Source: Squalus acanthias (taxonomy: Eukaryota). From it: a stretch of 64,000 bases of DNA. The translations under genes were made by a program, and so were the position numbers. Within the stretch, counting starts at the first letter, position 1. Every line of letters starts with the position of its first letter. The notes beneath the pieces are model-generated. The model did no database searches. It saw only the letters and a program-made list of their open reading frames with translations, and had not been told where the DNA came from. The DNA lies in contig CM059432.1 of assembly GCA_030390025.1 (NCBI GenBank), positions 62,932,001-62,996,000 of the forward strand, written 5' to 3'. Positions 1-64,000 of the stretch are shown in pieces.

Positions 1-240
1 CAGAGAGTGGTGAACCTGTGGAATTCTCTACCACAGAAGGTAGTTGAGGCAAATTCATTAAATATATTCAAGAAGGAGATAGATATATTTCCTAAGGCTA
101 AAGGGATCAAGGGATATGGGGAGAAAGCAGGGACAGGGTACTGAATTTAGATGATCAGCCATGATCTCATTAAATGGCGGAGCAGGCTCGAGGGGCCGAA
201 TGGCCTACTCCTGCTCCTATCTTCTATGCTTCTATGCTTC
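1..240 (+). mobile_element. CR1 LINE 3' end (ORF2 C-terminus, 3' UTR, (TTCTATG)n tail)
   Basis: Encodes QRVVNLWNSLPQKVVEA...; 3' UTR GGCTCGAGGGGCCGAATGGCCTACTCCTGCTCC followed by CTTCTATGCTTCTATG. Similar to the CR1 end at 27580-27826. Confidence 0.9.
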
Positions 241-1566
241 TCATCATTATCATAGTTTGCAAGGAAGTCGTTGTCTTTGAGCTGTTCTCCTTCCTCATCA
301 TTGTCATCATGTTCCTCTATCCTCTGCCCACATTGCTGTGGTAGATCTGCAGGAAAGTAGAATGGAAGGTAAAAAATGGTGATCACTACTGCCTTAGGAT
401 TAAAGGGATAGTAAAAAGGGTGGAAGCCTCTTTGGGGACCTTCACGGACGTGACAGTGTAGTTGTTCAGTCAATAACCTAGCACTGGAAATATGTTGATG
501 ACCTCGCCATAGCCCGTGGCACGTGCAGAGTGCTTCATGGGCATTGAGCGCCAATGTCTCCTGCAAGAAGATTGAGTAAGTGAGGGGAAGGCTAGTAATT
601 GAGGAATATGTGTCAAGTGGCATGAGAGAGCTGAAGTAAGAGATATGGGGATATAAGGTTGTTAAAATGGAGGAAGGGGTTTTAGGGTTGTGCATGCGAG
701 GGGAGCCAGGGTAGCCATAATGCAAGTTCTCAAGTTGGAGCTCCCTCACCCCTTAACATTGGAACATATGAAATTGACAGGCAGGAAGAGACCAGCTGGT
801 CCATCAAGCCTGCCCCACATCATGATGGCTGTTGGAATCTTAACAAGAGAGCGTTGTGAAGGGTTAGTTGTACAAATGTTCCATTAAGAGGGTAAAGAAT
901 GTGTTGGTACCCAGGGTGGGCAAGGAAGCAAAGGGAGTGCATCTGATGTGTTACCTTGCTTACCTTGGTGAGGTCATTGAACCTTTTGTGCGACTGGTCT
1001 GCAGTCCTGCGGGTGTGAGAGTTGGCATTCAATGCCAGTACCACTTCCCTCTAGGTGGTATGAGTGAGATTTGTGGCAGGCTTGCTGGCACAGACACCCA
1101 GCAGTCTGTGTTTCTTTAGCTCTATTTCCGCCAGGAAGGCTTGGAGATCAGAGTCTGGAAAATTCTTCTATGCTTGAGTACCCTGCCCTACTTCCTTGTT
1201 TGACTGCTCATTCCAGTGGTTCCTGCTGTAGACATTTTTGAAAGTATGAGGAGAAGATTTATGAGACACGCAGTGAAGTTATCCGAGAATCAATTGAATG
1301 AGTCAAACACCGCTCCTCGCTTACCTGCTTGTGCCCCCCACCCCCCGTTCTCTGCGGCACTGTTTAGCGAGAAATATTTTTGTAAAGGCTACACTCTACA
1401 TTACACTCATTTTACACAGGATTTAAGGCATCCACTGTTCCAATGAGCATGCAAATAAGCTGACCCAGGAAACGCTCATGTAAGTACCTGTTCAGACCAC
1501 CGGCGGGAGCAAATCTTTTTCCAGCAGTGTAACAGCAGTGCAAATCACTGGCAGGAAATTCAGCCC
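241..1566 (-). mobile_element. Degenerate PIF/Harbinger remnant with Myb/SANT-like gene fragments
   Basis: Minus-strand VLALNANSHTRRTADQSHKRFNDLTKVSK resembles Myb exon 1 of the other Harbingers here; TTGCAG|GAGACA acceptor near 560; TIR-like GGAAATTCAGCCC ends at 1566. Left boundary uncertain. Confidence 0.55.
759..838 (-). mobile_element. Severely 5'-truncated CR1-type 3' tail
   Basis: Reverse complement reads GGGGCAGGCTTGATGGACCAGCTGGTCTCTTCCTGCC...TTCATATGTTCC; flanked by the direct repeat CTTAACA (752-758 / 839-845). Confidence 0.6.
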
Positions 1567-3293
1567 TCTGATTTTTTTAATGTACATTTCCCGCACCTCC
1601 ATATTTCCCACAGAAGTCATTCTTCTCTCTGTTCCCTTCTTCCACTATTAGAAAAAGATAGTTTGAGCTACTGCACAATCGGTGGTCATGATTCAATTCA
1701 GAGAAGGGCCCTGAAAATCACCCTGCCTGATTGCTCCTATCAACAGACATTATTATCTCATACCATTCAGAAATAATATGACAGATGTGCTGAGCTCCAT
1801 AAACAGTTTTTAGAGGGATGCAAGTGTCTTCATAAATTACAAATTATACTGGGGCAGATTTGAGGCACACTTATTCATTGCATTGCATGTACAATTGCCA
1901 AATAATTTGCTCCGGGATATCAGAGCAGGTAAATAGTGAAAGATTGTTTCCCTTGGTTGGTGAATTACATTTTTTTTACATAAATGGCTATTAGAACGTT
2001 GATTTACGTTGGATTTTCGTACCTCTGCTATCTTACCACTGCCTCTGATCCATGTTGTAATTTCTATTTATATAGTAGACAGTAGACTGGTATAGTGCCT
2101 TCCAAATCATGCAGTTCCCACAAATGTTTTAATTTTTCTTAAAGATGGTTGTAGTGGAAACATATCCATGTGAGACTTTAGGACTGAAAATCCTTGAGCC
2201 TGCTCTGTCAGTGGAGCAGGTGCCAGTGACCTCCACTCCTAACCCTGCCGGAGTATGCGGGTAAGGGCAGGGTCAGTTGATTTGAATAGTAACAGAGGGT
2301 GCTTGCACCACTATGGGTACATCTTGAGTGCTCGCCTGAGGAGACAGGGGGAAAGCAGTGCTGGCAAGTCGCTTGCTGATCTACCTGTGCCATTGTTGAA
2401 TTTCTTTTTATGTGCTACCCTTTATAAAAGGGCCGATATTACAAATTAAACTATCATTTTGATTGAAGGTCCAAGTTAGGACACAGACCTGGAGCCCCCC
2501 GATGGGCTCCCACCTCCACCGCTGAGGTGATCTGCATGCCGACTTCATTCCAGCATTCAGGTCGTTCAATGTTAGGGAGGTCGGAGCCGAGGAAATTCCC
2601 AGTGTGAGAATTCCATCTCCGTACCCTCGTCCCCTTGGATGTTATGGGCCATGTTTGAAGCAGAGGGAGGTTTGCCCCAAACAGTCCATGAAAGAAACTC
2701 ATGGCCAGGGCTCGTATTTGGTGTATCCAGTCTTGTCTGATGTCCATGTGGCCATATTACACTCCTAGTTGATTTACACTGGGAGTGTCCTGCTCGCCTT
2801 GCAGAGATTTGGAGCCATTATTGCTGCTGAGTATTTGCAACATGTGCTATTTTATGTAGTGTTCAAAGGTGATCCATCAACTTCAACCCTACAGTTTCAA
2901 ATCCTACTAAATTTTTAAGAGTATAATTGTACCCTGAATGCTGCGCCATATAAGCAGGGAAGTTTATTTTTGTACTATGATGAGCTGGCCATACTAGTTC
3001 TCACCTACCATCAGGGAGAAGTTCTTGCCATAGTGCGGCACTCTTTATCAAACTGTCCAACAGTTGATGAAATTCTCTGCCAGAAGTGACTGCTGAGCTC
3101 AAATAACATACGAATCAAAGAACTGAACCTGTGACTAATTATGCTAACAGACCAATTGCTAATGGTTACAGTAATTGTTCAGAGTATCAATTTGATCATC
3201 CAAGGGGACCCACCAATTATCACTTAAAAATATCTTCTGTCTCTACTTCCAATCTGCTTTGATTTTCATTAAGACACAATCATAAAATATTCT

Positions 3294-3946
3294 GGCCTAG
3301 AATTTCCGAGAGCCCCACTCTGGCCATGTAAGTGCGATGGAGCGGAACGCCACTCTGCAATGCCCAAAGCTAGATTGCCTGTCCTCAACCGCTCATATGG
3401 GGTCATTTAAATACCCGGAGTGCCTTGCCAGCGCCTTCAAGGATGCATCAGTGGCAGCCAGCTTGGCTTGAGCAATCTGCTGTCCTAAGACAGAGCAGGG
3501 TCCACCCAAGGCCCAAATAGGCCGAAGAAAAATCTTTTCTTTTAAAGTCTTTTGCTCCTACAGGAGCCACTTTAACTAGAGAAGAGACTAATTACCTTGC
3601 TCTAGGTTTGGGGTGTTCAGAAGGCCTCAAAGGAAATCACACCAGGTCTCAACTGGAGTAAGTTACGCTGAGGGCCTTCAAGGTCATAATGGGAGGAATT
3701 TCCTAGGGAAGCCTGGGAACTCCACCTGACACGCCTATTTGATGTAGGGGGTCAGGCAGAGGATGGGTAACTGCTTCCCCAATCAAAATTTAAAGGCCAA
3801 TCTAAAAGGGGCAGAATCCAAGCAAAAATCCATGGCAGTTCTAGTGCAACCTCTTTGTAACTTTGGCGGGAGTGTGCCAGAAAGGCCGCGAATTAGGCGG
3901 GGACACAGTTGCACTGCAACTAGTTAGGCCGGAATTTGCTCGCCCA
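3294..3946. mobile_element. Putative degenerate Harbinger-type MITE
   Basis: Imperfect ends GGCCTAGAATTTCC ... GGAATTTGCTCGCCC resemble the TIRs of other MITEs in the window; no clear TSD. Confidence 0.45.
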
Positions 3947-4226
3947 TGGGATTTGAGGGATTGACTGTCAGTAAGCCATTCAACTGTAGGGCCATTTTTG
4001 CTGTACCCAATGTTCAGACAAATATTTAATTTTAATTTTTCCTGTCCCTACCCCACTAACATTTCTAAAGAGATCAGCTAACTTGACACAAATCGGTGAT
4101 AGAATCTGGGATGTTCCTGGTCTGTGTGTTTCTCAGTATCCACTGAATTATTCAGAAACCCACTCCCTTCCCTGCTGGGAGCCTAATGGTGTTGGTCCAG
4201 TACCTGGGGTAAACCTAATAAACTCT

Positions 4227-4985
4227 GGGCTAGAAATTCCATATCTCCCTGTTTGGGGAGCTAAATTTTCAAAAGTTGAAAAAGTAGCGCCAGGCGCTAA
4301 TCATTCTTTCCTGCCGGGAACTTCGGCTTTAGCGCTCCAAGAGGGAAGTAGAGCGCTAAATCAAGCGCTATCACTTCCCTTAGAGCGCTAAAGTGAGCGA
4401 GAGGGGTGGGAGCGGCAGAGCACTGCACAATGTTCCGTGCAGTGCTGTTGTCTTTGGAGGCTCATTCCCTCGCTTAAAGGGAAGGGCCAATGTTGGTTTG
4501 AATCAATCCTCATGCTATCTCTGTGGGGCCACAGGACCTGTGCTACGTGCATAATAGCCCCAATCACTCGAAGAGAGTGCAGGGCTGAGGAATGGTGGCG
4601 GCAAAACAAATCAGGAGGCACCAGAATGGGGAGATAAATACATTTTGGCCTATCTGACCACCACTGCCTTTAAATACCGCTCCCCAAGTGGCCAGCTGAG
4701 GTGACAACGCCTCCTGCAGCTGCCGTTGTTGACGCCTGGCGATGCTGCAGGGGGCAGGAGCGAATATTACATCCGGGGTGGCAACGGGGTGCTGCGCACC
4801 GGATGATGTCACGATCTACGGGGCGCAAGAGAGCGAGGCGGTAAGTGTTACCGCCAGCGCAAAACTGTCAGGGAAGCTCGCGGGCGTCTGTGATTTTGCC
4901 GCGACCGGTTGGTAACCCCTTAGCGCCCCATTACCGCCCCCCGCAGGCGCTAACATGAGGCGCTAAGCAGCAGAATTTCTAGCCC
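4227..4985 (+). mobile_element. Harbinger-type MITE (GC-rich family 1)
   Basis: TIR GGGCTAGAAATTC ... GAATTTCTAGCCC; internally similar to 11063-11778 and, reversed, to 29403-30297. Confidence 0.85.
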
Positions 4986-5177
4986 ATCTAGTTCTTGGAG
5001 TGATCCTAAAAAAAACAGTACTTAGACTGAACAGACAGCTAATTCAGTTCCTTAAGTTATCCTAACAGTCAGTCCAATTGCAGGTGTGACACCTAGCGTG
5101 CAGTGTTTGGAGGTAATGTAATGGAGTTCAATCCCTGGAACCATAACAGATTTAATCCAGTCCCTCTGAGCCAATTG

Positions 5178-6876
5178 GAGTTGTGGTGGTGAGCCGCCTT
5201 CCTGAACCACTGCAGTCCGTGAGGTAACGGTACTCCCATAGTGCTGTTAAGGTGGGAGTTCTAGGATTTTGACCCAGCGACGTTGAAGGAACAGCGATAT
5301 ATTTCCAAGTCAGGATGGTATGTGACTTGGAGGGGATCTTGGAGGTGATGGTATTCCCATGCGCCTGCTGCCCTTGTTCTTCTAGGTGGTAGCGGTCACG
5401 GGTTTGGGAGGTGCTGTCGAAGAGGCCTTGGCGAGTTGCTGCAGTGCATCTTGTAGATGGTACACACTGCAGTCACAGTGGAGGGAGTGAATGTTTAAGA
5501 TGGTAGATTGGTTGCCAATCAAGCGGGCTGCTTTGTCCTGAATGGTGTCGAGCTTCTTGAGTGTTCCAGCACACTCCTGACTTGTGCCTTGTAGATGGTG
5601 GAAAGGCATTGGGGAGTCAGGTGGTGAGACACTCACTGCAGAATAACCCAGCCTCTGACCTGCTCTTGTAGGCACAGTATTTATGTGGCTGGTCCAGTTA
5701 AGTTTCTGGTCAATAGTGACCCTCCAGAATGTTGATGGTGGGGAATTCGGCGATGGTTATGCTGTTGAATGTCAAGGGGCAGTGGTTAGACTGTCGTTTG
5801 TTGGAGGTAGTCATTGCCTGGCACTTGTGTGGCGTGAATGTTACCTGCCACTTATCAGCCCAAGCCTGAATGTCATCCAGGTCTTGCTGCATGTGGGCAT
5901 GGACTGCTTTATTATCTGAGATGATGCGAATGGAACTGAACACTGTGCAAACATCAGCGAACATCCCCACTTCTGACCTTATGATGGAGGGAAGGTCATT
6001 GATGAAGCAGCTGAAGATGGTTGGGCCTAGGACACTGCCCTGTGGAACTCCTGCAGCGATGTCCTGGGGCTGAGATGATTGACCTCCAACAACTGCAACC
6101 TTTGTGCTAGGTATGACTCCAACCAGTGGAGAGTTTTCCCCCTTGATTCCCATTGACTTCAATTTTACTACGGCTCCTTGATGCCACACTTGGTCAAATG
6201 CTGCCTTGATGTCAAAGGCCGTCACTCTCCCCTCACCTCTGGAATTCAGCTCTTTTGTCCATGTTTGGACCAAGGCTGTAATGATGTCTGGAGTTGAGTG
6301 GTCCTGGCGGAACCCAAACTGAGCATTGGTGAGCAGGTTTTTGATAATTAAGTGCCGCTTGATAGCACTGGCGATGACACCTTCCATCACTTTGCTGATG
6401 ATTGAGAGTAGAGTGATGGGGTGGTAGTTGGCCTGATTGGATTTGTCCTGCTATTTGTGGACAGGAGATAACTGGGCAGTTTTCCACATTGTCGGGTAGA
6501 TGCCAGTGTTGCAGCTGCACTGGAACAGCTTGGCTAGAGGCGCGGCTAGTTCTGGAGCACAAGTCTTCAGCAAGACAGACGGGATGCTGTCGGGGCCCAT
6601 AGCCTTTGCTGTATCCAGTGTGCTCAGCCATTTCTTGATATCACGTGGAGTGAATCGAATTGGCTGAAGACTGGTTTCTGTGATGGTGGGGACCTCAGGA
6701 GGAGGCCAAGAGGGATCATCCTCTCGGCACTTCTGGCTGAAGATGGTTGCAAATGCTTCAGCCTTGTCTTTTGCACTCGCTTGCTGGGCTCCACCATCAT
6801 TGAGGATGGGAATATTCATGGAGCCTCCTCCTCCCGTTAGTTGTTTAATTGTCCATTGCCATTCTAGCTGAGACAT
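5178..6876 (-). mobile_element. CR1/L2-group LINE, RT pseudogene (5'-truncated, frameshifted)
   Basis: Minus ORFs with [34 protein letters not shown] and MFADV RT motifs; same family as 41252-42927. Confidence 0.92.
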
Positions 6877-8409
6877 TTTGGCACCGATTAGGAATCAAAG
6901 CCTGGGATTATTGAGTGAATTGAGTGAATTTAATGCAATCAGTACAGTCTTGGAGTGAGTCTAATGGAGTTGGTCCAGTGCTGGAGGGAATAGGTTGAGC
7001 GACCAATATTCTCTTGATTTTCCAGAGTTGTTAAAAACTTGATGATGTGGTTTTATAAATAGTTAAACTAAATAAAGTCACGCTATGTATCAATAAGAAC
7101 ACTTACCTCTGCCCCAACCCTTTAAATGCACTGGACATCACATCACCTATCTGACACACGTGCTGACATTCAGGTAGAACAGGAGATTGAATAAAACTAC
7201 TTTCATCAGCTTGGTTCAAAAACTTTTGTTTCTGAGCTGGTTTCAGGCACCAGGAAGTGGGAGTTTTTAATCTGATCTAAAATAGAAGCAGAATTTATCT
7301 GTAGTATTTCTACAGAGCGTTTTGATTCAAAACAGCTGTACATTTTTTTAATGAATCTGAATTTACAGCTGCAAAGTAAAGAAGGCTTCTCCATAACTGT
7401 TGTGTTTAATTGAAGGGAGCGAATAACATTTAAATGCCGTCTAAGTAGAACCTTGTCATTCTAAAGTGCTGAATCCATTTCCAGTGTTATAGGTCGCAGT
7501 CTTCTCAGCTCCAACAACACCCTCCTCTCCTCCGAGCTCAGCAGTGTAAATTCCTGGTTCGTCCAGTGGGTCAGGTTGACGACATAGTGGCGTTCTACCC
7601 ACAGATTGACGAGCCCTAAGATGCCGATTTGCTGTACATGGCAGCCACGCTGGAGCCGAGGCACATCTGGAGTGGAGTAAACTTACTGAGAAACAGAGGC
7701 CTTGGCCAGGGCCATCAGAAATAGACAGCAGCCACTGAAAACAGACCCTCCCCCATCCCTGTCTATTTCCTTATATAAACATAGCTGATCGAGTGGGTGC
7801 ACTCACCCTTTCACAGCTCTAAAACACAACATCCTTACGTGCATTAAAACATTACGAATATTGTTAAAAATAATGTTAGAGTCTGGAGTCACTGAGTAAA
7901 TCATTTCATTACAGTGTCTGTATTGTGTTAGTTAAACAAGGCTGTACTGATATCTTCAGCAGAGATTTCAGTTGCCTGGAAAGTGGCTGTAGTGTTTATG
8001 ACATCATCATGCCAGTGGCACATTGTAAGTAATTGGGCTCTGTTTTCCCATTGACTTCAAAAGGAAACTTTGTTCTCCTAGAATTATAGTTACGTATTTT
8101 TGTGTCTACTGTTTAGACTCTGGGGGGAGGGCTAGATTATTTTTAAAGGTTTCTCCCTGTGATTCAGGTGTTAGTAATACGCAATAGGACCTTCAAAAGG
8201 CACTTTAGCAAAAAAGCAATACATTGATAGCTCAATCTCGCTTTCTTATTTAGATTGACTTTGATGACAGCTAATACAATTTAACCTATTAATTGATGAG
8301 TTGTTACTAGCGCTACCAGTATGGCAGGTGCATTGTGTAGTATTCACATAGTATGCAAATAGAGCTAACATTGCTCATTCAAGGGAAAATTATCTTGGGC
8401 TCCCCAATA

Positions 8410-8720
8410 ACTCAATGAATAGATGCCTGGCTATGTAGGCCAAAGGCTCCTGGGCTTTGATTCCTAATCTGTGCCAAAATGCCTCAGCTAGAATGACAGT
8501 GAGGGCGCTAAAATTGCCAAGGTCCTACTGTTGATTGCTAACCCCTGACACTAACCGGAGGGTAGATGGCAGGAGAGGACAGTACCAGATTCAGCAGTGA
8601 TGCCCCCCACAATACTATAGGCTGCTGACATTGTCTAGGCTCACAAATGGGCACTTGGGCAAGGTGCTAGAGGGCTACCATCGCCTGTGGAATGATACAC
8701 CAATGTGAGTCAAAACCCAA
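8410..8720 (+). repeat. Old SINE-like dispersed repeat (unnamed)
   Basis: Shares motifs such as GTCTAGGCTCA and a degenerate box-B-like head with the reverse complement of 15060-15415. Family not identified; boundaries approximate. Confidence 0.45.
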
Positions 8721-8850
8721 AGGAATTCCTATATCCATATTTTTAATCATTAACGAAAACGTGTTACCAAAAGAATTAGCAAAACAAATCAAACAAGCAA
8801 AAATGTAACAGAAGAAAACTCCAACAATCACTAATTCAGCTCTCAAAAAT

Positions 8851-9609
8851 TAGGGTGACCATACATCCCTGTTTTCCGGGGACAGTCCCCGGATGAGGTA
8901 CTGTGTCCCCGGGCAAACAATGTCCCCGAAGAGACCCCAGTTCAGGAAACTCATCCCCGAATAGGCACGGGTTCAAATCAGGAGCCACGTGACCCCGAAC
9001 TGCCCTGCGGTCGGTCAATAAAGTGGGCAGGGCTGTGCGGCGGGGCGGGTTCTGATTGGTGGGAGGGATGTCAATCTCCTATTTTCAACCAGTAGAAGGG
9101 GCGGACTCACGAGGGACTTTAATTTATGCAGAGATCACGCTCTGTAGCTGAAGTACGTATGCTCCGCCCCACCAAACCCCCAACCCCCAACCCCGCCCAC
9201 CGAATCCCCGGATAGGCCTGTGAAATTCGGTTGAAGAGAAATCGGCTCTGGAGTAACGAGTAATGGGGGGCCGCTGGTAACCGGACTAATGAGCGGCGGC
9301 TGGAGCGGGTCATGTGGATGACCCGAGAGCCGGATCAGAGCACACTCCGCGGCCTCAGATGGTGTGGGTGAGTGTCGGGCTGTGCGAAGGGGGAGGAGCC
9401 GGTGATTGTGGCCGGCAGAAGCTGTGAACAGTGGCCGCATTATTCAGGCAGAAAGTTCTGGCGCTGCTTTTTGCAGATTCAGTTTGCATCAAATTAACAA
9501 AAATCTTTGCCTTGCTACGCTGCACAACCTACAGTTTCCATCCTGGCTACTTTGCTGTGCTCCCACTCTGTGTGTTCCCAGATTCGCATTAGAAAATATG
9601 GTCACCCTA
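8851..9609. mobile_element. Non-autonomous hAT-superfamily element
   Basis: TIR TAGGGTGACCATA ... TATGGTCACCCTA; 8-bp TSD TCAAAAAT / TTAAAAAT (7 of 8 match). Confidence 0.88.
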
Positions 9610-9684
9610 TTAAAAATCCAAAGTTGAAGTCAATAATCAAAAAAAGCTGGTCAACGGGTTCCTTTTACAAGATTGAGACACATT

Positions 9685-9815
9685 GAGCTAAAAATTCGTT
9701 TGCCCCTGATAATGGGCGCCAGGATCCCAATGCTGGATCAACCCACGCCCGTTCAAAGTAATGCAGGCAGCACGCTAACCTCGTGCTGCCTGCTGATTAA
9801 CATGATTGCACAGAT
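9685..9815 (+). mobile_element. Truncated Harbinger left end
   Basis: GCAGCACGCTAACCTCGTGCTGCCTGCTGATTAACATGATTGCA matches the subterminal sequence at 58066-58110. Confidence 0.55.
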
Positions 9816-11062
9816 ACCAGTTGACACTTGCAATGCTACCCAATTGTTTTTTTATGAATCGAGGAGGATTCCTGAATATCACGATTGGTAGGTGGTCTGA
9901 TATCGGATTGGGGAGAAGCTGGTTGCAGTGAAACCTGCTAGCTGTTTTCTCCTCACTGTCCTGTGTGTGTTCCTGTGTTTATGTAACAGCATCATCAAGC
10001 ACATCGATATGATGGTGTCATTTGAATTTTTTTTGAGCATCACAGCATGAATGATACCATTTCTGCATTGATGACCGTATAAGAGTCTGTGGTTCATCCA
10101 CTATATGACTACTGCACTTAGAAAATCAAGGCTAGTATTTCCTAAAATACAGTTCATAGCACGATGCTAAATGTAGGTTGTTGTTGGCACTGATACAGTT
10201 CTTAGCAATTCCACAAAACATTTGGCCCCAGAAAGTCTGTATTGCAAAACCCTTGTGAAATTATTAGCAGCTGGCAACAACTGCATTTTGAAACTCAATT
10301 GTGCTTTGCTTTTGAAATCAATGGTCTGCAATACCTGGATGATATACTGTCTAAGCTGCATGACAACATCATCCACAGGCTGTTCCATTAGGGTTTAGCA
10401 TAGTTTGAAAATGTAATAAGATTAATTTCTAAAAAAAATTCAAGTAATTTCAAATGGTTTTAAAAGAAACTTTTTGTACCATTTGTCTTCAGTAATAAAA
10501 GTGAGTGCAGCCTGGAAGCATGGTGGTTTTAAATGGCTGATACCACTAAGGCTTCAGCTTTGAGCGTCTATGGAGACTCATATGCAAATTTGGTATTTAT
10601 AAGTATCATGAGTTTCATCTGATTTGTGTGTTGGATTCATATTTTACAGCGGAAAGTCACTCATACCAACTCACGAGACAAAGGGCCAGATTTTGACTTT
10701 GTGCGATAATGTAGAATGGGTGATAGCAAATCAGCAGCCCATTTTACATCTCTCCCGATTTTTATTTCCATTATCGACAAATATTTTAATCAGGCCTGTT
10801 TAGGGCATGACTGCTGGCTGCCTATTTTGAGGCTTGCTCAAAAGTTACGTCAGGCAGACCTGAGGCGAGAAGATAACAGCAAGTTTTCTCGTCCTACTGC
10901 CCCGTTCACACTGAAAAACGGAGCGGTATCTGTGATAAACTGCAATCCTGGATAAGAAAATGCTGAACATTTTACACTTTAACGTTGATTGTTTTAAAAG
11001 CTAGAATTCCATGAAAATTGAATTTTCACCTAACAACTCACCAAATTTTATCTGCAATCTAC

Positions 11063-11778
11063 GGGCGAGAAATCCGATTACGCCCTGTTTGCGGGCGATA
11101 ACCGGGTTAAGGCCAGACATTTTGCGCCCGGTGCGGAAGTACCGCCCTGGCCGCTAAATTTGGCTTACCGCCCCGCACAGGAAGTGGAGCAGAATCTCGG
11201 GCACTCCACTTCCTGGTGGGGTGGTAACCGAGGCAATGTTGGGGCGTGATCGACAGCGCTCCACAACGCGCTGCCGCGTTTCAACACCCCTCCCTTCAGT
11301 TAAAGGGAAGGGCCGCTGCGCACTCTGCAGGGCCTCCGATGGCCCACACTATGGCAGCATCCTGGACCACACCACGTCCCGCCACGGAGAGCCAACCTGG
11401 AGGTCAGCCAAAAATTGAAAATAGCGGTGCGGGGCGCAGCCGCACCTCCCCTTTAAATACCGCCCCATGAGCGGAGGTCGGCCCGGTTCGCGACCTGGGA
11501 GGCTGCCGCTGACACGCCTGCAGCAGTCTCGTGGAGCGCAACTGAATTTCTGCCACGGGGCGGTAAGGGACTGCCACGGGGCGCTAAAGGGTTGCGGCAC
11601 ACGCCGATGACGTCATCGCCGGCGGCCCGGGGCGCTACCGGCGGGGGTGCGGCGCTATCAGGTAACGCCTCACCAACACCTTACCGAATTTCTCAGGAGG
11701 CGCTTTTTTCACCACCCCCCCAGTCGATTAGCCCTTTCCGCCCCCTGGAGGCACTAACGGCCGGCGAATTTCTAGCCC
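11063..11778 (+). mobile_element. Harbinger-type MITE (GC-rich family 1)
   Basis: TIR GGGCGAGAAATCCG ... CGAATTTCTAGCCC; TSD TAC/TAC. Appears to sit in an older MITE starting near 10683 (GGGCCAGATTTTG). Confidence 0.9.
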
Positions 11779-13894
11779 TACGCCTCTTAATTTAAAGTTG
11801 CCTAATTCAAATTGTCTGATGATTCAAACGTTGTTTTTAGCTCTAAATTCTCATTTTGCCACAGTACTTGTGTGTCTTAATTTGAATTATTGGATAATTC
11901 AAACCCTGAGCACAAAGCATGATATGAATTATCAAGAGTAGATTTATAATTGATAAAATCTGCAAAAACTGCATTACACAGCCAGAGAAATAGGGGCATC
12001 ATAGTGGCCAGTCTTCCCAAGCTCACTAAAAGTAATGCAAGTAAACAGAACACACAAATGTTTCTTTATTAAGAATATTTTCTGAATAAACCTCAAATAG
12101 CTTGTCCGACAACATGTGGTAAAGGCAGTATCAGCAGATTCTGGTAGGTCTTGGAGAATCCAAAAAAGTTATATTGCACAATCTTGTTTTTCTTTAAACC
12201 TTCTATAAAAGTACTGCAGAGTTTTTATCTACTTAACTCCCCCTCTCATTCTTTTGCTCTTCCGCAGTAAATCACTTATAGTTCTGACCTGCCACAAAGC
12301 GGACATAACCAGTATTTATTGTTGCATTTACCAAGTGACTAAATTAATCTTTGAAATTAAAGGAAGCTCTCTTAGTAACGCTGTCTGAACTTAAACAAAT
12401 TTGTCATTGATGGATTAAAGAAGCTGCATTTTATACAAGTGCTTTTTCTTTCCCAACAATATAATATGGTATCCGTTATTGTGACGGCACAAATACCAAA
12501 AAGGCAAAAGCATCACTTGTAAAATCTAGTTTATACAAACGTGGGCACTTTTATTGGGCTTATTCGACATATGCACACAGTATTTCTCACCTCCTCTGTG
12601 TTGGTATTTTCACATTTCTGCCAACTTCCTTGAGACGAAAATCAGTCTCTGCTAACTATAGTAAGACTTTTCTAAAATGCACACATCACTCCTGCATGCT
12701 AAGTATTCTTCTTATTTTAGAACGTGAACCGTTGAGGTGGTAGGGCGGTGGGGGACGAGGAAAGAGTGTCAAGGAATTCATTGTCTGTTCTCCACCTGTT
12801 GTTATTCTGGTCCCAATCAACCTGCTAGCCAGTCTGGAGCCAGTGGCCATCTGGAAATACTGCTGTGTTTATAAACTTGGCATGGAGCAGCACTCCAGGG
12901 CCCTGACCTCCCACACAAATCTGGAAACAATTATAATAGATAGGCGGTGGATTGCAAAAAAAACCCTTCACAAGGCTCTGTGTGGAGCTTTGCCTACCAT
13001 GGGGATGTGAAGGCCTTGTTAGTGGTATAGTGAGTTTAAACATCTCTGATTTGCTGAATGACTCAGTTGTTTCTGGTTACTGGCACTGTGCTCTCTTTTC
13101 ACTGCTCCTACGCCCTCCTACCTTCCGAGCTTTCCCTTAAGGACTTTTGGTACTTTTGAAAGCTGAAGTATATTTTTCTCTTGGCCTACGTAAGCTGCAT
13201 TTCAAAACCAGAGAAAAAAGTCAAATCTGAACAATGCTGCCAAGTGCTGCAGTACTCTTAATTGCTCCCATAGTCCAAGTTGAAAGTTTTGTGCAATTGC
13301 AAAGCTTGTATGACGTTAAAAAGGAAAGGAAGGTCAACACTATTGCTTTATGTATATAGGAACTAATGTGATCTCATGCTTAATCTAACAGTATGCAATG
13401 TTTACATTCTTACGGTAGATCTAATAATATCAATACCGCAGGCAATAAAATATGATCACACGCATGCGAAAGTTCACATTTGGGAAATTTGGAACTATAA
13501 AAGAGGTTAAAGAGAATATAAAGATGTTAGTTTGACCAATTGTTATTCTAGAAAGATGATGCATTACAATATCTAAACTAAACCAAATCTCGAGGTGAAT
13601 CCTCTGAATTTTATCAGTGACTAACATGTAGTCAATCACAGGTTAACAATGTTATTAAGATCATCTAAAATTAAAGATGGTTTGAAAAATCTTGATAGGA
13701 ACAGGTTATACATTATTAGTCCAACTCAGATGCATTCAGTCAATTAATGTCAAATTTAAAGTGTTGGCTTCTCTATTGTGACCCGGCCCTAAAATATGCA
13801 TTCTTTGGGATAGGATGCATTAAAAATTGACATTTTGCTCTTTAAAATCTGTGATGAGGTTAAGGAATGGAATATCTCTATATTAGTAATATAA

Positions 13895-13950
13895 TGATGG
13901 AAATTAATTATTATATAATTAATTATTATTAATTATTATATTATAATAAA
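13895..13950. repeat. AT-rich low-complexity tract
   Basis: ATTAATTATTATATAATTAATTATTATT... Confidence 0.8.
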
Positions 13951-14001
13951 GTCTGTTAGATTGACATATCCTATTTAAAGTCGTGATAGAGTTTGCTTAA
14001 T

Positions 14002-14778
14002 GGGCCAGAGTTTGCTGTCAAAATAATGGTAAGGCTAATGGCATTCGCCGTTATTGAAGCATAAATGGTACAGCAACTTCAGCCGAAAGGCAGATGTGCG
14101 GTTAAATGGCAATACCTAAAAGTTGCTGTCCGAGATGTGCCGCTCTGCCGTTAGCTTCGCGAAAATGGCATTTTGTTGTTTACTTCACCATTGAAATGCA
14201 TTGAATGGCGTGACTGTAAAGTTTCTGTATTTGTGCGGTAGATACGAACTAAACTTGCCACAGAAAGTTAAGTCTTGTCAATACAAGGCAAGTACCCTTT
14301 TAATGACATGATAACTGTTAATTACTGCCAATCAACCTCTCTGGCACTGAAAATGAACTAATATGAATGTGGCATCTCATTCCTTCAGGTATTAATTGTT
14401 GTTGGAGATTTTAAAAATGTCAAATTTAAAACTGAATTTTTTTTTACTTTTCCTTTCTTAATGCAATCTTTCTTTCCCTCTCTTTATTTCTCTTTCTGTA
14501 CCTGATTTGACATTGAATTCACCCACTCTAATTTACACTTCCTTCTCAGTCCTTGCAATGTTTATTTCTCAATCCCTCAATCATATTGGTTATGTAGATA
14601 CACAGTTGCTTTCCCTGTTCACTCAGGTCCCAGATGCCCTGTTTCCCTTGCTGCGCTGTTATCAGCTCGCACTTTCAGCAACTTGCCACACAAAAAAATT
14701 AGAAAGCTTAAACGTGCAAGAGCAAGTCTAACTAATGGCAGACACCGTTAGATTCCCTGCCACAGCAAAATCTGGGTC
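14002..14778. mobile_element. Harbinger-type MITE
   Basis: Imperfect TIR GGGCCAGAGTTTGCTGT ... ACAGCAAAATCTGGGTC; TSD AAT/AAT. Confidence 0.8.
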
Positions 14779-15059
14779 AATGTATTACATTTTTCTAGTT
14801 TGCAACATGTCAGTTAGCCACATTTATACTGAACTGACTATTCAACCATAACTTATCACACCAAACTACGGTATGAATCATTTTTAAAATCCTGTGAAAA
14901 CAACAGCAATTCTTTGAGTTAATCATTTAATTATACTATGTCTCATATCATACAATTATTGTGAGTAACGTTTAAGGAGTATATTTAAAAAAAAAAGATT
15001 TATTTCCAGTTTTTTCCCTTCTATCCTGTGGGTGCTAATTCATACCCATATTATGGTTC

Positions 15060-15415
15060 CATAAGCCCTGTGATGCCTCACCCTGTCGACTATTTCTCAT
15101 GTATGAGCCTAGACAGTGAATGTTGTCAGGCTATTTATTTGTCAGGGACATTAGATTTGAGCCTGATCCTGTCCTTGCCCGATGTCCACACACACACTTT
15201 TTAGTAGGAATCACTGGATAGCGATCAGGAACGGGATCCCTTGCTGATTTCCCCCCCTCCCTAGCTCAGGGATGCTGCAGCTTATTTTAACTCTGCAGCT
15301 CTTGCCCTGGTTAAACCCAATTAACAATTCATACCAGGAATTAAACCTGGGACCTTTTGGTCTGTATAGCGTTGTACTACAGTGGGTGACTTTTATATCC
15401 GTTATCCACCGGGGA
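15060..15415 (-). repeat. Old SINE-like dispersed repeat (unnamed)
   Basis: Minus-strand box-B-like GGTCCCAGGTTTAATTCCTGG; body similar to 8410-8720. Confidence 0.5.
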
Positions 15416-18400
15416 AGCCTTTAACTGGTTAATGAATCACTTTACAACATTTTTATATTTCCTTCTCATTTTTATTTAAGAGTACATCTGCTTCTCTTCT
15501 GACTTTCTTTTGTTGTTTAATTCTTTCTAAGTTACAGGCTGCTAAGTTTAAGATCATATAGTTGCCTGGCAAATTGGCTATGATAATAGGAAGGCTCCTA
15601 TCGGTCTAAAGCATATCAAAATAATTGGATAGCTTAACGGTAAGTAGTGTAAAAAACAGGATCAATTAAATACAACTGAAACAAATCTTTTTTTAACTGC
15701 AATTGGAAGCGGAATGGTTGTTGTTGCAGAAGTGACAGAGGAACAGCCGGGGCAGTGTCCTTCCTTGCTTTGCAGTTTCCTGTGCATTTCCACAATGGAA
15801 GTTGTCTGACTCAGAAGCCTTCTTGCAGTCTTGTTGTAGCCTGTCTCCCACGCCATCCATACTGGACCTTTGATGTGGCTTTTGTTCTGCACTGTCCAGT
15901 TCATAATCTGACTAACTGCTTAGTCCACAGTGAGTTGCGGAGGCTGGAAATGTCCCAGCGGATGATTCACAGACGTCTCAAAAATGACCATGTTATGACA
16001 TTATTTTATACACATGTGTATTAGACCATCTTCCTTCTTAGATTATGATTGATGCCTTAAGCCAGTACTTGATTCCTACATCAGAAAGCATATGATCCTT
16101 TATAAAAGTGTTTCAATTAATTCCTATGCTAGTATAACAAATGGTTATTTAAAGATCTAGGCAATGTTTTAGGACTGAGATTTGTATTCTGATTTATTTA
16201 GTAAATGAACCTTCAGGCCCTATCTCCCTCTTTTATATCCTATGAGTCAACCATACTTATGGTGCGTATCAAATATGATGTAGGAGAAGAAAGGATGAGA
16301 TGCTAGATACATTTGACGGCAGGTACCTATGTAGGACGCTGAACACATGGTCGGGAAATCCTTCTACTATTGTCAAAGTATCAAGATGAACTAAAACCCT
16401 GCTGTTGTATATTAATACCATAACAGGGTGGAGCTGAAGCCATCTGCAACAAGGAGACTATTGTTGTGTATTGTTAAAATGCAATAGGGTTTGCTACTCT
16501 TTTAAAGAGATTACCCATATAAGATCAGCAACAATTAATACAAATTAACCATACGGTTCACTTTGGGTGTGTGTGTATCCTTGTGTAAGTTTTATAAGAG
16601 TGAAAGACACAACATAGATGTCTGTTTAAGTTTGATATTGCGCTTGCTGGCAGCATAGGAAGACGCAGAGAAATTGAGGTAGCAACAGGCAAGTCACTGA
16701 TTGCCCGCAGTCCACATTCTAGCAGACCTGTTTTAAATGGTTAATTCTGCATTTTAACCTTTTCTACAGACTCAGGGTCTTTCTTCCTGGCCCTGGGAAT
16801 AGAGTTGAGCTTCTTCCAACAACCATGGGACATTGTCTGAGAAATCATGTTGTTGAATGCTGATTTTGGATTTGTACTTCTGACAATCGAATCACAGCTT
16901 ATTTTCAGATTGGGACTTAGGATGGAGATGCAAGTCTAGAAATGACTGTCAGCAATATTACGGGTTGAATACTTATTGACAAGACATTTTTTTGTCCACT
17001 ATTTTAGTGCAATCATTAACCCTTTTATAATGAATAGGTCTAGCATCTGTGTTAAACTAGCAGACAGAGGAATTTTATATGAACACAATAAGTGTTCATT
17101 GCTCAAACTGCCAACAGTACGTTCTAGGCTTTGTCCTTTTGTTGCTTGATTGCCACTATCTGCAAAAGCATTTTCTGGTTTTTGGTCAATGCTGTAGCAC
17201 ATCATTTCATTAAATATATCTCTTGGATGAAATGTGACATTCCTATAACACAAGATATGGACCCTGAATTTCCTCCCACATAGAAGTGCGAAAATGCCAT
17301 AATCTACGTGGACGGGAGCAGAATTTGAGGCAGACCTGGTTATGCCAGGTGACTGCCTGCTTTTATGCCCGCCCACAGGGTCCCCATATGGGGCAGGCAT
17401 ATAATGATGCTGTGCAAATGAGGGAACTACACCGTGCAACAAATTTCTTGTAATTTGTGCCCTAGCAATGTTGGGTGCAAGGAGTACAGTGTTCAGTATT
17501 GCTAACGACCTTGATGGCAGACGTTAAAATTTAACTGGCCAGTGTCTCTATTATAATTGACTGGCCGAGTGACTGATTATGGTACAGAAACTGGCAAATA
17601 TATAAATGGGCTACTTTTAAGGTTTTTAAAAAATTTCAGCCAGCACTGCCATTTCCCTTCCCCCACCTGAAATTGGCTCCCCAGCTGTGCTGTAAATAGC
17701 ATGGGTGCGCCCCCAAAATATTTAAATGTTCCTGACCTTGTAAAGTGGGCCAGAATCAGGAGGGCTGTTTTAGAACAGTATATGTATCAGGCAAGTCAAA
17801 TATTGTACTGCTGGTCTCACACAGTATTTTTCTGATTCTGTGCTATTATTTTACTTGTAAATAAACTAGATCATAATAATTTAGCCTGAAGATCACAATC
17901 TGACATTGGGCTACTTACTGCCTTTTAGACTGGATAGTAACCCTTATGATCTCTGATGTTGAAATCTGTGGTAAAGGACAATTGTTAGTCCTGTGGTGTG
18001 CTGGCTCATTCACAATATGCATGATGATGCAAGTTTCAGTTCAAAGGAGATTTATTCTGCTATGGAGACTGCCTTTTTGCTGTGAGAACGAGTTAAAAGT
18101 GTTAGAGAAAAGTTTGAGTTGCAGGATAAATTTTTAAGAACCTGGATCCATTCAGTGATTATTATATGTACAATGGGATTTGAATTAGGAAATCTTCAAT
18201 CTTCATTTGAAGGCCTAATTCTAGGAATATTGGCTTAAACCATTCTGTAATTCACAATTATGTCATTGATGCTCCCAAGGGAGAGTATTTCTTACCTCTA
18301 CAGAAGAGATGCTAAGTGTTCTGCCAATTTGGGGAGATTGTAATGTAACAGATGCTTGCCTCCTCGGAACACTTATTTAAGATTAAATGTTCTTTGATGA

Positions 18401-18514
18401 ATCAAGTTGTACAAAGTGTTATGTTTGGTACTGTTTATCCAAATTTTAGAATCTTACAGTGAGGTATTATTTTTGAAAAATAAAGTGATTACATTTTTTG
18501 GGGATAATATATGA

Positions 18515-18806
18515 AAGCTTTACTCAGTTGATAGCTCATCGCGCCTCTCTGGTTTAAAGTTTATAGGTTCAAGCCCACTCCAGAATATAATCTAAGCTGA
18601 CAATTCAGTGCAGTACTAAGAGAGTCATTGCTGGAGCTGCTGTCTTTCTGATAAAATGTTAAACCCAGGCCTCATCTGTCCATTCAAGTGCACATAAAAG
18701 ATTACATGGAACTATTCAAAGAGAAGTAGGGAATTCTTCCAGTATCCTGGCCAACAGCGATCCCTTAACCAACGCAGTCTAAAAGAGATTAATTTGTCAT
18801 CACATT
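18515..18806 (+). mobile_element. Deu-domain tRNA-derived SINE (SacSINE1/AmnSINE1-like), older copy, 5' part
   Basis: Degenerate box A/B head plus Deu core (TGTTAAACCCAGGCCTCATCTGTCC...ATGGAACTATTCAAAGAGAAGTAGGGAATTC); its 3' part resumes at about 30657-30728. Confidence 0.8.
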
Positions 18807-18807
18807 A

Positions 18808-19096
18808 AGTGTCAGCCATGACTCAGTGGTAGCACTCGCACCTCTGAGTCAGAAGGTTGTGGGTTCGAGTCGTACTCCAGAGACTTGAGCACAAAATCTA
18901 GGCCGATACTCCAGTGCAATACTGAGGGAGCGCTGCACTGTCGGATGTCTTTCAGATGAGATGTTAAATTGAGGCCCAGTCTGCCCTCTCAGATGAATGT
19001 AAAAGAACCCATGGCACTATTTTGAAGAAGAGCAGGGGAGTTCTGCCCGGTGTCCTGGCCAATATTTATCCCTCAACCAACATCACTAAACAGATT
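18808..19096 (+). mobile_element. Deu-domain tRNA-derived SINE (SacSINE1-like), 5' part
   Basis: Box A TGACTCAGTGGT, box B GGTTCGAGTCG, Deu core; breaks at CAGATT and resumes at 30532 (ATTATCTGGTCATT...). Confidence 0.88.
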
Positions 19097-22000
19097 GGCC
19101 TAGAAATTGGACAAGGCCTGAAAACAGGCGTGGGGATCGCGATGCTCGTTCCTTCCGATGCAGGCAGCTGCGTGCTAATTTAAATAGTAGCGTGCAGCCC
19201 AGTGCTGAACATGCTGCTCAGTGGCTGCACGCCTCAGCAGAGGGCCCAAGTTCGTGAAAGGCTAGCACCACTTAAAGCTAGCCTGCACTGCATAAAGGCA
19301 GCTTGCACCTCTTAAAGGGGAGGTGCCTTCTGCCTGCAGCAGGTACTGTAAGTGGCTGGGGAAGAGAGTGTGAGCAAGAAGAAGACATACAGATGGCGCA
19401 ATTGGGCAGAGTGCGGGATCCAAGATTCTCCGACGCAGCACTGGAGGCCTTGGTGCAGGACGTGGACAGGAGGAGAGAGGTCCTCTATCCACAGAGGGCC
19501 AGGAGGCCCTCCAGACAAATTCTGAGAAGGCAATGAGAGCAGATAGCCATCGTGGTCAATGCCAGCAATGCAGTCCCAAGAGTTCTGAGGACCTGGATGC
19601 AGGGCTGCTGGAAGGTTAATGACATCACACGATTGGTCAAGGTCAGTGAATTCACCTTACACTGAACCACTAGGCTCAGCCACTGCTCAATTCACCATCG
19701 CCCCCCCTGCACTCACCTACCAACAAACTCTATCAATCACGACTCATACCTCACATTCATAGCTTCACCTCACCCTCACACACTTAGCACTGTTGCAAGC
19801 CTCACACCCACATCTCACAGCTTGCGCACACTGCCAGCTATTCAACCATGACAGGCACATCACCCAAAGACATTGCACCACACTCACTGACGCACTTCCC
19901 TCTCTCTTGCAAGAAAACGTGGCCCATAACCGGAGGCAGCAGTGGCTATCCGCAGGGAGACAGGCGTGATCCTCATGGAGGAATCGGTGCTGGAGATTAC
20001 TGGAGCGGCCATCGCTGAGCCCGTGGCCGAGGCGGGGTCGAAACAATCCAAGATGACGGTATCCTTATACCTAATCCTCCTTCTCACATCCCACTTCTCC
20101 CTCATCCCACAATCTCTTATGATTTACAAGCTGCAGATAGTGTAAGCATGCACCTCTTTCTTTAACCCCCTCCCCTCACTGCAGCCCTACCCTTGTGCCT
20201 TTCTCCTTTCAGATAGCCAAGAACTGCAACCTGGCCAGGCAGTAGTGGAGGAGCAGGAATTGGAAGAGGAAGAAGGCAGTGATGCTGAAGACAAAGCACC
20301 GCCACTCGATTTCACACTCACAGCCACCAGCTCAGAGACTGACTCTCCACACACTTTAGAGGTTAGGTTAGTCATGAGATCTGCATGTGGTGAGACACCA
20401 GGCAAGAGTGGCCTGCAGCCAGAGCAGGGGGAAAGGGTAGCACAGATGCCACCTCCCCGGAGGGCGAGGTCGCACACGAATTCTGCTGCACAGGACTCAG
20501 ATGACGACTTCAATGGTGCGGCCTACAGAAGAAGTCTGATGGGTACGCACAATGAAATGCTTGGTGCATTGGCAGGCCTGCCAGAAAGCCTGAGTGCAAT
20601 GTCAACGAGCATGGAGGAATCCAGCTTCAACCTTGCACAGGGCTTTGTGCAGAGCTTGGAGCCCATCCTTTCCAGCGTGGAAGTGATTGGCAACTCCATT
20701 AGTGCACTTGTGGACACAACCATGATGCAGCGTCTGATGGCCAATGTCTCCACTTCCATTCCAGCACAAGCAGAAGCCACACAATGTCAGGGTGCTGCAG
20801 TGGAAGCTCAGACTGCTGTCATGTAGGCTCAGCTTGTCACCACGAAGCTCAGACTGCTGCCATCATGACTGTGGTTACCAGTGTTGAAAGGGGCTTGCAG
20901 GGTGTCACAGCAGTCCACCAATCTGTCCTCCAACAGATTACTAGGATTGCTGAGGCGCCGCCCCGGGGGAGTGGCAGTGGCTCCGTGGAGCACGAACCTG
21001 CTGTCCTCTCTCAGGATGACAGCAGTGGTCCTCCCACCACTGCCACTCTGCTTGTGCCCTTGCTGTTGCCTGTCAGCCAACCTGGACTGCTGCCGCCCAT
21101 GCCGAGATGGCGTATCTGAAGCCGGGCCTTCTATGCCCAGAGCTGCTCGAGGTCGTGCTCCAAGGCCATCTGCAGCCTCACCCACTGAAAGTCAGCAGCC
21201 TTCCACCAGTGATCCAACCGTGGCTAACTAAAGAAGTTAAGGACAGCATTAGATTGAAAGAAGAAGCTTATAATGTTGCAAAGAATAATAGTAAGCCTGA
21301 GGATTGGGAGAGTTTCAGAAACCAGCAAAGGTTGACCAAAAAATTGATAAAAAGGGAAAAAATAGAATATGAGAGAAAACTAGCAAGAAATATCAAAGCA
21401 GATTGTAAGAGTTTCTACAAGTATGTAAAAAGGAAAAGAGTAGCAAAAGTAAACGTTGTTCCCTTAGAGGCTGAGACAGGAGAAATTATTATGGGGAATA
21501 AGGAAATGGCAGAAAGGGTAAACAAATATTTTGTATCTGTCTTCACAGTAGAAGACACAAAAAGCATACCAAAAATGGTGGGAAACCAAGGGTCTAATGA
21601 GGGTGAGGAAAATAACGTAATTAATATAAGTAGAGAAAAAGTACTAGAGAAGCTAATGGGACTAAAAGCTGACAAATCCCCTGGACCTGACGGCCTACAT
21701 CCTAGGGTTCTAAAAGAGGTGGCTGAAGAGATAGTGGATGCATTGGTTTTGATCTTCCAAACTTCCCTAGATTCTAGAATGGTCCCAGTGGATCGGAAGG
21801 TCGCAAATGAAACACCACTATTCAAGAAAGGAGGGAGAGAAAACACAGGGAACTCCAGGCCAGTTAGCCTGACATCAGTCGTCGGGAAAATGCTGGAATC
21901 TATTATTAAGGAAGTGGTATCAAGTCACTTAGAAGATCATAACATGATTAGGCAGAGTCAACATGGTTTTATGAAAGGGAAATCGTGTTTGACAACTTTA

Positions 22001-22907
22001 TTCGTGTTTTTTGAGGATGTAACTAGCAGGGTAGATAAAGGGGAACCAGTGGATGTAGTATATTTGGATTTCCAAAAGGCATTTGATAAGGTGCCACATA
22101 AAAGGTTATTACACAAGATTAGGGCTCATGGGGTTGGGGGCAATATAATAGCATGGATAGAGGATTGGTTAATGGACAGAAAACGTAGAGTAGGGATAAA
22201 TGGATCTTTTTAAGGTTGGCAGGCTGTAACTAGTGGGGTGCCGCAAGGATCAGTGTTGGGGCCTCAGCTACTTACAATCTATATTAATGACCTAGATGAA
22301 GGAACCGAGTGTAATGTATCCAAGTTTGCTGATGATACAAAGCTAGGTGGGGCAGTAAGCTGTGAGGAGAACACAAAGGGCTCGAATTTCATCCGGCCGT
22401 TGAGGCGGGATTGGAGGCGTGTGGGTGGTTAAAATTGCAAAAACTGGCAGGCAGGCCCCAACCCGCCTCCATCCCGCCTCCAAGCAATTTTCATTAAATC
22501 GTGTCTACTGGTCCCGTCTCTGTCCCGCCTCCAAGAGGTGGGATAGGCCGTTAAGGCCCTTAACAAGCACTAAATTGCCTCTATAATGCCATTTTGATAG
22601 GCCTTTGTGATTTTCACCCTTTTCCCACGTGAAGCACGCCTGTTCTGAAACACGACGGTGAAACCTGACGGTAGCACAATTGGATTGCTGACTATCAGCT
22701 GCAGCTCAACCATTAAATAGGAGATTTGATCAGCCATCATTTGCAGGTGGCAGGACTTTGCTGTCTCAGATCTGGGGGAACTTTTAGAAGGCATAACCAC
22801 AGCTGTGGAAGTTTGGAGCCTGACACCCATCTCCAGTGTGACCTCCTGGGAAAGCCCTCTTGCCACCTTGACTGAGCGCTTCCTCAACTGAGGCATATAC
22901 CAGAAGC

Positions 22908-24173
22908 ATGGGAGCCATTTATTTCCTTCCCTTCTGGACATCAGATGAGGACGAAGACCAGCCGCGGCACCAGCAGAACCATGAACAACAGCAGCACCAA
23001 CAGCAGCAGCACCAACAGCAGCAGCAACAACAGGAGCGCCAAGCTGCTGCTCACCCACCTGAAGCTGCACAGGCCAGAAGGGGCCAGCGCATGGAAGCCC
23101 GTCAGCGCAGGAGATACCCCCCAAACAGGGTCTACAGACACAGGGTCAACTACCTCAACATGTCTGAGCAGCAGTGCCAAAGGCGGCTCCGACTTTCGCG
23201 AGAGGTAGTGGGTGACATCTGCGCAATGCTGCAACAAGACCTGGAGCCCAGAGGACCAGGTGGACAACCCTTACCAGTGGCCGTCAAAGTCAACACCGCA
23301 CTCAACTTTTTTGCCTCAGGCTCATTCCAGGGATCAGCAGCAGACATCAGCGGCATCTCCCAGGCGGCCGCACACACTTGCATCACGCAGGTAACCGATG
23401 CCCTCTTTGCCATCGCGCACAATCACATCCATTTCACCAAGGATCAAGCAAGTGTCACAGCGCGTGCGGTTGGATTAGCTAATCTGGCACGCTTTCCAAG
23501 GGTGCAGGGCATCGTTGACTGCACACATGTGGCCCTTAAGGCACCCCATCGCAATCCAGGTATTTTTGTCAACCGCAAGGGCTTCCACTCCCTTAACGTT
23601 CAGCTGGTGTGTGACCACAAGAAGGAAATTTTGCATGTTTGTGCCAAGTACCCTGGCAGTTGCCATGACTCCTTCATACTGCGCCAGTCTAGTGTGCCTC
23701 CGCTATTCAGTCCGCCAGACCAACTTAACGGATGGCTACTTGGAGACAAGGGCTATCCCCTGAAGACGTGACTAATGACGTCGTTGAGGAGCCCATCCAA
23801 CGCAGCAGAGGAGAGCTACAACTCCAGCCACATTTCCACCAGAGCCATAATCGAGTAAACCATCGGTATGCTGAAGATGCGCTTCAGATGCCTGGATAGA
23901 TCAGGTGGAGCTCTGCAGTACTCAGCAGCCAGGGTCTCCAGAATCGTCGTGGTTTGCTGTGCACTTCACAACATGGCACAATGTCGTGGCTTGCAGATTC
24001 CTGAGGACCAAGTGGCTCGTCACATATCCTCCTCAGATGAGGAGGAGGAGGAGGAGGAGGAGGAGAGCGAAAACGAACATCTTGCAGAGGCCCATCAACC
24101 AGCGGCAGCAGTACGTGAGAACATTGCTGCCCGGGATGCAAGGAACGCACTCATCTTGGCCAGATTTGCTTAG
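22908..24173 (+). pseudogene. Harbinger DDE transposase (HARBI1-like), 421 codons, two nonsense mutations
   Basis: Single frame with [38 protein letters not shown] and IE*TIGMLKMRFRCLD; stops TGA 23769-71 and TAA 23856-58; N-terminal polyQ and C-terminal polyE. Confidence 0.93.
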
Positions 24174-24430
24174 CCTAGCCAATCAAGCACTTTTGCCTCG
24201 CAGCTTCTTACCTGAGCATCGACAATGGCCAAGAACCAGCGGATTCCTAGCAATTTGAACATCATACTGACAATTGCAAGTAATCCTAAGCCCTCAATGT
24301 GGAAGTCCCATTCGCGAAATGACACACGCCACAACTACAGCAGTAGCCATCAGATTTTTTATTTACAGTAATCATCTGATGGCTTTTTAACATAAAACAT
24401 CAAAATTCACCCAAGTGACTACCCTTGTGA

Positions 24431-25270
24431 CTATTTGTGCACTATCTTTCTCTTACGCGTGCTCCTACGTGGTGCTTCCCCTGTGGCTTCAGCAGATGTG
24501 GAGGCCCCTTGCTCACTTTCTTGCTGCTCCTGTCTCGACACCTTTGGTGGGCGTCCTCTGGGGTTGCGAACCTGTGAGGGCTCGGCAACAGTCTGCTGCT
24601 CCTGCGGCTGTGCAGGGGTTGAGATGCCGATCTCAGTTGGGTGCGGACTCTGGTGGGGCTTTGACCGAGGATTTGTCAGTGGCATGGAAGTGTGAGCGCT
24701 TGGAGAGGAGCCCCCACTTCCTTGTTCTCTGCAAACAACATCCCTCTCATGGGTCAGGTCCACCTCAGCGCTTGCAAGTGGATTGAGAGCACCTTGCTGC
24801 ACATCGGGGGGCCATGGGGACCCGTATCTGCACTGGAAGTCCTACTCAGAAGGACTTCCATGAAGGTCTGTTTTCTGTGTTCAATAGATGACCATCGCTC
24901 CTCCAGAGATGTCATTCTATTCTGAACACTCACCATGTTTTCTGCACTCTGGCGACTTATCTCCTCCATGGCCGCAGCCATCCTCTCGTCTACAGTAGCC
25001 ATCCTTTCGACGGAGGTTGCCATCATTTGCACAGAGGTTGCCATCCTTTCCGTGGTGATGCATTCATGCGCCAATGACTCCACAAAGGCTCTGCTCATGT
25101 TCGCTATGGACTCCTCCATTCGCTCCACATTCGCAGCGACCCTAGAGACAAAACCTGCCAGAGACTCCTGCATCTGTTCCTGGAGTTCCAGCACTGCTGA
25201 TCTTATGGATGGACCCAGAGGCAGAGGGTCAACATGCAGCTGAGCCGAGCTGGGAGAGTCCTGCGCCCTC
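24431..25270 (-). pseudogene. Harbinger B Myb-like gene, last exon (frameshifted)
   Basis: Coiled-coil MLELQEQMQESLAG... and basic C-terminus RNPRGRPPK...PRRSTRKRK, like the other Myb genes in the window. Confidence 0.75.
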
Positions 25271-25582
25271 CGACTAGGCAGATGGAGTATAATGTACTCA
25301 CTTTATTCACTTTGGTAGGAAGAATAGAAAATCAGAATATTTTTTAAATGGTGAGAAACTTTCAAATGTTGGTGTTCAGAGAGATTTGGGTGTCCTCGTG
25401 CAAGAAACACAGAAAGCTAGCATGCAGGTACAGCAAGCAATAAGGAAGGCAAATGGCATGTTGGCCTTTATTGCAAGGGGGTTGGAGTATAAGAGTAAGG
25501 AAGTCTTGCTACAATTGTACAGGGCCTTGGTGAGACCTCACCTGGAGTACTGTGCGCCGTTTTGGTCTCCTTATCTAAGGAA

Positions 25583-27298
25583 CAACAACAACAACCACTT
25601 GTATTTATTTAGCACCTTTAACGTAGTAAAACGTCCCAAGGCGCTGCACAGGAGTATTTTAAGACAAAAAGTTTGACACCGATCCACACAAGGATAAATT
25701 AGGGCAGGTGACCAAAAGCTTGGTCAAAGAGGTAGGTTTTAAGGAGTGTCTTAAAGGAGGAAAAAGAGGTAGAGAGGCGGAGAGGTTTAGGCAGGGAATT
25801 CCAGAGCTTAGGGCCTAGGCAACAGAAGGCATGGCCACCAAAGGTTGAGCGATTATAATCAGGGATCCTCAAGAGGGTAGAATTAGAGCAGCGCAAATAT
25901 CTCGGGGGTTGTGGGGCTGAAGGAGATTACAGAGATAGGGAGGGGCGAGGCCATGGAGGGATTTGAAAACAAGGATGAGAATTTTGAAATCGAGGCGCTG
26001 CTTAACCAGGAGCCAATGTAGGTCAGTGAGCACAGGGGTGATGGGCGAACGGGACTTGATGCGAGTTAGGACACGAGCAGCTGAGCTTTGGATGATCTCA
26101 AGTTTACGTAGGGTTGAATGTGGGAGGCCGGCCAGGAGTGCATTGGAATAGTCAAGTCTAGAGGTAACAAAGGCATGGATGAGGGTTTCAGCAGCGGATG
26201 AGCTGAGGCAAGGGCGGAGACGGGCGATGTTACAGAGGTGGAAGTAGACGGTCTTTGTTATGTTGCGGATATGTGGTCGGAAGCTCATTTCAGGGTCAAA
26301 TATGACACCAAGGTTGCGAACAGTGTCGTTCAGCCTCAGACAGATGTTAGGGAGAGGGATGGAGTCAGTGGCTAGGGAACGGAGTTTGTGGCGGGGAACG
26401 AAAACAATGGCTTCAGTCTTTCCAATGTTTAATTGGAGAAAATTTTTGCTCATCCAGAACTGTATGTCGGACAAGCAGTCTGACAATTTAGATCCCATGG
26501 AGGGGTCGAGAGAAGAGGTAGTGAGGTAGAGCTGGGTGTCGTCAGCGTACATGTGGAAACTGATGCTGTGTTTTCGGATGATGTCACCAAGGGGCAACAT
26601 GTAGATGAGAAATAGGAGGGGGCCAAGGAAAGATCCTTGGGGGACACCAGAGGTAATGATGTGGGAGTGGGAAGAGAAGTCAATGCAGGTGATTCTCTGG
26701 TTATGATTTGATAGATAAGAATGGAACCAGGCGAGTGCAGTCCCATCCAACTGGATGACGGTTGAGAGGCGTTGGAGAAGGATGGAGTGGTCAACCATGT
26801 CAAAGGCTGCAGACAAGTTAAGAAGGACGAGGAGGGATAATTTACCTTTGTCACAGTCACAAAGGATGTCATTTGTGACTTTGATGAGAGCCATTTCGGT
26901 ATTGTGGCAAGGGCGGAAACCTGATTGGTGTGATTCAAACATGGTATTGCGGGAAAGATGGGCATGGATTTGGGAGGCGACAACACGTTTAAGGACTTTG
27001 GAGAGGAAAGGGAGGTTGGAGATGGGGTGGTAGTTTGCAAGGACGGAGGGATCAAGGGATGGTTTTTTGAGGACGGAGTGATGACGGCAGATTTGAGGGA
27101 GAGGGGGACAGTACCTGAGGAGAGAGAATCGTTAACAATATCAGCTAACACGGGAGCCAGAAAAGGAAGTTGGGTGGTCAGCAGTTTGGTGGGAATAGGG
27201 TCGAGGGAGCAGGAGGTGGGTCTCATAGACAAGATGAGCGCAGAGAGATCATGAGGGGAGATCGGAGAGAAACTGGAGAAAGATGTGAGTTCAGGGCT
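25583..27298 (-). mobile_element. L2-clade LINE (5'-truncated RT, (GTT)n tail)
   Basis: CSLDPIPT, QSGFRPCHNTE, LSAAFDMVDH, GVPQGSFLGP, YADDTQLY, SRLDYSNALL, LHWL..KQR, FKTLLKTYLF; the tail appears as (AAC)n on the + strand. Confidence 0.93.
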
Positions 27299-28089
27299 AG
27301 GATATACTTGCCTTGGAGGTGGTGCAACAAAGGTTCACTAGATTGATTCCTGGGATGAGAGGGCTATCCTATGATGAGAGATTGTGTAGAATGGACCTAT
27401 ACTCTCTGGAGTTTAGAAGAATGAGAGGTGATCTCATTGAAACATACAAGATTCTGAAGGGGATTGACAGGGTAGATGTTGAGAGGTTGTTTCCCTTGGC
27501 TGGCGTGTTTAGAACTAGGGGGCATAGTCTCAGGATAAGGGGTCAGCCATTTAAGACTGAGTTGGGGAGGAATTTCTTTACTCAGAGGGTCGTGAATCTT
27601 TGGAATTCTCTGCCACAGAGGGCTGTGAATGCTGAGTCTTTGAGTATATTCAAGGCTGAGATAGATAGATTTTTGGACTCTAGGGGAATCAAGGGATATG
27701 GCGATCGGGCGGGAAAGTGAAGTTGAGGTCGATGATCAGCCATGATCTGATTGAATGGCGGAGTAGGCTCGAGGGGCCATATGGCCTACTCCTGCTCTTA
27801 TTTATTATGTTCTTATGTTCTTATGCAGCAGCCACTGGGGTAGCACTGCGTAGGAGCACTAGGACAGGCAAAGGCACACAGAAGACAGGCACCAAGGGAA
27901 TGCACAAGGGTGATTAGTTGACTTTGGTATGTAATATTGGATGGTTTGATTTATAAATTTGGCTTGGAATGTTTGCTTTGTGGTGGCTTTTATTGTAGCA
28001 TTGTGGCCAAGAGGATGCTGTGATGGTCAGTAACAGAGGGATGTTAAGGTGTGGGACTGTTGGTGAATGGAGAATTTGGGTTGCATTCA

Positions 28090-29196
28090 CTGGTACTGCA
28101 GTCGGATGAGTCGATCACGGACAGCCCGGCCAGAAAGGTCTGTGTTGGTTGCCTCCTCCCTTCCTCCTTCTCCTCTTCCTCTTCCTCTTTCTCCTCCTCC
28201 TCTTTCTCCTCCTCAGCTTTTTGCTGTGTCTTCATGATGTCGAGGTTGTGCAGCATGCAGTAGACTACGACAAATCTTGAGATGTGCTCTGGTGAGTACT
28301 GCAGGCTTCCTCCAGAGAAGTGCAGGCAACAGAAGTGTTGTTTAAGCACGCCAATGTTTCGCCCGATTACATTCCGTGTGGAAGCTTGGCTTTTGTTGTA
28401 TGCATGCTGCCCATGTGTGCGTGGGTTGCGTACTGAAGTCATGAGCCAGGTGGTCAGTGGATAGCCCTTGTTGACCAGTAGCCACCCTCTGATTTGTCTT
28501 GGAAGCTCAAATGCGATGGTACAGCGTACTGGCGCAGAATGAAGGCATCATGACTGCTGCCAGGATACCAAGCATGGACCTGCATGATTCGCAGAGTAGG
28601 GTCGCACACCAGCTGGATATTGAGGGAGTGGAACCTCCAAATTCACATGCGGCGCCCGCAAAGCGAAGTGTGTGCAGTCAATGGCAACCTGCACCATGGG
28701 GAAGCCTGCTATCCTGGCGAAGCCGCTTGCTTGCTCTGCCTGCTTCTCTCTGGCACGAGAGAATGAAATGTATTCAGCTCTCTTCGCATACATACCCTTA
28801 TGCAACAGTGCACGGCAAACTGGGAGATGTTTGAAATATCGCCTGCTCTAACCTGGAAGGAGGCCGACGCATAAAAATTCATGGTCACGCTCACCTGCAC
28901 AACCACTGTCAATGCCGCCCTCGCCCTGCTCTGAGGCTGCAGTTCTGCCTGCAACAGGTGTCAGACTTCAGTGAGCACCTCCTTAGTGAAGCGGAGACGT
29001 CGCATACACTGTTCCTCACTGAGGTTGACGTAAGTGAATTGTTCCCTGAAGACCCTGGGTGGATATGGCCTCTAGCTGAGAGCCCTTCTCCCCCTCCTCC
29101 TCCTCCCACTTCTAGCAGCTTGTCTCTCTCTGTGTCACCTCTCCTCATTCTCCCTGTCATGCTGCAGCCAAGGGGGATACAAACTACAATACCCAT
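28090..29196 (-). pseudogene. Harbinger A DDE transposase (frameshifted)
   Basis: NFYASASFQ, FARIAGFPMVQVAIDCTH, NVIGRNIGVLKQHFCCL..SGGSLQYSP, CMLHN, acidic tail. Confidence 0.88.
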
Positions 29197-29402
29197 GTCT
29201 GGGAGAAAATGGACAGAGCAGAAGGTACACCACTTCCTGGAGACTTCAGCAATTTCAACAAAGATAACAAACCAAACACTTGTACAAACTCACCAAGAGC
29301 CAGTAGAAATCAACCAGCAACTAACCTGAAAGCAGTTGATGTTCCCTTTAAATAGTGCTGGTGGGGGATTCTTCCTGCTGCTGAACGCATGTTCAGCTGT
29401 AT

Positions 29403-30297
29403 GGGGGAAAAATTCAGTTGGTTGCGCCTCCCGTTAGCGCCTTAAGAGGGCGCTAATGGGGCGCAAAGCATCTAGCACCCAGGCGCGGCGAAGTTTGCGC
29501 CGCTCGCGAAATTAACTAGACATTTTGCGGCGGCGCTAAACACTACCGCCACGATCTCCTGCGCCGGCAGATCGTGACGTCAGTCGAGTGCGCAACGCCC
29601 CAGTAACGCCCCGGAGTGGAAATTGAGTGGCGCCCCCTGCCTTACCGCCTGACGCTAGCAACGACAGGTTGAGGGGAGCGTTCTGCAGTCATGAAGGGAA
29701 AGGGGGAGCGCTATTTAAAGGTGACCGCTTCCTGCCTTTTATTGTTGGTGCCATTTTTGAACTACGCATTCTGAGAGAGAGAGAGAGAGACTTCTGGAGA
29801 GATTCAGTGTTGTGTGAAGGAGTTTTGGGTACTGAGCAGCACTTTGTAGGTTCATTTTGATCTGCCATTCCTTGTATCGATTTAGAAGAGTCTGTGGGGG
29901 CTGCACTCTGAGCTCTTTGCCTGGTACTCTCCATTGTTCTTTCGAGCAGATTTGATGTGCAGGTCTCTCCAGGCCGAAATTCAAGGCTGCAATGAGCAGG
30001 ATGTGGATGGAAAGCAAGATTAACCATCCCCTTTAAGAACTGACCCGGGCCATTGTGTGTGTGTTCCATTGCTGACTGACATCACATGAGCTTCGCCAGC
30101 GCTCTGAAAGGTAGCGCCTCGCTCCTCGGCCTTTGCGCCTTAAGACAGGTGTGAAGCGCCTGATTTAGCGCTCCAATCACCTCCAGGGGCGATAAAAGTC
30201 AAGTTTGCAGTCGGTGGTGATAATTAGCGCCAGGCGCTAATCTTTTCGCCCGGCCGATAATTGCGCCCCAAATGGGGCGATACTGAATTTCTCCCCC
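29403..30297 (-). mobile_element. Harbinger-type MITE (GC-rich family 1) inside Harbinger A terminus
   Basis: TIR GGGGGAAAAATTCAGT ... ACTGAATTTCTCCCCC; TSD TAT/TAT. Confidence 0.9.
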
Positions 30298-30531
30298 TAT
30301 GTCTTTAAGAGAGGATGTTAGCTGAGGTCGAAAGTGGCAGCGCTGGCATAAAATCAGCGTTACACGCTGACTGACATCACGATCTGCCTACTCTGCATAC
30401 TTCCGGCGTACGCTCCCAGGGCCCGTGCTAACAACCTCACCAGAAGTGTGCTGCGCGGACACCATTTTGTACTCAAAACGGCACCTGTAGTGCCGAAAAA
30501 CCAGGGGACTACGGAGCCGGATTTTGCAGCC

Positions 30532-30728
30532 ATTATCTGGTCATTATCACATTGCTATCTGTGGGACATTGCTGTGTGCTCTTCATTGGTGGTAAAGCGC
30601 TTTGGGATGTCCTGAGGTCTTGAAAAGCGCTATATAAATGCAAGTTCTTTCTATCTGTCTCATTTACTGTTTGTGGGACCTTACCATGTAAAACTTGGCA
30701 GCCACAAGTGCCCATATAACAACAATGA
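30532..30728 (+). mobile_element. 3' parts of the two Deu-SINEs (30532-30656 inner; 30657-30728 outer)
   Basis: ATTATCTGGTCATTATCACATTGCT...GTAAAGCGCTTTGGGATGTCCTGAGG...GCGCTATATAAATGCAAG, then a second CATTTACTGTTTGTGGGACCTT segment. Confidence 0.85.
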
Positions 30729-31159
30729 TCGGGATCGGCAATGAGAAGGTGCCAATTGGACTGGGGAGGGGGAATTAAAAGTGTTAAGAAGAGTCCTCAC
30801 TTTAGGTGTGCCTGCCCTTGGGACCCCTGTGAACCCTCTGGTTGGTGAAGGTTCAGGGCCAGAGCAAAGTGCCATATCTATTGGACACCCCTGCACTGGA
30901 TGCCGAGCCAACATTGGTCACAGGAAAATGGAGATGGGAGGCCAGGAACGCCCCCTCATGCTTCATTTAAATTACACTGATTGGCCTGCACCCACTGCAT
31001 GTTCGGGCAAAATTTGGAATGCCCTGAAAATCACGGTGGATGTAAGTGGAACAGAGATACAGCAAAGTACATCCCATTCCTTTTTCCTGACCTTACAGAT
31101 AATAGGGCCAATTTTTCTGACCCTTGTCAGGGGTAAGTGTCTGGAAAATTGATCCTAGA

Positions 31160-32117
31160 GGGGGGTAATTTTAATCCCAAAAACAGGTGGGTTGGGGTCG
31201 GGGGGGAGGCTAAAGAGTTAAAAAACTGAATCCTGACCCCGACCTGACTCCAACCTGCCTGCCACTTCCGGTTTTAATGGAGGCGGGACGGGGCGGGCAG
31301 CCAACCCGCTCGCAGGAGGCGGGTCGCCCATTTAAATATTATAAGGAGGCTGGCGTGCCTCATGGTGATCCACCATTTCAAATTTAATTGTGGGCAGGCA
31401 GGTTTCCCTGGCATCAGGGATCCCTGCCAGCTAATGGAAGGCGAGGACTGCTGGATCCAGGAGGTAAGTGCCTTTCCACTTACCTCCTGGATCCAGAGTC
31501 CCTGCCTCAGCAACCCCCCGTGATCAGACACCCCCGCTGGCTCTTCCGATCTCCCCCCGTCCTCCCCCCGAGGACTCCGACCACGCCCCCCGTGAGGCCT
31601 GCGATCCCCCCCGCCCCCCACGAGTCCTCCGATCTCCTGCCGACCTCACCCCCCCACCAAGGCTTCCGATCCCCCCTCTGGCCTTCGATCATTGGCCCCC
31701 GGTCCCCGAACCCTTTCCAGCCTCTGATCCTCCCTCCGGCCCCTGACCTCCCTGTTCCAGCCCCCATTCACCTTGCCGGCCTCCTCCTCCGGCCCCAATC
31801 CTCCTCCGGCCCCGATCGTCCGGCCCCGAACCTCCCCCAGGCCCCGACCACCCCCCGATCCTCCTGTGACCCCGATCTGTCCCTTCCTCCTCTTTGCATC
31901 CTAGTGCCGTAGGCCTACCCGCCCAACAGCCAGCCAGCCTCTCCATATGGCTGGCTGTGGGCGGGAAACAGAGCATTGTTAATCAGGAATGTTAATCAGG
32001 CCCTGCCGCTAAGTTCAGCAGGGCCAGCGGGAAACCCGCTCTCCCAGGTTTCCCGATCACTTTCTAGCCTCCCCCCCCCACCGGCTCCCTACCTGCCTCC
32101 AAGTTAAAATTGCGGCC
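31160..32117. mobile_element. Harbinger-type MITE with internal C-rich degenerate tandem repeats
   Basis: Ends GGGGGTAATTTTAA ... TTAAAATTGCGGCC; many CCCCCCGATC-like units at 31500-31880; TSD unclear. Confidence 0.7.
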
Positions 32118-32573
32118 TAAGTGCCTGTAAGGGCTGGGTCACCAGGGGATACCTTGAAAGGAAGATAACTGATTTCTCAAGATTAACACCTGTGACACAA
32201 AATGCTCCTTTTAGCATAACGCCACTGACATAACTATTCATCTTTAGTTCAGCATTCAAGTTCAAAGAGTTGCTCTTGTAGACTGATTTAGTCTTCATTG
32301 TTTTCAAAGTACGCTGCACCATCAGTAGTTTCTGTGTAATTGTCTTGTAAATAAATCTGATTATTAGTTTTAGGCCGAACATAACTGTCGAATTGTCTGT
32401 TATTTACTGCTTTCAGAGCAGACTGGACAGCAAGGTAGCCAATGGTCCCTGGTCCATTATCTGTAATAAAAATAATAATTGTTAGTCCTGTGGCAGACTG
32501 CCCCTTTCACAGAAGGTTCACATGAAGGTTCAGTTTCAGTTAATAGGACACTTATTTTGCTTATGGAAACAGT

Positions 32574-33098
32574 TGGCCTGAAATTCTGCTCGGGCCCTGG
32601 TGTATCTCCAGAAAATGGGGCGGAATCTGGGATTCTGCTGGGATTCTGCCCTGTGGAGAGAAAAGCAGAGGAAAGAAGATGGATCTTTTACTCAAACCCT
32701 TACGACAAGTGGTCATCTCTGGAGGAGGTTAGAGGGCTACTCTGAGGATTCCACCCAGTGCACCACCTGATAGGCCCAAGGGAACCCATGTCTGTTGAGA
32801 GCTAGCGTGGGCTTTGCAAAATGCTTTAAGGGGCTGCTATCACTTCTGGGTGAAGGGGAACAATTTTGCATTTACTTCCTCAGCATAATAAGGGCCTCTG
32901 AGTTTCACATTAGAGTGGCAGGACCTCTGTTGGAGCGGGCCGCACTGTTGTAACACACAGGGGCCACTCACCTTGTGTATGAGGATGACTCCATCCCTTA
33001 GATTGGGACATGATCTGCATCTTTTGTACATGGATGCATTCAAGGCCCATTCTGTCAAACTTATACCAGTAGAGGGGAAGGATTGGAATTTTGGACCC
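32574..33098. mobile_element. Old Harbinger-type MITE
   Basis: Imperfect TIR TGGCCTGAAATTC ... GAATTTTGGACCC; TSD AGT/AGT. Removing it restores colinearity with the paralogous segment at 18061-18120. Confidence 0.75.
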
Positions 33099-33709
33099 AG
33101 TCTTTTTTGCCATGAACATAATTTAAAGTACTGGGAGAAAGCCTGAATTGTAACACTGTTATAATATGTACAGGGGCCTCCATATGCTTATAATTTCTAA
33201 GTATTAACACCACAATAATTTCTCAGAGTCTTTAATAAAGATAATTTGAAAATAACTTTTTTAACTGTGTTCCTTTGACTGAAACCATAAGATGTATATA
33301 TTACGAAAAATAATAGATGGGAGGAATGAGTAAGAATATTGAAGTTTAATCTTAGGGTCCATAAACCACTGGAACTTTGCGAAAGTGGTTTATGACATCA
33401 TCTGTACCCCTTGATTAAATTACAGTGTGATTACTCACTCCCATTGAACCATAATTCACTCTCTTTCCCCCACCCCATTACCTTTGTTGTTACTGTATGC
33501 ATAAGATGGACATCTGTTACGAATTGTTTTGCTCATAATAGAACAACAGGCCATGTTCTGGAAGGCTAATTGTATCTCCCTGATCTGTGGCTCCCTCATG
33601 TCATCTCTACATGTACTAACCCTGATCCACCCATTTTATCATCCACATATGGGCTGGAATTTTCACATTGCAGAGCGTGCAGGTTTGGGAGCGGGTCCGC
33701 GGTTAAAAG

Positions 33710-34780
33710 CGACCTGATGCTCCACAGGAGAGAGGGGGTCAGCACAGGGTGCACTGCGCCGGAGGCGATACCCCCAACGCAGGGTATACAGGTAGAGGAT
33801 AAGTTTCCTGGACATGACTGAACAGCAGTGCTTCAGGAGGCTCAGGCTATTGTGCCAGGTCACCGCAGACATTTGTAGCTTGCTGGAACAAGACCTGCTG
33901 CCCAGAGGACCTGGTGGACATGCTTTACCAGTCGCTGTCAAAGTCACCACCACCGTCAACTTCTTTGCCTCAGGCTCCTTCCAGGAATCTGCAGCAGACA
34001 TTTGCAGGATCTCGCAGTCGGCCGCCCACAAATGTATCACCCAGGTGACTGTTTCACAAGTCAGCCGCTTATGTGAACTTTGCCACTGATGAAGCAAGTG
34101 TTACTGAGGGGGGGGGGGGGGTTTGGCTTAGCGGCTCTGGTTGGCTTCCCACAGGTGCAAAGCATCATCGACTGCACACATATAGCCATCAAGGCACCCC
34201 CACATCACCCAGGAGTGTTTGTGAACCGCAAGGACTTCCACTCCCTCAATGTGCAGCTCATCTGCAACCATAAAAAAATCATCATGCATGTGTGTTAGAT
34301 TCCCTGTGAGCTGTCATGACTCTTTTGTCCTGGGCCAGTCCACCCTCCCTCAGCTCTTCGCACCTCCACACAGACATACCAGCTGGCTACTTGGAGACAA
34401 GGGCTATCCACTGAAGACATGGCTGATGGCACCCTTGAGGAGACCAAGCAATGAGGCCAAGGAGCGCTATAATGAAAGCCACATGTCCACCAGATGTCTC
34501 ATAGAGCAAACAATCGGTATGCTGAAGATGTGCTTCAGATGCCTTGACAGATCGGGAGGAGAACTTCAGTATGCATCAGCCAGGGACTCGAGAATCATCG
34601 TTGTATGCTGCGCGCTGCACAACATAGTGCAGCAGTGAGGATTGGAGCTGCAGGAGGAGCAAGGCTCAGAGCGTACAGCCTCTTTGGAGGAGGAGAAACC
34701 TGAGGTGGAAATGGCACCAGCAGCGGCGCACATTGCTGCCCGGAGACCCGGGGTGGCCTCATAATGGCCCAATTTACTTA
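33710..34780 (+). pseudogene. Harbinger C DDE transposase (frameshifts and stops)
   Basis: [63 protein letters not shown]; close relative of transposase B. Confidence 0.9.
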
Positions 34781-35427
34781 AGTTGCACCAGTGCACCCAT
34801 ATGGCTCCAAGGTGCTACACCAACACCTGCCCCCCCCCCGCCCCCCACCAACACCACAAAGCAGTCTTAAAATGACCAAAGCATTCCTGTCAACCAAACA
34901 GCTATTGCTCGAGGTTAAGTAATGTCTCACCATTCACTCCAAGTGACAAGGCCACTTCCCAGGTAACAGGCAAACATGGACAAGACGGGAAAGTAGTGTA
35001 AAAAATAAATTTATGTGCATCATAAATGGAACTGAAACTTAACACTAAGATTTTGGCAATCACCCTTGTGCATCTACGATTGTGTCATTTTTCTTTTCTG
35101 AGGGCTTCTACGAGGTGCAACCCCTGTGACTTCAGCAGAGGTAGAGGCAGGCTGCTCACTTCCCTGCTGCGACTGTTTCAACACAGCAGTCACAGCAGGG
35201 AAGTGAGCAGCCTGCCTCTACCTCTGGGTCCTCTGGGTTTTAGGGCCTGTGAGGGCCCCACCAAAGACTGCTCCTCCTGCAACTGTGCAGGGGCAGACAC
35301 AGCCATCAGGATCCAAGGCAACATGTGGGGCTCTGACTGAGGGGGAGGCAATGGGGGAGAAGTGGGATCACTTTGAGCAGAGCCCTCACTTCGATGTACC
35401 CTCTCACCATCATCCCTCTCATGGGCC

Positions 35428-37150
35428 TGTAGGACGTGCGGAATTACCCCTCGCCCCGTCTAACAGGTTATAAATTTTGGACTTGAGACTTATGAGAAAT
35501 TAAATCAGACACACGGGTTCTGTCTTTAACCTTTTATTGTTCCTAAGACAAATTCAAAACCCCAACCACTATTCGAGCAGTACACCAATAATATTACAAG
35601 AAATCATACTTATAACCACCCACAGATGATCCGTCCAGCATTGATTGTAGGTCACTTCCTTTTGACTGCAGCTCTTCGCCTTTCGACTGCAGCAGCTCTT
35701 CGAGTTGAAATGATCAGCCAGGCCCCTCCTTCCGACTGCAGTGCTGATATTTTTAGTCACTGGTTTTTATACAGTTTTACTATTTCAGTAAATCAATCAT
35801 TCAGAGATGGTGAGATGTTCCTTTAATGTTCGACCTAAGTTGTTTGAGCTGTCAAACTTTCACACTCACACATCCTGTGTGGCTACCTGTTAGCTGCCTT
35901 TATCAAAGCCCAAAATTGTTCATTCACTCATATAAGTTTACAAAAGTGGCAGTAAACCACTTGGTCACATTTCACGTGTTACGTCGCATCCTGTATTTCA
36001 GAACTTCAAAGGTTTGACTCCTCCCCTTTAGCCACCAAAAGTCGTTCTACAAACTTGTGGCCTGTTTTGTTGTAGACACGAAGGGCTGGATTTTGAATCT
36101 GGGGTCGGGTTGGGGTCGGGAATCACACATTCTGGCTTGTGAACCCGCCTCCATCGAGATGTGGCCAACGCACTGTATTTTCCCTTGATTGACCTTGTTG
36201 AGCCCGCCCAGTGGGCTCAGCAGGCCAATTAAGGGCCACCCGACAACAGGTGACGTCACAGACTGACATTTCATCTGTCAAGAGCTTTTGACAGATGAAA
36301 TATCAGCGTTTGACAGCTCTGTGAAGCTGTCAAACACTCACAATATGATTTCTAACTTCAGTCCTTCCTCTCAGGCTGAGTTAGAAATCATTCCAGCACA
36401 GAAAACAGAAGGCTGCAGGTTTTGACAGACCACGGCTTTCCTGCTTTCTGTGCAGGTGAGATTTCTAACTCCCGAGAACTGAAGGGTTGACACCTGCAGG
36501 AGGAAGTTAAGGTAAGTAAAACTTTTTTCAACACTTAGCACTTACCTTACACACTTACCTCTGCACCCATCACTCACCTGCCCACCGGACATATCGACCC
36601 CTCCAACCCCTGCAGACCCACGGCCTGCCCCGATAACTTGGAGTGGTTGCCACCTGTCAGGAAGCCCACACTTTTCTTTTTAAAATAGTGATTATGCAAA
36701 AAACTGCCTGTTAACTACCTGTTAACAGGCAGTTAATTGTCACTAATCCCTTCCCGCCTCGGGGAGTTGGGTCTCAGAACAGGTTGGGTACCCGCCGCCA
36801 GAGAAACTGGCATGGAGGCGGGTTGGAGGCGGGATGGGGTCGGGACCCCCGAATCTGCAACTTTAACCGCCCCCCCCCCCCCCCCCCTGCCTCCAAACCC
36901 GACTCCACGGGTCATTGAAAATCCAGCCCAAAATCTGCAAATCTAAGGGGGTTTGTTTATCTCTGTTGTCTATGACTACTCCCTGCAGTCACAACCATGT
37001 TTGCTGCCTTTTAGTAAAGCACATTCCATGTCCACTTATCAGTGAAAGACCATCTGTTACAATTTTATTTCACTTCAAAAAAACCTTTTGGCCTGGCAAA
37101 GCATTTTAATATATACCAAAATTAAAATTAATGGTCTATGTATACCTACA
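35428..37150 (-). mobile_element. Solo LTR (probably Gypsy/Ty3-type) interrupted by a MITE
   Basis: TGTAGG...CCTACA termini; 4-bp TSD GGCC/GGCC; minus-strand AATAAA near 35534-35539; flanking Myb exon is colinear across it. Confidence 0.85.
36083..36929 (-). mobile_element. Harbinger MITE (family 2, related to Harbinger B end)
   Basis: TIR GGGCTGGATTTT ... AAAATCCAGCCC; near-TSD GAA/AAA; one end nearly identical to the reverse complement of 52225-52330. Confidence 0.9.
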
Positions 37151-38264
37151 GGCCACCCGCACTTCTCTGCTAGCAAGGAGATGGACAGCACCTTGCTCCA
37201 CATCAGTGGGGTGATGAACGCCCAAGTCTACGATGGTATCCCTCCTTGAGATGAGGTCAATAAGAATCTGCAATCTGTTGTTCACAGCAAGCATGTTCTC
37301 ATTCGACTGGCGCATTAGCTGCTCCATTGTCACCATTGCCTGTGATATGGTGGTGCTCGTATTGGAGATGGACTCCTTGATTCTCTGTACAATTGCACAC
37401 ATCTGGAAAAGCTGCCAGAGCCTCGCGCATTTGTTTCTGCTCTTCCAAGATCAACCTCTTTGTTGACGGCTCCCGAGTTTCAACATCTGCATCCAGCTGA
37501 ACAGAGCTTGGAGCTCCGGCGAGGACTCTCCACTGCTGTCCCTGTCCCCACCATCTGCTCTTGTTCACTTGTAATGTGCGAGACACCAGGTGACAACATG
37601 ACTCTATGGCTAGCTGGACCCACCGATGTGCACGTATCTGCGCTGGTGCTGGGTGCGCATGGGTCTGGTGACGGTGCACCCTCAAAGAGTGGAGCTTCGT
37701 CTGAGGAGTCGTCCTCCTCCTCCGGTTGGACAGTGAGGACGGCACTTGATAGACCTATGGGAGAGTAGAGAGATGAATTAGAACTCTTATGATAAGAATG
37801 TGTAACGTTGCCATTACGTACATGATGATATTTCACTGGCTGCTAACATCAAGTCACCATGAGTGACTGTTGTATGCCATGTGGCTGTATGAATTTAATT
37901 CTGTCACCAGGTTGCTGGGAAGTCCCCCTCTCTCTGTTTCCCATCGCCAGCAGCTCTGCAACTCGACTTATTTGTAGCAGCTCCTCCTCTGCTGGAGTCA
38001 ATGTGCTGTAAATTGGAGGCCACCTCTGGTTCTTTGCCTCTCCCAGATGTTCTGCACTCTCTTCTCCTGCAAGGAGGGAAAAAAGAGAACACTGAGTGAA
38101 AGTGATGGAATGAGTGTAAGGGATGGATGGGTTACATCTGTAGAGGGTGACTATGAGGGAGTGGCGTGACATTGCCAAATGGCCTCCTTCTGTGGCATTA
38201 CTTCCTATGATTGCTTTAGGATGAGGGTGAGTGTCAGTCATGGCTAATCAGATGGGGTTGTGAG

Positions 38265-38436
38265 CTATGTTCCCTGTAATTTTTTTTGACCCTGTGCGGC
38301 CTCTTTAAAGAGCTGCGCAGGCCATTCAAAATACTGAGCATGCACGGTTTTTACATTGAAATGCCGGCAAGCTGGCTGCGCGGGTTCCCTGGAGCAGTGC
38401 GCGGCCATATGGCCGTGCACTTTAAACGAAACACTG
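38265..38436. mobile_element. 172-bp hAT-type MITE in a Myb intron
   Basis: Imperfect TIR CTATGTTCCCTGTAA ... TTAAACGAAACACTG; perfect 8-bp TSD GTTGTGAG. Confidence 0.85.
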
Positions 38437-38596
38437 GTTGTGAGTAGGTGCATAGAGTGAGGAATGGGTGCACCTTGCAAGGTAGGTTGGTGTGAGGATT
38501 GACATGCAACAGTAGGCTTGGAAAGGCAGAGTGATGGGGTTGGGGTGAAACGCACATCAGGATGTAGTTGAATGTGGCATTGTACTCACTTTTCCT

Positions 38597-39128
38597 GGGT
38601 AGATAAAGGGGCACCAGTGGATGTAGTATATTTGGATTTCCAAAAGGCATTTGATAAGGTGTCACATAAAAGGTCGCTACATAAGATAAGGGCTCATGGG
38701 GTTGGGGGTAATATATTAGCATGGATAGAGGATTGGTTAATGGACAGAAAACAGAGAGTAGGGATAAATGGGTAATTTTCAGGTTGGCAGGCTGTAACTA
38801 GTGGCGTGCTGCAAGGATCAGTGCTTGGTCCTCAGCTATTTACAATCTATATTAATGACTTAGATGAAGGGACCGAGTGCAATGTATCCAAATTTGCTGA
38901 TGATACAAAGCTAGGTGGGAAAGTAAGCTGTGAGGAGGACACAAAAGGACATAGACAGGTTATGTGAGTGGGCAATAAGGTGGCAGATATAATGTGGGGA
39001 AATGTGAGGTTATTCACTTTGGTAGGAAGAATAGAAAAACAGAATATTTTTTAAATGGTGATAAAATATTAAATGTTGGTGCTCAGAGAGATTTAGATGT
39101 CCTCGTACAGGAAACACAGAGAGTTAGC
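38597..39128 (+). mobile_element. CR1 RT internal fragment
   Basis: VDKGAPVDVVYLDFQKAFDKV...[10 protein letters not shown]...KCEVIHFG; highly similar to 22029-22377 and 25280-25420. Confidence 0.92.
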
Positions 39129-39399
39129 TTCCATAGCACTCAATCCAGGTGGGTTATTTCACTGAGACCCATCAGCCATGGTTGAGAAGGCTGTGATTCA
39201 CTTATGTAGCAATGACTAAGTTGTGCCAACTGCCAGACAGCTATGGACGCAACTCGTACGAGAGACCTTGAGCTGAGTAAGATCCAAGCCCACAGGAAAA
39301 TGAGTCCTTCCATTACGGTTCGCTTTTCAGTAACAAACCCAACTTGGCCACTTGCTGACATTGAGCTCTCCTCCACAACTACCAATACTCCATTACACT

Positions 39400-39730
39400 T
39401 CATCTAGAGCCATCCTTTGTTTCTTAACCTGTCCCATTATCATCTCCTTTTGCCTTGAATATCTCTTAATATCTCTTAACCTCTCCTGCCTTCTATCCTA
39501 TCACAGACCTTCCCTTTTGTTCTTTCATCCCCTCCCCCCTTTCCCAGCCCCTACACTTGCTTAAAAATCTGTTCCATTTCCTGCTTTTTTCCAGTTCTGA
39601 CGAAAGGTCATCGACCTGAAACGTTAACTCTCTTTCTCTCTTCACAGATGCTGCCTGACCCGTTGAGTATCTCCAGCATTTTCTGTTTTTATTTCAGATT
39701 TCCAGCATCTGCAGTATTTTCTTTTTGTAC
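39400..39730 (+). mobile_element. Penelope-like element 3' terminus (second family)
   Basis: Pyrimidine-rich UTR, hammerhead motif, then CAGATGCTGCCTGACC...CCAGCATTTTCTGTTTTTATTTCAGATTTCCAGCATCTGCAGTA. Confidence 0.7.
39593..39629 (+). ncRNA. Minimal hammerhead ribozyme motif
   Basis: AGTT-CTGACGA-A-AGGTC-ATC-GACCT-GAAA-CG-TT-AACT: stem I, conserved core, stem II, palindromic AACGTT in place of stem III. Confidence 0.75.
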
Positions 39731-40268
39731 CAATACTCCCATTTGGTGATCACTTTGCTACTCCTTTGTGCAGGCATTCCCTCACCTCACCTCAAATCAC
39801 TCTGAACATATCCTGTCAATGACAAAAAACATCTCACCGACAGCAAATCTGACAATCTTTGTACTGTGAAGACCATCGTGCCTCCCCTTGGTGCCTACTC
39901 TTGTGTGCCTTTTCAATCTGAGCCTCCTATTTGTCCTATAGTGACATGAGGTTCTGATGTAGCTGGCTGATGATTTGTAGCTTTTACCTTTTTTTTAACA
40001 TGGGCCTGGATCAAGTTCTTTGTGGGTCTCCTTCCCTTGGGACCAAAACGATGACTCCTCTTTGCCAGTCTGCCCTAAAAGTAGATTGGCGAGGGGGTGT
40101 GGGACAGGAAGTGATAGTTTCAGTACTGCAAGCTTCAATTCCATGCCAGATCGTCTTCCTTTTATTGTTATGGTGGTTCCACAGCCTTGATCCTGAAAAA
40201 AAAAGGCTAATCTGGGAAGTGCTGCAGAAAGTATGAGTGAAAGAGTACGGGTGGGCCTATGTGGGAAT

Positions 40269-41042
40269 CGTCGTCGACGACGAAGTCCAACACCGCCTTC
40301 AGTGTGCCAGTGCAGCCTTCGGTCGCCTGAGGAAGAGAGTGTTTGAAGACCAGGACCTCAAACCCGGCACTAAGCTCATGGTCTACAGAGCAGCAGTGAT
40401 ACCCGCCCTCCTGTATGCCTCAGAGACATGGACCATGTACAGCAGGCACCTCAAAGCACTGGAGTGGTACCACCAACGCTGCCTCTGCAAGATCCTGCAA
40501 ATCCATTGGCAGGATAGGCGCACCAACGTCAGTGTTCTTGCTCAGGCCAACATCCCCAGCATCGAAGCTTTGACCACGCTCGATCAGCTCCGATGGACGG
40601 GCTACATTGTCCGCATGCCCGATACGAGACTCCCAAAACAAGCGCTCTACTCGGAGCTCCGGCACGGCAAGAGAGCCCCAGGTAGGCAGAGGAAACGCTT
40701 CAAGGACACCCTCAAAGCCTCCTTGAAAAAGTGTAACATCCCCACCGACACCTGGGAATCCCTGGCCCAAGACCGCACAAAGTGGAGGAGAAGCATCCGG
40801 GAAGGCACCGAACACCTCGAGTCTCTTCGCCGGGAGCAAGCGGAAGCCAAGCGCAGGCAGCGCAAGGAGCGCACGTCAACCCAAGCACCCCACCCACCTG
40901 CTCCTTCAACCACCGTCTGCCCCACCTATGACAGAGACTGTAGGTCCCGCATTGGACTCATCAGTCACCTGCAAACTTATTTTTAATGTGGAAGCAAGTC
41001 ATCCTTAGTTCCGAGGGACTGCCTAAGAAGAAGAAGAAGAAG
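40269..41042 (+). mobile_element. RTE-clade LINE 3' fragment
   Basis: ASAAFGRLRKRVF, LLYASETW, QLRWTGYIVRMPDTRLPKQALY, DRTKWR, degenerate C-terminal Zn finger; (AAG)n tail; 10-bp TSD ATGTGGGAAT (40259-68 / 41043-52). Confidence 0.93.
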
Positions 41043-41251
41043 ATGTGGGAATATAACTGGAGTGTGGAGGCTGTAGGACCTGAAGTTGGAAGAGAGCAGG
41101 ATAGTGCCAAGAGCCTAAAACTGGAGCTAGAGGGAGTGCAGGGGGTCCCAAAGGTGGAGGAGTTGGGAGGGCATGTAGTGGGGTCAAGGCACAAAATTGA
41201 AGCAAGAGGGAGTGCAGTAGTTCGAGTGGTTTGGCAGTCACAACACGCGAG

Positions 41252-42927
41252 TGCAACCATCTTCAGCCAGAAGTGCTGAGTGGATGATCCATCTCGGCCT
41301 CCTCCTGAGGTCCCCACCACCACAGAAGCCGGTGTACAGCCAATTCGATTCACTTCACATGATATCATGAAACGACTGCGCACACTGGATACAGTAAAGG
41401 CTGTGGGCCACGACAACATCCCGGCTGTCGTGCTGAAGACTTGTGCTCCAGAACTAGCCGCACTTCTAGTCAAGCTGTTCCAGTATAGCTACAACACTGG
41501 CATCTACCCGACAATGTGAAAAATAGCCCAGGTATGTCCTGTCCACAAAAAGCAGGACAAATCCAATCCGGCCAATTACCAGCCCATCAGTCTACTCACA
41601 ATCATCAGCAAAGTGATGGAAGGTGTCGTCGACAGTGCTATTAAGCAGCACTTACTCACCAATAACCTGCTCACTGATGCTCAGTTTGGGTTCCGCCAGG
41701 ACCACTCGGCTCCAGACATCATTACAGCCTTGGTCCAAACATGGACAAAAGAGCTGAATTCCAGAGGTGAGGGGAGAGTGACTGCCTTTGACATCAAGGC
41801 AACATTTGACCAAGTGTGGTATCAAGGAGTCCTAGTAAGATTGAAGTCAGTGGGAATCAGGGGGAAAACTCTCCACTGGCTGGAGTGATACCTAGCACAA
41901 AGGAAGATGGTTGCGGTTGTTGGAGGTCAATCATCACAGCCCCAGGACATCACTGCAGGAGTTCCTCAGGGCAGTGTCCTAGGCCCAACCATCTTCAGCT
42001 GCTTCATCAATGACCTTCCCTCCAACATAAGGTCAGAAGTGGGGATGTTTGCAGTGTTCAGGTCCATTTGCAACTCCTCAGATAATGAAGCAGTCCATGC
42101 TCACATGCAGCAAGACCTGGGCGACATTTAGGCTTGGGCTGATAATTGGCAAGCAACATTCACTTCACAAAGTGCCAGGCAATGACTATTTCCAACAAGC
42201 GAGAGTCCCTTGACATTCAATGGCATTACCATCGCTGAATCCCCCACCATCAACATCCTGGGGGGTCACCACTGACCAGAAACTTAACTGGACCAGCCAT
42301 ATAAATATTGTGGCTACAAGAGCAGGTCAGAGGCTGGGTATTATGTGGCGACTGTCTCACCTCCTGACTCCCCAAAGCCTTTCCACCATCTACAAGGCAC
42401 AAGTAAGGAGCGTGATGGAATAGTCTCCACTTGCCTGGATGAGTGCAGCTCCAACAACACTCAAGAAGCTTGACACCATCGAGGACAAAGCAGCCGCTTG
42501 ATTGGCACCCCATCCACCACCTTAAACATTCACTCCCTCCACCACCGTCGCACCATGGCTGCAGTGTGTACCATCTACAAGATGCACTGCAGCAACTCAC
42601 CAAGTCTTCTTCGGCAGCACTTCTCAAATCCCGCGACCGCTACCACCTAGAAGGACAAGGGCAGCAGGCGCATGGGAACACCATCACCTGCAAGTTCCCC
42701 TCCAAGTTACACACCATCCTGACTTGGAAATATATCGCCGTTCCTTCATCGTAGCTGGGGCAAAATCCTGGAACTCCCTCCCTAACAACGCAGTGGGAGT
42801 ACCTTCACCACATGGACTGCAGTGGTTCAAGAAGGTGGCTCACCACCACCTTCTCAAGGGCAATTAGGGATGGGCAATAAATGTTGGCCTTGGCAGCGAT
42901 GCCCACATCCCAGGAACGAATAAAAAG
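41252..42927 (+). mobile_element. CR1/L2-group LINE, RT pseudogene with intact 3' end
   Basis: Same family as 5178-6876; [23 protein letters not shown]; ends GGGCAATAAATG...CCCACATCCCAGGAACGAATAAAAA. Confidence 0.92.
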
Positions 42928-45411
42928 AAGACGTCAGTCTCAAAGGCTCAATGGCCACAAAGTACATAACAGAAGCAATAACATTTATTAGAAAGATATT
43001 GGGGCTGATTTTCCTGTCCCTCCTGTTTCTGAGTGCTAGTCAGGCTGAGTGCACCCAAGGTGTGCCTGATCCCACCTGAATTTGTGGGTTCAGGTAATTT
43101 GCTTGGCCTCAACATGCACCTTGTGCAGGTCCGACCCCTGCAGGTGCCTACATCCAGAATTAGGGGCAGGAAGCTTGAGAGTCCTGCAGCAGTAGGAATG
43201 ACCACTGGCCATGGAGCCTTCTGGCTGATTTCTAAAAAAACAGCAGCCACAAGGCCTCGAGTCCTGAGGATACAATGGGTCCATGCAAAAACAAAAAAGC
43301 CACTTCTCTTTTTAGGCTGCCTTTGCCTTGTTGTCTGCAACTTTCAGACTTTCTGATCTGACAGTAGTCCAGTCACAACTTCTTTATATGTGCCTGTGCC
43401 TGAGTGCCCTTCTGACGAACCTAGAGAAGAACGAGGTGGGAAGGCTGGGAACACCCCCTCCCACCCCATTTCTATGTCTGTCCTTAGTCTGCGTCTATTG
43501 TAGGTGAAGGCACTCTAAACCATGCCCCTCCCCAGGTCCCAGAAATCATAGGGCAACATAAATGAGTCAGGATCTATCCCCTGGTGTCACGTCTCTGGGA
43601 GTAAGCAATCCCCAGGCACATAGCACAGGAAAATGTTAGAATGTAGGTTAACAGCTATAAATGAATGTGTTCCTGAGCAGATGTTTTATGCTGTTTGCAT
43701 TCTGGAAATGGCTGATATTAGTATAATTTTTTTTATTGAGAAACCAGGGTTAATGACCAAGACCTAGAGTGGTACAGTTGACAAAATTATGTTCCTGATG
43801 CAGAACGTCACTCAACAGGAGCACATACTGGCAATTCGGGCCTGGGCGTCGGCCTGTTCCATGCGATCTTCTGCCAATTAAAAGTAATGGAGGGAAAATC
43901 ATGCAGGCAGACTGACACCCACACCTGAATTCCCGGTCTGTGCACCATAGTGCAGGATAGTCCCAAGTAGTGGTAGCTTGGGTTTTCCAACCCTGTAGAT
44001 TGTTGGAGCAATGGAAGACTGAGGTAGATAAAGAGTTCCATAAATTTGAAATTCTGGGAAAGAAAGGGTTGCATTAGAAGATAATACAATTAGTTTTAAT
44101 TTTGACGCAGTAAGGGTACAGTGAGAAGGAAAATCACCCAGGATAGTCTATTCACAGCTTAGGAGGAATGTGAGGAAAGTTTAGAGAAGTACTGGGCATA
44201 GTAGCATTGACAAAAGAGGCAAGCAACAATGGTGAGGGGGAGAGAGAGAGAAAAAGAGAGAGGTTTGATGCAAGAAATGAGAGTGGTCACTAATAAGACA
44301 ACAAACATTTTCCTCTTACGATTTACTTCTGCATGTTGCTGCCAGTCATTCGTTTAGGGAGATCTCCTGACTTATTGGAGTGGTAGGCAATTGTGCCTTC
44401 CGCTACTGATTGCCCCAATTTTAATGTTATAATTTCACTGCATAATAAACATTAGGCAAAATAGTTAGCTAGAGAAATGCATGTCAGGTGGATTCTGTCC
44501 ATTTTTGCACCTGTGATGAGAAAAGGGAAGATTTTGTACATATGCTTAGCTGGGCTGCTATTCATTGTTGTTATGTTGTGTATAAAACCACAACATATTC
44601 ATAAATCATCTTCACTGTTAGTCCTGGTGCCAATGAGAGGCCTGGTCTGTCATAGATCAGCTGATTTTTTCCCCTTAGTTAAGTCTGGTTGAACATGAAA
44701 CACAAAGCTGAAATTCGCTCTTTGACTTATTGACCTACAATCAATTACCAGGGGATCACTGCAGTGAAACAGCAGAAGTGTCACAAACTGAATGTTTAAA
44801 CATTTAGAAGCATGATTATTTGAACAAGCAAATGCACTGCTAATAAAAACAATAATCACTGTACCCCATTCTGACTGGACTAGATTAACCGATAAGGCAC
44901 AGTTGTGGCTAATTAATTATTATTGTGACGTCTTTTGAATTATTTTGCTTTTCAGTTTTGACAGGGTCACTGTATTGTGGTTTGGTGCATGCTGCTGTAT
45001 TGTTTATATGTAACATTCAGTTTAAAAGAATAATAACTTTGTCACAGAAACACCCTTTCCACTGACCTTTTCATCATGGATTCAGGCCAATTAAATGTTT
45101 ATTCAGATAGGCCTTTGCTGTGAGACAAAGAAGTCAAAAGCTTAATGATTTGCAAAGAGAGTTCTATTCTGCCTTAGTCTGACTGTTTATATAATCAAGG
45201 CATTCCACAGGACCTCACGCTCAGGCCTGTCTAACTCTTTTCAAGTGGAGCTCACAATTTTCACTGTTTCAGTTATACCTGCCAACAATTAAAATTCAAA
45301 AAAGAATGAGACTGGTGGATATGATATATGGAGATGCCGGTGTTGGACTGGGGTGGACAAAATTGAGAGGTCGCACAACACCAGGTTATAGTCCAACAGT
45401 TTTATTTGAAA

Positions 45412-45449
45412 TCACAAGCTTTCGGAGCTATCGCTCCTTCCTCAGGTGA
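45412..45449 (-). ncRNA. Minimal hammerhead ribozyme motif (minus-strand copy)
   Basis: Exact reverse complement of 45457-45494. Confidence 0.8.
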
Positions 45450-45456
45450 AGTGACT

Positions 45457-45494
45457 TCACCTGAGGAAGGAGCGATAGCTCCGAAAGCTTGTGA
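45457..45494 (+). ncRNA. Minimal hammerhead ribozyme motif (plus-strand copy)
   Basis: TCAC-CTGAGGA-A-GGAGC-GATA-GCTCC-GAAA-GC-TT-GTGA; palindromic AAGCTT replaces stem III. Confidence 0.8.
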
Positions 45495-45997
45495 TTTCAA
45501 ATAAAACTGTTGGACTATAACCTGGTGTTGTGCGACCTCTCAATTTCGGATATGATATAGCCATGGTAAGGTGATGCAGTGTGTGTTTGGGGGCAGGGGG
45601 AGGGTGGGGAGGGAAGGGGAGGTAATGACATGATAATGAAACTATCTTGGTTCATTCAATTTAAAATTAAATGTAGCCACCCCCTTCCCCATACCCCTAA
45701 GGAAAAACATAATCCCTATAACTCCCAGACAGATCAAAACGTTAAAAACCACAATTAGATAAAATAAAGTTTTCAGAAAAATGACATTTTCTTTCTCATA
45801 TAAAGATCATGACAGTTTGCAATTTTCCCATTATGTAAATTTGTATTAAAAAAAATCTAATTTAGGTTAAATATCATGTAGACTTGCCTCTTAAAGTCAA
45901 AGCCTGGAATAACTGGAGAAAAACATGTATTTTTTTTAAAAAGCTGCCAATCTGGAATATAATCAGAAAATATTGGAAATACACAGCAGGTCCCTCA

Positions 45998-47669
45998 TGT
46001 AAGGGGTTTTGTCGTGCTTATATCACAGACGGTGCTGGTGCAAGGTTAGGCCTTCGTTGCCTAATACTATTGCTTGCTCTGGTCTCCGGCCAGCCTTGTT
46101 GCAATAAACACCTGTGAGTGGTTCGACCCACTCGCCCTTACGGTTCTAACACTGGACTTAGGTGCGAGAGCAGTAATGCAGAGAAAAACTCAAATAGACC
46201 CGGTTGAATAGTACGAAATGGAAATCTTTATTGCATAGCGTCCAAGATCATGAAGTACATGTCATAGGCGCAAATTAACGAGAGTACAAGTATACATACA
46301 TTCATAAAGCTTGGTCTATGGTAATGAAGAACGCACGGCACATCGTAAAAAGGGGAACACATTATACTTTATCCTTAATAAAACCACCCTCCCCTATCAA
46401 TACCTACACTACATCTACATTTGTAGGATCGGGAAACATGCTCACCACTCGTGATACTTCGGAGAATTTTAAAGTGAGGCACTCGGCTCGTTTCGCTGCA
46501 GCGCCTGACTGTCACGTGTTTGGAGGGGTCTCTGTACCCCACTTGTTTATCTTTGCTGCTGCGACAAGCAGGCCGGGCTCCCCGTTGTCATGAAGAACTC
46601 GACAGAACTCGGGCACGGTTGTAGAATTCAAAGAAAAGTCTTCCTGTACCGACACCAGTTGTCGGTAGAATTCAATGAAGAGTCTTTCTTGTTGTTATGA
46701 GGAATTCGATGGACCCAAACCAGTTCGTGCAATAACCCGTAGAATTCAAGAAATGAGTTCTATATTTTCGGGCGCGGTCGGGGTTTACTGATCGTGGCGG
46801 CATGTGGATTCTTCTTCTTTTCTTGTCATTTCGTCTTGTCTTTTTGGGCCTTCGGGTCCAGACACCGTTTACCGACTCTCGGGATGGTGCACCCGGTCAC
46901 TTGCCCTTGTCGAGGCGGCTCGTTCCGATTGAGCTCCACCCAACATTCGAAGTCGAATCAAAAGTACAGCAGTCAGCAGTGAGATAAGAGAATAAGAGAC
47001 GATTCGAGCGAATAAGAGCCGAAAATCAAGAGACCGATGGATATTTGTTCACTATAGTTATAGTGCTGTGTTCCCTTATCTCCCGCCCAAATCTTAATGT
47101 TTGTCTTTTGTATAATATTGGCGCTCAAAACTCCCAGCGTGGGGCGATTCTTTCCTTAACGGGTTTCGGTAGTACCTGAAACTGGCCAACTACCCGTTAA
47201 TGTTTTCCCCATTGTTGACCCAGCCAGGATTGTCTCCCTGACTGGTTTTGGGGGCCCCCGAATACTCGTTTAATCACCCGTCGATGTCTCTCTCATTGTA
47301 GAGCCGTGGGGGTATTTGTGTATTGATGTGTCTGGATGGGCCTTCGATTGCCCAGTACAATGAACCTTACTTGTGCATGGAAAACGATTCCAGCACTTAT
47401 ATCTTTTGCTATTGTCACAAATGCAAACAGGTTGCATCCTGTCTTTATCAGTGTTTATCGAGTATGATCCCGTCTTATATTGAAATGTTTATTCGAACGC
47501 CATCTTGTCTGCCCACTGTAATTCTGGAAGCTTCTGCCACGATGCGCGGTGGCCATTTTACAGGCTTCTGTGTCCTTTATATCATGACAGCATTTCGTTT
47601 AAATAAACCGATCAAACGAATCTGCTTCTCTTTTGTTATTTTGAATCGCGATAATTGCGAAACTTTACA
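45998..47669 (-). mobile_element. Solo LTR (1672 bp)
   Basis: TGTAA...TTACA termini; TSD CTCA/CTCA; minus-strand AATAAA near 46227; internal GTAGAATTCAA repeats; sits in a degenerate Penelope-terminus remnant (about 45938-47800). Confidence 0.88.
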
Positions 47670-49140
47670 CTCAGCATCTGTAAAGAGAAAAGACAGGATA
47701 ATGTTTCGACTGGAGAGTTCTGCTGAAGGAGCCAAGCCCAGAATGCTATTAACCTGCTCCTGATGCACCTACTGTGTATTTACAGCATTTACCATCTTCA
47801 CTGCCAGTAATGTCCTTGCTTAAGCTTTGGCCACACATCTGACTGAGGTCTATAGCTGACGTACTTTCTCATGGAGGATCTTTCACAAATTTCAATGTAT
47901 TATGGGCTACACATAACATAATATTCTGAGCTTACGCATATAGAAGACAAATTGATAGCAATGGGCTAAAATTATGCTTTTTCAAATTAGGGAAAACTCA
48001 GAATTGTGAGAATATTCCGATTGATTGAAGAAGGGAAAACTGCAAATTCTATCTTCAAATTGTGAGGGTTAGCAGATCTAACTGTCTCGTAGCTTTGAAA
48101 ATAAACACAGCTCCATATTTTTAAATAGATTTATTTAAAATTTGCCCCATCCTATGCTTGTAAAATCTAATGCCTCATAATTCATTGAGTTGGCATCTAA
48201 GAGGACACTTTAGGCTTAATCTCTGCCCTGGTTACACTGTAACAGAGTTAAACTCAAAAACCTTGTTGTAACTATAAACTTTATATAGGGGTGATTCTGA
48301 GATAGGGTCTGCCAAGTGAACTTTGTATTATATATCACTCATTCTACATTCATACAAGCACATCAACTCATCCCTCTGACCATGGGACATGTGTTTATAT
48401 AACACCAACAACAGGGGTGCTGTAAGTTTCCAGGCTACAGATTGCCAATGTAATGACTTTCAGGTGGGAAGTGGTGTAAATTCATACAGCCTGACGGCCG
48501 CCCTCGGGATCAGGTAAGTGGTGGGACCCTGCGATCGGGGGTGAGGGGGAGAGGGGTGCGGGGGGGGGGGGGGGGGAGGTGAGATTCCGGCAGGGGAAGC
48601 TTAAGCTTTCCTTGTGGGGCCTGGAGGAGCCCACTATAGCAGCTCATTATAAAAGGGGAAGTGATGGTGGGGGACAGAAAAGATGCCCAATTGTTCAGAA
48701 TGGCACAGCGGAGATGAGGCCAGCAGTGCTATTTTTGTAGGGTTCTCAAAATTCCCACATTCCCCAGAGTTATTAATAAGGGGTACCCTAGACAAAGTGG
48801 CTTCTAGACCTCGTGGCAGAAGCCTGCGACATTGAACAGAAACCAGGGCCCTGCAAAAACAGCAAGCCAGGTGACATGCCTGGGTCTGTAAGAGAGTTGC
48901 AAAATTCCCAGACCCCCAAAAGACTCGGAGGAAAAGAGAGAGACCCTAAGAAAAGGGGACTTGGGACATTTTAAAACCAATTGAGTGTATTGGACCAGGG
49001 ACATTTTAAAACATGCCTGGGCAGACCTCAGTACAGAGCTCCGAAAGCTCGTAATTTTAAATAAAACTGTTGGACTATAACCTGGTGTTGTGCGACTTCT
49101 CATTTTTGTCCACCCCAGTCCAACACCGCATCTCCGCATC

Positions 49141-51819
49141 ATGACCACTATTGACACCACAAACTGCCGGCGCAAAGTGGAGAGAATCTCCAAGAAGATC
49201 ACGCATATTGACACAGACATCAAGTATCTACAGAGATGTAAGAAAGCAGACAAGATTCCGAAAGGACTACAGATCACGAACCCACTCAAGTCGACATACA
49301 ACACAGACTACGCTGAGAGACTTTGCCGTCGTACCTCTCGCACACTCCTCAACCATCTCGTACACCAGCTCTACAGCAGACGCCGCAACCTCGAAACCAA
49401 GATAGAGTCCATGCTCTCAGCCTGTGCTCAGGACACAGCAGACCAGCTACGAGACACCGCCAAATAGACGAGGCAACGGAACTACGCTTCCTACATGCGC
49501 ATCAAGAACAGGAAGCTTGAGAAACTCGGCATCACCACCAGCAGCAACCAAGCCTCCCCCAGTACCACGGTTGCAACCACAGGGAAGTACATCGTCAACC
49601 TGTCGGACCACACCCTTCAACCAGACGAAATCGAAGTTCTCGCCCTAGGGCTCAAGTTCTGCCCCACCACCAAAATGGACCCCATCGGTCTTGCGGCAGA
49701 CACAGAGGAATTCATCAGGAGAATGAGGATCCGGGAATACTACCACAAATCCCAAGATGTCAGCAACAAACCCAATGAGACAATCAATGATCCGGAACAG
49801 CAGACAGAGGGAACCGCAGTGCAGCAACCGAAGAAGAAAGAGTCAAATTGGACCCCTCCGGAGGGTCGCTGCCCTAAGTTTGACATGTATGCTCAAGCTG
49901 TCAGGAAATGCATTAACGCCAGATTCCTCAGCCGCACTCACAAGACAGTCCAGAATGTCACCCGAGCACAACGCAATGCCATCCACGCTCTCAAGACCAA
50001 CCCCAACATCGTCATCAAACCAGCGGACAAAGGAGGAGCCATCATCATACAGAACAGAATGGACTATTGCAAAGAAGCATACCGACAACTGGACAACCAG
50101 GAACACTACAGACAGCTACCCGCAGATCCGACCAAAGAACACACCCGCCAACTCAATAGACTGATCAAGACCTTCGATCCAGACCTTCAAAGCATCCTAT
50201 GCACTCTCATCCCACGTACTCCCCGCGTAGGAGACTTCTACTGCCTCCCAAAGATACACAAAGCCAACACACCCGGATGTCCTATCGTATCAGGCAACGA
50301 AACCCTGTGTGAGAACCTCTCTGGGTACGTCGAGGGCATCCTGATACCCATCGTACAGGGAACCCCCAGCTTCTGTCGCGACACTATAGACTTCTTACAG
50401 AAACTCAGCACCCATGGACCAGTTGAACCAGGAACACTCCTCGCCACGATGGACGTATCGGCACTCTACACCAGTATCCCCCACGATGATGGCATCGCTG
50501 CGACAGCCTCAGTACTCAACACCAACAACAGCCAATCTCCAGACGCCATCCTACAACTCATCCGCTTCATCCTTGACCACAATGTCTTCACCTTCGACAA
50601 CCAGTTTTTTACCCAAACACACGGAACAGCCATGGGGACCAAATTTGCACCCCAATACGCCAACATCTTCATGCACAAGTTCGAGCAAGACTTCTTCGCT
50701 GCACAGGACCTCCAACCAACGCTGTACACCAGATACATCGACGACATCTTCTTCCTTTGGACCCATGGCGAAGGATCACTGAAAAGACTACACGATAACA
50801 TCAACAGGTTCCATCCCACCATCAAACTCACCATGGACTACTCCTCAGAATCGGTTTCATTCTTGGACACATGAATCTCCATCAAAGACGGACACCTCAG
50901 CACTTCACTCTACCGCAAGCCCACGGACAACCTCACGATGCTCCACTTCTCCAGCTTCCACCCTAACCACGTTAAAGAAGCCATCCCCTATGGACAAGCC
51001 CTGCGAATACACAGGATCTACTCAGACGAGGAGGAACGCGATGGACACCTACGGACGCTGAAAGATGCCCTCGTAAGAACGGGATATGACGCTCGACTCG
51101 TCGATCGACAGTTCCGACGGGCCACAGCGAAAAATCGCATAGACCTCCTCAGAAGGCGAACACGGGACACAACCAACAGAGTACCCTACGTCGTCCAGTA
51201 CTTCTCTGGAGCGGAGAAACTACGCCATGTTCTTCGCAGCCTTCAACATGTCATCGATGACAACGAACACCTTGCTAAGGCCACCCCCACGCCTCCACTA
51301 CTTGCCTTCAAGCAGCTGCCTAACCTCAAAAGTACCATCATTCGCAGCAAATTACCCAGCTGTCAGGAGAACAGCGACCACGACACCACACAACCCTGCC
51401 ACGGCAACCTCTGCAAGACATGCCAGATCATGAACACAGATACCGTCATCACACGTGAGGACACTACCCACCAGGTACATGGTACATACTCATGTGACTC
51501 GGCCAACGTTGTCTACCTCATACGTTGCAGGAAAGAATGCACCGCGGCATGGTACATCGGCGAGACCATGCAGACACTGAGACAACGTATGAACGGACAC
51601 CGCGCAACAATCGCCAGGCAGGATTGTTACCTCCCAGTCGGGGAACACTTCAGCAGTCAAGGACATTCAGCCTCGGATCTGCGGGTTAGCGTTCTCCAAG
51701 GCGGCCTTCGAGACACACGACAACGCAAAATCATCGAGCAGAAACTGATAGCCAAGTTCCGCACCCATGAGGACGGCCTCAACCGGGATCTTGGGTTCAT
51801 GTCACGCTACAGAACGTGA
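49141..51819 (+). pseudogene. Penelope RT + GIY-YIG endonuclease ORF (892 codons, two in-frame stops)
   Basis: One frame across three listed ORFs; IKPADKGG, FYCLPKIHK, MDVSALYTSIP, GTAMG, RYIDD, SFLD, VVYLIRC...WYIGET..RQRMNGH, GLN; stops TAG 49465-67 and TGA 50872-74. Confidence 0.95.
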
Positions 51820-52055
51820 CTCGACATCGTTGACTGTTTTTCCAGTTTTTAAAAAAAAGAAAAAAAAGGTTAAAAGCTTAACTGCAGACGGCAGCATTTG
51901 ACACGTTGGACCCCCTGTGACCCACCTCATTGTCTAACTGTACTCTGATGTGTCTTTGATGTAATGCCTCCCTAACAGATTGTATCTCTGCAGACACATT
52001 GTTCTCTGTATATATATATACTGTGTAATCGATTTGTATTACTTCACTGTACCTG

Positions 52056-52090
52056 TACCTGAAGAAGGAGTGGAGCTCCGAAAGCTCGTA
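52056..52090 (+). ncRNA. Minimal hammerhead ribozyme motif in Penelope 3' pLTR
   Basis: TAC-CTGAAGA-A-GGAG-TGGAG-CTCC-GAAA-GC-TC-GTA. Confidence 0.78.
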
Positions 52091-52224
52091 ATTTTAAATA
52101 AAACTGTTGGACTATAACCTGGTGTTGTGCGACTTCTCATTTTTGTCCACCCCAGTCCAACACCGACATCTCCGCATCAGTACAGGCTGCCAAAGGAGGC
52201 GGTGCTGGCCTCTACAGAGACAAT

Positions 52225-52646
52225 GGGCTGGATTTTCAATGACCCGTGGAGTCGGGTTTGGAGGCGTGTGGGGGGTTAAAGTTGCAGATTCGGGGGTCCC
52301 GACCCCATCCCGCCTCCAACCCGCCTCCACGCAATTTTGATAAAATCATGTGCGGTGTTCCCGACTCCGTCCCGCCTCCAAGAGGCGGGAGAGGCCATTA
52401 AAGCCCTTAACAAGCCCTAAATTGGCTCTGTAATGCCATTTTGAAACGTTTGAGCTAGTTTAACCCTTTTCCGACGTGAAGGGCGCCTGATGTGAAACAC
52501 TCCAGTGAAACCTGGCGGGAGCACAAGTGAATAGCTGACTATCAGCTGCAGGTCCACTATTACAACGGAGATGTGATGAAGGTAGTAGTAGTATTAGGTC
52601 TGAAAGTCGCCTCTGATGCTGCTGAGACTGCCTGGCCTTTGCTGTG

Positions 52647-52686
<40 letters not shown>

Positions 52687-52959
52687 CTTAGAGCTGCTGC
52701 TCATTTTGCATCCAGGTCCTCTCACACCAAAAGCCAGGCAGTCTCTGACCTGACCTGCAATGCTGCAGCAATGATGACATCATCAGAGGCGACTTTCAGA
52801 CTGAAAACACTAATTGGTTCATGGGTTCCCACATGCTGGAACTCAATTGCCCAATTAAGTGAAAATTGCATCAATCTCCCACATCCAAATGCAGTCGGGT
52901 GGATAACACGAAATGCGGATGACACGACCCCAACCCGCCCCAGTATCAAAATCCAGCCC
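52225..52959 (+). mobile_element. Harbinger MITE (family 2), left part homologous to Harbinger B left end
   Basis: TIR GGGCTGGATTTT ... AAAATCCAGCCC; TSD AAT/AAT; 52260-52580 aligns with 22410-22730. Confidence 0.92.
52650..52684. repeat. (CT)n microsatellite
   Basis: About 17 CT units. Confidence 0.95.
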
Positions 52960-54706
52960 AATGTTGTATATTACAGGTGGTCGACCTGTCTGGGGAACCG
53001 GATGACCCCACTCCAGCCCATCAAACTGCTTAGCATTTATACAAAGAAGTAAAGGAATGGAGTCCTCACCAAAACTCCAGGCATATCAGGAAAACATGAA
53101 TAAAACAAGCCCAAAAGCCCAGTCTATTCATACCAAGGCCCAGTTTCGATGGCCCGAAACTCATCACAAATGAACAACCATCAGACCAGCAATCATCGTT
53201 AAAGGCCATTCTCCTGCCATTAAAGTTAACGACCTTAACGAGCCCACCAGAATTAAACAAAGCACTGGGAAGATTTGGCGGGCAGATAAGGAACAATCCA
53301 ACAGTATAACTATAGACCTGTGCTGGGACAAGCCAGTTCTACAGAGACGAGAGGCTGGAACAAGCCAGTTCTACAGAGAACAGAGATTGCAAGGCAGAGC
53401 ACTGACTGGCAGTTTTGCAGACTAGCAGATTACAGCAAGAGAGCTACGGAACACGGAACAGCAAGGCCAAGCAGACTGCAGTCGACCGAAGCAAGGACGA
53501 AACCGACCGCATCAGCGGATTCGCAAAGACTGAGCCTGGAGAGCCGCTGAAGTTTTCTGCCACGTACAGCGTACGGCAGCCACCATCCAACACATCGAGC
53601 GAATCCCAAAACCACGACCGGCTTAATCGACAGGATTCGACCTGTCCAGAGACCCTTATTGGTGAGCATGATCCCTGGCCCCTCACAGCACACTTAGTTA
53701 GATATGGGTAAGGGGATTAAGACTGTGATTTTTCTCTCTCGATGTGCCGTGTGTTCCCCATTCCAATTTATGTGTATTTTAGTAAGCCTGTAACTATTCC
53801 AGTAATTTTTCAGTGTTGTATCGTTCATAAAATAAATACGAGTTTCTTGTACCAAACCAGTCGTCTACTCCAATTCTGTATCGCCGCCTGTACCTAAGTC
53901 CGGTGTCTAGAACCCAGGGGTGTGGGAGCGATTCGAACCGCTCAGGAACCCAGTCAGAGGCGAACTGACTACACACACGCCACCCCCTACATTTTGGATG
54001 TTGATGAGATGGTGATTATGCTGCAAGAGGTGCACCAAAGGAAAGTGTCCCTATTGTGAGCCAATGACCACCATCCAGTAAAAACAAAGGTGCCCGATAT
54101 TTGGAGGTGGGGAGGGGGGGTTGGCGGCAGGGAAATGCTGAATGAGTCAATGCAGTCACGCAGCTCCTTCCTGCTGAGGGGCAAAGACAGATGTGGATAA
54201 GCAGACACTGACTACAAAACACTGCTGTTCTGGCTGCAGATGAAGGATAAGTTTGTTAGAAGATGACAGTTCTCCTCAGATTTGCTCACCTTCCTTGTGG
54301 GGCCCATCCATTATGGCACAAATTTAAGTTGGGAACTAGCATGCTCTCTGGGAAATACCAAGTCAAGCATTTGTGTCCAACTCTGATACTTTTTTATGGT
54401 GACAGATGCTGAGGCTACCAGTCCAGGGACCTCCTTGTTGCTTGGGGCTTTCTCAGTGGGGTCAGCGCCCATTGATGTAGAGGATAGGCTGCTTTACTAA
54501 CCAGTTTTCCTCTTCCTTCACAGAATGCGGGTACTGTGGAGTGCTGCACAATGAAGGTTCCTGGCTGATTACTGGATAACAGCCATTGGCATGTACAATG
54601 ATGTTTTGGTGGTCAGTTCACATGTGACAGTTAATTGTGTGAAAACCCTTTCTCTTCTGAAGGCCATAAGGTTGATATGAAGATTCTATAGCCTGAAACA
54701 TGGACA

Positions 54707-54737
54707 TTATGTATGCATTATGTATGCATTATGTATA
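54707..54737. repeat. 11-bp tandem repeat (ATTATGTATGC) x about 3
   Basis: Direct reading. Confidence 0.85.
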
Positions 54738-54738
54738 T

Positions 54739-55046
54739 TGTCTTTCGGATGAGATGTTAAACCGAGGCCCCATTTGCCCTCTCAGGTGGATGTAAAAGAT
54801 CTCATGGCATTATTCGAAGAAGAGCAGGGGAGTTTTACCCGGTGTTCTGGCCAATATTTCTCCCTCAATCAACACCACTAAAACAGATTATCTGGTCATT
54901 ATCTCATTGCTGTTTGATGCACCTTGCTGTGCACAAATTTTCTATTATACAACAGTGGCTACACCTAAAAAAAAATACTTAATTGGCTGTAAAGCGCTTT
55001 GGGATGTCCTGAGGTTGTGAAAGGCGCTATATGAATGCAAGTCTTT
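54739..55046 (+). mobile_element. Deu-domain SINE, 5'-truncated
   Basis: GGATGAGATGTTAAACCGAGGCCCC...GAAGAAGAGCAGGGGAG...GTAAAGCGCTTTGGGATGTCCTGAGGTTGTGAAAGGCGCTATATGAATGCAAGTC. Confidence 0.9.
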
Positions 55047-55848
55047 GGGGGAAAAATTCATGTTCGCCAGCAAAGTTGCCGCAGTTAACGGCCGCTGGAA
55101 ATGGCCGCAACGCTAACCAAGTGAAATTGGTCTGTGGGGCATGGAGATAGGTGGCACAGCGCTCACCTTCGTGCAACGCAATCCTGGTGGCATTGCTGGA
55201 GGGATCCGGGACGAAGTTTCTGTCCAGGTCCGGCGTTGCAGTTTCCCACAGCCTCTGTGAGCGAAGCTGTGGAGCTTGCAGGGGACTGTGGTCAATGGAG
55301 AGGTCTGCGATTTAAAGGGGCCATGCACACTGAAGCAATACAAAATAAAATGCAGTGAATCAATACATTTTTCAGCCCTTTCTGCCTTTTAAGAAATATT
55401 CAATATTTAAAAGATGTTCTAAATGTGAATATTCAGCTGTTAAAGCTGAATTACCTTCCTAACCACAACAGATGAGAAAACTGCCTCAGCAATAACACAA
55501 ATGGCTCAGCAAGGCAGGGAAGGGGCACCGAGGGTCTCACACGCAGCACTCCAGCTTTGTGCAGGGGGTCAACACTGCAAGAGCGGCCCTCTACCCAAAG
55601 GGTCCAGGAGGCCCTCCAGAAAGAACGATGTGGGAGTACATCACTAAGGCTGTCACTGCCAGCAGTGTCGCCCCCACCACCTGGCTCCAGTGCCTAAAGA
55701 AGCTTCATGACCTCAGACCACAAAGGGGGAGACGAACATGGTGGCCATTGCGGGACCCACCGCCAGCTGGTGAAAGAGCGGCGGCCGCCATTTTTATCAT
55801 CATTTCATGGCGCTATGAAGTGGCGATGAGTACATGAATTTCTAGCCC
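55047..55848 (+). mobile_element. Harbinger deletion derivative retaining a Myb exon 1 remnant (55501-55715)
   Basis: TIR GGGGGAAAAATTCATG ... CATGAATTTCTAGCCC; TSD TTT/TTT; MAQQGREGAPRVSHAAL...WEYITKAVTASSVAPTTWLQCLKKLHDL. Confidence 0.85.
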
Positions 55849-56234
55849 TTTTTTCTTTCAACCTGTCTTGGGCAGTGTACTCCAGACACCCACAGTCCCA
55901 TGCCTGATTTTACAAATTGAGTCAGCGAAATCGGGGCTTTTTGTCTTAGAAGAGAAATTTCAGTGACAAAGTTTTAGAAATTTGATCGCGCCTAATGAAG
56001 CCAGTGGCCGGATCATGGGAAATTGGTCCTCCGGCTTCATTAGTATATTACCAGGAAGTTGTGGGTGCCAGTCGTGGCCCCAGAGGCAACTCACTAGTCG
56101 CAGAGGGGGAGTACGAATGACTGGCTGGGACGCCGGCCGAGGGCAGCAAGTAAGACTTGAGGGGGGTGGGGGGTGGGGGGGGGGTGGAATGGTGAGACAA
56201 TTGGAGGGGGTGAGTATAGGACGGCAGCTCTTAT

Positions 56235-56370
56235 TACATAGGATATATGGCACAGAAACAGGCCATTCGGCCATACCAGTCCCTGCCGGCGTTTATGCTC
56301 CACATGAGCCTCCTCCCATCTTTCCTCATCTAAATCTATCAGCATAACCCTCTATTCCCTTTTTCCTCAT
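56235..56370 (-). mobile_element. CR1-type 3' end fragment within a probable MITE (about 55950-56750)
   Basis: Reverse complement reads GGCCGAATGGCCTGTTTCTGTGCCATATATCCTATGT. Confidence 0.7.
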
Positions 56371-57990
56371 AAGCTCCTCCTGGCTCCACATTCAGGTAAG
56401 CATAAAATTTGGTACTTACCTTTTTTGGTGCTGGCCTCCAGTGGTCCCTTTAAGAACCACTGGTTTAGCAGCTGTCCGCCCGAGAAAACTGACCGCAGCA
56501 TACACGGTGCTTTCCGCACTCAGTTGCAATTCATTTTGGAAAAGGGGCCTGAAACAGGCATTAGGCCCCCGATTGGCATAGGTCATGGGCCTAACGCCTG
56601 TTTCAGGCGGGTGTCCTGGACGAGTATAAGGCGCCCTAACCAATATGGCGCGCAGCACACTTCCAGCATGTGCCACCGTGCGCCTTATTGGACACTTTAG
56701 TGTCCGTTACTTGCCCAAAAAATGGGTGCTGCTCAATCGAATCTCTAGACCAAAAAGTCAGTGTTTGGTTTTCCTCATGAGTTTTCATCTGCTTGAAACA
56801 CATTACCGGCATCAATCAGTTCCCGCAAGTAACGAGCACGGGCCTGCATTCCAACCCTTGGGGTGCCCTTCATGCTCTCAGAAAGCTGGCTTTTCCAAAA
56901 TCAATACTGAAATTTTCTGTGATAAAGTACATGTGATAAAGGGAACACAAACCTACTTTTAATTAAATTCAGCTCCAATTACTTTCCAAGTTCTCACTCT
57001 ATCTAGAAATTCATATATTTTGCCCCTCCACCTGCTTATATTCTCCCACCTCTTATTTCTATCTTTTCCTGTTTGTTTTGTCATTGTCAAACTATTCTTT
57101 TCTTTAACTTTACTTTCTAACATTTATTTGTACTTTGGGAAATCAAGTTCCCCCTTAGTTGAACATTTTACAAATGTTATGAACAAACTTGCTGTAGAAA
57201 TGGCTAAAAACAAAAGCTGTGAATGCTTGAAAACTGTTGTGGTTTTTCATGAGGTATCATAGCTGTCACAGTTATTGCAGTGGAAATTAGTGCAATGTGT
57301 TACTTGGGTACTGTATTTGTAAAATGCAACTCGCTTATGAACACTTGATAAAATTAAATCCCTATAATTTTATGAGGACAACTTTTAAGTCTGCAGGTCT
57401 TAGGGTAGTAGTTCTCATTAAATATTATTACTAACACCTTTACCAGTAGACAGCCAAATGACAGACAGGCATGACATATATTATATGCAGCTGTTTGGAT
57501 TGGTATCTGAGAGACTTAATGGTGTCTGTTATAGCCATAGCCATACACTATAGTTCACTGTCGTTCAAAAGGCGAGATGAATGCTCTTACCTCAGTGAGT
57601 TGCTACTCAAAGCAACCTTGCTGGATTGCTCATCAAGTTATTGTACAAGAAATAATATTTGTCAAGGAATTAAGACTACAAGTCAATTGGAGAAAACTAG
57701 TTGTGCTATTCCCAAGATATAGCAGCCATTTGCAGTCAGTACCTGGCCTGCTGGAGAATACCTTCTCACTCATCTTTCAAAGTTTAATACAGGAGCAGTC
57801 ACATCTTGAATTCACGTATATCAAGACTGATGGCAGCTGTCACCTTCATATGGCTGGATAAAAGAGAAAATAATACTATATTGTATTTTGATGTGACATA
57901 CCTTTCACTATGTACCATTAAAATGCAGAAAAGTGTTAATCCCTAACTTGAGAAATGTGGGGGAAAAATATTAAGCACTTACCAGACCAG

Positions 57991-60621
57991 GGCCTAGAAA
58001 TTCAATAAGGCCTGAAAACGGGCAGGGGCCAGCGCTATTTGCCTGCGCCTCTACTAAGTGGTACATGCAGCACACAAAATTCGTGCTGCCTGCTCATTAA
58101 CATAATTGCAGTGCTGATCTCAGTGCTAAACGCGCTGCTGATTGGCTTAGCGCTCAACGGGGGGCCACTATTGGGTGCAGTGTATTGGCCAATAAAGTTT
58201 GGCCTAGGCTCTCTCCACTACCTAAAGGAGAGGTGTTTTCTTACAGAAGCACCTCATTGTCAGATGAGAGGAAGGAATGGCGCAACAGGGAAGAGAGAGC
58301 GCGAGACGGGTCTCAGATGCTACACTGGAGGCCTTGGTCCTGGGGGTAGAATGATGATGGGCTGTCCTTTACCCACAGGGTGGCAAGAGGCCATCAAAGG
58401 TCATCAGCAGAAGGATTTGGGAGAAGATCGCACAATCCGTCACGGCGACGAGTGTTGTCGGATCCAGTGCCGAAAAGTTTAATGACCTCACACACAGCAC
58501 AATGCACTACACCCCCATCACTCACCTACCAAGGAGTGCGCATGTAGCTTTGCCAGGATAGCAGGCTTCCCCATGGTGCAGGGCGCCATCGATTGCACCT
58601 ACGTGGCTTTGCGGGTGCCACAGAACAATCCTGAGATGTTCCGTAACCGCAAAGGCTACCACTGACTTAATGTGCAGTTGTTATGCTACCATGCACAGCG
58701 CATCCTGATGGTCAATGCCCGCTATCCTGGCAGCAGTCATGATGCCTTCATCCTGCATCAGTCCGGCAGGCCAGCAATCTTCCAGCCACCACGTCAAACT
58801 CAAAGTGGCTGCTCGGAGACAAGGGCTATCCGCTCGGCACCTGGCTGGTGACTCCCCTCCACAACCCCACCACTCCTGCCCAGCACTTTTATAATGAGAG
58901 CCATGCTTCCACCAGGAACATCATTGAGCAGACCATCGGGCTGCTGGGTTCTATCCCAGGTACGGCCCATCTACCTGGAAGCCTCTGGTGCTCCCCCTGT
59001 CCTCCTCTTCCTCCTCCTCTCTTTCTCCTCCTCTTCCTGTTGTGGCTCCTGAGCTTGACCCTCTGGCACAATATCTGGTGGTAACGACTGGTCTCTCATG
59101 AACACCAGATTGTGGAGCATGCAGCAAATCACCACGAATGTGGACAACTTCTCGGCCGAGTACTGCAGGGCACCTCCTGATTGGTCAAGGCATCTAAACC
59201 TCTTCTTGAGGGCCCCAATGGTCTGTTCAATGATATTCCTGTGGCTGAGTGGCTCTCATTGTATGAGTGCTCAGCTGGTGTCTGGGGAATCCTCAGGGAA
59301 ATCGTGAGCCATGGCATCAGAAGGTATCCATTGTCACCTAGTAACCAACCATGCACATTGTGTTGGGGCTCAAAGATCAGTGGGACAGATGACTGTTTCA
59401 TTATAAATGCATCATGGCAGCTCCCTGGATAGCAGGCATTCACCTGGATGATGCGCTGCCAGTGGTCGCAGACAAGCTGTGCATTGAGGGAATGAAATCC
59501 CTTCCTGTTCCTGAATACCTCCGAGTTTAAATAAGGGCTCGCATGGCCACATGTGTATAGTAAATGGCTCCCTGGACCATGGGGAATCCTGCAATCCTGT
59601 CGAATCCCAGTGCCCTCTGCCGCTGGTCTTCTCTGGAAATAGGGAATGATATACAGCCATTCCTCAGATTATATAGAGCCGCAGATACCTCCCTTATGCA
59701 GTGTGCACAGAGGATTGTGAGATGTGACTTATCTCATGTGTGGCAGCCTGGAAGGTTCCAGTAGCAATAAAGTTAAATGTTACTGTGATCTGGACTGGCA
59801 CAGGCAATGCAGTCCTGTGACGTCTGAGTCTTCCTTCCACGAGGCCACAGATCTCTGTAATGATCTCCTTGGTAAAGTGCAGCCTCCTCATGCACTGGTG
59901 TTGGGTCATGTGAATGTAGGAGTAGTGCTCTCTGAATACCCTGGGTAGATAGGGCCTCCTGCTGAGAGCCTTCCTGTCCCTCACTCCTGCAGCATCTGGT
60001 GCTGCTCTGCCCTGGCCTCATCTCCTCCTCCAAATCGTCATGCAGAGCAAGGAGGTTCCCTATCAAGATGCCCATGACCAAGCACTCCCTTTCTCCTGGT
60101 GACTCCTGTAAGGTGTCCAATAAGGTAGAGTAGCACAGCACTCAATCTTTTTAGGTAAACTCCTGAGAGAATATCAGAGAAAAATGTTGATAGAGTGTTG
60201 GGTAAATTCTTGACAAAGTCTCCCGATGTGTCTCAAAAGACCTCTTCAAACGCAGTGTAGTCAGTCGATCTCAATCAACAAGTGAATATTGAAAGCTGAG
60301 CATGGCTTTAAGTAGCGCTCGAAATAGTCAGCAAGGACTTGTGTACTCCTGTTCAGCTGGTCGTTGTTAGGAGAGGTCATTAAATTAAGCGTTATTCACC
60401 AAAATGGCGTGCAGCCTCTTTAATGAGCACTAGCAGCCAATTTAATTGTCAATCAGCCCCTTAACGATCCTCCAGGCAGCCGTTCCTAGCACTGGCTTCA
60501 ACTCCTTAACACGATGGCGTCTAGTGCTAAATGCGGGCTAAACCGACGTTGCAGCTTAAGACCCCACCTTGGCCTCCTCTTTACCTCTTCAGCGCCTAAA
60601 ACATTCAGCCAAAATAGCCCC
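57991..60621. mobile_element. Rearranged Harbinger D: left end, Myb exon 1 (58277-58490 +), transposase piece (58530-58945 +), transposase (58950-60075 -)
   Basis: Left end GGCCTAGAAATTC...AAGGCCTGAAAAC like element A; FARIAGFPMVQGAIDCT on +; YPGSCHDAFI and LLGDNGY on -; possible TSD CAG. Confidence 0.75.
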
Positions 60622-60719
60622 CAGAATATGTATGTGGCTCAAAAATAAAACAGAAATTTACCAATCTACCATTGTGTAATACACCCATATACATACAATT
60701 GTGCAACTACAAATCTTTA

Positions 60720-63555
60720 CTCTTCCTCTTCCTAGCACTTCTACGTGGTGCAACCCCTATGGCTTCAACAGAAGTAGAGGCAGGCTGCTCAGATCCCTGC
60801 TCTGACTGCTGAGATGCTCTTGGTGGATGTCCCCTGGGTTTTGGAGCCCTTGAGGGCCTCGGCAAAGACTACTCCACCTGCACCTGTGCAGGGGCAGACT
60901 CGGCCATCGGGACACGAGGCAGCTTGTGGGGCTCTGACTGAGGGGGTGCGGGTGGCAATGGGTGAGACGTGGAAGCGCTTTGAGCAGAGTCCCCACTTCC
61001 ATGTCCCCTTTCACCATTATCTCTTTCATCGCTCACACGCACATCCCTGCTCGCAATGAGCTGGAGAACACTTTGCTGCAGATCAGTAGGGCGATGAATG
61101 GCCAAGGCTAGAGTATCAGTCATCCCATTCATAGTGTCCAAGCCATTGGTGAAGGCCTGCATGCACTCGTTTGATTGCCGTGTTTGATGCTCCGTGCAGG
61201 TGGCCACTCTTTCCATGGACGAAGACATCATCGCAAAGGCCTGCGACAACATGCCACTCATGCTTGAGACTGACTCCTCCAATCTCTCTGCAAGCATGCA
61301 TAGTGCGGCTGGCACACCTGATGTACATCGCACATTCTTTGTTGCTGCTCCAGAAGTACTTTTTCGTCGACGGCCCCCGAGGTTCAGCTTCTGCATCCAG
61401 CTGAGCAGAGCTTGGAGCGTCCTACGGCCTCCAACGCAGACTCTCCACTGCTGTCCCTGTCCACCATCTGCTCTGGCTCACTTGTGATGTGTGAGTCACC
61501 AGGTGAAAACCCAACTATCTGCCTTACTGTCCCACCGAAGTGTGAGTATCTGAGCTGGTGCAAAATCTGCTTGAGGCCTGTGACGGTGCACCCTCAGAGC
61601 GAGTGACCTCCTCTGAGGAGTCAGCATCGTCCCCCTGGACCACCTCTTGCGGGACGCTTGAAGGCCATGTGGGAGATTAAAGACATGAATTAGAACTGTC
61701 AAGGTAAGACTGTTTTAAGCAATCATTATGTAAATGATCATTCATCCCACTTAAGGTGGGTTTCATAGTGTGGCATTCCAAGGCCTGCATGCTCTCTTAG
61801 GTTGCTGCTACTAGGTCCCTTGCTTTTTGTGGTATATATCAATGATTTAGACTTCAATGTAGGGGGCATGATTAAGAAGATGATACAAAAATTGGCCGTG
61901 TGGTTGATAGTGAGAAGAAAGCTGTAGACTGCAGGATGATATCAATGGACTGTTCAGGTGGGCAGAAAAGTGTCAAATGGAATTCAATCCAGAGAAGTGT
62001 GAGCGAATGCATTTGGGAGGGCAAACAAGGCAAGGGAATACGCAATAAATGGTAGGATACTGAGAAGTGTAGAGGAACAGAGGGACCTTGGAGTGCATGT
62101 TCACAGATCCCTGAAGGTAGCAGGACAGGTAGATAAGATGGTGAAGAAGGCATACGGGATACTTTCCTTTAATAGCCAAGGTATAGAATATAAGGACAGG
62201 GAGGTTGTGCTAGAACCGTATTAAACACTAGTTAGGCCACTGCTAGAGTACTGCATACAGTTCTGGTCACCACATTACAGGAAAGATGTGATTGCACTAG
62301 AGAGGGTACAGAGGAGATTTACGAGGATTTTGCCAGGAATGGAGAATTTTAGCTATGAGGAAAGATTAGATAGGCTGGGATTGTTTTCTTTGGCACAGAG
62401 GAGGCTGAGGGGAGATTTAATTGAGGTGGCCTAGATAGAGTGGATAGGAAGGACCTATTTCCCTTAGCAGAGAGGGGGCATAGATTTAAATTAATTGGTA
62501 GACAGATTAGAGGGGAGTTGAGGAGGACTTTTTTCACCCAGAGGGTGGTGGGGGTCTGGAACTCACTGCCTGAAAGGGTGGTAGAGGCAGAAACCCTTAT
62601 TGCATTTAAAAAGTACTTGGATATGCACTTGAAGTGCTGTAATCTACAAGGCTATGGACCAGGAGCTTGAAAGTGGGATTAGGCTGGATAGCTCTTATTC
62701 GGCCGGCGTGGACACGATGGACTGAATGGCCTCCTTCTGTGCCGTAAATTTCTATGATTCTATGATCATATTTCACTCACTGCTGACATCAAGTCAACAT
62801 GAGTGAGTGTTGTATGCCACGTGGCTGTCTGATATTTAATTCTGTCACCAGGTAGCTGGGAGGCCCCCATCTCCCCATCTCTAACAGCCAGGCAAGCCAA
62901 GACTCCACTGATGTCCAGCGCCTTCTGCTCTGCAGCTGTCAGTTGCGAGATGGCTGGAGGGCCATCTCCACTTCTCTGCCTCTCCCTCGTGTTCTGTGCT
63001 CTCTTCTCCTGCAAGGAAGGTAATAAGTGACCTATGAGTGAGAGTAATGGCATGTATTGAATGGATGGATGGAGAGCATTTGTTGAAGGTGACCTTGAGG
63101 GAGAGGCATGATATTGCATAAGGATGAGGGTGAGTGTCAGTGGTGGATGAACAGATGGGGATGTGAGGAAGTGTATAGACAGAGAGGGCTAGGTGCATCA
63201 GCAAGGTAAGTTGGTGGGAGGAATGATGTGCTGGAGTAGGCTTGAGAAGGCAGAGTGAGGGGGTTTGGGTGATACGCACTTCAGGATCTAGGTGAATGTG
63301 CCACTGTACGCACCTTTCTTGCCCTGCTTAGGTCATTAAACCGCATTTGGCATTGAATCCATAGGTGTGGCACCACGCTCCTGCTGTTGACCTCATTGGC
63401 AACCTCCAGCCATGCCTTCTTTGCTTCACCCCTGCAGGCTTTTTCCTCCCGTCAGTAGGGAAGATTATCTCCCTGCGGGCCCTTACAGCCCCCAGCAGCG
63501 TATCCAGGGAGACGCCACTAAAACGAGGCACAGCCTTTGAATGTCTGGACTCCAT
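60720..63555 (-). pseudogene. Harbinger E three-exon Myb/SANT-like gene (exons 63555-63314, 63008-62849, about 61660-60720); element end near 63833
   Basis: MESRHSKAVPRFSGVSLDTLLGAVRARREIIFPTDGRKK; CTTGCAG|EKRAQNTRERQRSGDGPP..QLTAAEQKALDI; TIR-like TTAAAATCCAGACCC. Confidence 0.82.
61742..62761 (+). mobile_element. CR1 LINE 3' fragment in Myb intron 2
   Basis: LGPLLFVVYINDLD...FFTQRVVGVWNSLPERVVEA; (TTCTATGA)n tail; candidate TSD ATGATCAT (61734-41 / 62762-69). Confidence 0.9.
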
Positions 63556-64000
63556 TCTGCCAATTCCTTCTGTTGGGCTGCCAACTCCAAACCCCATCAA
63601 ATTGCACACTTGGCATGTCCCTTTAAATACTGGAGTTGAAATTGCCACATGCAGGTCAGCATCACGCCTGCTGATGCTAATTAGTCGGGAAACCCGGAAA
63701 TCATATGGCAGTGCAGTGGCTGGGTTAAAAAGCCACTGATAAATTACTTCTGGGTTTCCCACATGCTACCGGACTCCGCCCTGCCCCCCCCCCCCCCAGC
63801 TCCCAGCATGTCGCGAAGTTAAAATCCAGACCCCTGTGTCTCAATGAACTAGGGTTGAGGAGGGAGAGGACTGCCTCCAATGTGACTCTGATAATCCGAT
63901 AAATAATTTTAATACAACCTAATGGTCAGATTTAGCAATAGAGAGTTCAAATATATATCCACAATAGTCAGTAATTTCTCTGCAAGAAATGAGGGAAAAT

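What the first reader, a model, noticed from the sequence alone, without database searches (positions are those of the whole stretch)
45329..45547. Perfect 187-bp palindrome carrying two back-to-back hammerhead ribozyme motifs, inserted as one unit
Seen: two identical 93-bp arms around a single G (45453), a 12-bp TSD (GGATATGATATA), and a complete minimal hammerhead (CTGAGGA / stem II / GAAA-GC-TT) in each arm. The sequence is homologous to the pLTR of the Penelope 3.5 kb downstream but is a distinct variant (different stem II loop). Established: Penelope-like elements carry minimal hammerheads that act as dimers and often leave inverted pLTRs. Inference: this 219-bp ORF-less unit is either a template-switch by-product or a non-autonomous ribozyme retroelement. 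Read-through from either strand would give a long hairpin (possible Dicer/ADAR substrate) that sequesters the ribozyme, and the DNA could form a cruciform. No arm mismatches implies recent origin or gene conversion.
Basis: partly seen in the sequence, partly recalled or inferred. Interest (0 to 1): 0.72.

Follow-up and report, generated by a model that had tools for sequence, protein, structure and literature searches.

The report
Back-to-back Penelope retroelement stub
This perfect DNA hairpin is a real, short leftover insertion of a known kind of jumping gene (a Penelope-like retroelement), laid down as two mirror-image copies of its ribozyme-bearing end; the pattern is already described, and the main added interest is that such mirror joints seem to recur at almost the same spot.

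Summary
In detail: 93-bp perfect arms around G45453, a 12-bp target duplication, and a minimal hammerhead motif in each arm. The 219 bp are 31-nt tail + arm + G + arm + C, all from the pLTR end of an abundant Penelope-like family (89% like the neighbouring element). Head-to-head inverted pLTRs with a tail at one end and a TSD are the published Penelope insertion pattern. Each arm points as a first-strand cDNA primed from one target nick would. Contigs from two DNA studies hold the left junction, and show other centres at the same base (-1, -2, +3) and inverted joints with arms of other lengths. That favours fresh formation at each insertion over a self-copying palindrome, though no genome was held to count loci. 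The two hammerheads lie on opposite strands, so one transcript carries one, buried in a -186 kcal/mol hairpin; cleavage is untested. The centre lies 37 nt upstream of the cut site and about 0-11 nt from the inferred transcription start, suggesting short run-off cDNAs (inferred). The scan reported the same kind of element before on other DNA, this genome included.

The parts
45317..45328 (.). Target-site duplication, left copy (12 bp, 9 of 12 A/T)
   Evidence: flank-to-tail junction 45150-45353 in one contig with 0 differences in each of two DNA studies (table 8)
45329..45359 (-). 31-nt PLE 'tail' (22 of 31 A or C), on this arm only; ends just short of the family's ORF start
   Evidence: loose ends with long unrelated flanks pile at 45329 in all 4 runs laid (41, 30, 56, 12 contigs; table 7)
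45360..45452 (-). Left arm: 3' part of the pLTR, sense on the minus strand
45412..45449 (-). Minimal type-I hammerhead motif in the left arm (mirror of the right one)
   Evidence: hit at -45445
45453..45453 (.). Central unpaired G: native upstream base or non-templated addition, not decided
   Evidence: other contigs have -1, -2 or +TCT here (table 4)
45454..45546 (+). Right arm: identical tail-less pLTR part, sense on the plus strand
45457..45494 (+). Minimal type-I hammerhead motif: stem I TCAC/GTGA, core CTGAGGA plus extra A, stem II GGAGC/GCTCC, GAAAGCTT; predicted cut between 45490 and 45491
   Evidence: activity not tested
45547..45547 (.). One extra C at the tail-less junction (the long arm has T at this place)
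45548..45559 (.). Target-site duplication, right copy
49037..52176 (+). Neighbouring related PLE (not the donor): truncated 5' pLTR, RT + GIY-YIG ORF 49141-51819 with two in-frame stops, full 3' pLTR with hammerhead motif and tail, 9-bp TSD (49028-49036, 52177-52185)
52009..52045 (+). TATA run and initiator match (+1 at 52041) in the neighbour's full pLTR, 18 nt upstream of its hammerhead core: inferred family promoter
   Evidence: only 1 of 28 TATA loci in the window has an Inr 29-32 nt downstream, and it is this one; chance about 4-7% per locus

Best explanation
A young, dead-end insertion made by the reverse transcriptase/GIY-YIG endonuclease of a Neptune/Nematis-type Penelope-like element, with the mirror half built during this insertion. 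Shown: TSD, pLTR origin, head-to-head orientation, tail on one arm only. Inferred steps: (1) the endonuclease nicked both strands of an AT-rich site 12 nt apart; (2) reverse transcription started inside an uncleaved element RNA at the tail end, close to the RNA's 5' end, so the cDNA was only about 124 nt long; (3) the second arm came either from a second cDNA primed at the other nick from the tail-less start site and end-joined to the first (I give this about 0.45), or from the first cDNA turning back on itself with the hairpin opened at the tail-less site (about 0.35); (4) the stop point is probably set by the RNA's 5' end or a structure just upstream of hammerhead stem I, so centres recur within a few bases but differ in detail. 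The hammerheads are passengers: a read-through RNA from either side forms a 93-bp hairpin that buries the one sense copy.
For: Geometry: from each TSD copy the strand running inward reads antisense from a pLTR 3' end, as two target-primed first strands would. Tail of 31 nt on one inverted pLTR plus TSD is the layout given for Adineta Pen2a (PMC3846280 passages) and called typical in PMC8557442. The Anolis PLE nicks and extends both strands, starts at two internal sites that bound the tail, is predicted dimeric and uses uncleaved RNA (PMC11167929). In one search, long loose ends pile at the tail end (45329, 4 of 4 runs) and at 45354-45366 (3 of 4 runs among rows shown), the two outer ends of the unit. 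Centre variants at 45453: -1 (X4 3 contigs, X1 1), -2 (X1 1), +TCT (1 each in X4 and X1). 8 of 11 listed joints have one boundary at 45450-45456 while the other arm ends anywhere from 45361 to 45417. The centre is 37 nt upstream of the predicted cut. Hairpin -186 kcal/mol, z -28.7.
Against: No genome was held, so no loci, centres or TSDs were tabulated, and no empty site was seen. Some centre and joint contigs are deep: -1 at 84x the unique-flank depth in X4, -2 at 17x in X1, joint 45399>45456 at 15-17x in both; this fits a hot spot but also amplification of ready-made inverted units. Only 30 nt of the right arm were laid, which biases joint detection toward 45450-45463, and 3 of the 8 clustered joints have unknown letters between. 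The transcription start is inferred from the neighbour (18 nt upstream of the core) and from loose-end consensuses of other subfamilies (about 13-14 nt), while the centre is 7 nt upstream; this subfamily's own leader is unknown. Perfect arm identity in a varied family (2887 of 8987 contigs laid in X4 were 99%+ alike) needs one source RNA type or fold-back. 3 of 11 joints end within 2 nt of the cut site (p 0.013, post hoc), so not all templates need be uncleaved. The in vitro work is on a Poseidon-clade element, not this clade.
Confidence: 0.82

Rival explanations
1. A self-propagating non-autonomous family: a palindromic unit is transcribed whole and re-inserted by the PLE enzyme in trans, passing on its centre.
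For: Single contigs with a centre variant or inverted joint at 15-84 times single-copy depth. pLTR sequences alone can be moved in trans (PMC3846280 passage). Retrozymes derive from PLE pLTRs (bioRxiv 10.64898/2026.07.22.740005).
Against: At least four centre forms and many arm lengths in one species. No promoter and no sequence downstream of the tail end, which the Anolis enzyme needed. The RNA would be a 93-bp hairpin. No tandem repeats, which define non-LTR retrozymes.
Confidence: 0.1
2. The palindrome arose after insertion by DNA repair (template switch or inverted duplication of a single pLTR stub), or the arms were made identical later by gene conversion.
For: Perfect arm identity; some 'skip' joints could be deletion products of palindromes, so DNA-level change does occur or may occur.
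Against: The 12-bp TSD brackets both arms exactly, and the second arm ends where other family insertions end; a later repair event would not be expected to respect both.
Confidence: 0.05
3. Sequencing or assembly fold-back artefact.
For: Perfect palindromes can arise from chimeric long reads (own knowledge).
Against: A fold-back read would mirror the flank, not resume after a 12-bp direct duplication with a one-sided tail. The left junction is in contigs of two studies, of which either may be the source. Centre variants occur in both.
Confidence: 0.03

Closest known systems
Inverted-pLTR insertions of canonical EN+ Penelope-like elements (Arkhipova et al. 2013, PMC3846280; Craig et al. 2021, PMC8557442; passages read)
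   Same: Head-to-head inverted pLTR, 31-nt tail on one end only, TSD of about 10 bp, palindrome at the inverted junction, heavy 5' truncation.
   Different: No ORF at all: both copies are under 125 nt, and both stop at the same base, giving a perfect 187-bp palindrome.
[quoted passage not shown]
   Same: Core boxes, extra base between positions 9 and 10.1, G10.1-C11.1, palindromic 15.2-16.2, short helix I. The paper already notes dual motifs 100-700 bp apart on opposite strands.
   Different: The two motifs here are 16 bp apart at their core starts; helix II is 5 bp, against 7-8 bp in the Schistosoma families. Sharks were not named in the parts read.
PAc, Poseidon element of Anolis carolinensis (Frangieh et al. 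2024, PMC11167929; parts 1-2 of 4 read)
   Same: Two internal start sites bounding an AC-rich tail, AT-rich target, both strands extended, uncleaved RNA as template: all fit the anatomy here.
   Different: The neighbour carries the CX4CxxC linker of Neptune/Nematis; its hammerhead and tail lie upstream of the ATG, not inside the ORF. The paper's main text as read does not explain inverted products.
Non-LTR retrozymes (PMC7229834 passages; bioRxiv 10.64898/2026.07.22.740005 part 1 of 5 and passages)
   Same: Non-coding, type-I hammerhead, derived from a PLE pLTR.
   Different: Retrozymes are head-to-tail tandem repeats with hammerheads on one strand; this is one head-to-head pair that cannot release a monomer or circle.

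Membership tests
EN+ PLE insertion (inverted pLTR type) | Sequence derives from a pLTR of an RT + C-terminal GIY-YIG element | tested here: met
   110 of 123 positions identical to the neighbour's pLTR; neighbour ORF has RVT_1 hit E 5.7e-09 and, by eye, GLKF, DKG, YIDD and a GIY-YIG-like motif with two cysteines; Pfam gave no endonuclease hit
EN+ PLE insertion (inverted pLTR type) | Inverted 5'-truncated copy adjacent at the 5' end (head to head) | tested here: met
EN+ PLE insertion (inverted pLTR type) | 30-40 nt tail at one end only | tested here: met
   31 nt, 45329-45359; family ends pile at both boundaries (table 7)
EN+ PLE insertion (inverted pLTR type) | Variable-length TSD, empty site with one copy | tested here: inconclusive
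   12-bp direct repeat present; empty site not seen, the one relative laid had no cover at 45150-45317
Neptune/Nematis clades | CX2-5CxxC linker upstream of GIY-YIG in the autonomous partner | tested here: met
   CHGNLCKTC in the neighbour ORF against the definition in PMC8557442; no tree built, so Neptune versus Nematis is not decided
PLE minimal hammerhead | CUGANGA, GAAA, UH boxes with helices I and II | tested here: met
   single-arm fold gives helices I and II, but z only -1.76; Rfam hammerhead models did not match
PLE minimal hammerhead | Extra base after A9, G10.1-C11.1, palindromic 15.2-16.2 | tested here: met
   A, G-C and AGCT present; criteria from PMC4209133
PLE minimal hammerhead | Compensatory changes across copies | tested here: inconclusive
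   One double change in helix I (C-G versus T-A) and a C-G versus T-G change in helix II between arm and neighbour; two sequences only; no core variant listed at 2% table 3
PLE minimal hammerhead | Self-cleavage as a dimer | not testable with these tools
   Cofold of two 44-nt monomers gave an intermolecular stem II, not the helix III dimer; energy models do not score the catalytic core
Non-LTR retrozyme | Two or more head-to-tail units, each with a same-strand hammerhead | tested here: not met
   One head-to-head pair, motifs on opposite strands
Non-LTR retrozyme | Linear and circular monomer RNAs | not testable with these tools
   only contigs of guessed-RNA runs were on offer
Self-propagating non-autonomous palindrome family | Many loci with identical centre and ends but different TSDs | tested here: inconclusive
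   No genome; contigs show several centres, some at 15-84x single-copy depth, not tied to loci

The most novel reading that the evidence does not exclude
A subset of these hammerhead-centred palindromes is a self-copying non-autonomous retroelement family, moved whole by the PLE enzyme and passing on a fixed centre; the contigs at 15-84 times single-copy depth would be such lineages. A milder new claim, which I put at about 0.35: the centres mark the 5' end of the pLTR-initiated RNA, so these stubs are paired 'strong-stop'-like cDNAs that record how Penelope inverted repeats form.
Probability: 0.1. Interest if true: 0.65.

Novelty: new member of a known kind. Interest (0 to 1): 0.24.

Why it matters
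As a single locus it is an ordinary Penelope insertion. Its value is as a clean record of an unsolved step: how PLEs make head-to-head inverted ends is still open in the papers read (PMC8557442, PMC3846280, PMC11167929). If centres across this genome sit at the transcript's 5' end and outer ends at the two start sites, thousands of such stubs would let one choose between double priming and fold-back from sequence alone. Perfect 93-bp hairpins are also plausible sources of double-stranded RNA and of DNA fragility (own knowledge, not tested).

Tried and rejected
Own genome: none held. Pattern scans for other loci found nothing: centre pattern in metagenome contigs 0; conserved pLTR 23-mer in viral, metagenome and genome contigs 0, 0, 0. 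Rfam miRNA matches (4 of 6 over the palindrome) rejected as generic hairpin hits below gathering score. No RNA holder on record was listed; the guessed-RNA run X17 had no cover on the flank and almost none on the right arm, which I do not use as evidence. Empty-site test in organism B failed for lack of cover. Idea that the centre equals the hammerhead cut site: rejected, it is 37 nt upstream. Idea that the neighbour is the donor: rejected, 13 of 123 positions differ. Idea that the centre is exactly the transcription start because the neighbour's Inr begins with the same 7 letters as the arms: kept only as a possibility, since by alignment those letters sit 11 nt further from the core in the neighbour. 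No host exon was recognised by eye among 64 frames of 70 aa or more in 42800-56000 (not searched against families). Dimer cofold was uninformative. Earlier-findings look-ups by sequence and by one word set returned nothing. Literature searches listed no paper on shark PLE palindromes or on a fixed centre near the transcription start; subscription papers and Repbase reports are outside the library, and supplements were not read.

Full report
Observation. The palindrome is as described: arms 45360-45452 and 45454-45546, 93 nt, fully complementary, G45453 between. The next longest perfect inverted repeat in the window has 20-bp arms. The 12-mer GGATATGATATA occurs only at 45317-45328 and 45548-45559, with a chance of 1.7e-7 per pair of positions. 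The 219 bp between are 31 + 93 + 1 + 93 + 1: a tail on the left arm only, and one extra C at the right junction.

Origin. Read on the minus strand, the long arm is the 3' part of a Penelope-like pseudo-LTR and matches the element at 49037-52176 at 110 of 123 aligned positions. That neighbour has an ORF of 892 codons with two in-frame stops, an RVT_1 match (E 5.7e-09) and, read by eye, GLKF, DKG, YIDD, CX4CxxC and a GIY-YIG-like motif with two cysteines. By the definition in PMC8557442 (passages) the linker places it with Neptune or Nematis; I built no tree, and Pfam gave no endonuclease match. It is a relative, not the donor. The host looks like a shark by earlier scan notes and by my recall of the repeat; I did not test this.

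Hammerheads. My descriptor gave 4 hits in the window: one in each arm, one in the neighbour's 3' pLTR, one at 39597 from another family. The arm motif meets the listed traits of PLE minimal hammerheads: extra base after A9, G10.1-C11.1, palindromic 15.2-16.2 (PMC4209133, parts 1-2 of 4). Between arm and neighbour, one helix I pair changes on both sides and one helix II pair on one side. Against this, Rfam gave no hammerhead match among 6 hits at E up to 1, and the 47-nt fold has z only -1.76. The motifs are on opposite strands, so a transcript holds one, preceded by its own complement, in a hairpin of -186 kcal/mol (z -28.7). Such motifs did not cleave as monomers and cleaved weakly as dimers in the cited paper. 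I expect none from the whole unit; this is inference.

Is it real, and is it alone? No genome is held and four pattern scans found nothing. Of 22 runs listed for 44700-45460, five from two studies of one organism hold all 75 sampled words; any of these may be the source of the window. I laid 4 of the 22 on 45150-45483, which has only 30 nt of the right arm. In both DNA studies one contig joins the unique flank to the tail with no difference (depth 9.6 and 19.2). Summed depth over the arm reaches 6-8 million, so the family is very abundant, though summed depth is no copy number. Long loose ends pile at 45329 in 4 of 4 runs and at 45354-45366 in 3 of 4 among the rows shown (281 rows were not shown). 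These are the unit's two outer ends; earlier notes report a Tx1 target in this tail, which may add to the 45354 pile (unchecked). The right junction and an empty site were not seen.

Centres. Contigs with other junctions at base 45453 exist: one letter fewer (3 contigs in X4, 1 in X1), two fewer (1 in X1), three more (1 in each, at 3.1 and 3.3 times flank depth). Of 11 distinct joints listed, 8 have a boundary at 45450-45456, with the other boundary spread from 45361 to 45417. So inversions recur just upstream of hammerhead stem I, with varied detail. Caveats: the short right arm favours detection there, 3 of the 8 have unknown letters between, and the kind of 3 of the 11 joints is not given. 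Some forms are deep (84x, 17x, 15-17x flank depth), which a hot spot or a propagating lineage could both give. Three of 11 joints end within 2 nt of the mirror of the cut site (p 0.013, post hoc), a weak hint that cleaved RNA is sometimes copied.

Mechanism. From each copy of the TSD, the strand running inward reads antisense from a pLTR 3' end, which is how two target-primed cDNAs would lie. The Anolis PLE nicks and extends both strands, starts inside the RNA at two sites that bound the tail, prefers AT-rich targets, is predicted to be a dimer and mostly uses uncleaved RNA (PMC11167929, parts 1-2 of 4). Here the centre is 37 nt upstream of the cut site, so the template was uncleaved. The neighbour's full pLTR has a TATA run with an initiator 30-32 nt on, the only such pair among 28 TATA loci in the window, 18 nt upstream of the core; similar pLTR promoters are described in PMC3846280 (passages). 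The centre is 7 nt upstream of the core. I infer that priming near the 5' end of a pLTR-initiated RNA gives short cDNAs that run to about its end, and that two are joined, or one turns back. Perfect arm identity in a varied family favours fold-back or a single source RNA; the second arm's end at a family-wide boundary favours double priming or cutting there. PMC3846280 proposes self-priming for such junctions. I cannot separate these.

Self-propagation. The unit has no promoter and nothing downstream of its tail, whereas the Anolis enzyme needed RNA to +172 with a main start at +111-118 (a different clade). It fails the tandem criterion of retrozymes. With the varied centres, I put a self-copying family at about 0.1.

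Novelty. An inverted truncated copy, one-sided tail and TSD are described as typical, and close opposite-strand hammerhead pairs were noted in 2014. Six searches listed no paper on this shark-type family or on a fixed centre near the transcription start; supplements of the papers were not read and may hold such cases. Earlier notes of this scan reached the same reading on other DNA, including this genome; they are unchecked AI notes, and one pointed me to PMC3846280. Verdict: real, correctly spotted, a new member of a known kind; interest 0.24.

Noticed in passing
window 52009-52066: TATA run plus initiator match 18 nt upstream of the hammerhead core in the neighbour's pLTR; the only such pair among 28 TATA loci in the window.
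   Followed up: partly
joint 45399>45456: An inverted joint at 15-17 times single-copy depth in both DNA studies, letters between not known: an amplified inverted unit or a subfamily with inverted ends; unexplained.
   Followed up: no
joints from 45414, 45415, 45417: 3 of 11 joints end within 2 nt of the predicted hammerhead cut (mirror 45415), p 0.013 post hoc: possible trace of cleaved RNA being copied in vivo.
   Followed up: partly
window 39589-39632 (+): A second minimal hammerhead motif of a different family (ACGT palindrome, 5-bp stem II), with no inverted partner found.
   Followed up: partly
window 45354 (run X1): 17 contigs with long loose ends inside the tail; may be the Tx1 target site that earlier notes report for this genome.
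   Followed up: no
window 35136-35226, 31439-31507, 36255-36314, 36378-36471, 56547-56608, 52591-52808: Imperfect hairpins (72-92% complementary) with no hammerhead hit; probably old non-autonomous DNA transposons.
   Followed up: partly
window 5710-6450, 21020-22213, 25869-27131, 22872-23771, 59129-59668: Three more RT frames (RVT_1) and two DDE_Tnp_4 (Harbinger-type) frames; the window is dense in repeats.
   Followed up: no
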